A stretch of DNA of 64,000 bases from Acidimicrobiales bacterium (GTDB taxonomy: Bacteria > Actinomycetota > Acidimicrobiia > Acidimicrobiales > SZUA-35). A program made the position numbers and the translations under genes. Positions 1 through 64,000 of the stretch are shown here, in pieces; position 1 is the stretch's first letter; each line of letters begins with the position of its first letter. The stretch is from assembly GCA_020628305.1 (NCBI GenBank), contig JAHDFH010000004.1, forward strand, positions 1,727 through 65,726, read 5' to 3'. The notes under the pieces were generated by a model. It did no database searches. It was not told the DNA's origin and saw only the letters and a list, made by a program, of their open reading frames with translations.

Positions 1-3695
<3,695 letters not shown>

Positions 3696-3797
3696 CTATC
3701 AGTCCGTCAGCAATTTGCAGGCGATACGCACGGGTAAAAACCAGCTCCAGAAGCGCCTTTTCTAAGGGTTGTCCCGACTATTTTTGGGGCAGGGCAT

Positions 3798-4091
3798 TCA
3801 GTGCAAAATTGCCCGCACGCTTGTAATCTCTTCGGGTGCGAAACGCTTACCAAACTCTTCACAGATTTGAGTCTCCATCCACGAGATCTGCGAACTCCAC
3901 GCTGGTTCTGAGCATACAACTGTTAGCTCAGCATCAATAACAGAAACAGGCGAAGTTACTCCCCCAAGCGCCGGACCGACGATGCTTGACCATTCATCGG
4001 ACAATCGAGTTATCACGCTGATGGGCGGGGCCCCCAGATTCTGAAAGAATCTCTCCAAGCTGTGGGCCAAGGGCGTAATATCATCAGCCAT
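3798..4091 (-). CDS. DUF721/DciA-like small protein, conserved between recF and gyrB in Actinobacteria
   Basis: 97-aa ORF overlapping the recF stop by 8 nt. The position recF-X-gyrB is conserved in actinobacterial origin regions. Confidence 0.6.
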   Translation of the reverse strand: MADDITPLAHSLERFFQNLGAPPISVITRLSDEWSSIVGPALGGVTSPVSVIDAELTVVCSEPAWSSQISWMETQICEEFGKRFAPEEITSVRAILH

Positions 4092-5163
4092 GGTCCGCCT
4101 CTGAAAGGCTATCGAACTCAGTTATAACGTTGTCAGGCACTACGAGATTCGGGATCTCGGTCGCAGAAGTGATTAATGTTTGCCCCTTTGGCAGGTTGTT
4201 TAGTAAGCCAACTGCTCTGTCGTCGTCCAACTCCGACAACACATCATCTAACAATAGAAGTGGAGGTTCTCCTAAACGTTGGAATAACAGCTGGTGCGCT
4301 GCAACCTTAAGTGACAGGGCAAGACTTCGTTGTTCACCTTGCGACGCTTCATTTCGGGATTCAAAGCCGTTCAGAGTGATTAGCAACTCATCCCTGTGTG
4401 GACCTTGTGTGGTTACTTTTCGTCTGATGTCTAACTCTCTAGCTTTCTGTACAGCCTCGAATAGCTCCCCATCCCAAGACTGTTGATAAGCAAGACCCAC
4501 TACCTGGTCTGTAGTGGTTAATCGCTGATATGCCTGGTTGATGAGAGGTACTAGATCCGCCACCAAACTTCTGCGGAGCGCTACAACTTTCTCTCCGGTT
4601 TCGGCGAAACGTTTATCCCAAACATCAAGTGTGGCCAGCTCGCCTTCATCAGGTTTATATGAGATCTGCTTAAGCAGCGAATTACGCTGTTTAAGAGTCC
4701 TATCTAAGCTTGAGAAAGTGGGTTCTAGATTTGGATCTAAAGCTAGTGCTAAATCGTCAAGATATTCTCTTCTCCCAGAAGGACCTTCTTTGATAAGCAT
4801 CAGATCATCTGGTGCGAAAACTGTTACCTGTAACGCTCCAAGTAGGTCCTTGGTTCTCTTCAGCACCTGTTTATTGACTAGGACTTTTGAACGCCCTGAG
4901 GATATTTCTGCCTCAATAAGAACTTCTCTTCCTTGACGCTCACCAATTGCTCGGATCACAGCTGACTGAGTTCCTTTGGCTATCAGGTTAGCTGTGGGCG
5001 CACCCCTAAAGGACTTTAAACGAGAGAGGTAACAGATTGCTTCAACAATATTGGTTTTGCCTATCCCGTTCGGCCCGACTACAACATTGAGTCCTTCAGC
5101 GAGGTAAAATTGCGCATCGGAATAGGAACGAAAATTGTGCAGTGACAACTGCCTGATGATCAT
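4084..5163 (-). CDS. recF: DNA replication and repair protein RecF
   Basis: Walker A GPNGIGKTNIVEAI, SMC-like signature SQGEQRSLALSLK, Walker B LLLLDDVLSELD; dnaN-recF synteny. Confidence 0.95.
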   Translation of the reverse strand: MIIRQLSLHNFRSYSDAQFYLAEGLNVVVGPNGIGKTNIVEAICYLSRLKSFRGAPTANLIAKGTQSAVIRAIGERQGREVLIEAEISSGRSKVLVNKQVLKRTKDLLGALQVTVFAPDDLMLIKEGPSGRREYLDDLALALDPNLEPTFSSLDRTLKQRNSLLKQISYKPDEGELATLDVWDKRFAETGEKVVALRRSLVADLVPLINQAYQRLTTTDQVVGLAYQQSWDGELFEAVQKARELDIRRKVTTQGPHRDELLITLNGFESRNEASQGEQRSLALSLKVAAHQLLFQRLGEPPLLLLDDVLSELDDDRAVGLLNNLPKGQTLITSATEIPNLVVPDNVITEFDSLSEADHG

Positions 5164-5167
5164 CTAT

Positions 5168-6253
5168 TTACGAGACTCGTACTGGCATCAATAGATAAAG
5201 AAGTTCTTCAACTCCAACTGAGTGAATTAGAGCTGGTTTAAGCTCATCAATGGTCGACAGAGTGATCTCTTCTCCTGGGGTGACTTCGATGCCTTCCAGT
5301 AAATACTGTGGATTGAATGCAACAGTTAGATCAGACCCTTCGTAGGTCCCTTCAATGGATTCCCTTGCAGTCCCTACGTCTTGGGTTACCGCTATCATCT
5401 CAGTACCTTCTGAGGACATCTCTAGTCGCACTGGTGTAGACTCCCGGGCAAGCAGTTTAACTCTTCGCAGGGTTTCCAAGAATTCACTTCTATTGACCTT
5501 CAAGGTATTCGGATGGCTCTCTGGGATCAGCCCTCTGTAATTTGGAAATTCACCGTCTATGAGTCTTGTAACAAGCTTTACGTCGCCTACTTCGAATGCT
5601 GCTTCTGTCTCACCGAGCTGAACTTGTACCTTCTCGCTCTTATCTAGAACTCGATTCAACTCGCCAAGAGCTTTTGAGGGGATGAGTACACTTTGCCCTT
5701 GCCGAAGTACCGCAGCGTTAGGAATATCACGCATTGCTAAACGGTAAGAATCGGTGGCGACGAGTCTAAAGCCTTCTCCTTCGGCTGCTAACAAAACGCC
5801 TGTAAGGATTGGTCTTGAATCATCTGAGCTTGCTGCTAGAACTACTTGCTTAAGAGATTCTGCTAAATCCTCTGAAGCGAGGGTGAACGTCTCTGAATCT
5901 AGCGGCTTTAGATGAGGGAACTCATCACTTGTAATAAGCCGGATGCTAAATTCACTCCGTCCAGACTGGATAAGTAGAGAATCTTCAGATACTTCTAACT
6001 CAACTCCGCCAGGCTTTATAGCTTTCACAATCTCAGCGGCTAGACGGGCGGGAATAACAGCTGTTCCATTTTCTGTTCCAGAGACCTGAGATGTGACTGC
6101 AATTGTCAAATCGCGATCTGTGCCAGTAAGGGTCAACTGATTGCCCTCTAGGCTGGCCTGAATGCCGGATAAACCTGGGAGATTCTTACTTACGGCTCTT
6201 CCAGCAGTACTGAGCGCTTCAACCAGAACATCTCTTTCGCATTTAAATTTCAT
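5168..6253 (-). CDS. dnaN: DNA polymerase III beta sliding clamp
   Basis: 361 aa, MKF.CERD..L N-terminus and three-domain clamp length; sits between dnaA and recF. Confidence 0.95.
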   Translation of the reverse strand: MKFKCERDVLVEALSTAGRAVSKNLPGLSGIQASLEGNQLTLTGTDRDLTIAVTSQVSGTENGTAVIPARLAAEIVKAIKPGGVELEVSEDSLLIQSGRSEFSIRLITSDEFPHLKPLDSETFTLASEDLAESLKQVVLAASSDDSRPILTGVLLAAEGEGFRLVATDSYRLAMRDIPNAAVLRQGQSVLIPSKALGELNRVLDKSEKVQVQLGETEAAFEVGDVKLVTRLIDGEFPNYRGLIPESHPNTLKVNRSEFLETLRRVKLLARESTPVRLEMSSEGTEMIAVTQDVGTARESIEGTYEGSDLTVAFNPQYLLEGIEVTPGEEITLSTIDELKPALIHSVGVEELLYLLMPVRVS

Positions 6254-6608
6254 TGCATCCTCGGAGCTCTTGATTAGAGAAAGTTGTCTATGGCAGCTAG
6301 CTTAGCCAATAGATACGACTTTTGCCTGGGCGACACGGAAAGAATTCGCCTTACAAGCGTGTAATTTGGGCCTTGGGGCAATCCCGGGTTCCACACAATC
6401 TCTAACTTTTTCTTTTAAACAAAACTAGGTTAAGTAATAGGGGCTGTGGATTGTGGATAAGCGATAAAATCTCATACGCCGAAGCGGAATGTTTTTCCAG
6501 AGGTTCTGTGCTGTAACTCACAGAGTAACAAAGATGTAATTCTTGTCCTGTGGACTTCTCCAAACTTATCCACTGATAGTTAGAGCTAATTCACAGCCTT
6601 ATTCGACC
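6254..6608. promoter_or_regulatory. Candidate oriC (dnaA-dnaN intergenic region) with a DnaA-box cluster and an AT-rich stretch
   Basis: Perfect TTATCCACA (reverse strand) at 6452-6460. Near-boxes at 6445-6453 (CAATCCACA rc), 6549-6557 (AAGTCCACA rc), 6566-6574 (TTATCCACT) and 6387-6395 (GGTTCCACA). AT-rich tctaactttttcttttaaacaaaactaggttaagtaatag at 6401-6440. Gene strand switches here. Confidence 0.75.
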
Positions 6609-8051
6609 TTATTCCCCAGAATCTGCCAAGTTATGCACAGCTTTTTCCAGTGTTGTTACATGGTTGTAAATCTGAGAACGCTCTTTCATGAGAGCAGCGA
6701 TCTTGTCACAAGCGTGAATGACAGTTGTATGATCTCGGCCACCGAATTCTCTGGCAATCATAGGAAAGCTAAGATCTGTCATTTGCCTACCCAGATACAT
6801 AGCAACTTGGCGGGCAATCACTAAAGGCCGGCGCCGACTCTTGCCTTTTAGATCTTCCAAACTGAATCCAAAGTGTTGATGAGTGGCTTCGATGATCATT
6901 TCGATCGTAATTGGCTTGGGTTGCCGATTAGCGATAAAGTCGCCTAACACAGTTTCGGCAAGCTCTACGGTTAGCGGCTGGTGATTTAGGTTCGAATGAG
7001 CAGCGACCTTATTCAACGCTCCTTCTAATTCTCGAATGTTAGTAATGATATTCGATGCGATAAATTCACTAACATCTCGTGGCAGTTCAATTCCGTCATT
7101 GTCAGATTTCTTCTGCAAAATGGCCATACGAGTCTCTATGTCAGGTGGTTGGATATCGGTCAGCAGTCCCATCATAAATCGGCTCTTTAGACGGTCTTCC
7201 AGAGTAGGAATTGCATCCGGTGGTCTGTCTGAAGAGAGCACAATCTGCTTATCAGCAGCGTATAGATCATTGAAAGTGTGGAAAAGCTCTTCCTGGAGTC
7301 GGTCTTTACCTTCAATGAACTGTATGTCATCTATGAGGAGAACATCAATTTTTCTGTATCTGCTCTTAAAATCGTTACCGGATGCGTTCTTAATGGAGTC
7401 AACAAACTCATTTAGGAAGGTTTCAGTGGAAACGTAAAGAACGGTCAGTCTTGGGTAGACATCTTGGATGTAGCTTTCAACGGCTTTGAGGATGTGAGTC
7501 TTCCCCAGACCAGCGCTTCCATAAATAAACAAGGGGTTATAAGAGGCTCCAGGTCGTTCTGCAACGGATAGAGCCGCCGCATGAGCAAAGCGGTTCGATT
7601 GACCAATGACAAAGGTGTCGAAGGTATAGCGCCCACCCTCTGAAATGACTGAGGCCTGTGTGCTGTTACTCTCAGCAGATGGCTCATATTGCTGAGGAAC
7701 TATCTCAATCACTGGTTCGGGGCTGTCAAGATCAATTGACTCCTCCAAATTTTGATCAAAGAGCGTCGGCACTATCGTCTCAAACTTCACTTTCAGAGCC
7801 TTGCCATTGGCTTCAGCGATGGCCTCTTCAACAAAAGGTCTGTACTTTCCATCGAGCTTGTCTCGAATAATTCCGTTAGGTAAACCAATGGTGAAGTCTT
7901 TATTGGTCATCGAAACGGCTTTGGCTTGAGCGAACGTGCTTTGCCAGATACCGTCAGAATACTGGCTTCGCAGCAACTCCGAAGCACTTTTCCACAGATC
8001 TTGGGCGTCTGTGGAAGCTGAATCAATAGAATTTGTGGGAGTTTTCCCCAT
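6609..8051 (-). CDS. dnaA: Chromosomal replication initiator DnaA
   Basis: AAA+ Walker A GSAGLGKTHIL, LLIDDIQF, C-terminal DNA-binding domain (..DHTTVIHACDKI). The ORF track starts at TTG 8060; the ATG at 8051-8049 (MGKTPTN) is the more likely start. Confidence 0.96.
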   Translation of the reverse strand: MGKTPTNSIDSASTDAQDLWKSASELLRSQYSDGIWQSTFAQAKAVSMTNKDFTIGLPNGIIRDKLDGKYRPFVEEAIAEANGKALKVKFETIVPTLFDQNLEESIDLDSPEPVIEIVPQQYEPSAESNSTQASVISEGGRYTFDTFVIGQSNRFAHAAALSVAERPGASYNPLFIYGSAGLGKTHILKAVESYIQDVYPRLTVLYVSTETFLNEFVDSIKNASGNDFKSRYRKIDVLLIDDIQFIEGKDRLQEELFHTFNDLYAADKQIVLSSDRPPDAIPTLEDRLKSRFMMGLLTDIQPPDIETRMAILQKKSDNDGIELPRDVSEFIASNIITNIRELEGALNKVAAHSNLNHQPLTVELAETVLGDFIANRQPKPITIEMIIEATHQHFGFSLEDLKGKSRRRPLVIARQVAMYLGRQMTDLSFPMIAREFGGRDHTTVIHACDKIAALMKERSQIYNHVTTLEKAVHNLADSGE

Positions 8052-8135
8052 TTTCCACAACCTTTTCCACTGTTTGTTGGCGGAATCAAGAACCTAGCAT
8101 GTCTAGCAGACGAGGTCATCTAAAACTGTGGAAAA
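8051..8135. promoter_or_regulatory. DnaA-box-like sites in the dnaA upstream region (autoregulation candidates)
   Basis: TTTTCCACA at 8051-8059, TTTTCCACT at 8063-8071, TGTGGAAAA (rc TTTTCCACA) at 8127-8135. Confidence 0.5.
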
Positions 8136-8265
8136 GTTGGGTTTAGAGATACTGCTATTAGCCTTGGTAGTCGGCAACAGTTTATTTTTGTTGTCTGTAG
8201 TTTGGATCGTCGTTGGTCGCCTTTGTTAGTTACCCGAGACCACGACCTAGATAACGGAGTGAAAA

Positions 8266-8400
8266 GTGAAACGCACGTTTCAGCCAAAGAACCGCAAGCG
8301 TTCTAAGAAGCATGGATTTAGAAAGCGTTCAGCCAGCCGTGCAGGCCGCAAGGTTTTGGCGGCTCGACGCAAAAAGGGTCGTCATAAAATAAGCGCGTGA
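8266..8400 (+). CDS. rpmH: 50S ribosomal protein L34
   Basis: Too short for the ORF track. GTG 8266 gives [44 protein letters not shown] (44 aa), a textbook L34. The stop overlaps the rnpA GTG (GTGA). Confidence 0.95.
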
Positions 8401-8729
8401 TTGCTTCGATCTCGACCTCTGCAACCTTTAAGAGGCTGGAATCAGAAGGCACTAAGCTATCGGCTGACTCGCTCAGTTTTGTTTGCGTACCTAATGACTC
8501 CAATCAAATCGAGATCGCTTTTGCAATTGGACGAAAATTTGGCAACGCCGTGAAGCGAAACAGGGCCAGACGAAGAATCAAAGAGGCGCTTAGAGTAGTG
8601 GTTCGAGATCAACAAGTCATCAAGCCAGTTTCTGTTTTAGTATTAGCAAGTCCCAAGATTCAGAAACTTTCATTTGAACAACTAGTTGTACAAGTGGAAG
8701 GAATCTATAAAAGGATTCCACAGAGTTAA
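8397..8729 (+). CDS. rnpA: Ribonuclease P protein component
   Basis: 110 aa, basic, [16 protein letters not shown] (RNR motif); rpmH-rnpA synteny. Confidence 0.9.
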
Positions 8730-8731
8730 CG

Positions 8732-8953
8732 ATGAAAAGTATCATTTTAAAAGTTATCAATCTGTACTCTGCGTATTCAGCGACCAAGCCGGCCCGCTGC
8801 CGTTTTTATCCGAGTTGTTCACAGTTTTGTAGACAGGCTGTGGAGAATCACGGCGCTATGAGAGGCCTTTTCCTCTCCCTAAAGCGGTTTCTACGTTGTA
8901 ATCCCTTTGGATCGTTCGGAATTGATCCAGTACCAGAAAAGAAGTTAGGTTAA
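8732..8953 (+). CDS. yidD: Membrane protein insertion efficiency factor YidD
   Basis: 73 aa with C..YPSCSQF..A....G motifs; located between rnpA and yidC. Confidence 0.9.
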   Translation: MKSIILKVINLYSAYSATKPARCRFYPSCSQFCRQAVENHGAMRGLFLSLKRFLRCNPFGSFGIDPVPEKKLG

Positions 8954-9994
8954 ATGTTCACAAACATCGCAGATTTTTTTCTAGAAGGAGTGGCTGGAGC
9001 CCTAGCAATTTTCTACTCCCTCCCTGTCGTTGGGGGCAATTACGGTTTAGCGATAATCATGTTGACGCTGGTGATCATGGTACTTTTGATGCCACTTACG
9101 CTTAAAGCGACCAGGTCGACCATTAAGATGGCCCAAATGCAGCCGAAACTAAAGGCTTTGCAGAAAAAATACAAAGACGATCGCATGACCATGAATGCCG
9201 AAGTGATGGCTTTGTACAAGGAGCACAATATTTCTCCAGTTGGAGGCTGTTTACCAATCATTGCTCAGATGCCGGTTTTTCTCATCCTATTTAACGTGCT
9301 GCGGGGAATCACTAGAAGAGTAGAAGATCTCCCCTTCTATGGCATCTCTGATCAAGCTTGGAACTCTGCTGGGGGTGCCTACAGCGGCAAGACTTTCGCT
9401 CCCAACTATCTGGACCCTTCAACTGATCTCTATCAGGACCTCTCCCAAGATGTGTCAATGGACTTCGGTCCACTAGATCTGGGCGAGCAAGCTTGGGATG
9501 TACTGCAGTCAGATTTCGTCGGTGCGCTCCCCTACATCCTGCTGATTCTCTTTGTGGTGGGCTCTTCTTACTACCAGCAGCGCCAGGTGCAGGCCAGACG
9601 ATCAGATAATATTGCGATTAACCCGCAACAGCAGATGTTGATGAGAGTACTTCCTCTCCTAAGTGGTATTTGGGGCTTTATCTTTCCAGCTGGATTGGTT
9701 CTTTACTGGGCGACTTCAAACGGGTTTAGAGTTGGTCAACAGGCATATATCACTCGTTCTATTTATTCCAAGCAAGAAGCAATCGCCCCAGAAGTAGCGC
9801 TTGACGATGATGATTTAGCAGATGAGGCCGAAGAAGTTGAAGATTCAACTGAAGGACTTTCTGAAAGAGAACTCCAGTGGGCTAACCGCAGGAAAGCCAA
9901 GGCAAACAAAGCCAAAGCAAAACGCAAACCAAGTGGTACCGGGTCGTCACGAACAACCCCTAAAGGTACCCAATCACAGAAAAGTAAGAGGTAA
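8954..9994 (+). CDS. yidC: Membrane protein insertase YidC with a basic C-terminal tail
   Basis: 346 aa, polytopic, PLT.K....M..LQP....L.KKYKDD and GGCLP...Q.PVF motifs, Lys-rich tail. Confidence 0.92.
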   Translation: MFTNIADFFLEGVAGALAIFYSLPVVGGNYGLAIIMLTLVIMVLLMPLTLKATRSTIKMAQMQPKLKALQKKYKDDRMTMNAEVMALYKEHNISPVGGCLPIIAQMPVFLILFNVLRGITRRVEDLPFYGISDQAWNSAGGAYSGKTFAPNYLDPSTDLYQDLSQDVSMDFGPLDLGEQAWDVLQSDFVGALPYILLILFVVGSSYYQQRQVQARRSDNIAINPQQQMLMRVLPLLSGIWGFIFPAGLVLYWATSNGFRVGQQAYITRSIYSKQEAIAPEVALDDDDLADEAEEVEDSTEGLSERELQWANRRKAKANKAKAKRKPSGTGSSRTTPKGTQSQKSKR

Positions 9995-9999
9995 ATAAA

Positions 10000-10812
10000 G
10001 TGACATGGATTACAACAACCGCAAAGTCTTTGCCAGAGGCAATTGATTTAGCACTAGACAATCTTGGCGTCGATGAATCCGAGGCAGAGATCGTGGTAGT
10101 AGAAGAGCCAAAGCAGGGTTTCTTTGGTCGTGCTAAAGGAATCGCAAAAGTAGAGGCAAGAGTAAAGCCAAAGCAGGTTCGCAATAAGCAAGACCGCAAG
10201 CGTCGTCAGAACAATCGCCCAAGCAATAAGAACTCTGGCTTAAAGCCACAGAAGGGCGCTAAGAGCAATGCTCCTAAACCAGCCTCACCGAGAAAGAACC
10301 CTAAGCAACGCCAAGACAAGCCTGCTGCTGACCGACCAGCGCCTGATACCCCAATCGAAGAGGTATCAGATTTTCTCAAACAATACATGGTCGGCTTGTC
10401 AGAAGCATTCGGTATTGATGACAACGTTGCGGTTAAAGGTGACGCCGAAGCCGGTCTTACCGTGTCTCTTGAGGGCCAACACGGACTTCTAGTGGGTCAA
10501 AAAGGTCGCACGCTCAACGCTATTCAGGAGCTAGTTAGAGTTTCTACACAACGCTCTAAGCCAAGTGAATACCGGATCTACGTCGATGTTGGGGGCTACA
10601 GGGAAAAGCGTCGTGAGGCTCTGTCAAAGTTTGCACTGGATGCTGCTGAGAAAGCCAAAGCAGAAGGGATTGAGGTTGTTCTTGATCCAATGCCATCTGC
10701 TGACCGTAAGGTTATACACGACGCATTGAATGATGATCCTGAGGTAGAGACACGGTCAGCCGGTGTTGAACCCCGTCGTAAGGTTGTGGTCGTTCCAGTA
10801 GAGAATAACTAA
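10000..10812 (+). CDS. Jag/KhpB-type RNA-binding protein (Jag_N, KH, R3H) with a long basic Lys/Pro-rich linker
   Basis: N-terminal Jag_N-like segment, C-terminal KH/R3H (..GYREKRREAL..L.PM...DRKVIHDAL); yidC-jag-rsmG synteny. Confidence 0.85.
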   Translation: MTWITTTAKSLPEAIDLALDNLGVDESEAEIVVVEEPKQGFFGRAKGIAKVEARVKPKQVRNKQDRKRRQNNRPSNKNSGLKPQKGAKSNAPKPASPRKNPKQRQDKPAADRPAPDTPIEEVSDFLKQYMVGLSEAFGIDDNVAVKGDAEAGLTVSLEGQHGLLVGQKGRTLNAIQELVRVSTQRSKPSEYRIYVDVGGYREKRREALSKFALDAAEKAKAEGIEVVLDPMPSADRKVIHDALNDDPEVETRSAGVEPRRKVVVVPVENN

Positions 10813-10816
10813 CTAA

Positions 10817-11404
10817 TTGGCTCCGCTCGAGCAAGTTCTACACAGAGCTAAGGAGCTCGGCTTCTTTGGTCCGGCTCCGATAGATGAGCAGATAGCTCAT
10901 GCAATGATATTTGCTGAGCATCTGCCGCGAGCTAGTGCCAAGATCGCTGACATTGGTGCGGGCGGAGGTCTCCCCTCGCTTCCACTGCTTGTCAGCAACA
11001 CAGAACTAAGGGCGACTCTAATTGATACGAACGAGCGCCGCTGCTCTTTCTTGGCTTGGGCGATTGTCGAACTAGATCTGGCCGAGCGTACGTCAGTCGA
11101 ACTCGCCAGGGCCGAAGAATTGGGCAAAGATGGAGGCTTCCGGGAACAGTTCGATGTCGTAATTGCCCGTGGCTTTGGTCCTCCAGCGATAACCCTCGAG
11201 TGCGCTGCCCCCTTGGTAAGTTTGGGTGGACGGGTTGTCATTAGTGAACCCCCGGAATCTAGACAGTGGCCGAGCAAAGAGCTAGCTTCGATAGGCCTTG
11301 AGTTTGAGTACTCTAACAACTGTGCAGTGTTCAATAAGGTGGACAGCTCTGATGAGCAAAGCCCCAGAAACTTTCGAACAATGCAGAGGCACCCGATTTT
11401 CTGA
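10817..11404 (+). CDS. rsmG: 16S rRNA (guanine527-N7)-methyltransferase RsmG (GidB)
   Basis: SAM-binding IADIGAGGGLPSLPL, D.V.ARG motif; synteny upstream of parAB. Confidence 0.9.
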   Translation: MAPLEQVLHRAKELGFFGPAPIDEQIAHAMIFAEHLPRASAKIADIGAGGGLPSLPLLVSNTELRATLIDTNERRCSFLAWAIVELDLAERTSVELARAEELGKDGGFREQFDVVIARGFGPPAITLECAAPLVSLGGRVVISEPPESRQWPSKELASIGLEFEYSNNCAVFNKVDSSDEQSPRNFRTMQRHPIF

Positions 11405-11470
11405 GACGGATACTGTTGGCTAAACACGTTTCTGGTGAAAGATTCCTATTGGTCAATGTAGGATAGTTGG

Positions 11471-12286
11471 GTGCATGATCCGCTTACTACTCAGACCCAT
11501 GATGGCAACAGTCAGCAGCCTTGTCGGATCATTGCTGTGGCCAATCAAAAAGGCGGAGTTGGAAAAACCACAACCGCTGTTTCAGTAGCGGCTGCAGCAG
11601 CAGAGTTGAACAAGCGAGTTTTACTTGTGGACCTGGATCCCCAAAGTAACGCAACGACCGGCTCAGGTCTTGACCCGCAGACCATTGAGGCTTCCATGTA
11701 TCACGTGCTTTTGCACGAGCTTCCAATGGATGATGTCGTTCAAGCAACAACAGTTAAGAATCTTTTCATCGCCCCATCTTCAATGCAGCTCGCTGGCGCA
11801 GAGATGGAACTGGTTTCTGCTTTCTCCAGAGAGACTAAGCTACGGGTGGCGTTAGATAAAGTTTCATCAGATTACGACCTCGTGATTATCGACTGTCCCC
11901 CATCTCTGGGGCTCATCACCATAAATGCCCTGACAGCAACGAAGCACGTGCTGGTTCCTATACAGTGCGAGTACTTTGCGCTTGAAGGTGTTGGGCAGTT
12001 GATTAGGAACATAGATCTAGTCAAACGTAACCTCAATCCGGAGCTTGAACTAGCTCACGTTGTGCTTGTGATGTTCGATGGTAGAACCAACTTGGCTAAT
12101 CAAGTTGTTGACGAGGTACGTCAACACTTTGGTGACCGAGTCTGTCGTACTGTAATTCCCCGCTCGATAAAGCTTTCGGAAGCGCCTGCCCATGGCTTGC
12201 CAATCACTGTGTTCGATACCGATTCTCGAGGAGCTGCCGCATACAGGTCGTTAGCTGCGGAACTTTTGGAGGAACCACATGGATGA
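11471..12286 (+). CDS. parA: Chromosome partitioning ATPase ParA (Soj)
   Basis: Deviant Walker A ANQKGGVGKTTTA, DLDPQ.N.T, IDCPPSLG, IPRS.K..EAP. Confidence 0.95.
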   Translation: MHDPLTTQTHDGNSQQPCRIIAVANQKGGVGKTTTAVSVAAAAAELNKRVLLVDLDPQSNATTGSGLDPQTIEASMYHVLLHELPMDDVVQATTVKNLFIAPSSMQLAGAEMELVSAFSRETKLRVALDKVSSDYDLVIIDCPPSLGLITINALTATKHVLVPIQCEYFALEGVGQLIRNIDLVKRNLNPELELAHVVLVMFDGRTNLANQVVDEVRQHFGDRVCRTVIPRSIKLSEAPAHGLPITVFDTDSRGAAAYRSLAAELLEEPHG

Positions 12287-13145
12287 CGCATTAAGAGACT
12301 TATTAGACCTAACAGAGAAGGATGGCTCAAATATTGAGCTCGTAGAGCGGGAGTTACGAAGTATCCCAGTCGGAGACATCTCCCCCAACTCTTATCAACC
12401 CCGACGGAACTTCGACGAAGATGAGCTTTCATCACTCGCAGCTAGCATTACCGAAGTTGGCGTGCTCCAGCCGATTCTTGTCCGGCCCAACTCCGATAGT
12501 ACATATGAACTCATAGCTGGTGAGAGGCGTTGGAGGGCAGCAACACGAGCTGGGCTAGCCGAAATCCCAGCCGTTGTCGGAGAGTATAGAGATCTAGATT
12601 CCTTTGAACAGGCGATTGTGGAAAATCTGCACCGTAGTGATCTCAACCCCTTAGAAGAGGCACGAGCTTACAAAAAGTTGTCTGATGAGTTTGGCATGAC
12701 ACACGTTGAGATTGCGAAGCGAATGGGGAAGTCCAGACCGTCGATAGTCAATGCAATCAGACTTCTTAATCTTCCAGCCGAAGTCCTGGCCTTACTTGAG
12801 GCTGGAGATCTCAGCGCCGGCCATGCACGTACGGTGCTGGCTATAGATGACCCGCTCGAACAACTCCACTTGGCGAACTTGGCGATTCGCAAAGGCCTAA
12901 GCGTTAGAGCGCTTGAGAACGAAGTACGCCGGCTGCTCAGGGCTGAAGTTGCTGGCAATAGCGCTACAGGACAGGCCAAACCCAACTTTGGACATCTTGA
13001 GGTAGAAGAACGCATCTCAGAACACCTACAGACCAAGGTTAAGGTTGAAGGGGGAGCGTCAAAAGGGCGGATCACCATAGAGTTTGCCGACACAGTTGAC
13101 CTGGCCAGAATTTTCGAGCTGATCGTACCCCGCCAAGCCCCCTAG
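12279..13145 (+). CDS. parB: Chromosome partitioning protein ParB (Spo0J)
   Basis: ParB boxes: I.PN..QPRR.F, GVLQPILVR, IAGERRWRAA; HTH segment HVEIAKRMGKSRPSIVNAIRLL. 8-nt overlap with parA. Confidence 0.95.
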   Translation: MDDALRDLLDLTEKDGSNIELVERELRSIPVGDISPNSYQPRRNFDEDELSSLAASITEVGVLQPILVRPNSDSTYELIAGERRWRAATRAGLAEIPAVVGEYRDLDSFEQAIVENLHRSDLNPLEEARAYKKLSDEFGMTHVEIAKRMGKSRPSIVNAIRLLNLPAEVLALLEAGDLSAGHARTVLAIDDPLEQLHLANLAIRKGLSVRALENEVRRLLRAEVAGNSATGQAKPNFGHLEVEERISEHLQTKVKVEGGASKGRITIEFADTVDLARIFELIVPRQAP

Positions 13146-13473
13146 AGTTACTCGCTCCAGATCTTTCCTGGTAGATCTCCGCTGTGGGGATCTGTCTAAC
13201 GAAGCATGTCCCTCGTCTGACCCAATTGCCCCAACATTTTCCCGAATAGACATCGTTTAGGCGAGTCAATAGCCCTCCATCACCCGCGATAGCTGCATCA
13301 ATAGCCGATCCAGCCCCCAGCGTGGCCAAATCGCCCCGAACTGCAGTGAATTGTGACACACAGCCATCTCGACCCCTGGTCGCTGGATCCATATCTCGAC
13401 ACCGTCAGTCAACCTCAGGAAATCTTAAGAGCTGTTACATCTAGGTTCGCTTTCAAGCCCTTAAAAGGCGGAC

Positions 13474-13506
13474 GCGATCTCCCAGTGGCCGGCACTGGGA
13501 GATCGC
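13474..13506. repeat. Perfect 14-bp-stem palindrome (gcgatctcccagtg-gccgg-cactgggagatcgc)
   Basis: Read directly. The arms are exact reverse complements. No T-tract follows, so this is not a classic terminator. Confidence 0.9.
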
Positions 13507-13555
13507 AAGCGTTCCTTCGAGGGATCCCGGCAAGATCCATGCGGTAAGGCCCTTG

Positions 13556-13569
13556 GTTTAACGTGAAAC
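13556..13569. promoter_or_regulatory. parS-like site (GTTTAACGTGAAAC, 13/14 to the GTTTCACGTGAAAC core)
   Basis: Sequence match to the conserved ParB-binding palindrome, 410 bp downstream of parB. Confidence 0.55.
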
Positions 13570-13954
13570 TTTACCTAGCGAGAGTTACTGTCGGGGCGTG
13601 GGAAGTTGTGGTAGGTAAACGGCGGTCAATCGGGTAAGTCCGTCTCATGGTGTGTTGTCATGGCGGTGGATCTTGCGCTCATGTGTGAAAAGTTGGGTTA
13701 GCGTCATTGACTGCTAGAAATGGCACCTACAAAGCGTTGTCTCTGTCCTCGTTGTGCTCGTCGGTTCACATTGTTCCACTCGCGTTTGTGGGTTGTGGCG
13801 GGTTACTTTGGTTGTGTTTGGGAATAGTCCTGGGTGTGTTCGGAACCATAAGGTGCACATCTGGTTGGAAAAGGATCCACCATTGGTAGTGGCGCGTGTG
13901 TTAGTGTCAGATCCTTGGTGCAAGATGGTATTGCAAGGTGAAGGAGTGGTTGAG

Positions 13955-14836
13955 ATGGGCTCGGTTGAAACCATACCCAATTCAGTTGTGGTCGGCATTG
14001 GCAAGGGGGGAAGTTGTAAGACGACGCTCTCAACACAATTAGCCGGCATTTGGTCCAGTGAGGGTAAACGTATCCTCCTGGCGGACCTGGATATGCAGGC
14101 TTCGGCCACAAAGGTAGTTGGGCTCGACCCGTCCCAACATGGCGACGGGCGTCATCTAATGGACTCGATTGCGTACGGAGATGAACTAGCAACGGTAAAG
14201 GCTAGAGACGGCCTAGATATTGTCGTAGCGGGGAGGCATACAAAGACTCTCTCTAATCATCTTGTTACAGCTGATACGGCAGCGGAGGCCTTCGCTCTGC
14301 CGTTTCAGAAGGCGGCACTGTCCGGCAAATACGACAGAATTGTGTTTGACCTACCACCGTCGGGATCCTCAAGGCTTGCTGACCTTGCAATGCAGACAGG
14401 CAAGTACCTACTAGTTCCCACTTCTAGCGGGGTTGACAATATTGAAGGACTAAGGGTGCTTGCATCAGAACTTGAGGAATTGGAGAGCAATATCGTACTA
14501 CTGGGTGTTGTTATGATGAAGATTGGGGCCGGAGCCCCCCGAAAGCGGGCTGAGACGAGGCAGCAAGTGTCTGAGATTCTCGCTGGGGTAGCGGATCCGT
14601 TTCAAACCATTATTCGCGACGCCGGCGCTGCCTATGATGACTCTCGCAAAGCCAGCTTGTTCTTACACGAGTACGCAGAATGGGCTACCACAGTCTCGGT
14701 AGCTAGCCAGATTAAGTCCAAGATCCGAATACCGGGCAACCTCGCGGATCTAGCTAGGGAGTTCTATGAGCTTGCAGATGAAGTCGATGATCGCATCGCT
14801 AAAGCCGACGAGTTACTAGGAGGCGGAGATGTCTGA
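13955..14836 (+). CDS. Second, divergent ParA/MinD-family ATPase (plasmid/ICE-type partition ATPase)
   Basis: Deviant Walker A GIGKGGSCKTTLS, LLADLDMQ, VFDLPPSG. I prefer ATG 13955, preceded by AAGGAG at 13941-13946, over the ORF-track start 13754. Confidence 0.85.
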   Translation: MGSVETIPNSVVVGIGKGGSCKTTLSTQLAGIWSSEGKRILLADLDMQASATKVVGLDPSQHGDGRHLMDSIAYGDELATVKARDGLDIVVAGRHTKTLSNHLVTADTAAEAFALPFQKAALSGKYDRIVFDLPPSGSSRLADLAMQTGKYLLVPTSSGVDNIEGLRVLASELEELESNIVLLGVVMMKIGAGAPRKRAETRQQVSEILAGVADPFQTIIRDAGAAYDDSRKASLFLHEYAEWATTVSVASQIKSKIRIPGNLADLAREFYELADEVDDRIAKADELLGGGDV

Positions 14837-15440
14837 AAAAACTCTTAAGGGAGCAAGAGGGCTCAACTCCATCGCCGATCCAGCTAGTTTTAGGGGAGCG
14901 ACACGCAGATCAGAACGCTCGTCTAAGGCAGCTGATGAGAGTTCCTCAAAGCCAGCACCTGTTGTCGACCTCGTAGAGGCCAAGGTAGCTAGCCCGATCA
15001 GTAACACTCAAGAAATGGGCACCAAAGCGGGGGAGAGGAAGCAAGCTGCGAGCAATCACGAAGCCCTGAAGAGTGCTCCGAGCTCCACAGTTAGCCAGCC
15101 TCAACGTTCTCGCCGCGAGTTAACCGTGCCGTATAAAATCCATGACCTGCTTGAAGCTACTATGCAAAACGCAACGGATGTTGTTATGCGAGCAGTGCGC
15201 AACCACGGTGAAGAGATTATGGCAGGGGATTACGCCAGAGGAATAGACAAGGGGCGCAAGCGTTTGCGGATTACCATGTCTGATGAGCAATTTGCAAAGA
15301 TAGCAAAGATTGGGCGAAGTCGGGGCTGGAACCAGTCCGAGACAGTAGCTGTCCTTTTGTTTGCAGAGCTTGGACAGACAGAGCTTCAAAAAGCGGAAAG
15401 AAGGGGAGAGGAAACGAACCTCTCACCCTTCCCCATTTAG
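14829..15440 (+). CDS. Hypothetical partner of the second ParA: disordered basic N-terminus and a C-terminal ribbon-helix-helix-like segment
   Basis: 8-nt overlap with the ParA-like gene. C-terminus KRLRITMSDEQFAKIAKIGRSRGWNQSETVAVLLFAEL fits a beta-alpha-alpha (RHH/ParG/MobC-like) pattern. Function is inferred. Confidence 0.55.
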   Translation: MSEKTLKGARGLNSIADPASFRGATRRSERSSKAADESSSKPAPVVDLVEAKVASPISNTQEMGTKAGERKQAASNHEALKSAPSSTVSQPQRSRRELTVPYKIHDLLEATMQNATDVVMRAVRNHGEEIMAGDYARGIDKGRKRLRITMSDEQFAKIAKIGRSRGWNQSETVAVLLFAELGQTELQKAERRGEETNLSPFPI

Positions 15441-15446
15441 TTTCAC

Positions 15447-15779
15447 CTATAGGCCTAGATCAGCAAGAAGTTCTTCTTTGCCCTTAGCCCCAACGATAGT
15501 TTTTTCTATCTCGCCGTCTTTAAAGAGCAGCATCGTGGGAATAGATCTAACGCTATAGCGCATAGCCAAGTCCTGGTTCTCATCTACATTCACTTTTGCG
15601 ATCTTGATAGATCCGGCATTCTCATTAGCGATCTCTTCCAGCACTGGTGCAACAGCCCTACACGGCCCGCACCATTCGGCCCAGAAGTCAACAAGGACAG
15701 GCTCTGATGAGTTGTTTATTGTTTCGTCAAAGTCATTGACGCTCAAGTTGGCAATGTTCTCAGCCATAGTATTCTCCAC
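15447..15779 (-). CDS. trxA: Thioredoxin
   Basis: 110 aa, WAEWCGPCR active site. Confidence 0.95.
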
Positions 15780-15841
15780 TCTTTCGATACATCTATAACA
15801 GCAGATAAGGCTAGCTTATTCCAGGGGAGCTGTTGTACAGT

Positions 15842-16804
15842 TTAATGAACATTCGCTTCGAGCCAGCGTTCTGCATCTATCGCAGCGACGCAGCCGGAGC
15901 CGGAAGCAGTAATTGCTTGGCGGTAAGTCTTGTCTTGAACGTCGCCACAGGCGAAAACGCCCTCAACACTCGTGTAGCTAGAGGGTGATTTCGTGACGAT
16001 ATAGCCTTCTTCGTCTGTGTCTAACTGGCCTTCGAAGATAGTTGTATTGGGCTTGTGGCCAATTGCTACGAACAGGCCAGTGACTGGCAACACTTGAGAC
16101 TCATCTGTCTGATTGTTTCTAACAGTTACGCCCTCAAGGGCTGCATCTCCCTCGTAGCTAACTACTTCTGAATTCCAGAGAAACTCTATCTTGGGATTAT
16201 TAAGCGCCCGGTCTTGCATGATCTTTGAAGCCCGAAGAGAGTCTCTTCGGTGAATGATCGTGACCTTACTAGCAAACTTGGTTAAGAAGGATGCTTCCTC
16301 CATTGCAGAGTCACCACCACCGACTACTGCTATCTCTTGATCTTTGAAGAAGAACCCATCACAAGTAGCGCAGGTCGAAACGCCTTTGCCGATTAATTCT
16401 GTCTCACGGTCCAGTCCTAGCATTAGAGCCTTCGCTCCAGTAGAGACAATGACACTTTCCGAAATGTGAGTAGGAGCACCGCTCGTGTCAGACCCGACCC
16501 ACACTTTGAACGGGCGCTCAGAGAAATCTACTTTGGTCGCCTTGACGGTTTCTATGTCAGTTCCGAAGCGCTCCGCTTGTTTGCGGAAGGAACTCATCAG
16601 TTCAGGGCCCATGATGCCACTCGGAAATCCAGGAAAGTTCTCTACTTCTGTCGTCAACATTAGCTGCCCCCCAGGTTGATCGCCTGTAGAAGAAGGTTCT
16701 CCCTCTAGCATTACGGGGTCCAACGAAGCTCTGGCGGTGTAAATAGCTGCAGTAAGTCCAGCTGGTCCGCTTCCGATGATAAGTACGTCGCTCTTTTTAG
16801 TCAT
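15842..16804 (-). CDS. trxB: Thioredoxin-disulfide reductase
   Basis: GSGPAG FAD motif, CATCDG redox centre, GGGDSA NADPH motif. Start chosen at MTKKSDVLIIG (ATG 16804), which overlaps the upstream gene stop (ATGACTAA). Confidence 0.94.
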   Translation of the reverse strand: MTKKSDVLIIGSGPAGLTAAIYTARASLDPVMLEGEPSSTGDQPGGQLMLTTEVENFPGFPSGIMGPELMSSFRKQAERFGTDIETVKATKVDFSERPFKVWVGSDTSGAPTHISESVIVSTGAKALMLGLDRETELIGKGVSTCATCDGFFFKDQEIAVVGGGDSAMEEASFLTKFASKVTIIHRRDSLRASKIMQDRALNNPKIEFLWNSEVVSYEGDAALEGVTVRNNQTDESQVLPVTGLFVAIGHKPNTTIFEGQLDTDEEGYIVTKSPSSYTSVEGVFACGDVQDKTYRQAITASGSGCVAAIDAERWLEANVH

Positions 16805-17171
16805 TATTTTTGATCTTTGGTTCTTTCTTACGCCATAGGAACGTGCCAATTAGCAGGAACAGGCCTCCAACGATGAAGTAAGCCAACCAGGGCTCACCTT
16901 CGCCGACGAAGGAAAATTCAGAAGTAGCTGTGACAAGAAATCTCAGCAGGAGTATTAACCCTATTACCAACGCAATAATTCCAACAAAGGCTGCGGCGAT
17001 AAGGTAAACGGCGTACCGAGAAGCTACTAGAGCCGGTCCAGTCGTCTTAGCTCGTACGGTGTCGACGTAGCCAACCACCATGTTTGATGCTTTTTGTGGC
17101 CAGTCGGATCGTGAAGAAGTGGTCTCTTCGGTAGCGCTAGAATCATCCATAGGTGTTGTAAAGCTTAGCAA
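16797..17171 (-). CDS. Small membrane protein (2-3 TM), unknown function
   Basis: 124 aa with hydrophobic segments YAVYLIAAAFVGIIALVIGLILLL and WLAYFIVGGLFLLIGTFLW; translationally coupled to trxB. Confidence 0.6.
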   Translation of the reverse strand: MLSFTTPMDDSSATEETTSSRSDWPQKASNMVVGYVDTVRAKTTGPALVASRYAVYLIAAAFVGIIALVIGLILLLRFLVTATSEFSFVGEGEPWLAYFIVGGLFLLIGTFLWRKKEPKIKNND

Positions 17172-17206
17172 CCTGTGGTTGTAACTAAGCCGATGACCGC
17201 TAAATC

Positions 17207-18637
17207 CTAGCTGATGTAGATTTCTCTGATAGCAAGTGGCTCCTGAACTTCGCCTACATCAAAGGAGACAACTATGAACTTGTATGTCGCGGATGTGACT
17301 TCGCTGGAGATATTTGCTTGAGCTGTCACAGTTTGATCGGGTGAGTCGATGGTTGAACCTTCTTCGTACAGACCAATATCGAAACTAGCTTCCGCATCGC
17401 TTGCTAACACTGCAATGTTGTCAACCGTTCTAGATTCAGTTAGCTCTATAGCTAGCGCTGTTATGGTGTCGTCTTCTACAACCCAGGCTGTTTCTGTGTC
17501 TTCATCCAGAGATCGGTAGGCTTCTGTGTCAGCAAGGTAAGTCCCGTCTTGCAGTAAGACTACATGTTCTGATTTTGCAAGATCTACCTCATCTGTGTTC
17601 AGATCAGCAAGAGCTCCTAAGAGCCCGATGATTGCAAAAATAAGAGCGATGAGGAAGATGGACCCGCCAAATAGAAGCCATGCAGGGGAGCCGTTAGGTG
17701 CGATGGAACGTTCAGAGTCATCGATAGCTGAGTGATAGTTCAGTTGCTTTGTTTCAATCTTTGCATCGCTGATGGTTTCTGCGTTGAGTACTTCGTTGGC
17801 GTCAATTTCTGCCAACGCATCAGCAAACTCCTCGGCGGTTTGATAGCGATTGTCTGGCTTCTTGTGGAGCGCTTTGGCAAAGAACTCATCGAGGCGATCC
17901 TCTCTGAGTTCAGGAGCAACGCCAGAAAGCGCCGGTGCTGGCTTTTGGAGTCTGAGTAGTGCTGTTGCAGCTTCATTATCTGCAACGAAGGGAGCTATGC
18001 CAGCTAGTGCCTCGTACATAACAACGGCTAGAGAGTAAAGATCAGATCTTCCATCCGTAACATCGCCAGTTACCTGTTCAGGCGAAAGGTATTTGGCCGT
18101 CCCGAGAAGCATTCCTGTAGCTGTGAGGTCGCTATCTGCAATCGTCTTAGCAATGCCGAAATCGGTCAGAACGCTAGTTGAGTTTTCCTGAAGCATGATG
18201 TTGGCTGGTTTGATATCGCGGTGGACAATTCCTTCGTCATGAGCAACGGCGATTCCGTTGGCTAATTCAGAACCAAGTTTGATGACTTCATCAACTGACA
18301 CGGTGCCAACTTTGTCAAGATGATCTCGCAAGCTTATCCCATCGATGTAATCCATGATGATTACGTGCGTGTCGCCAATGTCAAGATCATCCTTGATTGA
18401 GACGATCGCTGGATGGTCAAGCTTTTTAGCTGCCTGCGCTTCCCTAACGAAACGAGCTTTAAACTTTTCGTCTTGAGCCAGATGGGGGTGTAGAACTTTT
18501 ACGGCTACTGATTCGTCGGCTTGTTGGTCATTTGCGACCCAGACCTGGGCCATTCCGCCGTTGGCTACCACTTGCATCAGTTCATAATGGTCGCCTAGAA
18601 CACTCCCAACTTTCAACGTGTCCCCGCCTGAACCCAT
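17207..18637 (-). CDS. Transmembrane Ser/Thr protein kinase with a C-terminal extracytoplasmic domain
   Basis: Hanks motifs VAVKVL, HRDIKPANIM, DFGIA, SPEQ; single TM (WLLFGGSIFLIALIFAIIGLLGA); no PASTA repeats seen. Confidence 0.9.
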   Translation of the reverse strand: MGSGGDTLKVGSVLGDHYELMQVVANGGMAQVWVANDQQADESVAVKVLHPHLAQDEKFKARFVREAQAAKKLDHPAIVSIKDDLDIGDTHVIIMDYIDGISLRDHLDKVGTVSVDEVIKLGSELANGIAVAHDEGIVHRDIKPANIMLQENSTSVLTDFGIAKTIADSDLTATGMLLGTAKYLSPEQVTGDVTDGRSDLYSLAVVMYEALAGIAPFVADNEAATALLRLQKPAPALSGVAPELREDRLDEFFAKALHKKPDNRYQTAEEFADALAEIDANEVLNAETISDAKIETKQLNYHSAIDDSERSIAPNGSPAWLLFGGSIFLIALIFAIIGLLGALADLNTDEVDLAKSEHVVLLQDGTYLADTEAYRSLDEDTETAWVVEDDTITALAIELTESRTVDNIAVLASDAEASFDIGLYEEGSTIDSPDQTVTAQANISSEVTSATYKFIVVSFDVGEVQEPLAIREIYIS

Positions 18638-18665
18638 AGCTACCTCGACTTGTTGCCTATTTCAA

Positions 18666-20399
18666 TTATAGACGCTGTGGAGTCTTTGTGGGTTTCGTCA
18701 AATCTATGTGTGGCTCCAGCAGCTTTTTTCGCTCTTTTCGGGTCGAGATGACCCACCAGGACGCTAGAGACAACAAAGCAAGTACAGACAAGGCTGTTCC
18801 CATTCCTGGGAAAGCCGTGGAGCGTACAGTCATTTCCGATTCGGACAATACTATTGACCCGTCTTGGGTTGTTAGGGCAATGCCCAGGGCAGAGTTTCCG
18901 AGCGCTCTCAGTTCGAGATCAACGTCAACTAAGTTAGTTCCTGGTTGCAGCAATATATCTCTCACAGGGTCAGCAATGGTTGCTTTGTCAGCATCAAGCA
19001 CAAGTCTTACCTGTCTAGGTTCTTGTGCAGCGTTGATCAATGTAATGGGAATGGTTGCTTCGGTTGCCGCTACGTTCAGCCCTTGGCCAGGGGCAACACT
19101 GGTCAGTGCCAGATCAGATTCAAGAGCCGCAGCTAGGGCCGACATCTCCAGTTGCTGCGATCCGTCATTTACGAGTAATGCATAGCGGTTTGCGTACTCG
19201 AATGCTTGAGAAGAGGTGGCTGATCCTAATGTAAAATAGCTGTTGAGTAGCTGGGTTACTCGAATATCCTGACTGCTGGCGAGCGGTGTGGTCGATTCTG
19301 TTTGAGAGTCGATACTGATCAGGTCCTCCGGCAGTTCGAGGGTGTCTAACCGGGTGAAGTTGATGGTGCTTTGACTCAAGAGCAGTCGTAGTGCTTGAAT
19401 ATCTTCTAACCTGCTAGCGACCAAAACTGTAGCGAGTGAGTCACTCATGTCAGCCCTGAAAGCAGCAGCAGTTACATGTTGGGAGGAGTTGAGTTCGGTT
19501 TCCAGCGAAGGTGTTGTGAGGACCCATCGTGTTGCTGGAGTAGTGTACAACTGAGTGGAGCTAGAGATTGCTAAAAGTCTTGTTCGCTGTAACCGGCCAA
19601 GGGTTTCTGCTGCTGAAGCCCCCGGGTCGGCTTCAAAGAAAGTGGCGTCATTTATATAGCTAATGCCTTCGTTGTTGAGCCACTGGCCAAAATTCTCAAG
19701 AAGCGATCCAAAAAGAAAGTCTTGGGTGGCTGAGGGCAGTGAATCAATCTCAGGTTCAAGGCTGTGGTAAACGATTACAGCTGTAGTTGTCGAATCTTTG
19801 AGAGAAGCGGTCAATTCTGAATCGAGGGCCAACTCTTTCAAAGTCGCTGGGTTAAGTGCCAAATGAATAGGAGCATCAGATTCGGCCACAAACTCAAGTG
19901 CTTCAGACAGTGTGTCAACGTCTGGTTGAAGCACCAAGATCGTAGAAGTAGGAGTTGAGTTATTCACGACGTTTATGTAACTCGTTGTTGACGTAAGAAC
20001 TTGGCTATCTGTAATTAGATCAAGTTGAATTGGATAGCTTCCTGGTCCTGGTAGAAGTGTTCCTTGCGTACTGGATGTCCCCGGTGAGCGGAGCTGAAGA
20101 CTCCACGAAACGCTGTTGATGTTTTGAGCAGGTGTCAAAGTAATGTCTTGAAGCTTGTGCAGGGGGCCACCTTGGCTATTAGTGCTGCTTGAGATTGCTT
20201 CAAAGATCGTGACGTCTATCTCAAAGTCGTCCAGATTGTTTGGCACAGAGAGCTCGAGTTGAAATGTGGCGTCAGCTTCAACTTCGACATCTTGTTTAGT
20301 AATAACAATTGTAGCTCCCTGGGCGGAAGCGCTCGTCGTGGACAGAGCAAGCGAAGCAAGCACAAGGCATAAAAAATTCAAGTATCTGAGTTTTGCCAC
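18666..20399 (-). CDS. Large secreted/anchored protein of unknown function (signal peptide plus C-terminal TM)
   Basis: N-terminal signal LVLASLALSTTSASAQG, C-terminal TM ALSVLALLSLASWWVI followed by basic residues. The position matches the conserved unknown gene next to the cca/mviN region in other Actinobacteria (from memory, not verified). Confidence 0.6.
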   Translation of the reverse strand: MAKLRYLNFLCLVLASLALSTTSASAQGATIVITKQDVEVEADATFQLELSVPNNLDDFEIDVTIFEAISSSTNSQGGPLHKLQDITLTPAQNINSVSWSLQLRSPGTSSTQGTLLPGPGSYPIQLDLITDSQVLTSTTSYINVVNNSTPTSTILVLQPDVDTLSEALEFVAESDAPIHLALNPATLKELALDSELTASLKDSTTTAVIVYHSLEPEIDSLPSATQDFLFGSLLENFGQWLNNEGISYINDATFFEADPGASAAETLGRLQRTRLLAISSSTQLYTTPATRWVLTTPSLETELNSSQHVTAAAFRADMSDSLATVLVASRLEDIQALRLLLSQSTINFTRLDTLELPEDLISIDSQTESTTPLASSQDIRVTQLLNSYFTLGSATSSQAFEYANRYALLVNDGSQQLEMSALAAALESDLALTSVAPGQGLNVAATEATIPITLINAAQEPRQVRLVLDADKATIADPVRDILLQPGTNLVDVDLELRALGNSALGIALTTQDGSIVLSESEMTVRSTAFPGMGTALSVLALLSLASWWVISTRKERKKLLEPHIDLTKPTKTPQRL

Positions 20400-21106
20400 T
20401 TCAGTACCAGCAGTCTTTCATTTTCCAGCGAGAAACCCAACTTTGAATACAGCGCCAGGGCTGCTTCGTTGTGGAGTTGAGTATTAACCATAGCAATGGA
20501 AGCACCCCTGCGTCTCAGCCAGCGCATACTATCTTCAACGAGTGCAGCACCAATGCCTTGTCTGGTATGGCTAGGACTCACCGCAAGTCTTTGCAAATAC
20601 CCTGTCGAGCCTATTAGTCCCGTTACCGCATAGCCTGAGATGATGCCATCCGAAACAGCAACTCGAGTGATCTTTACATTCGTGGCGTTCTTTGCCGAGT
20701 TGAGTGCATGCAAATCAAACTGCCAAAACTTGTCGAAACACTGGCGGTCGATTTCAATCAATCGGCGATCGTGCCAGGGTCTTGCAGAACGTATTATCTG
20801 AGTACTATGTGCCTCGGATCGTTCAGCGACAGGCGCTGATAGTAGATACAGCTGCTCCAAACATTCGAAGCCGTTCGCAACAAGATTGTCAGTCTCGTTT
20901 TCTCTCATGGCTGAGGTAACTATGTCGCTGATGCCAAGCTGCTGAAGTAAAGCTATGGTTTCTTTCACCTGTTCAGAGCTTAGATAGTGAGGTTTAGGCC
21001 TGAGAAGGATTGTGTCAGAGTCTTGCCTCCAAGGTGAGGCATAGAAGTGTTTGATCTGTCGAAGTTTGTATCGATGACCTAGGCTAAATACTTCCACCCA
21101 GGCCAT
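20378..21106 (-). CDS. GNAT-family N-acetyltransferase
   Basis: Acetyl-CoA motif LQRLAVSPSHTRQGIGAALV and ...N..A..LY.K.GF. Start set to MAWVEV (21106) to avoid overlapping the divergent cca start; start uncertain. Confidence 0.75.
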   Translation of the reverse strand: MAWVEVFSLGHRYKLRQIKHFYASPWRQDSDTILLRPKPHYLSSEQVKETIALLQQLGISDIVTSAMRENETDNLVANGFECLEQLYLLSAPVAERSEAHSTQIIRSARPWHDRRLIEIDRQCFDKFWQFDLHALNSAKNATNVKITRVAVSDGIISGYAVTGLIGSTGYLQRLAVSPSHTRQGIGAALVEDSMRWLRRRGASIAMVNTQLHNEAALALYSKLGFSLENERLLVLKWQNSDT

Positions 21107-21178
21107 AATAGACAAGCTCAACGTCGTGCTCCTGATTACCGTCGAAGTAACTGTTGTGGACTCGGGTAACATTTGTAA

Positions 21179-22444
21179 ATGGAGACGGCTGCAGGTCGAG
21201 TATTGAAACACTTGGCTGAACAACTAACTGAAGTGGCAGAAGTGTTTGCTGCTGCTGGCCATGAGCTATTTTTTGTTGGAGGCATAGTCAGAGATGCCCT
21301 AATGGGGGAGGCCACTCAAGGTGATGTTGATTTGACTACCAATGCCCGACCAGCCGAAATCAAAATGCTGCTCGAACCGTTGGCTACCGTGACATGGAAC
21401 CAAGGGGAGAAGTTTGGAACCATCGGAGGCAAGGTCGGAGGCTTTGATGTTGAGGTGACCACTTACCGTGGCGAAAACTATCAGGAGAATTCTCGCAACC
21501 CGGAAGTCCATTTTGGCGACTCCCTAGAAGAGGACCTAAAGAGACGCGATTTTTCTATAAATGCTATGGCCGTTAGTGTCGAGACACTCGAACTCGTTGA
21601 CCCGTTTCACGGCTTAGAGGATCTTCGATCCGCCACTCTCCGCACGCCATTTGATCCGCTGGTTTCGTTCACCGACGATCCTCTGCGAGTGTTACGAGCT
21701 GCTAGATTCGCCGCCCGGATGAATTTAGCTATCGATCCAGCATTGGCCGATGCTGCGGCACAGAGTAGTAGCCGTTTGTCGGTTGTTGCTACTGAACGAA
21801 TCGCAGGTGAACTGCTGAAGTTGCTTGCGACTGAAGATCCAACTATGGGCTTGCAGTTTCTTCTAGAAGTTGGCGCTTGGCGAAAAATATTTGGTTGGGA
21901 ATGGAACCAGGAGCAACTAAAGACGTTATGTGGATCGTTGGGTGAGCTAGATGCATCACAGCGGCTAGTGGCTGCTTTATATTTCTCTCCAGACCATGAA
22001 CAATCTTTGCAGCGCCTCAGTTTGTCATCCAGTGAGTCTAGACACGCAAGGACTGTGCTTCGATCTATTCAGCTGTTGAGAGATCGCACAGCAGACAAGC
22101 CTCTACTGCGGTCGCTCTTGGTGAGTAGCTCAAAAGGCCGCAAGGCTGGCTCCGCTATTGAGAGCAGTATGTTATCTGCAATCGGGGTGGGATTAGCCCT
22201 TAACCTTAGTGCAAGGCGATTTAGCAGGGCGAGGGACTTACTCTCGGAGATGAAATCTGATAACGAGTTGGATAACCTTACGCCCCCTATCTCAGGCACC
22301 GAGCTGATAACACGCTTCCAACTTCAAGAAGGCCCAGAAGTTGGAAGACTGCTCGGGCTTGTGCAAACTCAAATCATAGATAAAGGTCCGCTGCCTGTCT
22401 CTGAGGTTTGGCAGTACCTAGACGATGAGTTGAACAATAACTAG
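21179..22444 (+). CDS. cca: CCA tRNA nucleotidyltransferase / poly(A) polymerase family protein
   Basis: Class II NTase motifs FFVGGIVRDALMG, DVDLTT, RRDFSINAM, DPLRVLRAARF. Confidence 0.85.
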   Translation: METAAGRVLKHLAEQLTEVAEVFAAAGHELFFVGGIVRDALMGEATQGDVDLTTNARPAEIKMLLEPLATVTWNQGEKFGTIGGKVGGFDVEVTTYRGENYQENSRNPEVHFGDSLEEDLKRRDFSINAMAVSVETLELVDPFHGLEDLRSATLRTPFDPLVSFTDDPLRVLRAARFAARMNLAIDPALADAAAQSSSRLSVVATERIAGELLKLLATEDPTMGLQFLLEVGAWRKIFGWEWNQEQLKTLCGSLGELDASQRLVAALYFSPDHEQSLQRLSLSSSESRHARTVLRSIQLLRDRTADKPLLRSLLVSSSKGRKAGSAIESSMLSAIGVGLALNLSARRFSRARDLLSEMKSDNELDNLTPPISGTELITRFQLQEGPEVGRLLGLVQTQIIDKGPLPVSEVWQYLDDELNNN

Positions 22445-22622
22445 CTTTACTGGGTGATTTAACCTAAGCTCTTGGCAGTGAGTGTGTCATTTGTGTTGCC
22501 AGGAGTTGACCGTGAAGACCATATGGCCCATAAGTTCTATATCCTTGAGGTACATAAGCTCTTGGCGGAGTTAGCAGTGTAGGTGTTAAATATGTGTAGG
22601 CGATTTATCTACAGCAGGCGAA

Positions 22623-25505
22623 ATGGGTAGCTTTATTAAAACAATTCCGGGCGTTCTATCTAGACCTTCGAGGGTGGCGGATCGCTCGCGTAACCCGTTG
22701 TGGCGCATGCGCAGGGCAATTTTTGGTGTCTTTGTAATGGGAGTCCTAACTGTCTTTGGTCTCTTCGCTTTTTACATCATGAAGCCGTTGCCGGATATTT
22801 CGTCGGAACAGGCTTTAGCATCCCATATCTGTTTGGAGACAGAATCTCAGTGTGATTCGACGCTTGCTATTGCTTCTGCTTCGCAAGCCGAGAGCGATAG
22901 AGAGTTAATCAATTCCATTAGCGAAGTGCCTGATGTAGTTATTCATGCACTCGTAGCTACAGAAGACAAGAACTTCTATGAGCATCGTGGCGTCAACATG
23001 CTTGGCATTGTTCGAGGCGTCATGCAGACAGCAAAGTCTAAAGTGACCGGATCTGGTTCTGCCCAGGGTGGCTCGTCTATCACTCAGCAGCTCGTTAAAA
23101 ACCAATATTTCGACTCTGCATCATCGTTCAATGCTGATCAACTGGGAGCGATTGCTCGAAAGCCAGAAGAGGTAGCTCGCTCGATTCAACTCGAACGACA
23201 GCTGGCATCTGAGGACATCGAATGTCGTTCTGGAACAGCTACTGATCGTTGTGTCAAAAACGAGATTCTGAGACGCTACTTCAATACCGTCTACTACGGA
23301 CGTGGCGTTAACGGGTTGAAGTCTGCGGCTCGGGTTTATTTCGACAAAGAGATCGGCCAGCTCAACTTGGAGGAAGCGGCCTACTTAGCCGGCGTGCTGC
23401 GCAATCCAACCAGAGCAGAGCCAGTGAACAACCCTGATGAAGCCCAGCGCCGAATTATTGTCTCTCTCGACCTCATGATCCGGGAAGGCTACATCACAGA
23501 AGCCGACAAGGCTCAATCCGTAGCTCGCATGGAGGCAAACTTTGTTGCCAACCCAGAACTTGGAGTGGCGTTGCCAAACTTTGCGGCGAAGGTCTCCAAA
23601 GAAGGTCTGGGGCAGGTGGAGTATGCCAGCGTTGGATCTGAGTATTTTGTGGACGAAGTGTGGCAGCAAGTCGATGAGGTGTACCCAGGGCTTAGAACCA
23701 CAGGTGGATTGAAGGTATACACCACAATGGACCCTGCGTTGCAAACAGCAGCCTATGACTCCTTAGTCTCGACTATCTCGCCGTCTAATCCAGATCTTCC
23801 GAACACAGCTTTGGTCAGCATCGATTCCCAGGGCATGGTCAGGGCCCTTGTGGGTGGATACGACTATGCCAATAAGCCCTTCAACTTCGCAACAGCTAGA
23901 GGATCTGCGGGGCGTCAGCCTGGATCTTTGATGAAATCAATTGGTTTGGCTTCTGCGATTGACTCGGGTTTGTCTGCAAGGTCGCTTTATACAGCTCCAA
24001 GGGAGATCGTTATCCCATCTGGATACAAGGGCATTGCCTTGGGTGAAGACTGGACGGTAAAAGGCGGCAAGTTTGACGACCTAACCTACCCGAACTACAT
24101 CACTCTCGAAGAAGCAACTTGGAGTTCAACTAACTCTGTTTATGCTCAGTTAGCCTTTGATATAGGTCCAGATCGTCTTGTGGAAACAGCTCAGAATCTG
24201 GGAGTAACGAGCGACTTTGGAACTCCTCAGGCCTCTTACATGCTTGGTTCCAACTCGGTTTCTGTTGTGGATATGGCTTCTTCATACTCAACGTTCGAGC
24301 GTGCTGGCGTTCAGGTTGACCCAAGATTCATCCAGCGAATTGAAGATCGCAATGGCAACGTTATCTGCTGGTATCCAGCTAATGGAACCTGTGCCGGCGA
24401 GGGACCTGTTGCCCCAGATATTGAGGGTGAGCGTGCTATTCAACCAGAGACAGCGCGGCAGGTAAACCAGATTCTTACAGGTGTTGTGAATGCCGGAACT
24501 GGGCGTAGGGCAGCTATCCCTGGTCGAGCTGTTGCAGGTAAGACCGGCACCTCTCAGTCAAACCGTGACGCTTGGTTCACTGGGTATACATGTGATTTGA
24601 CTACCTCTGTTTGGGTTGGCTATGACGACAACCGTGCTATGGAGAACATGGGTGGAGTTTTCCCGGGCATTGTGGGGGCTTCAGGAACTGTAACTGGGGG
24701 ATCTGTACCAGCTCACATGTGGGGCAACTATATGGCGGCCGCTACTGCGAATGCACCTGCATGTAACTCCCTCGACATATCCTCCAACTTCAGTGGGACG
24801 ATAGTAAATGATGAATTCAATACCGGCCTCGAAGCGTGCTCAACCTTTGGTGGGGTCGTTGTGCAGCCTATAGTCGACCCAGCTTCACCTACTATCACAA
24901 CAGTAGTAGATGATGATGACGATCGTGATGAAGAAGATACAACAACCACAACACGTCGTGGAAACAATGGTGACGACGAAGAGACCACTACCACAACGAC
25001 AAAGCTCATTGAAGAACCAGTGGTTACCCTTCCAATCGAGCCCGAACCAGAAAGGCCGCAAGCTAATCCGGAGGGCAACGGTGTGCTGCTTGGAATGGTG
25101 AATCCTTTCGCTCTGTTCCAGAACCCCAACCGGGAAGTGCTCGAAGGTCAAGTTAGACAGAATGAGTTGCAGCTGAATGAAACTGAATGCATGGTGCCAG
25201 GAGACAACGTTGCAAAGAGTTGGGTTCTGTTTGGCGACCCAGGTGCACTAGCCAACCCATTAGGTCCAGTTATTGAGCAGCCAACTCCAACAACCAATCC
25301 AGGCGAGGTCACAATTCCAACAGTGCCACGCCCAATTGACCCTGAGGACACCACTACAACCACCGTTGATGATGATGATGAAGAAGAAGAAACAACGACG
25401 ACAGAAGAAGTAGACCCAGAAGAACCAGAAGAGCCTGAAGATCCTGAATTGACCACAACTACAGCACGGCGGCAGCCAGTTCCTATACCCAAGAACGCTC
25501 AGTAG
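22623..25505 (+). CDS. Class A penicillin-binding protein (glycosyltransferase GT51 plus transpeptidase) with a long acidic/poly-Thr C-terminal tail
   Basis: N-terminal TM; GT51 EDKNFYEHRGV and GGSSITQQLVKN; transpeptidase S-L-M-K, SSTN, KTGTS. About 230 aa of low-complexity D/E/T tail. Confidence 0.92.
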   Translation: MGSFIKTIPGVLSRPSRVADRSRNPLWRMRRAIFGVFVMGVLTVFGLFAFYIMKPLPDISSEQALASHICLETESQCDSTLAIASASQAESDRELINSISEVPDVVIHALVATEDKNFYEHRGVNMLGIVRGVMQTAKSKVTGSGSAQGGSSITQQLVKNQYFDSASSFNADQLGAIARKPEEVARSIQLERQLASEDIECRSGTATDRCVKNEILRRYFNTVYYGRGVNGLKSAARVYFDKEIGQLNLEEAAYLAGVLRNPTRAEPVNNPDEAQRRIIVSLDLMIREGYITEADKAQSVARMEANFVANPELGVALPNFAAKVSKEGLGQVEYASVGSEYFVDEVWQQVDEVYPGLRTTGGLKVYTTMDPALQTAAYDSLVSTISPSNPDLPNTALVSIDSQGMVRALVGGYDYANKPFNFATARGSAGRQPGSLMKSIGLASAIDSGLSARSLYTAPREIVIPSGYKGIALGEDWTVKGGKFDDLTYPNYITLEEATWSSTNSVYAQLAFDIGPDRLVETAQNLGVTSDFGTPQASYMLGSNSVSVVDMASSYSTFERAGVQVDPRFIQRIEDRNGNVICWYPANGTCAGEGPVAPDIEGERAIQPETARQVNQILTGVVNAGTGRRAAIPGRAVAGKTGTSQSNRDAWFTGYTCDLTTSVWVGYDDNRAMENMGGVFPGIVGASGTVTGGSVPAHMWGNYMAAATANAPACNSLDISSNFSGTIVNDEFNTGLEACSTFGGVVVQPIVDPASPTITTVVDDDDDRDEEDTTTTTRRGNNGDDEETTTTTTKLIEEPVVTLPIEPEPERPQANPEGNGVLLGMVNPFALFQNPNREVLEGQVRQNELQLNETECMVPGDNVAKSWVLFGDPGALANPLGPVIEQPTPTTNPGEVTIPTVPRPIDPEDTTTTTVDDDDEEEETTTTEEVDPEEPEEPEDPELTTTTARRQPVPIPKNAQ

Positions 25506-25631
25506 TAGCTTCTAAATCACCTGGGTAGTTCAACTCCACATATCCCGCTAGACTGCTAAGCGGTGCAATTGCGCCACCCTGCTTTTCGAAGTACGAAAAG
25601 CCCCATCCGTGGGTCCATAGGGAGGAAATAT

Positions 25632-25955
25632 ATGAGAGCTTATGAGCTCATGGTCATTTTTAACTCTGACGTTGAAGAGTCAGAAGTTCAAACCCACATC
25701 AACAAAATGGGCAAGTTAGCTGAAGAAGTTGACGGCACCTTAGAAAAAATCGATAAATGGGGCGTTCGCCGCTTCGCTTACGAGATGAAGAAGGCTCGTG
25801 AGGGCTTCTATGTCGTTCTAGAGTTCGTTTCCCCAGTGGCTTTGTCAGAAATTGACAGAACCTTGCGCTTAGATGATTCTGTAATCAGACATAAGTTTCT
25901 GAGACTGCCAGTAGACGAGGCTCATCGCCGTGGTCTTGCTGGCGCAACCAACTAA
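25632..25955 (+). CDS. rpsF: 30S ribosomal protein S6
   Basis: MRAYELMVIF..; GGAGG at 25621-25625 precedes ATG 25632, preferred to ORF-track start 25563; rpsF-ssb-rpsR-rplI synteny. Confidence 0.93.
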   Translation: MRAYELMVIFNSDVEESEVQTHINKMGKLAEEVDGTLEKIDKWGVRRFAYEMKKAREGFYVVLEFVSPVALSEIDRTLRLDDSVIRHKFLRLPVDEAHRRGLAGATN

Positions 25956-25966
25956 GGAGAATCACA

Positions 25967-26407
25967 ATGGCAATGGACAACAACGTAACCGTAACAGGAA
26001 ACGCAACTAGAGAACCAGAACTACGCTTCACCCCATCGGGTCAAGCTGTAGCAAACTTTGGAATCGCTGTTAACCGTCGTTGGCAGAACCGTCAGACTCA
26101 AGAGTGGGAAGAAGCAGTTTCTTTCTTTGATGTGACTGCCTGGTCACAGCTCGCAGAGAATGCTGCTGAATCTGTCACAAAGGGTACCCGCGTCACTGTA
26201 ACTGGCCGACTAGATCAGCGCAGCTGGGAAAACCAAGAAGGCGAAAAGCGCTCAAAGATCGAAATCGTCGCAGACGACGTAGCTGTAAGCCTTCGTTGGG
26301 CCACAGCAGATATCAACCGTAACGAAAGAGCAGCCGGAGCTCCAGCGCAAGCTGGCGCCGCTCAAAGCGACCAAGCAACCTATAACCCAAATGAGGAACC
26401 GTTCTAA
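25967..26407 (+). CDS. ssb: Single-stranded DNA-binding protein
   Basis: OB-fold N-terminus ([34 protein letters not shown]), disordered tail ending in the acidic tip NEEPF. Confidence 0.95.
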
Positions 26408-26847
26408 TGAAGAAAGCACCAAGAAAAAGCAGTAACGATTCACGAAAGTTCAAAAAGCGGGTGAGTCCGCTCACATTCGAGGAGTCAGCATTCATCGATT
26501 ATAAAGATGTCGACTTGCTGAGCAAGTTCATTTCTGATCGAGCAAAGATCCGTACCCGAAGGGTAACCGGTAACACTATTCAGCAGCAGAAGGAAATCGC
26601 TCGGGCTATAAAGAACGCACGGGAGATGGGTCTTATTGCATACACATCACGAGTAACAACTCAGCGTCGCGGTAAGCGAGATGATCGCAGGGATGATCGT
26701 CGTAACGATAAGCCAGAGCGCAATGAGGAAGCCATAAAAGCGGTAGAAGAGAATCCGGCAGCGCCCGAGGTTGCAGAGGCAGTAACAGAAGCGGTTGAAG
26801 CAGAAGTAGTAGAAACTGTTGAAGCTCCAGAAGTAGCAGGGGAGTAA
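26407..26847 (+). CDS. rpsR: 30S ribosomal protein S18 with an unusually long C-terminal extension
   Basis: Core [50 protein letters not shown]; TAATG overlap with ssb; about 60 extra basic-then-acidic residues. Confidence 0.9.
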
Positions 26848-26849
26848 TC

Positions 26850-27296
26850 ATGAAGGTTGTTCTATTTGATTCAGTTGAAGGCCTGGGAAACTCGGGTGAC
26901 ATTGTCAACGTGGCTGATGGGTACGCTCGTAATGCGCTGATCCCACGTAAATTGGCAGCGAAAGCAACGCCAGGAGTTGTTAAGCAGGCAGAACGTTTGC
27001 GTACAGCTTGGGCTGAGAAGAACGCTGAAGAGAAAGCCGCAGCAGAACAAATTGCAAGCCAATGGGCTAACGCAAGCGTTGATGTCATCGCTCGTGTAGG
27101 TAAAGAAGGCAAGCTATTTGGCTCCGTCGGACAAAAAGATATTGCTGACGCTTTGATGCTCGCAACAGGCGTTGAGTTTGACCGAAAGATGATCAAACTC
27201 AAAGAGTCGATTCGCACGGCCGGCCCACACTCTGTGATGGTTCAACCTCACGCTGATGTCGACTTCTCTGTAACCGTGGATATCAAAGAGGCTTAA
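26850..27296 (+). CDS. rplI: 50S ribosomal protein L9
   Basis: MKVVL...V.GLG..GDIV.V.DGYARN.LIP.KLA N-terminus typical of L9. Confidence 0.93.
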   Translation: MKVVLFDSVEGLGNSGDIVNVADGYARNALIPRKLAAKATPGVVKQAERLRTAWAEKNAEEKAAAEQIASQWANASVDVIARVGKEGKLFGSVGQKDIADALMLATGVEFDRKMIKLKESIRTAGPHSVMVQPHADVDFSVTVDIKEA

Positions 27297-27304
27297 GGCC
27301 GTCT

Positions 27305-27337
27305 TTGTCCACAGCTTAACTGGACTAGTTATCCACA
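27305..27337. promoter_or_regulatory. Two DnaA-box consensus sequences upstream of dnaB
   Basis: TTGTCCACA at 27305-27313 and a perfect TTATCCACA at 27329-27337, 25-57 bp upstream of the dnaB ATG. Confidence 0.5.
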
Positions 27338-27361
27338 GTTACTCTGAGGCATAATCTTGTA

Positions 27362-28732
27362 ATGGATAAAACTATCAATCGTGTACCGCCACACAACTTA
27401 GCGGCTGAGGAGTCAGTTCTTGGCGCTATGTTGCTGTCGCGGGAAGCGATTGCGGAAGTCGTCGAGCAAGTTGATGCCGACCATTTTTACAAACCAGCAC
27501 ATGCCCACATTTGTGAAGCAATTCTGAGCTTGTACGCAGCGGGTGAGCCGGTTGACGCTGTTACGGTTGCAGATGAATTGGTCCGAGCGGGCGTGTCAGC
27601 TGACGTTGGCGGCCCATCGTTGCTTCTGGATTTACAGGCAGCGACGCCTGCGATTGGCAATGCTGTGCACTACGCCAAGATTGTGGAGGAGCTGGCTCTA
27701 CTTCGGCGGCTTATTTACGTTTCAGGCGAAATCGCCGAAGACGCCTACAGTACGCCTGATGATGTGGTTAAGACTTTGGATGATGCTGAGAGCCGCATCT
27801 TCGAAGTAGCTCAACGACGCGTGACGAATACAACCGCTCCGATAAAGGACCTGATAACAGCAACACTTGATCGTCTTGAGGCCCTTTACGATAAAGGTGA
27901 CGCTATTACAGGTATCCAAACAGGATACCTAGACTTAGATGAGCGTATGGCAGGGCTGCAACCCAACGCTCTCTATGTGGTTGGTGCACGGCCTGCCATG
28001 GGTAAGACAGCCTTTGCTTTAGGCATGGCAGTAAACGCAGCGATGAAAGACGATCGTCCGGTTCTAATTTTCTCGCTCGAAATGTCGCAGCTTGAGATTT
28101 CTCAAAGAATCCTGTGTTCAGAAGCGCTAGTAGATATGTCCAAGCTTAAGACCGGACGGATCGAGGAATCTGATTGGAACCGCATCTCGCATGCTGTTGG
28201 CCGTCTAGCTGAGGCGCCAATATATATTGACGACAATCCCCATACATCAGTTATGGAGATTCGCGCTAAGTCTCGTAGGTTGAAGAGCCGCATAGGTGAC
28301 CTCGGGATGATTGTTGTGGACTACATTCAGCTGATGACTGGTCGAGGTAACGCAGAGAGCCGTCAGGTGGAAGTATCTGAAATGTCTCGAAACCTCAAGA
28401 TTCTTGCCCGTGAATTAGAGGTTCCGGTGGTGGCACTTGCCCAGCTAAACCGTGGCTTGGAGCAAAGAGTTGACAAACGCCCAATGCTTAGTGACTTGCG
28501 TGAATCGGGTGGTCTAGAGCAGGACGCAGACGCTGTAATGTTCCTGTATCGAGATGAGGTATATAACGAACAGTCAGCCGACAAAGGTATAGCTGAGGTA
28601 ATCATTGCTAAGCATCGTTCCGGTCCCACCGGGACTTGCCGTTTGGCTTTCCGAGGGCAGTACACAAGGTTTGACTCTATGGCTCGTGCAGTTGAATCAG
28701 AAGCAACTTCTGAACCCACTGAGGGATTTTAG
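27362..28732 (+). CDS. dnaB: Replicative DNA helicase DnaB (no intein)
   Basis: PPHNLAAEESVLGAML N-terminus, Walker A GARPAMGKTAFAL, Walker B MIVVDYIQLM, SDLRESG..EQDAD. Confidence 0.96.
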   Translation: MDKTINRVPPHNLAAEESVLGAMLLSREAIAEVVEQVDADHFYKPAHAHICEAILSLYAAGEPVDAVTVADELVRAGVSADVGGPSLLLDLQAATPAIGNAVHYAKIVEELALLRRLIYVSGEIAEDAYSTPDDVVKTLDDAESRIFEVAQRRVTNTTAPIKDLITATLDRLEALYDKGDAITGIQTGYLDLDERMAGLQPNALYVVGARPAMGKTAFALGMAVNAAMKDDRPVLIFSLEMSQLEISQRILCSEALVDMSKLKTGRIEESDWNRISHAVGRLAEAPIYIDDNPHTSVMEIRAKSRRLKSRIGDLGMIVVDYIQLMTGRGNAESRQVEVSEMSRNLKILARELEVPVVALAQLNRGLEQRVDKRPMLSDLRESGGLEQDADAVMFLYRDEVYNEQSADKGIAEVIIAKHRSGPTGTCRLAFRGQYTRFDSMARAVESEATSEPTEGF

Positions 28733-28865
28733 TTGGATAGTCCTAAGCCAAAGCCTGGGCAACTGCCGGATTTCGGATGGCAAGCTTGGCTTAGTGAGCT
28801 GCGGGGACATGAATGGATCGGCGAGTGTCCTGCTGATGTGGGACCTGAAGAGCGGGACTGGGATG

Positions 28866-29099
28866 TTATTGAATAGACGCTAAAGCCCAGACTGACATCA
28901 CGATACCAATCGCGACAAATAGAGCGCCTCGAAGTTGAAGCGATCTTTCTGGTGAAACCGTCCAAGACCCAAATTTCGTGGCTTCCTGATCTTGCGAACC
29001 CTCGGGAGGACCTTTAAGAAACCCAGCGATGGTTCCCAGGCTGATAGCTGCGCCGAAAGCCAGGATGAGCAGCGGGAAAAAGTTTTCTCCTAGGATCAT
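28866..29099 (-). CDS. Small two-TM membrane protein, unknown function
   Basis: 77 aa with hydrophobic helices at both ends (FFPLLILAFGAAISLGTIAGFL; ALFVAIGIVMSVWALASI). Confidence 0.45.
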   Translation of the reverse strand: MILGENFFPLLILAFGAAISLGTIAGFLKGPPEGSQDQEATKFGSWTVSPERSLQLRGALFVAIGIVMSVWALASIQ

Positions 29100-29265
29100 C
29101 TTGCCATTGTATTACGTTGCTGCCTAGTGGTGATGGCCTGAGTGTGTAAATTCGGTTAAGAACTTAACAACGGTCATTTACATTTAGATGCAGTCGGTCT
29201 AAGATGCAACGCGTGAGGGGCGCAGCTCTGCGTTGCCGGAGCTGACTTAACCAAAAGGGGTTGTT

Positions 29266-29916
29266 ATGCGAGCGTCTAAAATCGGAAAGGTAATAGCTGC
29301 GTCAACGGTGTTACTGACACCATTCGTGGTCGTACCAGCAGCTATCGCTGAAGTTGTTGACATTGGTGGGCCAGAAAGAGGCTGGGTCGCTAGAGAACCG
29401 GGAACTGTAGAATCATTGGGATCGATAGATGTCGCTGCGGAAGACCAAGGGAAGGTTTGTGAAATCAGTGTCTTTGCATCGAACGGTATTTCAATCCATC
29501 CAGGTAACGCTCTGCTTATCACCTCGGGTAGCGAGTCTGGCCGTGTCGAGGGAATTGAAGCAGTCTCTAACTTCACCGGTGAAGATGCTGCAACTCTGAC
29601 CGTTTCAGACACGATTGACTTCTCGCTTGAATTTGGTGAAGATGGAGTCTCCAGCCTTGATCTAAGCGTTGAGCTCGACTGTACAATCGACCAGCCTGAA
29701 CCAGAAGTAACTACAACAACCACTGACGTTCTTACACCCGTTGAGCCGGAAACAACAAGTACCACGGTTGAAGTGCTTTCTGAAGTTGACGAAGTCACCC
29801 CTGTAACGCAGGCTCAGTTGGCTGAAACCACCACTACAACCACAGGGTCAGCTTCTGCTGACGGCGAGGCTGCCCCAGCTACAGCAGTTGAAGGTGCACC
29901 TGTCTACACTGGTTAA
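29266..29916 (+). CDS. Secreted protein with poly-Thr linkers, unknown function
   Basis: Signal peptide MRASKIGKVIAASTVLLTPFVVVPAAIAEV; TTTTT/TTTTTT runs in the C-terminal half. Confidence 0.6.
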   Translation: MRASKIGKVIAASTVLLTPFVVVPAAIAEVVDIGGPERGWVAREPGTVESLGSIDVAAEDQGKVCEISVFASNGISIHPGNALLITSGSESGRVEGIEAVSNFTGEDAATLTVSDTIDFSLEFGEDGVSSLDLSVELDCTIDQPEPEVTTTTTDVLTPVEPETTSTTVEVLSEVDEVTPVTQAQLAETTTTTTGSASADGEAAPATAVEGAPVYTG

Positions 29917-29945
29917 CAGAATCTAAATATGCATTTTCTTGAAAA

Positions 29946-29969
29946 GGCTCGTCGTGTGGCGAGTCTTTT
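29946..29969 (+). terminator. Candidate intrinsic terminator
   Basis: aaaa-GGCTCG-tcgtgtgg-CGAGTC-tttt: 6-bp stem (one G.U), 8-nt loop, T-tract, 30 bp after the stop at 29916. Confidence 0.5.
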
Positions 29970-30226
29970 CGCGTACCCGTTTTGTCAGAGAGAAGCAAAC
30001 GGAAAATTGTTTACTTTGACTCAGCGTTAACTGTCGGACCCTCATGCTAAGATCTGAATCCACGGATCAGATTAGTCAAAATTAAACACTTGACTTAATC
30101 GAATTACAACGATGTAATTATAGATCCTAAGTATGCCGACTTCACCTTTACTAGTCAGCGGGAGACATTCAAGGTCAACGGCAGCTTCCCATATTCATCC
30201 ACTAGCAGCCTTAGGGGCCTGATTTA

Positions 30227-32692
30227 ATGACAGTCACAAACGATTCAGCCAAAGTACAGACAAAACCCGCAGATAGTATTGAGATCATCGACAATGCGGC
30301 GGTTGAAATGCGGGTGAAAAAACGTAATGGTGCTCTCGAGCCGGTTGATGTAAACAAGATCGTGAATGCCGTAGCACTTTGCTCAGAAGGCCTTCTCAAC
30401 GTAGACCCTATGCGGGTTGCCACCAGAACAATCTCAGCTCTTGCTGACGGAGCAACCACACGAGAGCTTGATGAGCTATCAATTCGAACCGCCGCTGGTT
30501 TCATAGTAGAAGAACCAAATTATTCAAAGCTTGCGGCCCGTCTTCTAACCACCTACATAGACAAAGAAGTTCGCAACCAAAATATTCCATGGTTTTCAGA
30601 GTCTGTGCAGCGGGGACACGAGCTCGGCCTCATCTCTGATGAGGTGTTGGAGTTTGTAACTCAAAATGCTCCAGCGTTGAATGCTGCTATCAACTCTGAC
30701 CGTGCTCGTCGGTTCGAGTTCTTTGGTCTACGAACTGTTTATGATCGCTACTTGTTGCGTCACCCAGAAACTCGAGAAGTGGTGGAAACCCCCCAATACT
30801 TCTTCCTACGAGTGGCTTGTGGGCTTTCGCGCTCTCCAGAAGAGGCCATTGCCTTCTATGACCTGATGTCGTCGCTGGCATACCTTCCATCTAGTCCAAC
30901 CCTGTTTAACTCGGGGACGCGTCACGCTCAAATGTCCTCTTGCTACCTGCTGGATTCCCCAGAAGATGACCTAGTCAGCATTTACAAGCGTTACTCAGAT
31001 ATTGCTCGTCTCAGCAAATTCGCTGGTGGGATTGGTGTTGCTTGGCATCGAATCCGCTCGAAGGGTTCTCTAATCAAAGGAACTAATGGTTTGTCTAGCG
31101 GTGTGGTTCCGTGGCTGAAGACCTTGGATTCTTCAGTAGCGGCAGTTAACCAGGGCGGTCGTCGTAAGGGAGCAGCTTGTGTCTATCTAGAGTCGTGGCA
31201 CGCTGATATTGAAGAGTTCCTCGAGCTTCGAGACAACACGGGCGACCATCAGCGCAGAGCGCACAATTTAAACCTGGCTAACTGGATTCCTGATCTCTTC
31301 ATGGAGAGGGTTGACAAGGATTGGCAATGGTCATTGTTTGACCCCAAGAAAGTCCCTCATCTCACAGACACCTTTGGTGATGACTTCCGTCGAGCTTATG
31401 AAGAGGCGGAATCTAAGGGTCTGTATGAGAAGCAGGTTTCTGCTCGAGACCTTTACTCTCGTATGATGCGCACACTTGCCCAAACAGGGAACGGTTGGAT
31501 CACATTCAAGGATTCCTCCAATGAGAAGTGCAACCAGACTGGTTGGGAGCCAGCCGAAGACCAGGCACCTCCAGTTGTTCACCTTTCAAACCTTTGCACT
31601 GAGATCATTGAGGTGACTTCGCAGTCAGAAACAGCTGTTTGTAACTTGGGGTCAGTAAATCTTGGTGAGTTTGTCGACACAGAGACAAACACGTTCGACT
31701 TTGATCGCTTGGCCGCAACTGTTCAACAGGTTGTTCCTTTCTTGGATCGAGTGATTGATATCAACTATTACCCAACAGACGAAGCCGCTCACTCTAATGC
31801 TAAGTGGCGACCAGTTGGTCTTGGCCTTATGGGCCTTCAGGATGTGTTCTTTAAGATGGGTCTGGTCTTTGATTCCAACGAGGCTCAAGAACTTTCAGCA
31901 CGAATCTCCGAAGAGATCTACTACAACGCTTTGTGGGCATCCACTGAGCTAGCCGAAGAGTCTGGACCGCACGAAACATTTGAGTTGACACGTGCATCGA
32001 AGGGGCAACTTCAGTTCGACCTGTGGGATGTCAAGCCAACAGATGAAAAGCGCTGGGACGGTCTGCGCTCTCGCATCAAGGAGCACGGTCTGCGCAACTC
32101 ACTGATGATTGCGATCGCTCCAACTGCCACCATTGCATCAATTGCTGGCTGTTATGAGTGCATTGAGCCTCAGGTGTCGAACCTGTTCAAGAAGGAAACA
32201 CTTTCTGGTGAGTTCCTACAGGTAAACCGCTACTTGGTTAAAGATCTGCAGTCGCGCGGTCTCTGGGATGAGAAGATGATCTCAGATGTGAAGCAATCTG
32301 AAGGTTCTATTCAGGATGTAGATCGGATCCCGGAAGATCTTAAAGAGGTTTACAGAACTGCTTGGGAAGTGCCAATGCGTTCGCTGATTGATATGGCAGC
32401 AGGTCGTGGTGCTTTCATCGATCAGAGCCAGTCATTGAATCTATTCATGGAGTCCCCAACTATCGGCAAGCTCTCATCAATGTATATGCACGCTTGGAAG
32501 TCTGGTCTGAAGACCACTTACTATCTGCGTTCTCGTCCCGCTACTCGCATCAATAAAACCACGGCACCTGCAACTGATTCTGGCCCTGCTCCAACATCTC
32601 CAGATAGTGAGCCAGCTAAGAAAGAGTTCACCGACGCAGAAGCTATCGCCTGCTCTTTGGAAAATCCAGAGATGTGTGAAGCGTGTGATTAG
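30227..32692 (+). CDS. nrdA: Ribonucleoside-diphosphate reductase alpha subunit (class I, with N-terminal ATP-cone)
   Basis: ATP-cone VKKRNGALEPVDVNKI; catalytic NLCTEI, SNLF..E; C-terminal redox pair CEAC. Confidence 0.92.
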   Translation: MTVTNDSAKVQTKPADSIEIIDNAAVEMRVKKRNGALEPVDVNKIVNAVALCSEGLLNVDPMRVATRTISALADGATTRELDELSIRTAAGFIVEEPNYSKLAARLLTTYIDKEVRNQNIPWFSESVQRGHELGLISDEVLEFVTQNAPALNAAINSDRARRFEFFGLRTVYDRYLLRHPETREVVETPQYFFLRVACGLSRSPEEAIAFYDLMSSLAYLPSSPTLFNSGTRHAQMSSCYLLDSPEDDLVSIYKRYSDIARLSKFAGGIGVAWHRIRSKGSLIKGTNGLSSGVVPWLKTLDSSVAAVNQGGRRKGAACVYLESWHADIEEFLELRDNTGDHQRRAHNLNLANWIPDLFMERVDKDWQWSLFDPKKVPHLTDTFGDDFRRAYEEAESKGLYEKQVSARDLYSRMMRTLAQTGNGWITFKDSSNEKCNQTGWEPAEDQAPPVVHLSNLCTEIIEVTSQSETAVCNLGSVNLGEFVDTETNTFDFDRLAATVQQVVPFLDRVIDINYYPTDEAAHSNAKWRPVGLGLMGLQDVFFKMGLVFDSNEAQELSARISEEIYYNALWASTELAEESGPHETFELTRASKGQLQFDLWDVKPTDEKRWDGLRSRIKEHGLRNSLMIAIAPTATIASIAGCYECIEPQVSNLFKKETLSGEFLQVNRYLVKDLQSRGLWDEKMISDVKQSEGSIQDVDRIPEDLKEVYRTAWEVPMRSLIDMAAGRGAFIDQSQSLNLFMESPTIGKLSSMYMHAWKSGLKTTYYLRSRPATRINKTTAPATDSGPAPTSPDSEPAKKEFTDAEAIACSLENPEMCEACD

Positions 32693-32744
32693 ATCGAAAC
32701 TCCACCTAGAATTATCAACCCGCCAGAAAATTTAGAAAGGCCCC

Positions 32745-33824
32745 ATGGCTATCACCAACGACGCTTTACCGTACGCAACTGAGGAAGAAGCCGCTCCAGA
32801 AGTGGCTAGATCTACTCGGCCCAGTAATATTTTGGATGCCGGATTTGACCTTACGTTGAGGCCAATGCGTTACCCGCAGTTCTATGAGATGTATCAAGAT
32901 GCAATCAAGAACACGTGGACAGTTGATGAGATTGATTTTTCTGACGACCTGACAGATTTGGATCGAAAGCTTATGCCTGCGGAGCAGCACTTGGTGCGTC
33001 GCCTTGTTGCTTTCTTTGCCACAGGTGACTCGATTGTGGCAAACAACTTGGTTTTGAATCTATATCAGCACATCAATGCTCCCGAAGCCAGAATGTATTT
33101 GTCTCGTCAGCTTTACGAAGAAGCTTTACACGTTCAGTTCTACCTCACCCTGTTAGATAACTACATCCCAGACCATGACGAGCGAGCTGAGGCGTTCCAC
33201 GCCATTGAGACCATCCCTTCAATTCGTCAGAAGGGCGAGTTCTGTTTCAAGTGGATCGATTCAATCAACGAACTTGACGAGCTCAGAACTAAGGAAGATC
33301 GCCAGAAGTTCTTGCTTAACCTCATTTGCTTCGCAACATGTATCGAGGGACTGTTCTTCTTCGCAGCTTTTGCCTATGTCTACTTCCTGCGTTCTAAGGG
33401 CCTCCTTAACGGATTAGCTTCTGGAACTAACTGGGTATTCAGGGACGAAAGCTGCCACATGAACTTCGCTTTAGAGGTAGTTAACACTGTTAGGCGTGAA
33501 GAGCCTGAGTTGTTTGATGCCGATCTAGAAGAGCAGATCAAGCAGATGATTGGCGAGGCCATTGATGCTGAGCACATGTTCGCAGCAGACGTCCTCGGTG
33601 AAGGTGTTCCAGGTATGAGCCTAAGGGATATGAGAACCTACCTCGAATATGTCGCGGACCAGCGTTTTAGGCAGCTAGGCATGGAAGCACAGTATGGAGC
33701 TAAGAATCCGTTTGACTTCATGGAGCTACAGGATGTTCAGGAGCTCACAAACTTCTTCGAACGAACAGTATCTGCCTATCAAGTCGGTGTTGAAGGAACT
33801 GTTTCTTTCGAAGAGGACTTTTAG
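32745..33824 (+). CDS. nrdB: Ribonucleoside-diphosphate reductase beta subunit
   Basis: Di-iron ligands D..(FFATGDS), EEALHVQFY (E-x-x-H plus radical Tyr at +7), ..FRDESCH; acidic C-terminal tail. Confidence 0.92.
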   Translation: MAITNDALPYATEEEAAPEVARSTRPSNILDAGFDLTLRPMRYPQFYEMYQDAIKNTWTVDEIDFSDDLTDLDRKLMPAEQHLVRRLVAFFATGDSIVANNLVLNLYQHINAPEARMYLSRQLYEEALHVQFYLTLLDNYIPDHDERAEAFHAIETIPSIRQKGEFCFKWIDSINELDELRTKEDRQKFLLNLICFATCIEGLFFFAAFAYVYFLRSKGLLNGLASGTNWVFRDESCHMNFALEVVNTVRREEPELFDADLEEQIKQMIGEAIDAEHMFAADVLGEGVPGMSLRDMRTYLEYVADQRFRQLGMEAQYGAKNPFDFMELQDVQELTNFFERTVSAYQVGVEGTVSFEEDF

Positions 33825-33888
33825 GAGCGACTCGAAGAAGTCTAGCTAACGACAAGCTGAGTATGTGGGGGGAGTACTTGGGGTTAGG

Positions 33889-34356
33889 TTAGAGAATTGC
33901 AGTTCTGTGCGGCTGGTCCGGTATTTGACTTAGGCCATCGGAGAACGCCTGGTTTGCTACCAAATAGACTTGCCGCTGGACCACTTCACGAATGTCAATC
34001 GCTATCTGGGCAAGCTCAGCTAGATCGGTGGGTGTATCAGGCGCAGGCAGAGCTTTAAAGCGTTCCACTTGGACCCGTACCTGCCGATTGGGGCTGCCAA
34101 GCTCTGCCAACTCCTCATAGGAGTCTATTTGTTCCAATGCAAGAGCGATCTGTCGGACTGAAGAGAGCGCCCGACGAACCCTGTCAGGGTTCGTCTCGAT
34201 GATTTCAGTCCCAGTGAATTCAAGCGTGATAGAAGATCCAGCATCTAGACGCTTCTGGAGTTCCTCTGTCACTCCACGGTTGGCAGTTAACGGTATTTCG
34301 TGATCTTGCTCGCCGTCCTTTAGTCTGACCCTGAGGATCCCAACTTTACTAATCAC
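33889..34356 (-). CDS. Hypothetical protein, divergent from the T4SS-like operon
   Basis: 155-aa ORF with no recognisable motif; coding status is based only on length and clean intergenic flanks. Confidence 0.45.
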   Translation of the reverse strand: MISKVGILRVRLKDGEQDHEIPLTANRGVTEELQKRLDAGSSITLEFTGTEIIETNPDRVRRALSSVRQIALALEQIDSYEELAELGSPNRQVRVQVERFKALPAPDTPTDLAELAQIAIDIREVVQRQVYLVANQAFSDGLSQIPDQPHRTAIL

Positions 34357-34558
34357 TATTTACCACCTTTCGCCGAGCGCCAGTCTAGCCGAATTAGCAC
34401 AGTTTCCGTGCTTTCATAGATGGTGGTAGTACGAGGTCAATCAACCTAGCATCATGTAGGTGGTTGTACCCGCAGGTGGTGAAATTCCTTTCTGTGTGCT
34501 TTTCACTGTGATAATCTCTAAGTAAAGCCAAATTAGGCGTTAGTTGAGGCGGGTAATC

Positions 34559-34996
34559 ATGAAAGTGCTGAAACATTTAGCAGAGAGACTATCTTTGTCC
34601 GTGAGTGTTGGGCTGCTGGCCCTATTGATGGTGGCGGGCTCAAGCTCAGTCGCATCGGCGCAGCCACCAGGAGATCCGTGCAGAGAGGCGGGCACTTGTC
34701 CCCAACCAGGTGCATCTGGGCTTCCAGAGACAACGTCTGCTTCGCCTCCTGGTTTGGGGCCTGTGTTTGAGGCTGTGTTGAGTTGGACTAAGTGGATTGC
34801 TGGTGCTGCTGGTTTGGGTGGTATTTTTGTGATTGCGATCATGATGATGATTGGTCGTCGTAATAGGTCTCAGTTGGCGGCTGATGGTATGTCTGCTTTG
34901 CCTTGGATTGTTGGTGGGTTTATCTTGATTGGTATTTCTGCTGCTTTGGCTGAAGCGTTGTTGTCTGCTGGTGCTAGTGCTCCAGTGGAATTCTAA
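34559..34996 (+). CDS. Pilin-like small membrane protein, paralog 1 (signal peptide, Pro/Cys-rich segment, two TM helices)
   Basis: MKVLKHL..GLLALLMVAGSSSVASA|QPPGD; C-terminal WIAGAAGLGGIFVIAIMMMIGRRNRS..WIVGGFILIGISAALA. This topology is typical of TrbC/VirB2-like or actinobacterial small T4SS-associated proteins. ATG 34559 preferred to TTG 34544. Confidence 0.7.
   Translation: MKVLKHLAERLSLSVSVGLLALLMVAGSSSVASAQPPGDPCREAGTCPQPGASGLPETTSASPPGLGPVFEAVLSWTKWIAGAAGLGGIFVIAIMMMIGRRNRSQLAADGMSALPWIVGGFILIGISAALAEALLSAGASAPVEF
34744..34980 (+). repeat. Copy A of a perfect 237-bp direct duplication
   Basis: Base-by-base comparison with 35072-35308 shows 237/237 identity; offset 328 bp. Confidence 0.95.
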
Positions 34997-35006
34997 GAAA
35001 GGAAAG

Positions 35007-35324
35007 ATGATCATGTTAGCTGAACTATCTTTAGTATTGCTACAAGATATACCGACCGCAGAGAGCATAGCGCCTCCTGGTTTGGGGCCTGTGTTTGAGG
35101 CTGTGTTGAGTTGGACTAAGTGGATTGCTGGTGCTGCTGGTTTGGGTGGTATTTTTGTGATTGCGATCATGATGATGATTGGTCGTCGTAATAGGTCTCA
35201 GTTGGCGGCTGATGGTATGTCTGCTTTGCCTTGGATTGTTGGTGGGTTTATCTTGATTGGTATTTCTGCTGCTTTGGCTGAAGCGTTGTTGTCTGCTGGT
35301 GCTAGTGCGCCGGTGCAATTTTAG
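35007..35324 (+). CDS. Pilin-like small membrane protein, paralog 2 (different N-terminus, no obvious signal peptide)
   Basis: GGAAAG then ATG 35007: MIMLAELSLVLLQDIPTAESIA followed by 79 residues identical to paralog 1, diverging only at the last 4 aa. Confidence 0.6.
   Translation: MIMLAELSLVLLQDIPTAESIAPPGLGPVFEAVLSWTKWIAGAAGLGGIFVIAIMMMIGRRNRSQLAADGMSALPWIVGGFILIGISAALAEALLSAGASAPVQF
35072..35308 (+). repeat. Copy B of the perfect 237-bp direct duplication
   Basis: Identical to 34744-34980. Confidence 0.95.
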
Positions 35325-35335
35325 TCGGCGAACTC

Positions 35336-36133
35336 ATGGCGGCGGGATACTCACAAGGACAAGCAAAGTTAATAATGACTTTCTTGGTGGCGATTGTGGC
35401 AATAGTCGTCATAGGGTTGCCCGTCTATTTGGTAACTACAGCCGATGAGGGTTTTATTGGTAAGCCCGATGTCGAGTCAACAGCAAGATCATCCTCGACC
35501 ACGCTAGCTGTCGAGCAATCGGGGGAAGCGATAGCCGACGCAGATACGACCTTAGTGACTTCATTCAACCATGTCGAATATTTCACACAAGCTGAGCAGA
35601 TGACTATCCTAATTCAGCCGCAGGGTTACACGTTTGAGACGATAGATGAGTTTTACTGGTATCCAGTCAGTTCTGAGTTTGGGCCATCGGTGTTTGATCA
35701 AGGAAGTTCAGCAGGTTTCGCCAGAACTCCCGAAGGTGCAGCCTTGGCGGCAATTCATCTGTATTATCGCACTTTGCCTACTCTACCTTCCTGGCAGAGT
35801 ATCGCCGAGAGTCATTTAGTTGGCCCGGGGGTACGAGCAAGGATCGACAACGGGATTGAGCTTCAGTCGTCCGTGAACGACGTAAAGGAAGTCTTTGCCC
35901 TTAAAGAGGCACCGGTTGGTTGGGATATTCTTGACTATAGCGAGTCAGCCGACAGCGCCACCGTTGCGGTGTATGGAGATGACATTAACTCAAAAAGTCC
36001 CTTCGTGCGTACTTTACGAGTTGTGTGGCAAGATGAGGATTGGCGTTTAGTAGTTCCCGCGGACAATGAATTCGAGTTGTCTCGTAGTTTTGGAGAACCC
36101 AATGACGTCTCATTCGTAGGAAGCTTCCGCTGA
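35336..36133 (+). CDS. Membrane-anchored protein of unknown function in the T4SS-like operon
   Basis: N-terminal TM LIMTFLVAIVAIVVIGLPVYLV, then a soluble domain of about 220 aa; the stop overlaps the next start (TGATG). Confidence 0.6.
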   Translation: MAAGYSQGQAKLIMTFLVAIVAIVVIGLPVYLVTTADEGFIGKPDVESTARSSSTTLAVEQSGEAIADADTTLVTSFNHVEYFTQAEQMTILIQPQGYTFETIDEFYWYPVSSEFGPSVFDQGSSAGFARTPEGAALAAIHLYYRTLPTLPSWQSIAESHLVGPGVRARIDNGIELQSSVNDVKEVFALKEAPVGWDILDYSESADSATVAVYGDDINSKSPFVRTLRVVWQDEDWRLVVPADNEFELSRSFGEPNDVSFVGSFR

Positions 36134-37077
36134 TGATGGATATTGATGGGGTAATCGAAGCCGGCGTTGGCAAACTTTGGGAGTTCAGTGGCGGTGTCTC
36201 GGCCGACTTTGTCCTTGCCCCTATTAAGGCGGCCTTTCATGGCATCATAGCTGTGATTGCTGAGTTCTTGAGCGAGTCGATTATTTTTTGGATGGAAAGC
36301 TATGCTTCCGCCTTTTTAACGGAGGGGTCCCTTATTACAGAAGGTTGGGACAGTGTTGCGGTTGATATTCGAACACGGCTTTGGTACATCTCTGCGGTCA
36401 TGGTGGCGGTTGGCGTGGTTTGGCAATCTTTGCGAATCATTTGGAACAAAAATGGCGAACCACTTGCACAATTGATAAAGTCCACAGCCATTTTCATCTT
36501 CGTAGCAGGATCAGGACTCGGCTTAGTTCAAGCTGGCTCTTTTGCAGCAGATGAATTAACTAGGTCGTTTCTTCAAGCCGATGGCTTTTCAGTGATCGAT
36601 ACTTTTGAGAACGTCGGTTTCGCATCACCGGCTCGTCTATTTGTACTACTGTTCGGCATGGTTCCCTTTGCCCTCGTCATGGGTTACATCTGGGTGGTGA
36701 CCTGGGCGAAGGATATATTGGTTGTGGTAGCGAGTGGTGCTCTAGTTCTGGCCGCTTCCGGCCAATTTTTCGGCTTCTCTCGTGAGTGGCTTAACAAACT
36801 GGTCGGTACCTTGGTAGCTACGCTACTTTACAAGCCTGGTATCGCTTTTGTCTTGTCGTTAGGTCTCGAGATCATCAGGAGTGGTGGTGTGATAGGTCTC
36901 ATTCTGGGGCCTCTAATTACAATTGCTGGGGTGTGGGCAGCTAAGCCGTTGCTGAAAGTTTTCACGTCCATCAACTATGCAGGCAGTATTGGGTCTGGTC
37001 AGTCGTTCGGTACAGGTGCAATCGGTAGTCGGTCGACGGGCTATAGCGCTGCTATGCCAACAGGGATCGACCGATGA
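36133..37077 (+). CDS. Polytopic membrane protein, VirB6/TrbL-like
   Basis: 314 aa with about 6 hydrophobic helices and a Gly/Ser-rich tail. Size, topology and position next to pilin-like genes match TrbL/VirB6 of actinobacterial T4SS loci. Confidence 0.6.
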   Translation: MMDIDGVIEAGVGKLWEFSGGVSADFVLAPIKAAFHGIIAVIAEFLSESIIFWMESYASAFLTEGSLITEGWDSVAVDIRTRLWYISAVMVAVGVVWQSLRIIWNKNGEPLAQLIKSTAIFIFVAGSGLGLVQAGSFAADELTRSFLQADGFSVIDTFENVGFASPARLFVLLFGMVPFALVMGYIWVVTWAKDILVVVASGALVLAASGQFFGFSREWLNKLVGTLVATLLYKPGIAFVLSLGLEIIRSGGVIGLILGPLITIAGVWAAKPLLKVFTSINYAGSIGSGQSFGTGAIGSRSTGYSAAMPTGIDR

Positions 37078-37610
37078 GTGTTTTACGGGCCATGGTCCTT
37101 TCAATCCTCTTGGTTCTCGGTGCCCAAAATAGCGCTTCGGCATTGCCTGTGTTTCAAGACGCTGAAGCCTTTGATCGATGTGAGCCGAGTGAGCGTTCAC
37201 AGACCCAAAGAGAGGATGAGGGCGAAAGGGATTCAGCAGACGAAGGCTCGGACGAGGACGAGAACATTGAGTCTTATCTTCCTGATGCCAAATGCGAGAC
37301 TGAAAACTTGAAGGATGGACTTCGTCTCGACTTCGGATGTGATGCTTCTTGCGACCGGTCGCAAACCATGAAATTGGTCGGTCAGATATTGGGATATGTG
37401 AAGTGGTTTGCTGGTTTCGCTGGCGTGGGAGGATTCTTTTTGGTTGCAATAAAGCTCATGGTGGACCGTCGAAATCGGTCAGCCATGGTCGCTGACTCTT
37501 TGACGGCACTTATGTGGATATGTGCAGGGTTAGTTTTACTAGGTTTGGGCACGGCTCTAGCCCAGGAGATTGTGGATACTGCCTTAACAGCATCCACTAT
37601 TGATTCGTAG
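37074..37610 (+). CDS. Pilin-like protein, paralog 3 (signal peptide, acidic Cys-containing domain, conserved 2-TM C-terminus)
   Basis: MSVLRAMVLSILLVLGAQNSASA|LP; C-terminal WFAGFAGVGGFFLVAIKLMVDRRNRS...WICAGLVLLGLGTALA is homologous to paralogs 1 and 2; ATGA overlap with the upstream gene. Confidence 0.7.
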   Translation: MSVLRAMVLSILLVLGAQNSASALPVFQDAEAFDRCEPSERSQTQREDEGERDSADEGSDEDENIESYLPDAKCETENLKDGLRLDFGCDASCDRSQTMKLVGQILGYVKWFAGFAGVGGFFLVAIKLMVDRRNRSAMVADSLTALMWICAGLVLLGLGTALAQEIVDTALTASTIDS

Positions 37611-37725
37611 TTAAAATTGCCCATAAACCGTTGGGCTAAGCGTACCAATTGCCAGATTCTTCTTTTAGGTAGCTCTGGCGTTGTGATAATCTTGTATCAA
37701 TGAGGTGGCAGCCTCGGGAGACTTC

Positions 37726-39228
37726 ATGGCGGATCAAGTATTTGGCGAAATGCGAACCTACGGTGGTTGGCGCAGAAAGCGTGGCTTAGGATTCTTTGGC
37801 CTGTCACAAATTGAGTCAGGTGTTGCATTTATCATCGCATTAGTCTTTTTTATAATTCTGGCAAGAGCTCGAGTCATCCTTATACCAAGCGCAATAGTTA
37901 CTTTTCTGGCCCTCGGTTCAATGGCAAGGGTTGATGGTCAACCAGTTTGGCAAGTTGCATGGATCGAAATAATGATGTTGCGTTCAGCAGCAGCCGGTGG
38001 TGGAACATTTCGGTCTGGTTACTTTTCTGGAAACGCAGCTGGCTCAGGTGACGATCTTCCCGGGGCACTTGCTCCCACACGCACCTATGCAGTTCAGACT
38101 GACGCAAGGCGTCCGTACGGGGTCGTCTACAACGACTCTTTACAGACAGCGACCGTTACCTGGCGTGTTCATCCGCATACCCCGCACTTGGCTGATCAGG
38201 AGCAGGTTGATGTTTGGGTTGCATCCTGGCATCAGTTCCTAGCCTCTTTGGGCTATATCGACCAGATAGCACACCTTCAGGTCACGGTAGCAACAGCGAC
38301 AGAACCTGGCGCAGTGGTTGCTGAAAATCTGGCTGCTAGTCGAGCTTCTAACGCTCCGGCCCTGGCACAGAACTTGCTCAATGAGTTGGCAGCCCGCGAA
38401 AATAGCGGGACAACAGTCTCAAGTACCTTCATCTCAGCGACTTTTGATACGCGGTACGGCCCAGCTGCTCGTGAGAAAGACCCTGCGGTTCGCATTCAAC
38501 ATGTTGTTGGTTTGGTAACCGCCATGAACCAAGATATTCGTACAAGTGGTCTTGCGTCCGCTAGTTTGTTGACAGTTCAGGAGTTAGCAGCTCAGAACAA
38601 AGGAGCTTTCGTTCCGTCCCTCCGAAAGCCTTTGGTGGAGGCTTTGCGCCGCGGTGATACATCTGCGTTGCAGTGGCATATCTCTGGACCCCGTATGGCC
38701 GAATCCAACCGTTACTACTATCGTCACGATGAAGCTATAACTATTGCATGGACTCTCAAGGAGGCACCACGTGGTCACGTCACAGAAGAAGTTCTATACA
38801 ACCTAATGTCTCCAGGTACTTTTCCGAAGAGAGTCACCTTGACGTGGAACCCAACGCCTGCTGAGAAGGCCGCTCGAATTCTTGAAAATGAGCGCACGAT
38901 GAATGAAGCAAAACGTTTGGTTAAGGCTAGAGGGATGCGGGATGAAAGCGCTCGAGACGAGTATGACCGGCAAGCAACTGAAATGGCAGCAGCGGATGAA
39001 GCAAGAGGTGCCGGATTGGGCGATTTCATGATTTCAGTCGCAACTACCTTTGAAGTATCTCCCGATATTACCGATGAGCAAATCGATTCTCTCATTGATC
39101 GGGCAAGCGTAGAGATTGAGTCAAGAGCAAAACAATCAAAGATGTTGTTGCGCCCAGCATATGGATTTCATGATGCTGTTCTATTCTCGTCGTTACCAGC
39201 TGGGATCAATCCCACAGTGTTGAATTAG
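37726..39228 (+). CDS. SCO6880-family-like T4SS-associated membrane protein
   Basis: N-terminus ..YGGWRRKRGLGFFGLS followed by two TM helices and a soluble domain of about 400 aa. Family name is from memory of actinobacterial ICE annotation. GGGAG precedes ATG 37726; an alternative GTG lies at 37705. Confidence 0.6.
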   Translation: MADQVFGEMRTYGGWRRKRGLGFFGLSQIESGVAFIIALVFFIILARARVILIPSAIVTFLALGSMARVDGQPVWQVAWIEIMMLRSAAAGGGTFRSGYFSGNAAGSGDDLPGALAPTRTYAVQTDARRPYGVVYNDSLQTATVTWRVHPHTPHLADQEQVDVWVASWHQFLASLGYIDQIAHLQVTVATATEPGAVVAENLAASRASNAPALAQNLLNELAARENSGTTVSSTFISATFDTRYGPAAREKDPAVRIQHVVGLVTAMNQDIRTSGLASASLLTVQELAAQNKGAFVPSLRKPLVEALRRGDTSALQWHISGPRMAESNRYYYRHDEAITIAWTLKEAPRGHVTEEVLYNLMSPGTFPKRVTLTWNPTPAEKAARILENERTMNEAKRLVKARGMRDESARDEYDRQATEMAAADEARGAGLGDFMISVATTFEVSPDITDEQIDSLIDRASVEIESRAKQSKMLLRPAYGFHDAVLFSSLPAGINPTVLN

Positions 39229-39238
39229 GTGTTGGGTT

Positions 39239-47985: not shown

Positions 47986-49443
47986 GTGGTGGAAGTGTTC
48001 TTCCGGAATGGTGTTGGCAAGGTAGTGATCTTGCTTGCTGTGCTCGCTTTTTTCGCTGTTTTTGTTTACGCCTGTGGCGGTTCCGACGATTTAGGCACCA
48101 GTCCGGATGGGGTCGAAGTAGATCGCTCAAGTGATGGACTTGAGAACGGCCTGAATGGATCTGCCACGACGTTTCGAGGAAGTTCGCGGGAAAGTCAGTC
48201 GGCAAGTCAGGTGATTGTCTCAACCGATTACAGAACCAACCTTGCGCTTCTTAAAGCTGGGCCATATCGCAACACTAACCATGACGACAGCCCTTACGCT
48301 GATGTTCCATCGGATCAACTCAATCCGGAGGATCATTATGGTCCTCGGTCAGAGTATCTAAACGACCCTGGGGATAACCCAGAGCAAACATTTCCAGTAG
48401 CTTCCGGCGGCCAGTTTCGTGCCGGTTGTGAGTTTTCACACTTTGGCTACGACGATCCAATAGTGTTCCCAGATCAGCCAGGGGCAGCTCACCTTCACAT
48501 GTTCTTTGGCAACACCGACGTAAACGCGTATTCAACCTATGAGACTCTCATCAACTCAGGAAGCTCAACGTGTAATGGCCAGGAACTGAACAGAACTGGC
48601 TACTGGGCCCCAGCAATGTTTGATGGGCAAGGTAACGTTCGAATTCCTGAACGAATAGTGGTCTATTACAAAGGTGAGGGGTTAGCAAACGGTCGAGCTG
48701 AAGTTTTTCCTGAGCGTGCTGCAATGATTGCTAACCCTGCAATGACTCTAGAAGGCGATATCAACGCGATTGCCCCGAATGTTGGGGGCGCTGCCGGAAA
48801 ATCATCTTTTAAATGTTCTGACAATTTCTCGGGTCCTGAGAGCCCTGTTTCTAACACAATGATCAGCTGCGATGGGAATCGTTACACGATTGGTAACGCA
48901 GTAAATCGAACTGTCCTAGAGATGAATGTTAAGTTTCCTCAGTGCTGGAACGGTGAAGATCCGAGCGATCCTAGCAACTTCCGTATTCCCAGAGTCGGCG
49001 GCTGGTACTTTAGCGAGTGCGAAGAGGATCGTACGCTAGTTAACCTTGAGTACTTCATAAACTACGTCGTTGAGCCAGGGGAGAACACTGCAGATTGGTT
49101 CCTGTCTTCGGATGTTGATCCGATGAATTTCAATGTTGGCGCCAAAGGTGGCACGGTACATGCTGACTGGTGGGGTGGCTGGCACAAAGAGACCAATCAG
49201 CTCTTTATCGATAACTGCGTTAACAATAACTCATACAGCGGCTGCGGTTTTGGTTTCTTGACTAGTGGTGCGAATGGTGAAGATGGTCCAGCTCTGCAGT
49301 ATCGCCCACAATATGAGGGGCCAAACAAGGTGCCAGCAGCGGAGCTTTTCGAGGCACTCTGTCCTCAGGCTAAGCATTCTTATGACTTTGGCAATTCAGC
49401 CACGGCGGCCTACTGCACCCCAGCAGGACAAAACCACGGCTAG
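47986..49443 (+). CDS. Secreted/lipoprotein DUF1996-like protein
   Basis: Signal/lipobox AVFVYACGG. Motifs ..DDPIVFPDQPGAAHLHMFFGN.. and ..YWAPAM.. are typical of DUF1996 (from memory). Confidence 0.6.
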   Translation: MVEVFFRNGVGKVVILLAVLAFFAVFVYACGGSDDLGTSPDGVEVDRSSDGLENGLNGSATTFRGSSRESQSASQVIVSTDYRTNLALLKAGPYRNTNHDDSPYADVPSDQLNPEDHYGPRSEYLNDPGDNPEQTFPVASGGQFRAGCEFSHFGYDDPIVFPDQPGAAHLHMFFGNTDVNAYSTYETLINSGSSTCNGQELNRTGYWAPAMFDGQGNVRIPERIVVYYKGEGLANGRAEVFPERAAMIANPAMTLEGDINAIAPNVGGAAGKSSFKCSDNFSGPESPVSNTMISCDGNRYTIGNAVNRTVLEMNVKFPQCWNGEDPSDPSNFRIPRVGGWYFSECEEDRTLVNLEYFINYVVEPGENTADWFLSSDVDPMNFNVGAKGGTVHADWWGGWHKETNQLFIDNCVNNNSYSGCGFGFLTSGANGEDGPALQYRPQYEGPNKVPAAELFEALCPQAKHSYDFGNSATAAYCTPAGQNHG

Positions 49444-49454
49444 TCAGAGGCACC

Positions 49455-49517
49455 TTGGGGGACAGGTCCCAATGGTGCGCCAAGGAATGTTGGGGGACAG
49501 GTTCTAATGGTGCGCCA
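49455..49517. repeat. Two tandem 28-nt repeats (ttgggggacaggtYcYaatggtgcgcca), period 35 bp
   Basis: 49455-49482 versus 49490-49517: 26/28 identical. Confidence 0.9.
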
Positions 49518-49577
49518 TATGGCCACCAGCGGCGGTGGCCCGTCAGCGTCGGAGCTAGCGGCTAAGCTATAGGAGCT

Positions 49578-50162
49578 ATGACAAGCGGAGTAGTTGAAGA
49601 AACCGGCGAAGTTAAACAGCCATCAAAGCGGTCTATTTCTAATGCCGCCAAGTTACTCGCAGGTCCGATGTCGGCATATAGCGTGCTTGATCGTCTTGAT
49701 TCAGATGAATTGGTAAACATAGCCGCCGTAGCTGCTCAGCTTCAGTCAGAGCGGGCAGTTGCTCGTGGTGATCTGGATGAAATTATTGCCCAAGCCTTCG
49801 AGACTGGCTTCGGCAAAGACAACTTGGCTCATTTACCCTGGATTCATGAAGATGTACTTGTTTGTCCAGGTGGACTGGTGTGGAAGTCAAAGATGAGCCA
49901 CAACTGCCGTTTTGTCAGTATCAATAACACTTGGGTTTGGGACTGCCACGAACTCATTCGGGAAGACAAAAGATCTATCACCGGAACGAAAGACGGGTTC
50001 AGAGCTGTTGCGTTAGTGCCTGTGATTCAAGGCATGCAGGTTGATGCTGTAACGGCTAAAGCTAGGGCGGGACAGCATTCAATGGACAAAGTCATCTCTT
50101 ATGAGATTCGTTCAGGCGAGTTGGTTGAGGTCTCGCAGCGACAGGTCTCAGCAGATCACTAA
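49578..50162 (+). CDS. Hypothetical protein
   Basis: 194-aa ORF with no motif recognised. Its stop lies 1 nt from the convergent kup stop. Confidence 0.5.
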   Translation: MTSGVVEETGEVKQPSKRSISNAAKLLAGPMSAYSVLDRLDSDELVNIAAVAAQLQSERAVARGDLDEIIAQAFETGFGKDNLAHLPWIHEDVLVCPGGLVWKSKMSHNCRFVSINNTWVWDCHELIREDKRSITGTKDGFRAVALVPVIQGMQVDAVTAKARAGQHSMDKVISYEIRSGELVEVSQRQVSADH

Positions 50163-50163
50163 C

Positions 50164-52047
50164 TTATAGCTCTATATGCTGACCAGATTGGGTTGTCTTG
50201 TCGATAGGTAGACCAAAGTAGCGGCTGGCGGAAGTGGTGTTGCGGTAGGTGAAAACGAACAGCTTCTCACGCCATTTAGCCATACCTGGTTTATCGGTCA
50301 CAACAATAGCTTCCCGACCAATGAAGTAGTCAAGATAATCGACGTTCAGGGTTGAGTGTTCGCCGATCGCTTTCGCCACATCGATCTTTTCGCGGTATCC
50401 ATAATGCAAATTCATTTTGTGGAATCCGTGGCGTAGCTCTTCTTGGCGCAACCTTGCAGCTTCGAGAACTGTCGGAGTTCCTTCAACGACAATGGTTAGT
50501 AGATAGACATGTTCGGGAAGGACCTTATGGTGACGCAAGTCTGAGATAAGGGCTGGCGGGATAATTTCAGCTTCACCGGACAGGTAAACGCCGTAGGTGC
50601 CTTCGGTCCGTTGCACATCCTTAGTGTCCAGAGTCTCGATAAATTTGTCTAGGGGCACTGCGCCTTGGCGAAGTCGTTCACGAATGAGCTCTCTGCCTCG
50701 ATGCCATGTCAGCATCAGGATCAGCAGCGCTGTTCCAACAATTAGTGGGAACCAACCACCTGATGGGATCTTTGGAACGTTCGCTCCAAAGAAAGCAACA
50801 TCGACTACGAAGATTGGAAGCATAATTGCAATAGCTTTCGGCAAGCTCCAGCCAAGTATCTTCTGGGAAACTACAAAGAACAATGTGCTGGAGACGATCA
50901 TTGAGATAGTTACTGCAATTCCATAGGCAGCAGCGAGGTTTGAAGCTTTCTGGAAGCCGATAACTAGGCCGACACTTGCGACCATAAGAGCCCAGTTCAC
51001 AGCAGGAACATAGATTTGGCCTTGCTCTTGATCTGAAGTGTGAATAATTCTGAGCCTTGGCAGGTATTGCAAACGAACAGCTTGGAGCGTCATTGAAAAT
51101 GCTCCAGAAATGAGCGCTTGCGAGGCAATGATTGTGGCCACAGTAGCCAGGATGACGAGCGGCCATCTGCCCCATTCAGGTGCCAGAAGGAAGAAGGGGT
51201 TCTCATCTTCAATATTCTGAAGGGTTAGAGCGTTATTGATGATGTAGGCACCTTGGCCAAAGTAGTTCAGAAGTAGTCCTGGCATCACGAACATAAACCA
51301 GCTCTGGCCAATAGGTTTGCGTCCGAAGTGGCCAAGGTCGGCGTACAAGGCTTCGCCGCCGGTAACCACCAGGAAGATCGAGCCGAGAGCAATATAGCCT
51401 GTCCACTGGTTCTCTAAGAAGAACTCAACAGCATATGTTGGACTGACAGCTCGGAGAATTTCAGGCGAGTCAAGGATTTGTAGCACGCCAAGCAGGCCGA
51501 GGGTTGAGAACCATAGCACCATTACTGGGCCGAAGATTCCACCAATCTTGGCGGTGCCTTTCCGTTGGACACTAAACAATCCGACGAGAATAGCAACAGC
51601 AATTGGCACGGTGTAATTCTCTAGAGTTTCAGCTTGGTCACCCATGCCTTCGGCGGCGGCCAGAACTGAAATAGCCGGTGTGATCATGCCATCACCGTAG
51701 ATGAGAGCTGTTCCGAAGATGCCAAGACCAACTAGCAGCATGCCGATTTTTCCATACTGTTTCGGGTTGCCTAATAGTGCAGTAAGGGCAAGCTCTCCGC
51801 CTTCGCCGTTGTTATTGGCTCGAAGAATGAACAACAAGTATTTGATGCATATAACGATGATTAGTGCCCAAGTGACCAGCGAAAGGATACCAAGAACGTT
51901 CTCTTCGCTAGGTGCAACTTCGGAGAAATGAAAGGTTTCTCTAAGCGCATACAGAGGGCTTGTTCCAATGTCACCGAAGACCACGCCTAAAGCCGTGATC
52001 GCCAGGGCCATAGAACCGCTCTTCTGGGCATTGTGTTTGCTAGACAT
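50164..52047 (-). CDS. kup: Kup/HAK/KT potassium uptake transporter
   Basis: Signature ALGVVFGDIGTSPLYAL, 12 TM plus cytoplasmic C-terminal domain, 627 aa. Confidence 0.93.
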   Translation of the reverse strand: MSSKHNAQKSGSMALAITALGVVFGDIGTSPLYALRETFHFSEVAPSEENVLGILSLVTWALIIVICIKYLLFILRANNNGEGGELALTALLGNPKQYGKIGMLLVGLGIFGTALIYGDGMITPAISVLAAAEGMGDQAETLENYTVPIAVAILVGLFSVQRKGTAKIGGIFGPVMVLWFSTLGLLGVLQILDSPEILRAVSPTYAVEFFLENQWTGYIALGSIFLVVTGGEALYADLGHFGRKPIGQSWFMFVMPGLLLNYFGQGAYIINNALTLQNIEDENPFFLLAPEWGRWPLVILATVATIIASQALISGAFSMTLQAVRLQYLPRLRIIHTSDQEQGQIYVPAVNWALMVASVGLVIGFQKASNLAAAYGIAVTISMIVSSTLFFVVSQKILGWSLPKAIAIMLPIFVVDVAFFGANVPKIPSGGWFPLIVGTALLILMLTWHRGRELIRERLRQGAVPLDKFIETLDTKDVQRTEGTYGVYLSGEAEIIPPALISDLRHHKVLPEHVYLLTIVVEGTPTVLEAARLRQEELRHGFHKMNLHYGYREKIDVAKAIGEHSTLNVDYLDYFIGREAIVVTDKPGMAKWREKLFVFTYRNTTSASRYFGLPIDKTTQSGQHIEL

Positions 52048-52096
52048 ATCTATCTTCTACTTCGGCGGCTCCACTCCAAGAATAAGTGTTTCTAAT

Positions 52097-52123
52097 ACGG
52101 TAGGGACGGTCCTATCCGATTTT
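52097..52123. repeat. 27-nt type-2 repeat, copy 2 (acggtagggacggtcctatccgatttt)
   Basis: 25/27 identical to 46384-46410. Confidence 0.85.
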
Positions 52124-52140
52124 TGTGGAGACCATCATGA

Positions 52141-52165
52141 ACACTAGGGACCGTACTACTCGTCC
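52141..52165. repeat. GGGAC-core hairpin repeat, R-type copy (acactagggaccgtactactcgtcc)
   Basis: 22/25 identical to 56704-56728. Confidence 0.75.
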
Positions 52166-52230
52166 ACCCAGTCGGTGTTACTAACTCAGTTTGGGTTAGC
52201 TGGCTAGTCCTGCCCCTTCAACAGGGGGGA

Positions 52231-52257
52231 CCACCTAGACCTGTCCCCGAACGTTCC
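52231..52257. repeat. Inverted, diverged copy of the 49.5-kb repeat (rc = ggaacgttcggggacaggtctaggtgg)
   Basis: Shares GGAAYGTTSGGGGACAGGT with 49484-49502 in the opposite orientation. Forms a ggggac/gtcccc hairpin just downstream of dcd. Confidence 0.6.
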
Positions 52258-52266
52258 TTTTGTGGA

Positions 52267-52827
52267 TTAGAAGTTTTCCCAGTAGCGGGAGGGACGAGGA
52301 CCTTGTTGGCCTTGGTACTTTGAACCAAGAAGCTCAGCGCCGTATGGGTTCTCCGCTGGGGAGCTCATTTGCATAAAGCTGATCTGGCCAATTCGCATAC
52401 CTGGGTAAAGAGTTATTGGCAGGCTGGCAACGTTAGAGAACTCTAGAGTTAGCTGCCCATTCCAGCCGGCGTCGACGAAGCCTGCGGTTGAGTGAATGAG
52501 TAGACCTAGGCGTCCCAAGCTTGACTTGCCCTCTATGCGGCCAACTAAGTCATCGGGAAGCGCAACCCGTTCTAGGGTTGATCCAAGAACAAACTCGCCG
52601 GGATGGAGGATGAATGGATCCATCTCGGACGCTTCAACATTAGTAGTGAGTGAACTCAAGTCCTTCTTGACATCAATGTGACTCATTGTGTGATTTTTGA
52701 AGACGATGAAGCGATGATCGAGGTGAACATCAACCGATGATGGTTGAACCGCCTTTGGCTCATAGGGGTCGATCTCTATGAGTCCCCGTTTGATCTGGGT
52801 CTTTATTTCTCTATCAGAAAGAATCAC
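52267..52827 (-). CDS. dcd: dCTP deaminase (dUTPase-fold)
   Basis: MILSDREI N-terminus, ..QPSSVD..L.., ..GRIEGKSSLGRLGL..H.TAGFVD.GW.G..TLE. Confidence 0.92.
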   Translation of the reverse strand: MILSDREIKTQIKRGLIEIDPYEPKAVQPSSVDVHLDHRFIVFKNHTMSHIDVKKDLSSLTTNVEASEMDPFILHPGEFVLGSTLERVALPDDLVGRIEGKSSLGRLGLLIHSTAGFVDAGWNGQLTLEFSNVASLPITLYPGMRIGQISFMQMSSPAENPYGAELLGSKYQGQQGPRPSRYWENF

Positions 52828-52836
52828 ATCACCAGC

Positions 52837-53751
52837 TTAGTCGGCCTCGGCCAGCGTCTCCACTTGATCACGCCACTCTTTGAGTAGCTGAATGTGGTCT
52901 GGGCCTATGCCGCAGCAGCCACCGATGATTGAGGCGCCGAGTTCTGACCAGATTCTTGCATGCTCAACGTAGCCACGAGCGGTGACATCTTGACGCATTG
53001 GAGTCAAACCTTCATCGTCATCAGGAAGTGAGTTGTCAAAAGCGTTAGCATAAGCGCCAAACCTAGTCGAAGTGTGTTGAAATCGTTTAGCCAAGCCAGC
53101 CAGAGCTACGGTCGCAACTTCTGGTTTTGAACAGTTGATGAGCACGGCATCAACTTTGCCGCTAACTGCTCGACAAACTTGGGAGATAGATTCACCGCTG
53201 TGCAATACGGCTTTGCCATCCACCAGTTCATCAGAAAGAGAGAAACTTGCCCAGTATGGCTTTGTGGAGTTTTGAAAGCGTTTTGTGGAGTCATAGCACA
53301 CTTCAAACTCTTCAATGCTGCCGATCGTCTCTTGTAACCATAAGTCGCAGTACTCATCTTGTGCTCGAACCAGGGTCTGCCAGTACCCCGGGGCAGTTGC
53401 GGGATTGAATTTTTGCGGTTCGTATGAGCCAAACAGCGGCGGTAAACAGCCAGCTACACGCACAACGGTGTCTGCTTCTTCAGCAGCGGCAAGGGCAATC
53501 TGAGCCGCTAGTTCTGTGAGTTCGTAACCTTCTTTGTCGAAACGCTCCTCAAGCGTGTCTGGAACAATGCTGTAGGCGTTGGTTGTAATCACATCGGCTC
53601 CGGCGCAGATGAAATTTGCGTGAGCCTGAGCCACGAACTCAGGCGCCTTCATCAGGGCAAGTGCAGACCATTCAGGGTCTCGAAAGGGTGCTCCCATGGA
53701 TTTGAGCTCTCGACCCATTCCACCATCTAGCAATGTGAACAAACTAGTCAT
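52837..53751 (-). CDS. Homocysteine S-methyltransferase family protein
   Basis: LLDGGMG.EL N-terminus, TNAY, Zn-binding Cys (..INCS.. and GGCCGIGPDHI). Confidence 0.85.
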   Translation of the reverse strand: MTSLFTLLDGGMGRELKSMGAPFRDPEWSALALMKAPEFVAQAHANFICAGADVITTNAYSIVPDTLEERFDKEGYELTELAAQIALAAAEEADTVVRVAGCLPPLFGSYEPQKFNPATAPGYWQTLVRAQDEYCDLWLQETIGSIEEFEVCYDSTKRFQNSTKPYWASFSLSDELVDGKAVLHSGESISQVCRAVSGKVDAVLINCSKPEVATVALAGLAKRFQHTSTRFGAYANAFDNSLPDDDEGLTPMRQDVTARGYVEHARIWSELGASIIGGCCGIGPDHIQLLKEWRDQVETLAEAD

Positions 53752-54024
53752 TGATGCTTCCGGCGAAGTTCATAACTTAATCATCTTATCGGTAATCTGT
53801 TGGCGATAGGGGTCGTACCAATGCGAAACGAAAAGCATGTAGGGGTGATTCCCTGGTGTCGAAATGTAGACACAGAATAGGCTCTTGGGAATGAGTCGCA
53901 AGCCAACTTCGGCCAGCATTCTAGGGAGAATAGTGGTGAAATATCCAGGAGGTACAAGTAAGGTTGGGCGCTCTGCAACACAAGACCCGATTAGTGTTAA
54001 GTGATAACAAATGACGTTAAGTTC

Positions 54025-54051
54025 GGACGGGTAGTACCGTCCCCAGTGTCC
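54025..54051. repeat. Left 27-bp inverted repeat (ggacgggtagtaccgtccccagtgtcc), containing a GGACGG/CCGTCC hairpin
   Basis: Exact reverse complement of 56702-56728. Confidence 0.95.
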
Positions 54052-54080
54052 GGCGTGGGGCGGCCTCCGTTACACTAAAA

Positions 54081-55403
54081 GTGATGGTGGACAATGACGA
54101 GCTGGCGGAGCGGTGGAAGAGTTACAGAGAGGTTTTGAACGAGCTCATTGCCACTCTTAGGTTTGCTCAGAAGTTAGGTTTCGATGTTTCGACGCACCTA
54201 GATCTACTGCATTCTCCTGAAGAGGTGACGAAGCAACAATTGCCTGAAATCAACGTCCTGCCTGTTTGTGCTGATAAGGGTGGCGAAGTTCGACAGCACA
54301 CCCAATGGCCGGCAGAAGAACTTGCGCCACCAGATTTTGAAGACTTGCTTCGTAGATCTTCTGAGCTAGTTGGATACTTGCAAGAAGTTATGGCTGGTCT
54401 GGCTGCGGAGTGTTTCGATTACATTGAGTATCTAAGCCTTGCTGAATCGAAGATCCCACCATTTGAAGCTTTTTGTTTCGAGATGGGAACCCTGCAGCGG
54501 GGGCTTAGAGAGCGGATGGCGAGCCATAGTGTCTTTAAAGCCGCTTACACTACCCTAGCGGAAAGGTTCGTGGCGAAGATCGAGCAGACTTGGGCTGACT
54601 ATAAGATTGTACTTCACTGGCTAGAATCAAACTGCCAAAACTCACTCAATGAACAAACGAGTGAATGGGTCGCAGAGGTCATCGCTCGGCTAGAAGACCT
54701 CTATCTACTTCTTGTTCCTCAAGGGAAGCTGCGACGTGTCCCTATGCTTAGCTCCGATGTTGCTGCGTCGTTAGACTTTGATGATTTGTGGTGGCTGATT
54801 AACCCCACTGGTTCGGCTTTAGATGTGATCGTGAGGATCCAGGAGATTGAGCGGGAGGCAGGACCCGCCCTGTCTGAACCGGAACTAGAAAGGCTCTTAG
54901 AGGTCGAGGACGCATTGTGTGAAGCGAAAAGAGGCACTATCGAGCTGCAGTTACACAACCGGACACCGGCCGCAGATAAGTTGGAGGCAGCACGCGAACA
55001 ACGTGATGAACTTTGGCAACATGTGCAGCGGTTCAGTTCATCTTGCCCAAGGGATGCAACGGCAGAGCTATTGTTAAAGAGTTTGGGTGCAGAGCTGGAA
55101 GAGCTAAACCTTGTTGAGGAGCGCTACGGTGTCAGAACCCTCTACCGTGAACCGTTCGAGGTGAGTGAGGCGATTGAACCGTCCTTTCGAGACTCTTTGG
55201 CGGCTCTCCACTTGGCGATTAGATATGAGGTGGCAGCACTAGATGAACTTGAGCGGGAGCGTGGGTCTTTAGACGAGACAGCGCTGGCCATTCAAGAGCT
55301 CATTGGGCAAACTTGGCGAGGCATTGTTCAGCAGCCAAGGGTAATCCCACCACCCCAAACATCGAATCCAAACAGGCCTGAACAAGGTCCTCCAACGGTA
55401 TAG
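54081..55403 (+). CDS. Orphan acidic, predicted all-helical protein with a Pro-rich C-terminal tail
   Basis: 440-aa ORF, E/L/A-rich, no recognisable domain; first gene inside the IR-bounded segment. Confidence 0.6.
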   Translation: MMVDNDELAERWKSYREVLNELIATLRFAQKLGFDVSTHLDLLHSPEEVTKQQLPEINVLPVCADKGGEVRQHTQWPAEELAPPDFEDLLRRSSELVGYLQEVMAGLAAECFDYIEYLSLAESKIPPFEAFCFEMGTLQRGLRERMASHSVFKAAYTTLAERFVAKIEQTWADYKIVLHWLESNCQNSLNEQTSEWVAEVIARLEDLYLLLVPQGKLRRVPMLSSDVAASLDFDDLWWLINPTGSALDVIVRIQEIEREAGPALSEPELERLLEVEDALCEAKRGTIELQLHNRTPAADKLEAAREQRDELWQHVQRFSSSCPRDATAELLLKSLGAELEELNLVEERYGVRTLYREPFEVSEAIEPSFRDSLAALHLAIRYEVAALDELERERGSLDETALAIQELIGQTWRGIVQQPRVIPPPQTSNPNRPEQGPPTV

Positions 55404-55444
55404 CTCGAGCATTATTTCCACCATTGTGGATGTAAAGTTGTGAT

Positions 55445-55567
55445 ATGGCGGAGAGTTCGTTGCCTGACGTTGAAACCGAGTACAGCAGGTTAATTGTTTT
55501 ACTGTTGCAGGACGTCAACCAATTGGCAGGGCTTCAATTGGATGTTCAGTCACTTTTGATGAAGTGA
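55445..55567 (+). CDS. Possible 40-aa micro-ORF translationally coupled to the next gene
   Basis: My translation: MAESSLPDVETEYSRLIVLLLQDVNQLAGLQLDVQSLLMK. Its TGA overlaps the GTG start at 55564 (GTGA). Confidence 0.35.
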   Translation: MAESSLPDVETEYSRLIVLLLQDVNQLAGLQLDVQSLLMK

Positions 55568-56220
55568 TCAAGCTGCCGTTAGCTGAAGGTCTTTGGCCGA
55601 GAGCTCAGATCGAGTCATCTCCGGCACTTAGGTTGATATCAGCTGAGCAGCTAGTGAAGCCTGGTGAACCGTGGCCAATTTATGGTGAGAGTGTGGAATC
55701 GGTTTCGAGTGTTTTCGACCGGATTTACAAGACATTGGGTGGCCTAACCGTAGTGTCGCACCGTGAATACTTCTATTCTGATTCTGATTCCAATGAGACA
55801 GCCCAAGAGGCCAATATGCTTTTAGGCTTTATCAGTAATGCTGTAGATGAGATACGAGGAAATTTAGCAAAGTCTGGTGAGGCCGATCAATTAGTATTCG
55901 CCGATCTGCTCGCTTCTTGGGCTTTCAGTACAGAGATTGTACACATTCGTGCTTCATCTGATAGAGAGGGTGACACTGCCTTTCTCACCTGGCTCGCTAG
56001 TAGCAAAGAGTTGTTAGACCGCATTTATGACACCCTTGATATTTCAAAGCCTAACTTTGGGATTTCCAAGGGGCTCCGAAGAGGAGTTAAGAATCTACCT
56101 ATTGAGGAGCTGCTCTCACTAGTCAACCCTGAGTTCGAACTTGCAGAGATTATTGAAGCAGTCGGGTTTATCGCTTTACTCGAAGAGGACCAAGAAGCGC
56201 AGCTTTGGGTGAGTGGATAG
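55564..56220 (+). CDS. Orphan hypothetical protein
   Basis: 218-aa ORF, acidic, no recognisable domain. Confidence 0.55.
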   Translation: MIKLPLAEGLWPRAQIESSPALRLISAEQLVKPGEPWPIYGESVESVSSVFDRIYKTLGGLTVVSHREYFYSDSDSNETAQEANMLLGFISNAVDEIRGNLAKSGEADQLVFADLLASWAFSTEIVHIRASSDREGDTAFLTWLASSKELLDRIYDTLDISKPNFGISKGLRRGVKNLPIEELLSLVNPEFELAEIIEAVGFIALLEEDQEAQLWVSG

Positions 56221-56702
56221 TTGAAGCCAAGGGTCATTCCGAGGCTAGGTCACATGGTAGCGAGCCTCAGATTGCAGCGTACTCAGAGTTACTTCATTCT
56301 TTGCATCCGATGATCATCAATCACATTACTCAAATTACACCGCCAACAGAATTGAGAACGTACGAGATAATTCAACAACGTGCCGTAATCCAAGAGAAGC
56401 TTATTACTGCCGAGAAAAGTTTGGGAGTTAAAAGAGACCATGTGTTTTCAGATTCGTGCGAGTGGGATTTTGAGCTACCAATGACTGAGTCGCTGCCGGA
56501 GCTTCTCGAACGCTTTGAGCTGCTAGCCAGAATACAAATAGCTAACCTTGCACAGGCGGGTTGTGATGTTAGAGACGCCCGAATTGGTCTCGTACAGTTC
56601 AGAAACTTCAGAATCAAGTTCAACGCCCCGTTCAGTAACCCCCAAGCGATTAGTGGCTTTAAGCTAGAGCCTCCTGATCAGGGGCAAGGCCCTACCCGTT
56701 AG
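56205..56702 (+). CDS. Orphan hypothetical protein with a Pro/Gly/Gln-rich tail
   Basis: 165-aa ORF overlapping the previous gene by 16 nt (TTG start, uncertain). The stop codon abuts the right inverted repeat. Confidence 0.5.
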   Translation: MGEWIVEAKGHSEARSHGSEPQIAAYSELLHSLHPMIINHITQITPPTELRTYEIIQQRAVIQEKLITAEKSLGVKRDHVFSDSCEWDFELPMTESLPELLERFELLARIQIANLAQAGCDVRDARIGLVQFRNFRIKFNAPFSNPQAISGFKLEPPDQGQGPTR

Positions 56703-56728
56703 GACACTGGGGACGGTACTACCCGTCC
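56702..56728. repeat. Right 27-bp inverted repeat (ggacactggggacggtactacccgtcc)
   Basis: Exact reverse complement of 54025-54051. Confidence 0.95.
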
Positions 56729-56891
56729 GCAGTTGTTGGCAGTTAGTACTATTTCAGTGCAAATAGTCGCTCCCAGAGCTTGTTCAGCATCTTTTATTGC
56801 GGTTTCGTGAAAGCCTAGTTTGGCCGGATATGTCATGTTCCCTGGTGCGTCTCAAGTCTTGTCAGCATAAATATGGCAGAAAGAAGCGAAG

Positions 56892-64000: not shown

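Follow-up and report, generated by a model that had tools for sequence, protein, structure and literature searches.

Four tightly packed ORFs on one strand lie in a 2.65-kb segment whose two ends carry the same 27-mer in opposite orientations, and this raises the question of what such a bracket signifies: a non-autonomous mobile cassette, or an operon placed between REP-like elements, both of which were offered as readings in the original prediction. In the window, by which we mean the whole 64-kb stretch of DNA analysed, the 27-mer is present exactly twice, at 54025-54051 on the plus strand and as its reverse complement at 56702-56728, and two matches are reached in 0 of 100 shuffles. The perfect inverted repeat extends to 28 bp (54024-54051 and 56702-56729), and when the arms are taken to 33 nt they remain identical at 31 of 33 positions, with two mismatches. 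The left arm (54019-54051, perfect core 54024-54051) is a canonical copy that reads GGACACTGGGGACGGTACTACCCGTCC on the minus strand, and it ends 29 nt before the GTG start of the first gene, ORF440. The right arm (56702-56734, plus strand) is a canonical copy identical to the left one over that core, and its first base is the last base of the stop codon of the final gene, ORF165. The perfect repeats that had been said to bracket the coding block, as well as their distances to the start and stop codons (29 nt and the last base of the TAG), are thus confirmed by the sequence matches and the ORF coordinates. What does not hold is the notion that they are ends belonging to the cassette alone, as the 27-mer belongs to a family of which at least 10 copies lie nearby. 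We put a probability of about 0.6 on the reading in which this is a REP-like extragenic family that punctuates gene ends, and which here lies on both sides of an orphan operon specific to the lineage, with transcription probably continuing into the vWA lipoprotein gene.

The arms belong to a family of repeats about 27-35 nt long with the core GGGAC(A)GGTmCTA, and the family consensus is G[GA]AC-n-yT-n-GGGAC(A)GGT-m-CTA-nn-[CG]G[TA]. The G[GA]AC...GGGAC arrangement has a 10-bp periodicity. At least 10 copies and a half copy are distributed over five spacers between 46.3 and 56.7 kb (about 12 kb), so that most gene spacers of this neighbourhood are occupied, and no family copies were found in the remaining 46 kb of the window. 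A conserved origin region and a conjugative-type block make up those copy-free 46 kb. The leftmost copy (46334-46360, plus strand, 22/27 to the arms) overlaps the last codons of a metal-hydrolase gene, and is followed by a variant copy (46382-46408, plus strand, TAGGGACGGTCCTATTCGATTTT) whose twin at 52099-52116 was scored as terminator-like. The minus-strand copy at 46704-46730 is a sense-strand copy 3 nt beyond the end of the MoeB gene's stop codon. Two tandem copies (49450-49513, plus strand), 35-nt units that are 86% alike, begin 6 nt past the DUF1996 stop. Two copies precede kup, both on the plus strand, a variant one (52095-52121) and one of canonical type (52139-52165, matching the arms at 23/27), while a copy with an extra A (52228-52257, minus strand) is found 9 nt past the dcd stop, on the sense strand, and is kept in the sister strain. 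Adjacent copies are direct (46334/46382, 49450/49485 and 52095/52139, 35-48 nt apart), and inverted pairs are spaced 343 and 2650 nt.

The placement of these copies follows the gene ends. At all six gene ends concerned, the closest copy either overlaps the final codons or is separated from the stop codon by no more than 10 nt, and 7 of the 10 full copies, along with the half copy, have the orientation of the gene that precedes them. The right arm obeys this “just after the stop” rule relative to ORF165. The left arm is among the three copies in ten that are not on the upstream gene's sense strand: it is an opposite-strand copy within the divergent spacer shared with the HMT-dcd (homocysteine-methyltransferase/dCTP-deaminase) operon. 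The two arms match each other at 28 of 28 positions, whereas the corresponding figure for the other copies in the window is about 80%. Under the REP-like reading this identity needs an assumption, namely that both arms are recent copies of the master sequence or that they have been homogenised by gene conversion.

No structure unites the family. RNAalifold yields 0 pairs for the 10 copies, and seven repeat-containing segments fold no better than shuffles (z-scores from -0.06 to -2.3). An imperfect palindrome with a 6-bp GGACGG/CCGTCC stem is seen in canonical copies only, with GTAG in its loop, and the other copies have ATAG, CTAG or TTAG. The cassette arms are not scored as terminators in a scan of 45200-60000, and the 27-mer has no U-tract. 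The suggestion of an operon insulated by REP-like hairpins is therefore favoured in its REP-like part, through family membership, gene-end placement and strain turnover, but gains no support for hairpin insulation. Rfam gives nothing at the gathering threshold and one chance-level match below it (E 0.19, relaxed threshold), and no tRNAs were found. A degenerate scan with the 27-mer returns 0 matches in JGI metagenomes and 0 in IMG/VR, and no paper came up when the literature was searched for the motif as text.

Conservation of primary sequence and not of structure would suit regulator sites or ECF-type GGAC-N18-CGTC promoters of a local regulon, with the arms driving or controlling the outer genes that diverge from the block (HMT-dcd on the left, vWA on the right). 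The 10-bp periodic arrangement and the local clustering of the copies point the same way, as does the fact that 5 of 10 aim at a same-strand gene start 65-274 nt off. We nevertheless consider control of this kind quite unlikely: orientation suits the downstream gene in only around half of the copies, no more than chance would give, and it is the distance to the upstream stop that is tight (at most 10 nt), while that to the downstream start is widely variable. Moreover, sites are gained, lost and duplicated between strains of 94-99.7% identity, and no sigma-factor gene or obvious regulator gene is found nearby. The 27-mer does not match what we take to be the parS, DosR, GlnR and BldD boxes.

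Turnover is seen directly in the sister assembly GCA_020628595.1, of which three contigs of 1.4-2.1 kb were compared with the 64-kb window (94-99.7% nucleotide identity). The sister strain has one tandem unit where the window has two (49450-49513), its copy at 52139-52165 is cut down to 10 nt, and it carries an extra copy, GGACGGGTAGTACCGTCCCCGATGTCC, which is 25/27 to the arms and occupies a new position inside an insertion of about 85 nt. Because of these differences in copy number, the loss and the new 25/27 copy, the family is dynamic at the strain level and the 27-mer looks like its master sequence. An assembly artefact is ruled out, since diverged copies exist and the sister assembly carries the repeat family independently. 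The sister contig stops 82 nt inside HMT (window position 53669), before the cassette. More distant relatives, with 84-86% dcd identity, come from a dcd-based metagenome scan: one contig retains dcd-kup-orf194-moeB-hydrolase and two retain dcd-kup. The genes to the right of dcd (cassette, HMT, vWA, SDR, GGDEF) are absent from all of these relatives, and no comparable repeat was found in their matching spacers. The absence is not specific to the cassette, because the neighbouring HMT, vWA, SDR and GGDEF genes are missing too. The HMT homologues show 54% identity at best and no synteny, and the best match of the vWA protein to genome contigs has 55% identity and no synteny. The whole lineage is undersampled.

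In the REP-like reading, the elements would spread and turn over like REP or miniature-transposon “singlets”, using an enzyme encoded elsewhere in the genome that would recognise them through sequence and not through a common hairpin. The bracket would then arise where both operon-side spacers happen to hold the master sequence, in opposite orientations. Their host role, if any, would be that of boundary elements at gene ends.

REPs, BIMEs and REPINs are repetitive extragenic palindromes mobilised by RAYT Y1 transposases. The present family is like them in being short (20-40 nt) and extragenic, in lying mainly just downstream of genes in unidirectional and convergent spacers, in occurring in both orientations and sometimes in clusters, and in combining a master sequence with diverged copies and strain-level turnover. 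Its canonical copy also has the imperfect palindrome GGACGG/CCGTCC and the tetranucleotides GTAG and CGTC. Both the size and the preference for sites downstream of coding regions match REPs as they are presented in one survey (PMC3733652), and the descriptions in another study fit as well (PMC3337134). Several features set it apart. There is no hairpin common to all copies, and GTAG is in the loop instead of forming the unpaired end tag of the tagged REP super-families (PMC3733652). Adjacent copies are direct and inverted pairs are 343 or 2650 nt apart, with no short-spacer inverted doublets, which in REPINs have a spacing of 34-110 nt (PMC3337134). No RAYT is present in the window. The host is actinobacterial, while the same survey places REPs predominantly in Proteobacteria (PMC3733652). 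Several observations count against the REP-like reading: the palindromic hallmark is weak, with no consensus hairpin; neighbouring copies are direct; the window shows no RAYT or other transposase; three copies in ten, the left arm included, are off the sense strand of an upstream gene; and the confinement of the copies seen to 12 kb is unlike an evenly scattered genome-wide family, although the copy-free rest consists of the origin region and the conjugative-type block. If the reading is true, this would add a new family of short extragenic repeats, from a sparsely sampled actinobacterial lineage, with turnover visible between two strains. The locus also shows that genes enclosed by a perfect inverted pair need not signify a transposon. 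We know of no good descriptions of REP-type elements in this actinobacterial group.

The genes between the arms are as solitary as had been supposed. ORF440 (54081-55403, plus strand, 440 aa from GTG) is annotated with 439 aa in the NCBI record, as expected for a start at the ATG of position 54084; it has a coding score of 0.18, in its own frame only, and is predicted to be all-helical and without a signal peptide. K-mer-indexed and exhaustive HMMER searches of 5.8 billion clusters and 1.84 billion representative proteins return ORF440 alone, and it has no match in Pfam, PADLOC, NCBIfam, PHROGs or the PDB. The helical ORF218 (55564-56220, plus strand, 218 aa, coding score 0.25) and ORF165 (56205-56702, plus strand, 165 aa, stop TAG, coding score 0.10) overlap by 16 nt. 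Both are present in the public protein collection, have identical starts in the NCBI record and form singleton clusters, and neither has a match in the same family libraries, in the PDB, or by tblastn in plasmids and phages. A concatenated query of ORF218, ORF165 and the 40-aa ORF gave zero matches, a weak negative as the ORFs' own database entries were also missed. AF2 models, built without alignments, have a pLDDT of 43.5 for ORF440 and 36.7 for ORF218, values at which fold-search matches are meaningless. The 40-aa micro-ORF (55445-55567, plus strand), joined to ORF218 through a GTGA coupling, is doubtful as a real gene: its codon score is neutral (0.02) and it is absent from the public protein collection. 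The four ORFs show no paralogy with one another or with the rest of the window. On the basis of the coding scores, three of the ORFs are confidently predicted to be genes, with overlaps typical of translational coupling, and the encoded proteins would be soluble, helix-rich and without detectable relatives.

The description of the block in the original prediction is therefore largely sound. The ORF sizes, the GTGA coupling and the 16-nt overlap agree with the ORF coordinates, and the lack of any assignable motif persists through the family, PDB, k-mer-indexed, HMMER and tblastn searches. The same lack of family matches for the four ORFs bears out the absence of a transposase or recombinase inside the block. 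The products are indeed acidic, which is not distinctive as most window proteins have a pI of 4.3-5.6, and the count of four genes comes down to three confident ones and the doubtful 40-aa ORF. The codon usage of the cassette ORFs is native, as judged from their coding scores, and the four genes look like an ordinary lineage-specific operon between two repeats. Four native-codon orphans would enlarge the lineage-specific gene pool, and may have originated either through rapid divergence or through emergence from non-coding sequence.

Perfect inverted arms with no transposase between them fit the published definition of a mic element (PMC3913671). Read in this way, a transposase from another locus would act in trans on the 27/33-nt arms as transposon ends and carry along the four passenger genes. 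Some DNA-rearranging process evidently acts on the repeat family at the strain level, and the genes are missing from the nearest non-sister relatives, but so are their HMT, vWA, SDR and GGDEF neighbours. MIC231, mic-qnrD and bacterial MITEs do have inverted terminal repeats around passenger genes without a transposase, and a size of a few kb is in their range. Here, however, there is no target-site duplication, no known cognate IS and a single copy, the arms are part of a family of solo repeats, and similarity among copies ends beyond the unit of about 27-37 nt, with no extended MITE-like homology found. The only candidate duplications are a 3-bp GTT or an out-of-register 4-bp AGTT among 49 boundary combinations, no more than expected by chance. 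A second copy of the cassette genes or DNA was not found in any protein or DNA collection searched, including blastn against plasmids and phages, and its codon usage is native. The same repeats, in other pairings, bracket the housekeeping gene dcd and a 343-nt non-coding spacer, and the arms are turned the other way round compared with the inverted pair 46334/46704. Among the roughly 54 window ORFs scanned, no transposase (RAYT and Y1 included), IS, serine or tyrosine recombinase or integrase turned up. We thus consider a mic-type element unlikely. The proposal of a mobile cassette has gained no support, given the chance-level direct repeats, the missing transposase, the single copy and the native codons; mobility is unsupported rather than refuted. 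It is also doubtful that a putative, still-active DNA-mobilising enzyme recognises the 27-nt element as its end sequence, such that the inverted pair would turn the operon into a composite cassette moved in trans or flipped. If this were true, REP-like singlets would serve as ends for gene-sized cargo and seed lineage-specific gene content. The locus would gain importance only with proof that the repeats move or flip segments of gene size. The gene units also recall integron cassettes and their attC sites, in which, too, each unit carries a repeat at its 3' end and the cargo genes are commonly orphans. They differ from these in having no IntI integrase, no attC-like fold and no conserved R'/R'' cores, and in their mixed gene orientations and the inclusion of the core genes dcd and moeB.

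Inversion in place is another way in which the arms might act. Recombination between them would flip the 2.65-kb segment and switch read-through from a promoter within the operon between the vWA and HMT-dcd sides. Identical 28-bp inverted arms flank a segment adjoining a surface-lipoprotein gene with no terminator between operon and vWA, and invertons are defined by such inverted repeats (PMC11892184; 10.1101/2023.03.11.532203). The layout resembles that of the phage Mu G segment and other invertons, in which inverted repeats of about 30 bp flank a segment of about 3 kb beside a surface-protein gene, but here there is no adjacent invertase and no alternative opposite-strand coding. The minus-strand ORFs of the segment are all of 83 aa or less, the reverse-strand frames of all four cassette ORFs have negative coding scores, and the GC skew of the segment is that of its plus-strand neighbours. 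Since, in addition, the scan of the window ORFs revealed no serine or tyrosine recombinase and nothing distinguishes the arms as a class from the wider repeat family they come from, we find an inverton distinctly improbable.

Returning to the REP-like reading, its last element is the transcript. As predicted, a vWA lipoprotein gene (vWA / YfbK_C Pfam matches, 56892-58448, plus strand) lies directly downstream of the block. The terminator scan found no terminator-like site in 53600-57000, so the vWA gene is probably on the same transcript as the four ORFs, through read-through. The arms differ from intrinsic terminators in that they lack a GC-rich stem with a U-tract. A sigma-70 scan found no plus-strand promoter in 53600-57000. 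Read by eye, a candidate -10 hexamer TACACT (54071-54076, plus strand) is placed inside the bracket, 7 nt 5' of the ATG at 54084, before which no Shine-Dalgarno sequence is visible, and this could possibly give a leaderless start of ORF440 at that ATG. If transcription started before 54019 instead, the mRNA ends would be complementary over 28-33 nt and might form a closing stem, comparable to the processing stalks of rRNA operons, as an RNase III or stability signal. The perfect complementarity exactly at both ends of the coding block and a TANNNT-like hexamer (TAGTGT, 53992-53997) upstream of the left arm are consistent with this. We hold such pairing to be very improbable: no upstream promoter has been demonstrated, the better-placed TACACT would leave the left arm out of the mRNA, and the other family copies are not arranged as such pairs. 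In the REP-like reading, transcription would begin inside the bracket, pass through the vWA lipoprotein gene and end at 58468, where the first real terminator lies. Across 45200-60000 the scan scores ten terminator-like sites, which equals the shuffle expectation and includes 52099-52116 and 58468-58496. The latter falls in an intrinsic terminator (58468-58505, plus strand) with a 13-bp stem followed by GTTTT, the first canonical one downstream of the cassette. Directly before it, 5 nt past the vWA stop, is the half copy of the repeat (58454-58466, plus strand, GGACACCGGGGTC).

The 27-mer GGACGGGTAGTACCGTCCCCAGTGTCC at 54025-54051 has its exact reverse complement at 56702-56728, as the original prediction held, and two such matches were reached in none of 100 shuffles. 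These inverted arms are perfect over 28 bp (54024-54051 and 56702-56729) and can be extended to 33 nt with two mismatches; with up to three mismatches allowed, the 27-mer has no third site in the window. Between them lie four ORFs, all on the plus strand: ORF440 (54081-55403), a 40-aa ORF (55445-55567), ORF218 (55564-56220), and ORF165 (56205-56702). Their predicted layout is confirmed, including the GTGA coupling and the 16-nt overlap, and so is the placement of the arms: 29 nt separate the end of the left arm from the first start codon, and the right arm begins at the final base of the last stop. The reading that we favor, with a probability of about 0.6, is that both arms are master-type copies of a strain-variable, REP-like extragenic family that punctuates gene ends, and that between them sits a resident, lineage-specific orphan operon encoding soluble helical proteins and probably sharing a transcript with the vWA lipoprotein gene downstream (56892-58448, plus strand). 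The interest is modest: a new repeat family of a known element type, beside true orphan genes.

Rather than being unique to this gene block, the arms belong to a wider local repeat family. Related sequences in other spacers first emerged when the 3' half of the arm was used as a query. The core GGGACGGTACTA, with at most two mismatches, starts at 46342+, 46390+, 46711-, 52103+, 52147+, 54032-, and 56710+, and an all-versus-all comparison of spacers added three more copies with one extra A (49450+, 49485+, and 52228-52257 on the minus strand). The consensus of the aligned copies is G[GA]AC-n-yT-n-GGGAC(A)GGT-m-CTA-nn-[CG]G[TA], and beyond about 27-37 nt their likeness ends. The arms are identical to each other, and are matched at 23 of 27 positions by the copy at 52139 and at 22 of 27 by that at 46334. 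Such conserved primary sequence suggests that the repeats would be recognized by a protein encoded outside the window. The nhmmer profiles made from the copies recovered the known sites except 52228-52257 (-), with nothing credible in 1-46 kb or in 161 loci from other organisms, and a degenerate version of the 27-mer is absent from the JGI metagenomes and IMG/VR. Two high-GC relatives with a 75% identical dcd (contigs L099 and L096) carry GGGACGATACTA and GGGACGATCCTA in promoter-like spacers (L099 3427-3460 and 19556-19585, and the same places in L096). Both sites are conserved between the contigs and one is upstream of a purA-like gene, yet they are probably unrelated to the family, since the match count equals the chance prediction.

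Six gene ends carry a sense-strand copy, either 3-9 nt past the stop or overlapping the stop or last codons: those of the metal-hydrolase, moeB, DUF1996, dcd, ORF165, and vWA genes, the last with a half copy. Nothing similar follows the stops of the genes at 1-45 kb. Three copies break the gene-end rule (52095+, 52139+, and the left arm): they lie upstream of kup or ORF440 in antisense orientation. That the family members are regulator sites or ECF-type promoters seems to us quite unlikely. Other pairings within the family bracket a 343-nt non-coding spacer (46334+/46704-) and a housekeeping operon, that of dcd and the homocysteine methyltransferase gene HMT (52139+/54025-). In the canonical copy, GGACGG and CCGTCC can pair as a 6-bp stem, without a U-tract. 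When seven repeat-containing segments were folded, they were not clearly better than shuffles (z from -0.06 to -2.3), and RNAalifold found zero pairs in common among ten copies. As a separate reading, we consider it very improbable that the arms form a closing stem between the 5' and 3' parts of an RNA. Published REPs (PMC3337134 and PMC3733652) resemble this family in size, in their preference for positions downstream of genes, and in their dynamics. The earlier suggestion of REP-like repeats is partly supported, as regards a gene-end family with strain turnover, but two defining features of REP/REPIN, a shared palindrome and inverted doublets, are missing, and we therefore call the family REP-like rather than a REP/REPIN member.

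The ORF-less 366-nt spacer at 46368-46733, between the convergent metal-hydrolase and moeB genes, holds three family copies, two of them inverted and 343 nt apart, as well as the palindrome AGCTATATAGCT (46680-46691). It has no Rfam match, and may harbor a small RNA or a miniature element. A gene-end element of another kind than the GGGAC family is found directly past the SDR stop codon, where 58921-58945 is a 25-nt AT-rich palindrome, AAACTTAAAGTT(A)AACTTTAAGTTT.

Strain turnover is seen in a sister assembly, GCA_020628595.1, which was found by cluster look-ups and has three contigs matching the window at 94-99.7% nucleotide identity. Between DUF1996 and orf194 the sister has a single 35-nt unit against a tandem pair in the window, and its dcd-kup spacer measures 453 nt (contig L164, 1359-1811) versus 219 nt (52048-52266). 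The latter difference comes from two insertions (~85-90 nt) and a 25-nt gap, each located at a repeat copy or beside one: the window copy at 52139 is cut to 10 nt in the sister, and an insertion of ~85 nt brings a new copy, GGACGGGTAGTACCGTCCCCGATGTCC, 25/27 identical to the arms. The canonical 27-mer would thus act as a master sequence turning up at new places, in which case identical copies on both sides of an operon need not be its ends. The sister contig stops at window position 53669, 82 nt inside HMT, whose reading frame is split there into calls of 206 and 53 aa, which may point to a pseudogene or to a sequencing error. In the metagenome collection, the closest organisms share 84-86% identity in dcd. 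Among them, contig L085 retains the order dcd-kup-orf194-moeB-hydrolase and two others retain dcd-kup; all three are without DUF1996, HMT, the four ORFs, vWA, SDR, and the GGDEF-EAL gene, and without family repeats. Because neighboring genes and repeats are missing there too, the absence of the DNA between the arms is not specific to it. Family repeats also border the 3' end of a second lineage-specific gene, that of DUF1996 (47986-49443), behind which the tandem pair is located; at the syntenic L085 locus, from which both are missing, orf194 adjoins moeB.

Perfect inverted ends around a gene block would also be expected of the mobile cassette proposed earlier, here read as one of the MIC type (as defined in PMC3913671). 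This reading is left unsupported and looks unlikely: Pfam or NCBIfam scans of about 54 window ORFs revealed no transposase, integrase, or invertase, a target-site duplication sought over 49 boundary combinations yielded only GTT or an out-of-register AGTT, which is the chance level, and the DNA between the arms has no other copy in plasmid or phage collections. Family scans of the four ORFs gave no meaningful match, in agreement with the predicted absence of a transposase or recombinase inside the block. The same arms could border a gene-sized inverton, a reading that we regard as slightly less likely still, with no invertase among the scanned ORFs.

The four ORFs have the same GC content as their flanks, and three carry a coding signal. 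With a codon log-odds score trained on 32 long window ORFs (average 0.23, sd 0.06 in the training genes), ORF440 (0.18), ORF218 (0.25), and ORF165 (0.10) are positive in the stated frame only, and the 40-aa ORF is neutral (0.02). A public protein collection with NCBI as source contains the 439/440-aa, 218-aa, and 165-aa products, the latter two with starts identical to ours; all three are singleton clusters on a 66,865-bp contig. No entry exists in the collection for the 40-aa product. ORF440 matches only itself, both against 5.8 billion clusters and when 1.84 billion representatives were searched exhaustively with HMMER. The lack of an assignable motif is borne out, with nothing at a meaningful level for the four ORFs in Pfam, PADLOC, NCBIfam, PHROGs, or PDB sequences. 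Plasmids and phages gave no tblastn match to ORF218 or ORF165, and a concatenated query of the three smaller ORFs had no match but also missed its own database entries, so it carries little weight. There is no paralogy among the four ORFs or with other window proteins. Structure prediction without an alignment gave all-helical models (pLDDT 36.7 and 43.5), too poor for fold comparison. The products are acidic, as had been stated, but this is not special, since the entire window proteome is acidic. The lineage is also barely sampled (even the clusters of RNR, DnaB, GyrB, DnaN, and SSB at 90% identity have no more than two members), and together these two facts make the orphan status less surprising. 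About fifteen other window ORFs also lack Pfam matches.

A terminator scan of 53600-57000 found none, and only two intrinsic-terminator-like sites lie near repeats, a variant copy (52099-52116) and, past vWA, a strong hairpin with GTTTT (58468-58505); on this evidence the four ORFs and vWA may share one transcript. Judging by the sequence, the operon may have a leaderless start between the arms: the ATG at 54084 is preceded at 7 nt by a TACACT hexamer, and no ribosome-binding site can be made out.

Positions 1-34000 are the chromosomal replication-origin region, in an Actinomycetota-like gene order: gyrB, recF, dnaN, and dnaA on the minus strand, an 893-nt oriC-like spacer (8061-8953), then yidC, jag, gidB, parA, parB, a trxB-like gene, a Ser/Thr kinase gene, and pcnA, followed by PBP1, rpsF-ssb-rpsR-rplI, dnaB, and class I RNR. 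Beside the canonical parAB, 13754-15440 encodes a second ParA-like ATPase (360 aa) and a Pfam-less 203-aa ORF. Family scans of the rest show ordinary metabolic genes and a conjugative-type block (34500-45216), whose ORFs mostly have no Pfam match. It looks like the type IV secretion module of a conjugative element, with a TraG/VirD4 coupling protein (41101-43203), DUF4913 (43257-43655), and a weak VirB4-like P-loop ATPase (39239-41101) in the Pfam/NCBIfam scans; no integrase, relaxase match, or att repeats were seen in it. At its left edge, a 253-nt direct repeat (34743-34995 and 35071-35323, 98% identical, 328 nt apart) duplicates part of two small ORFs.
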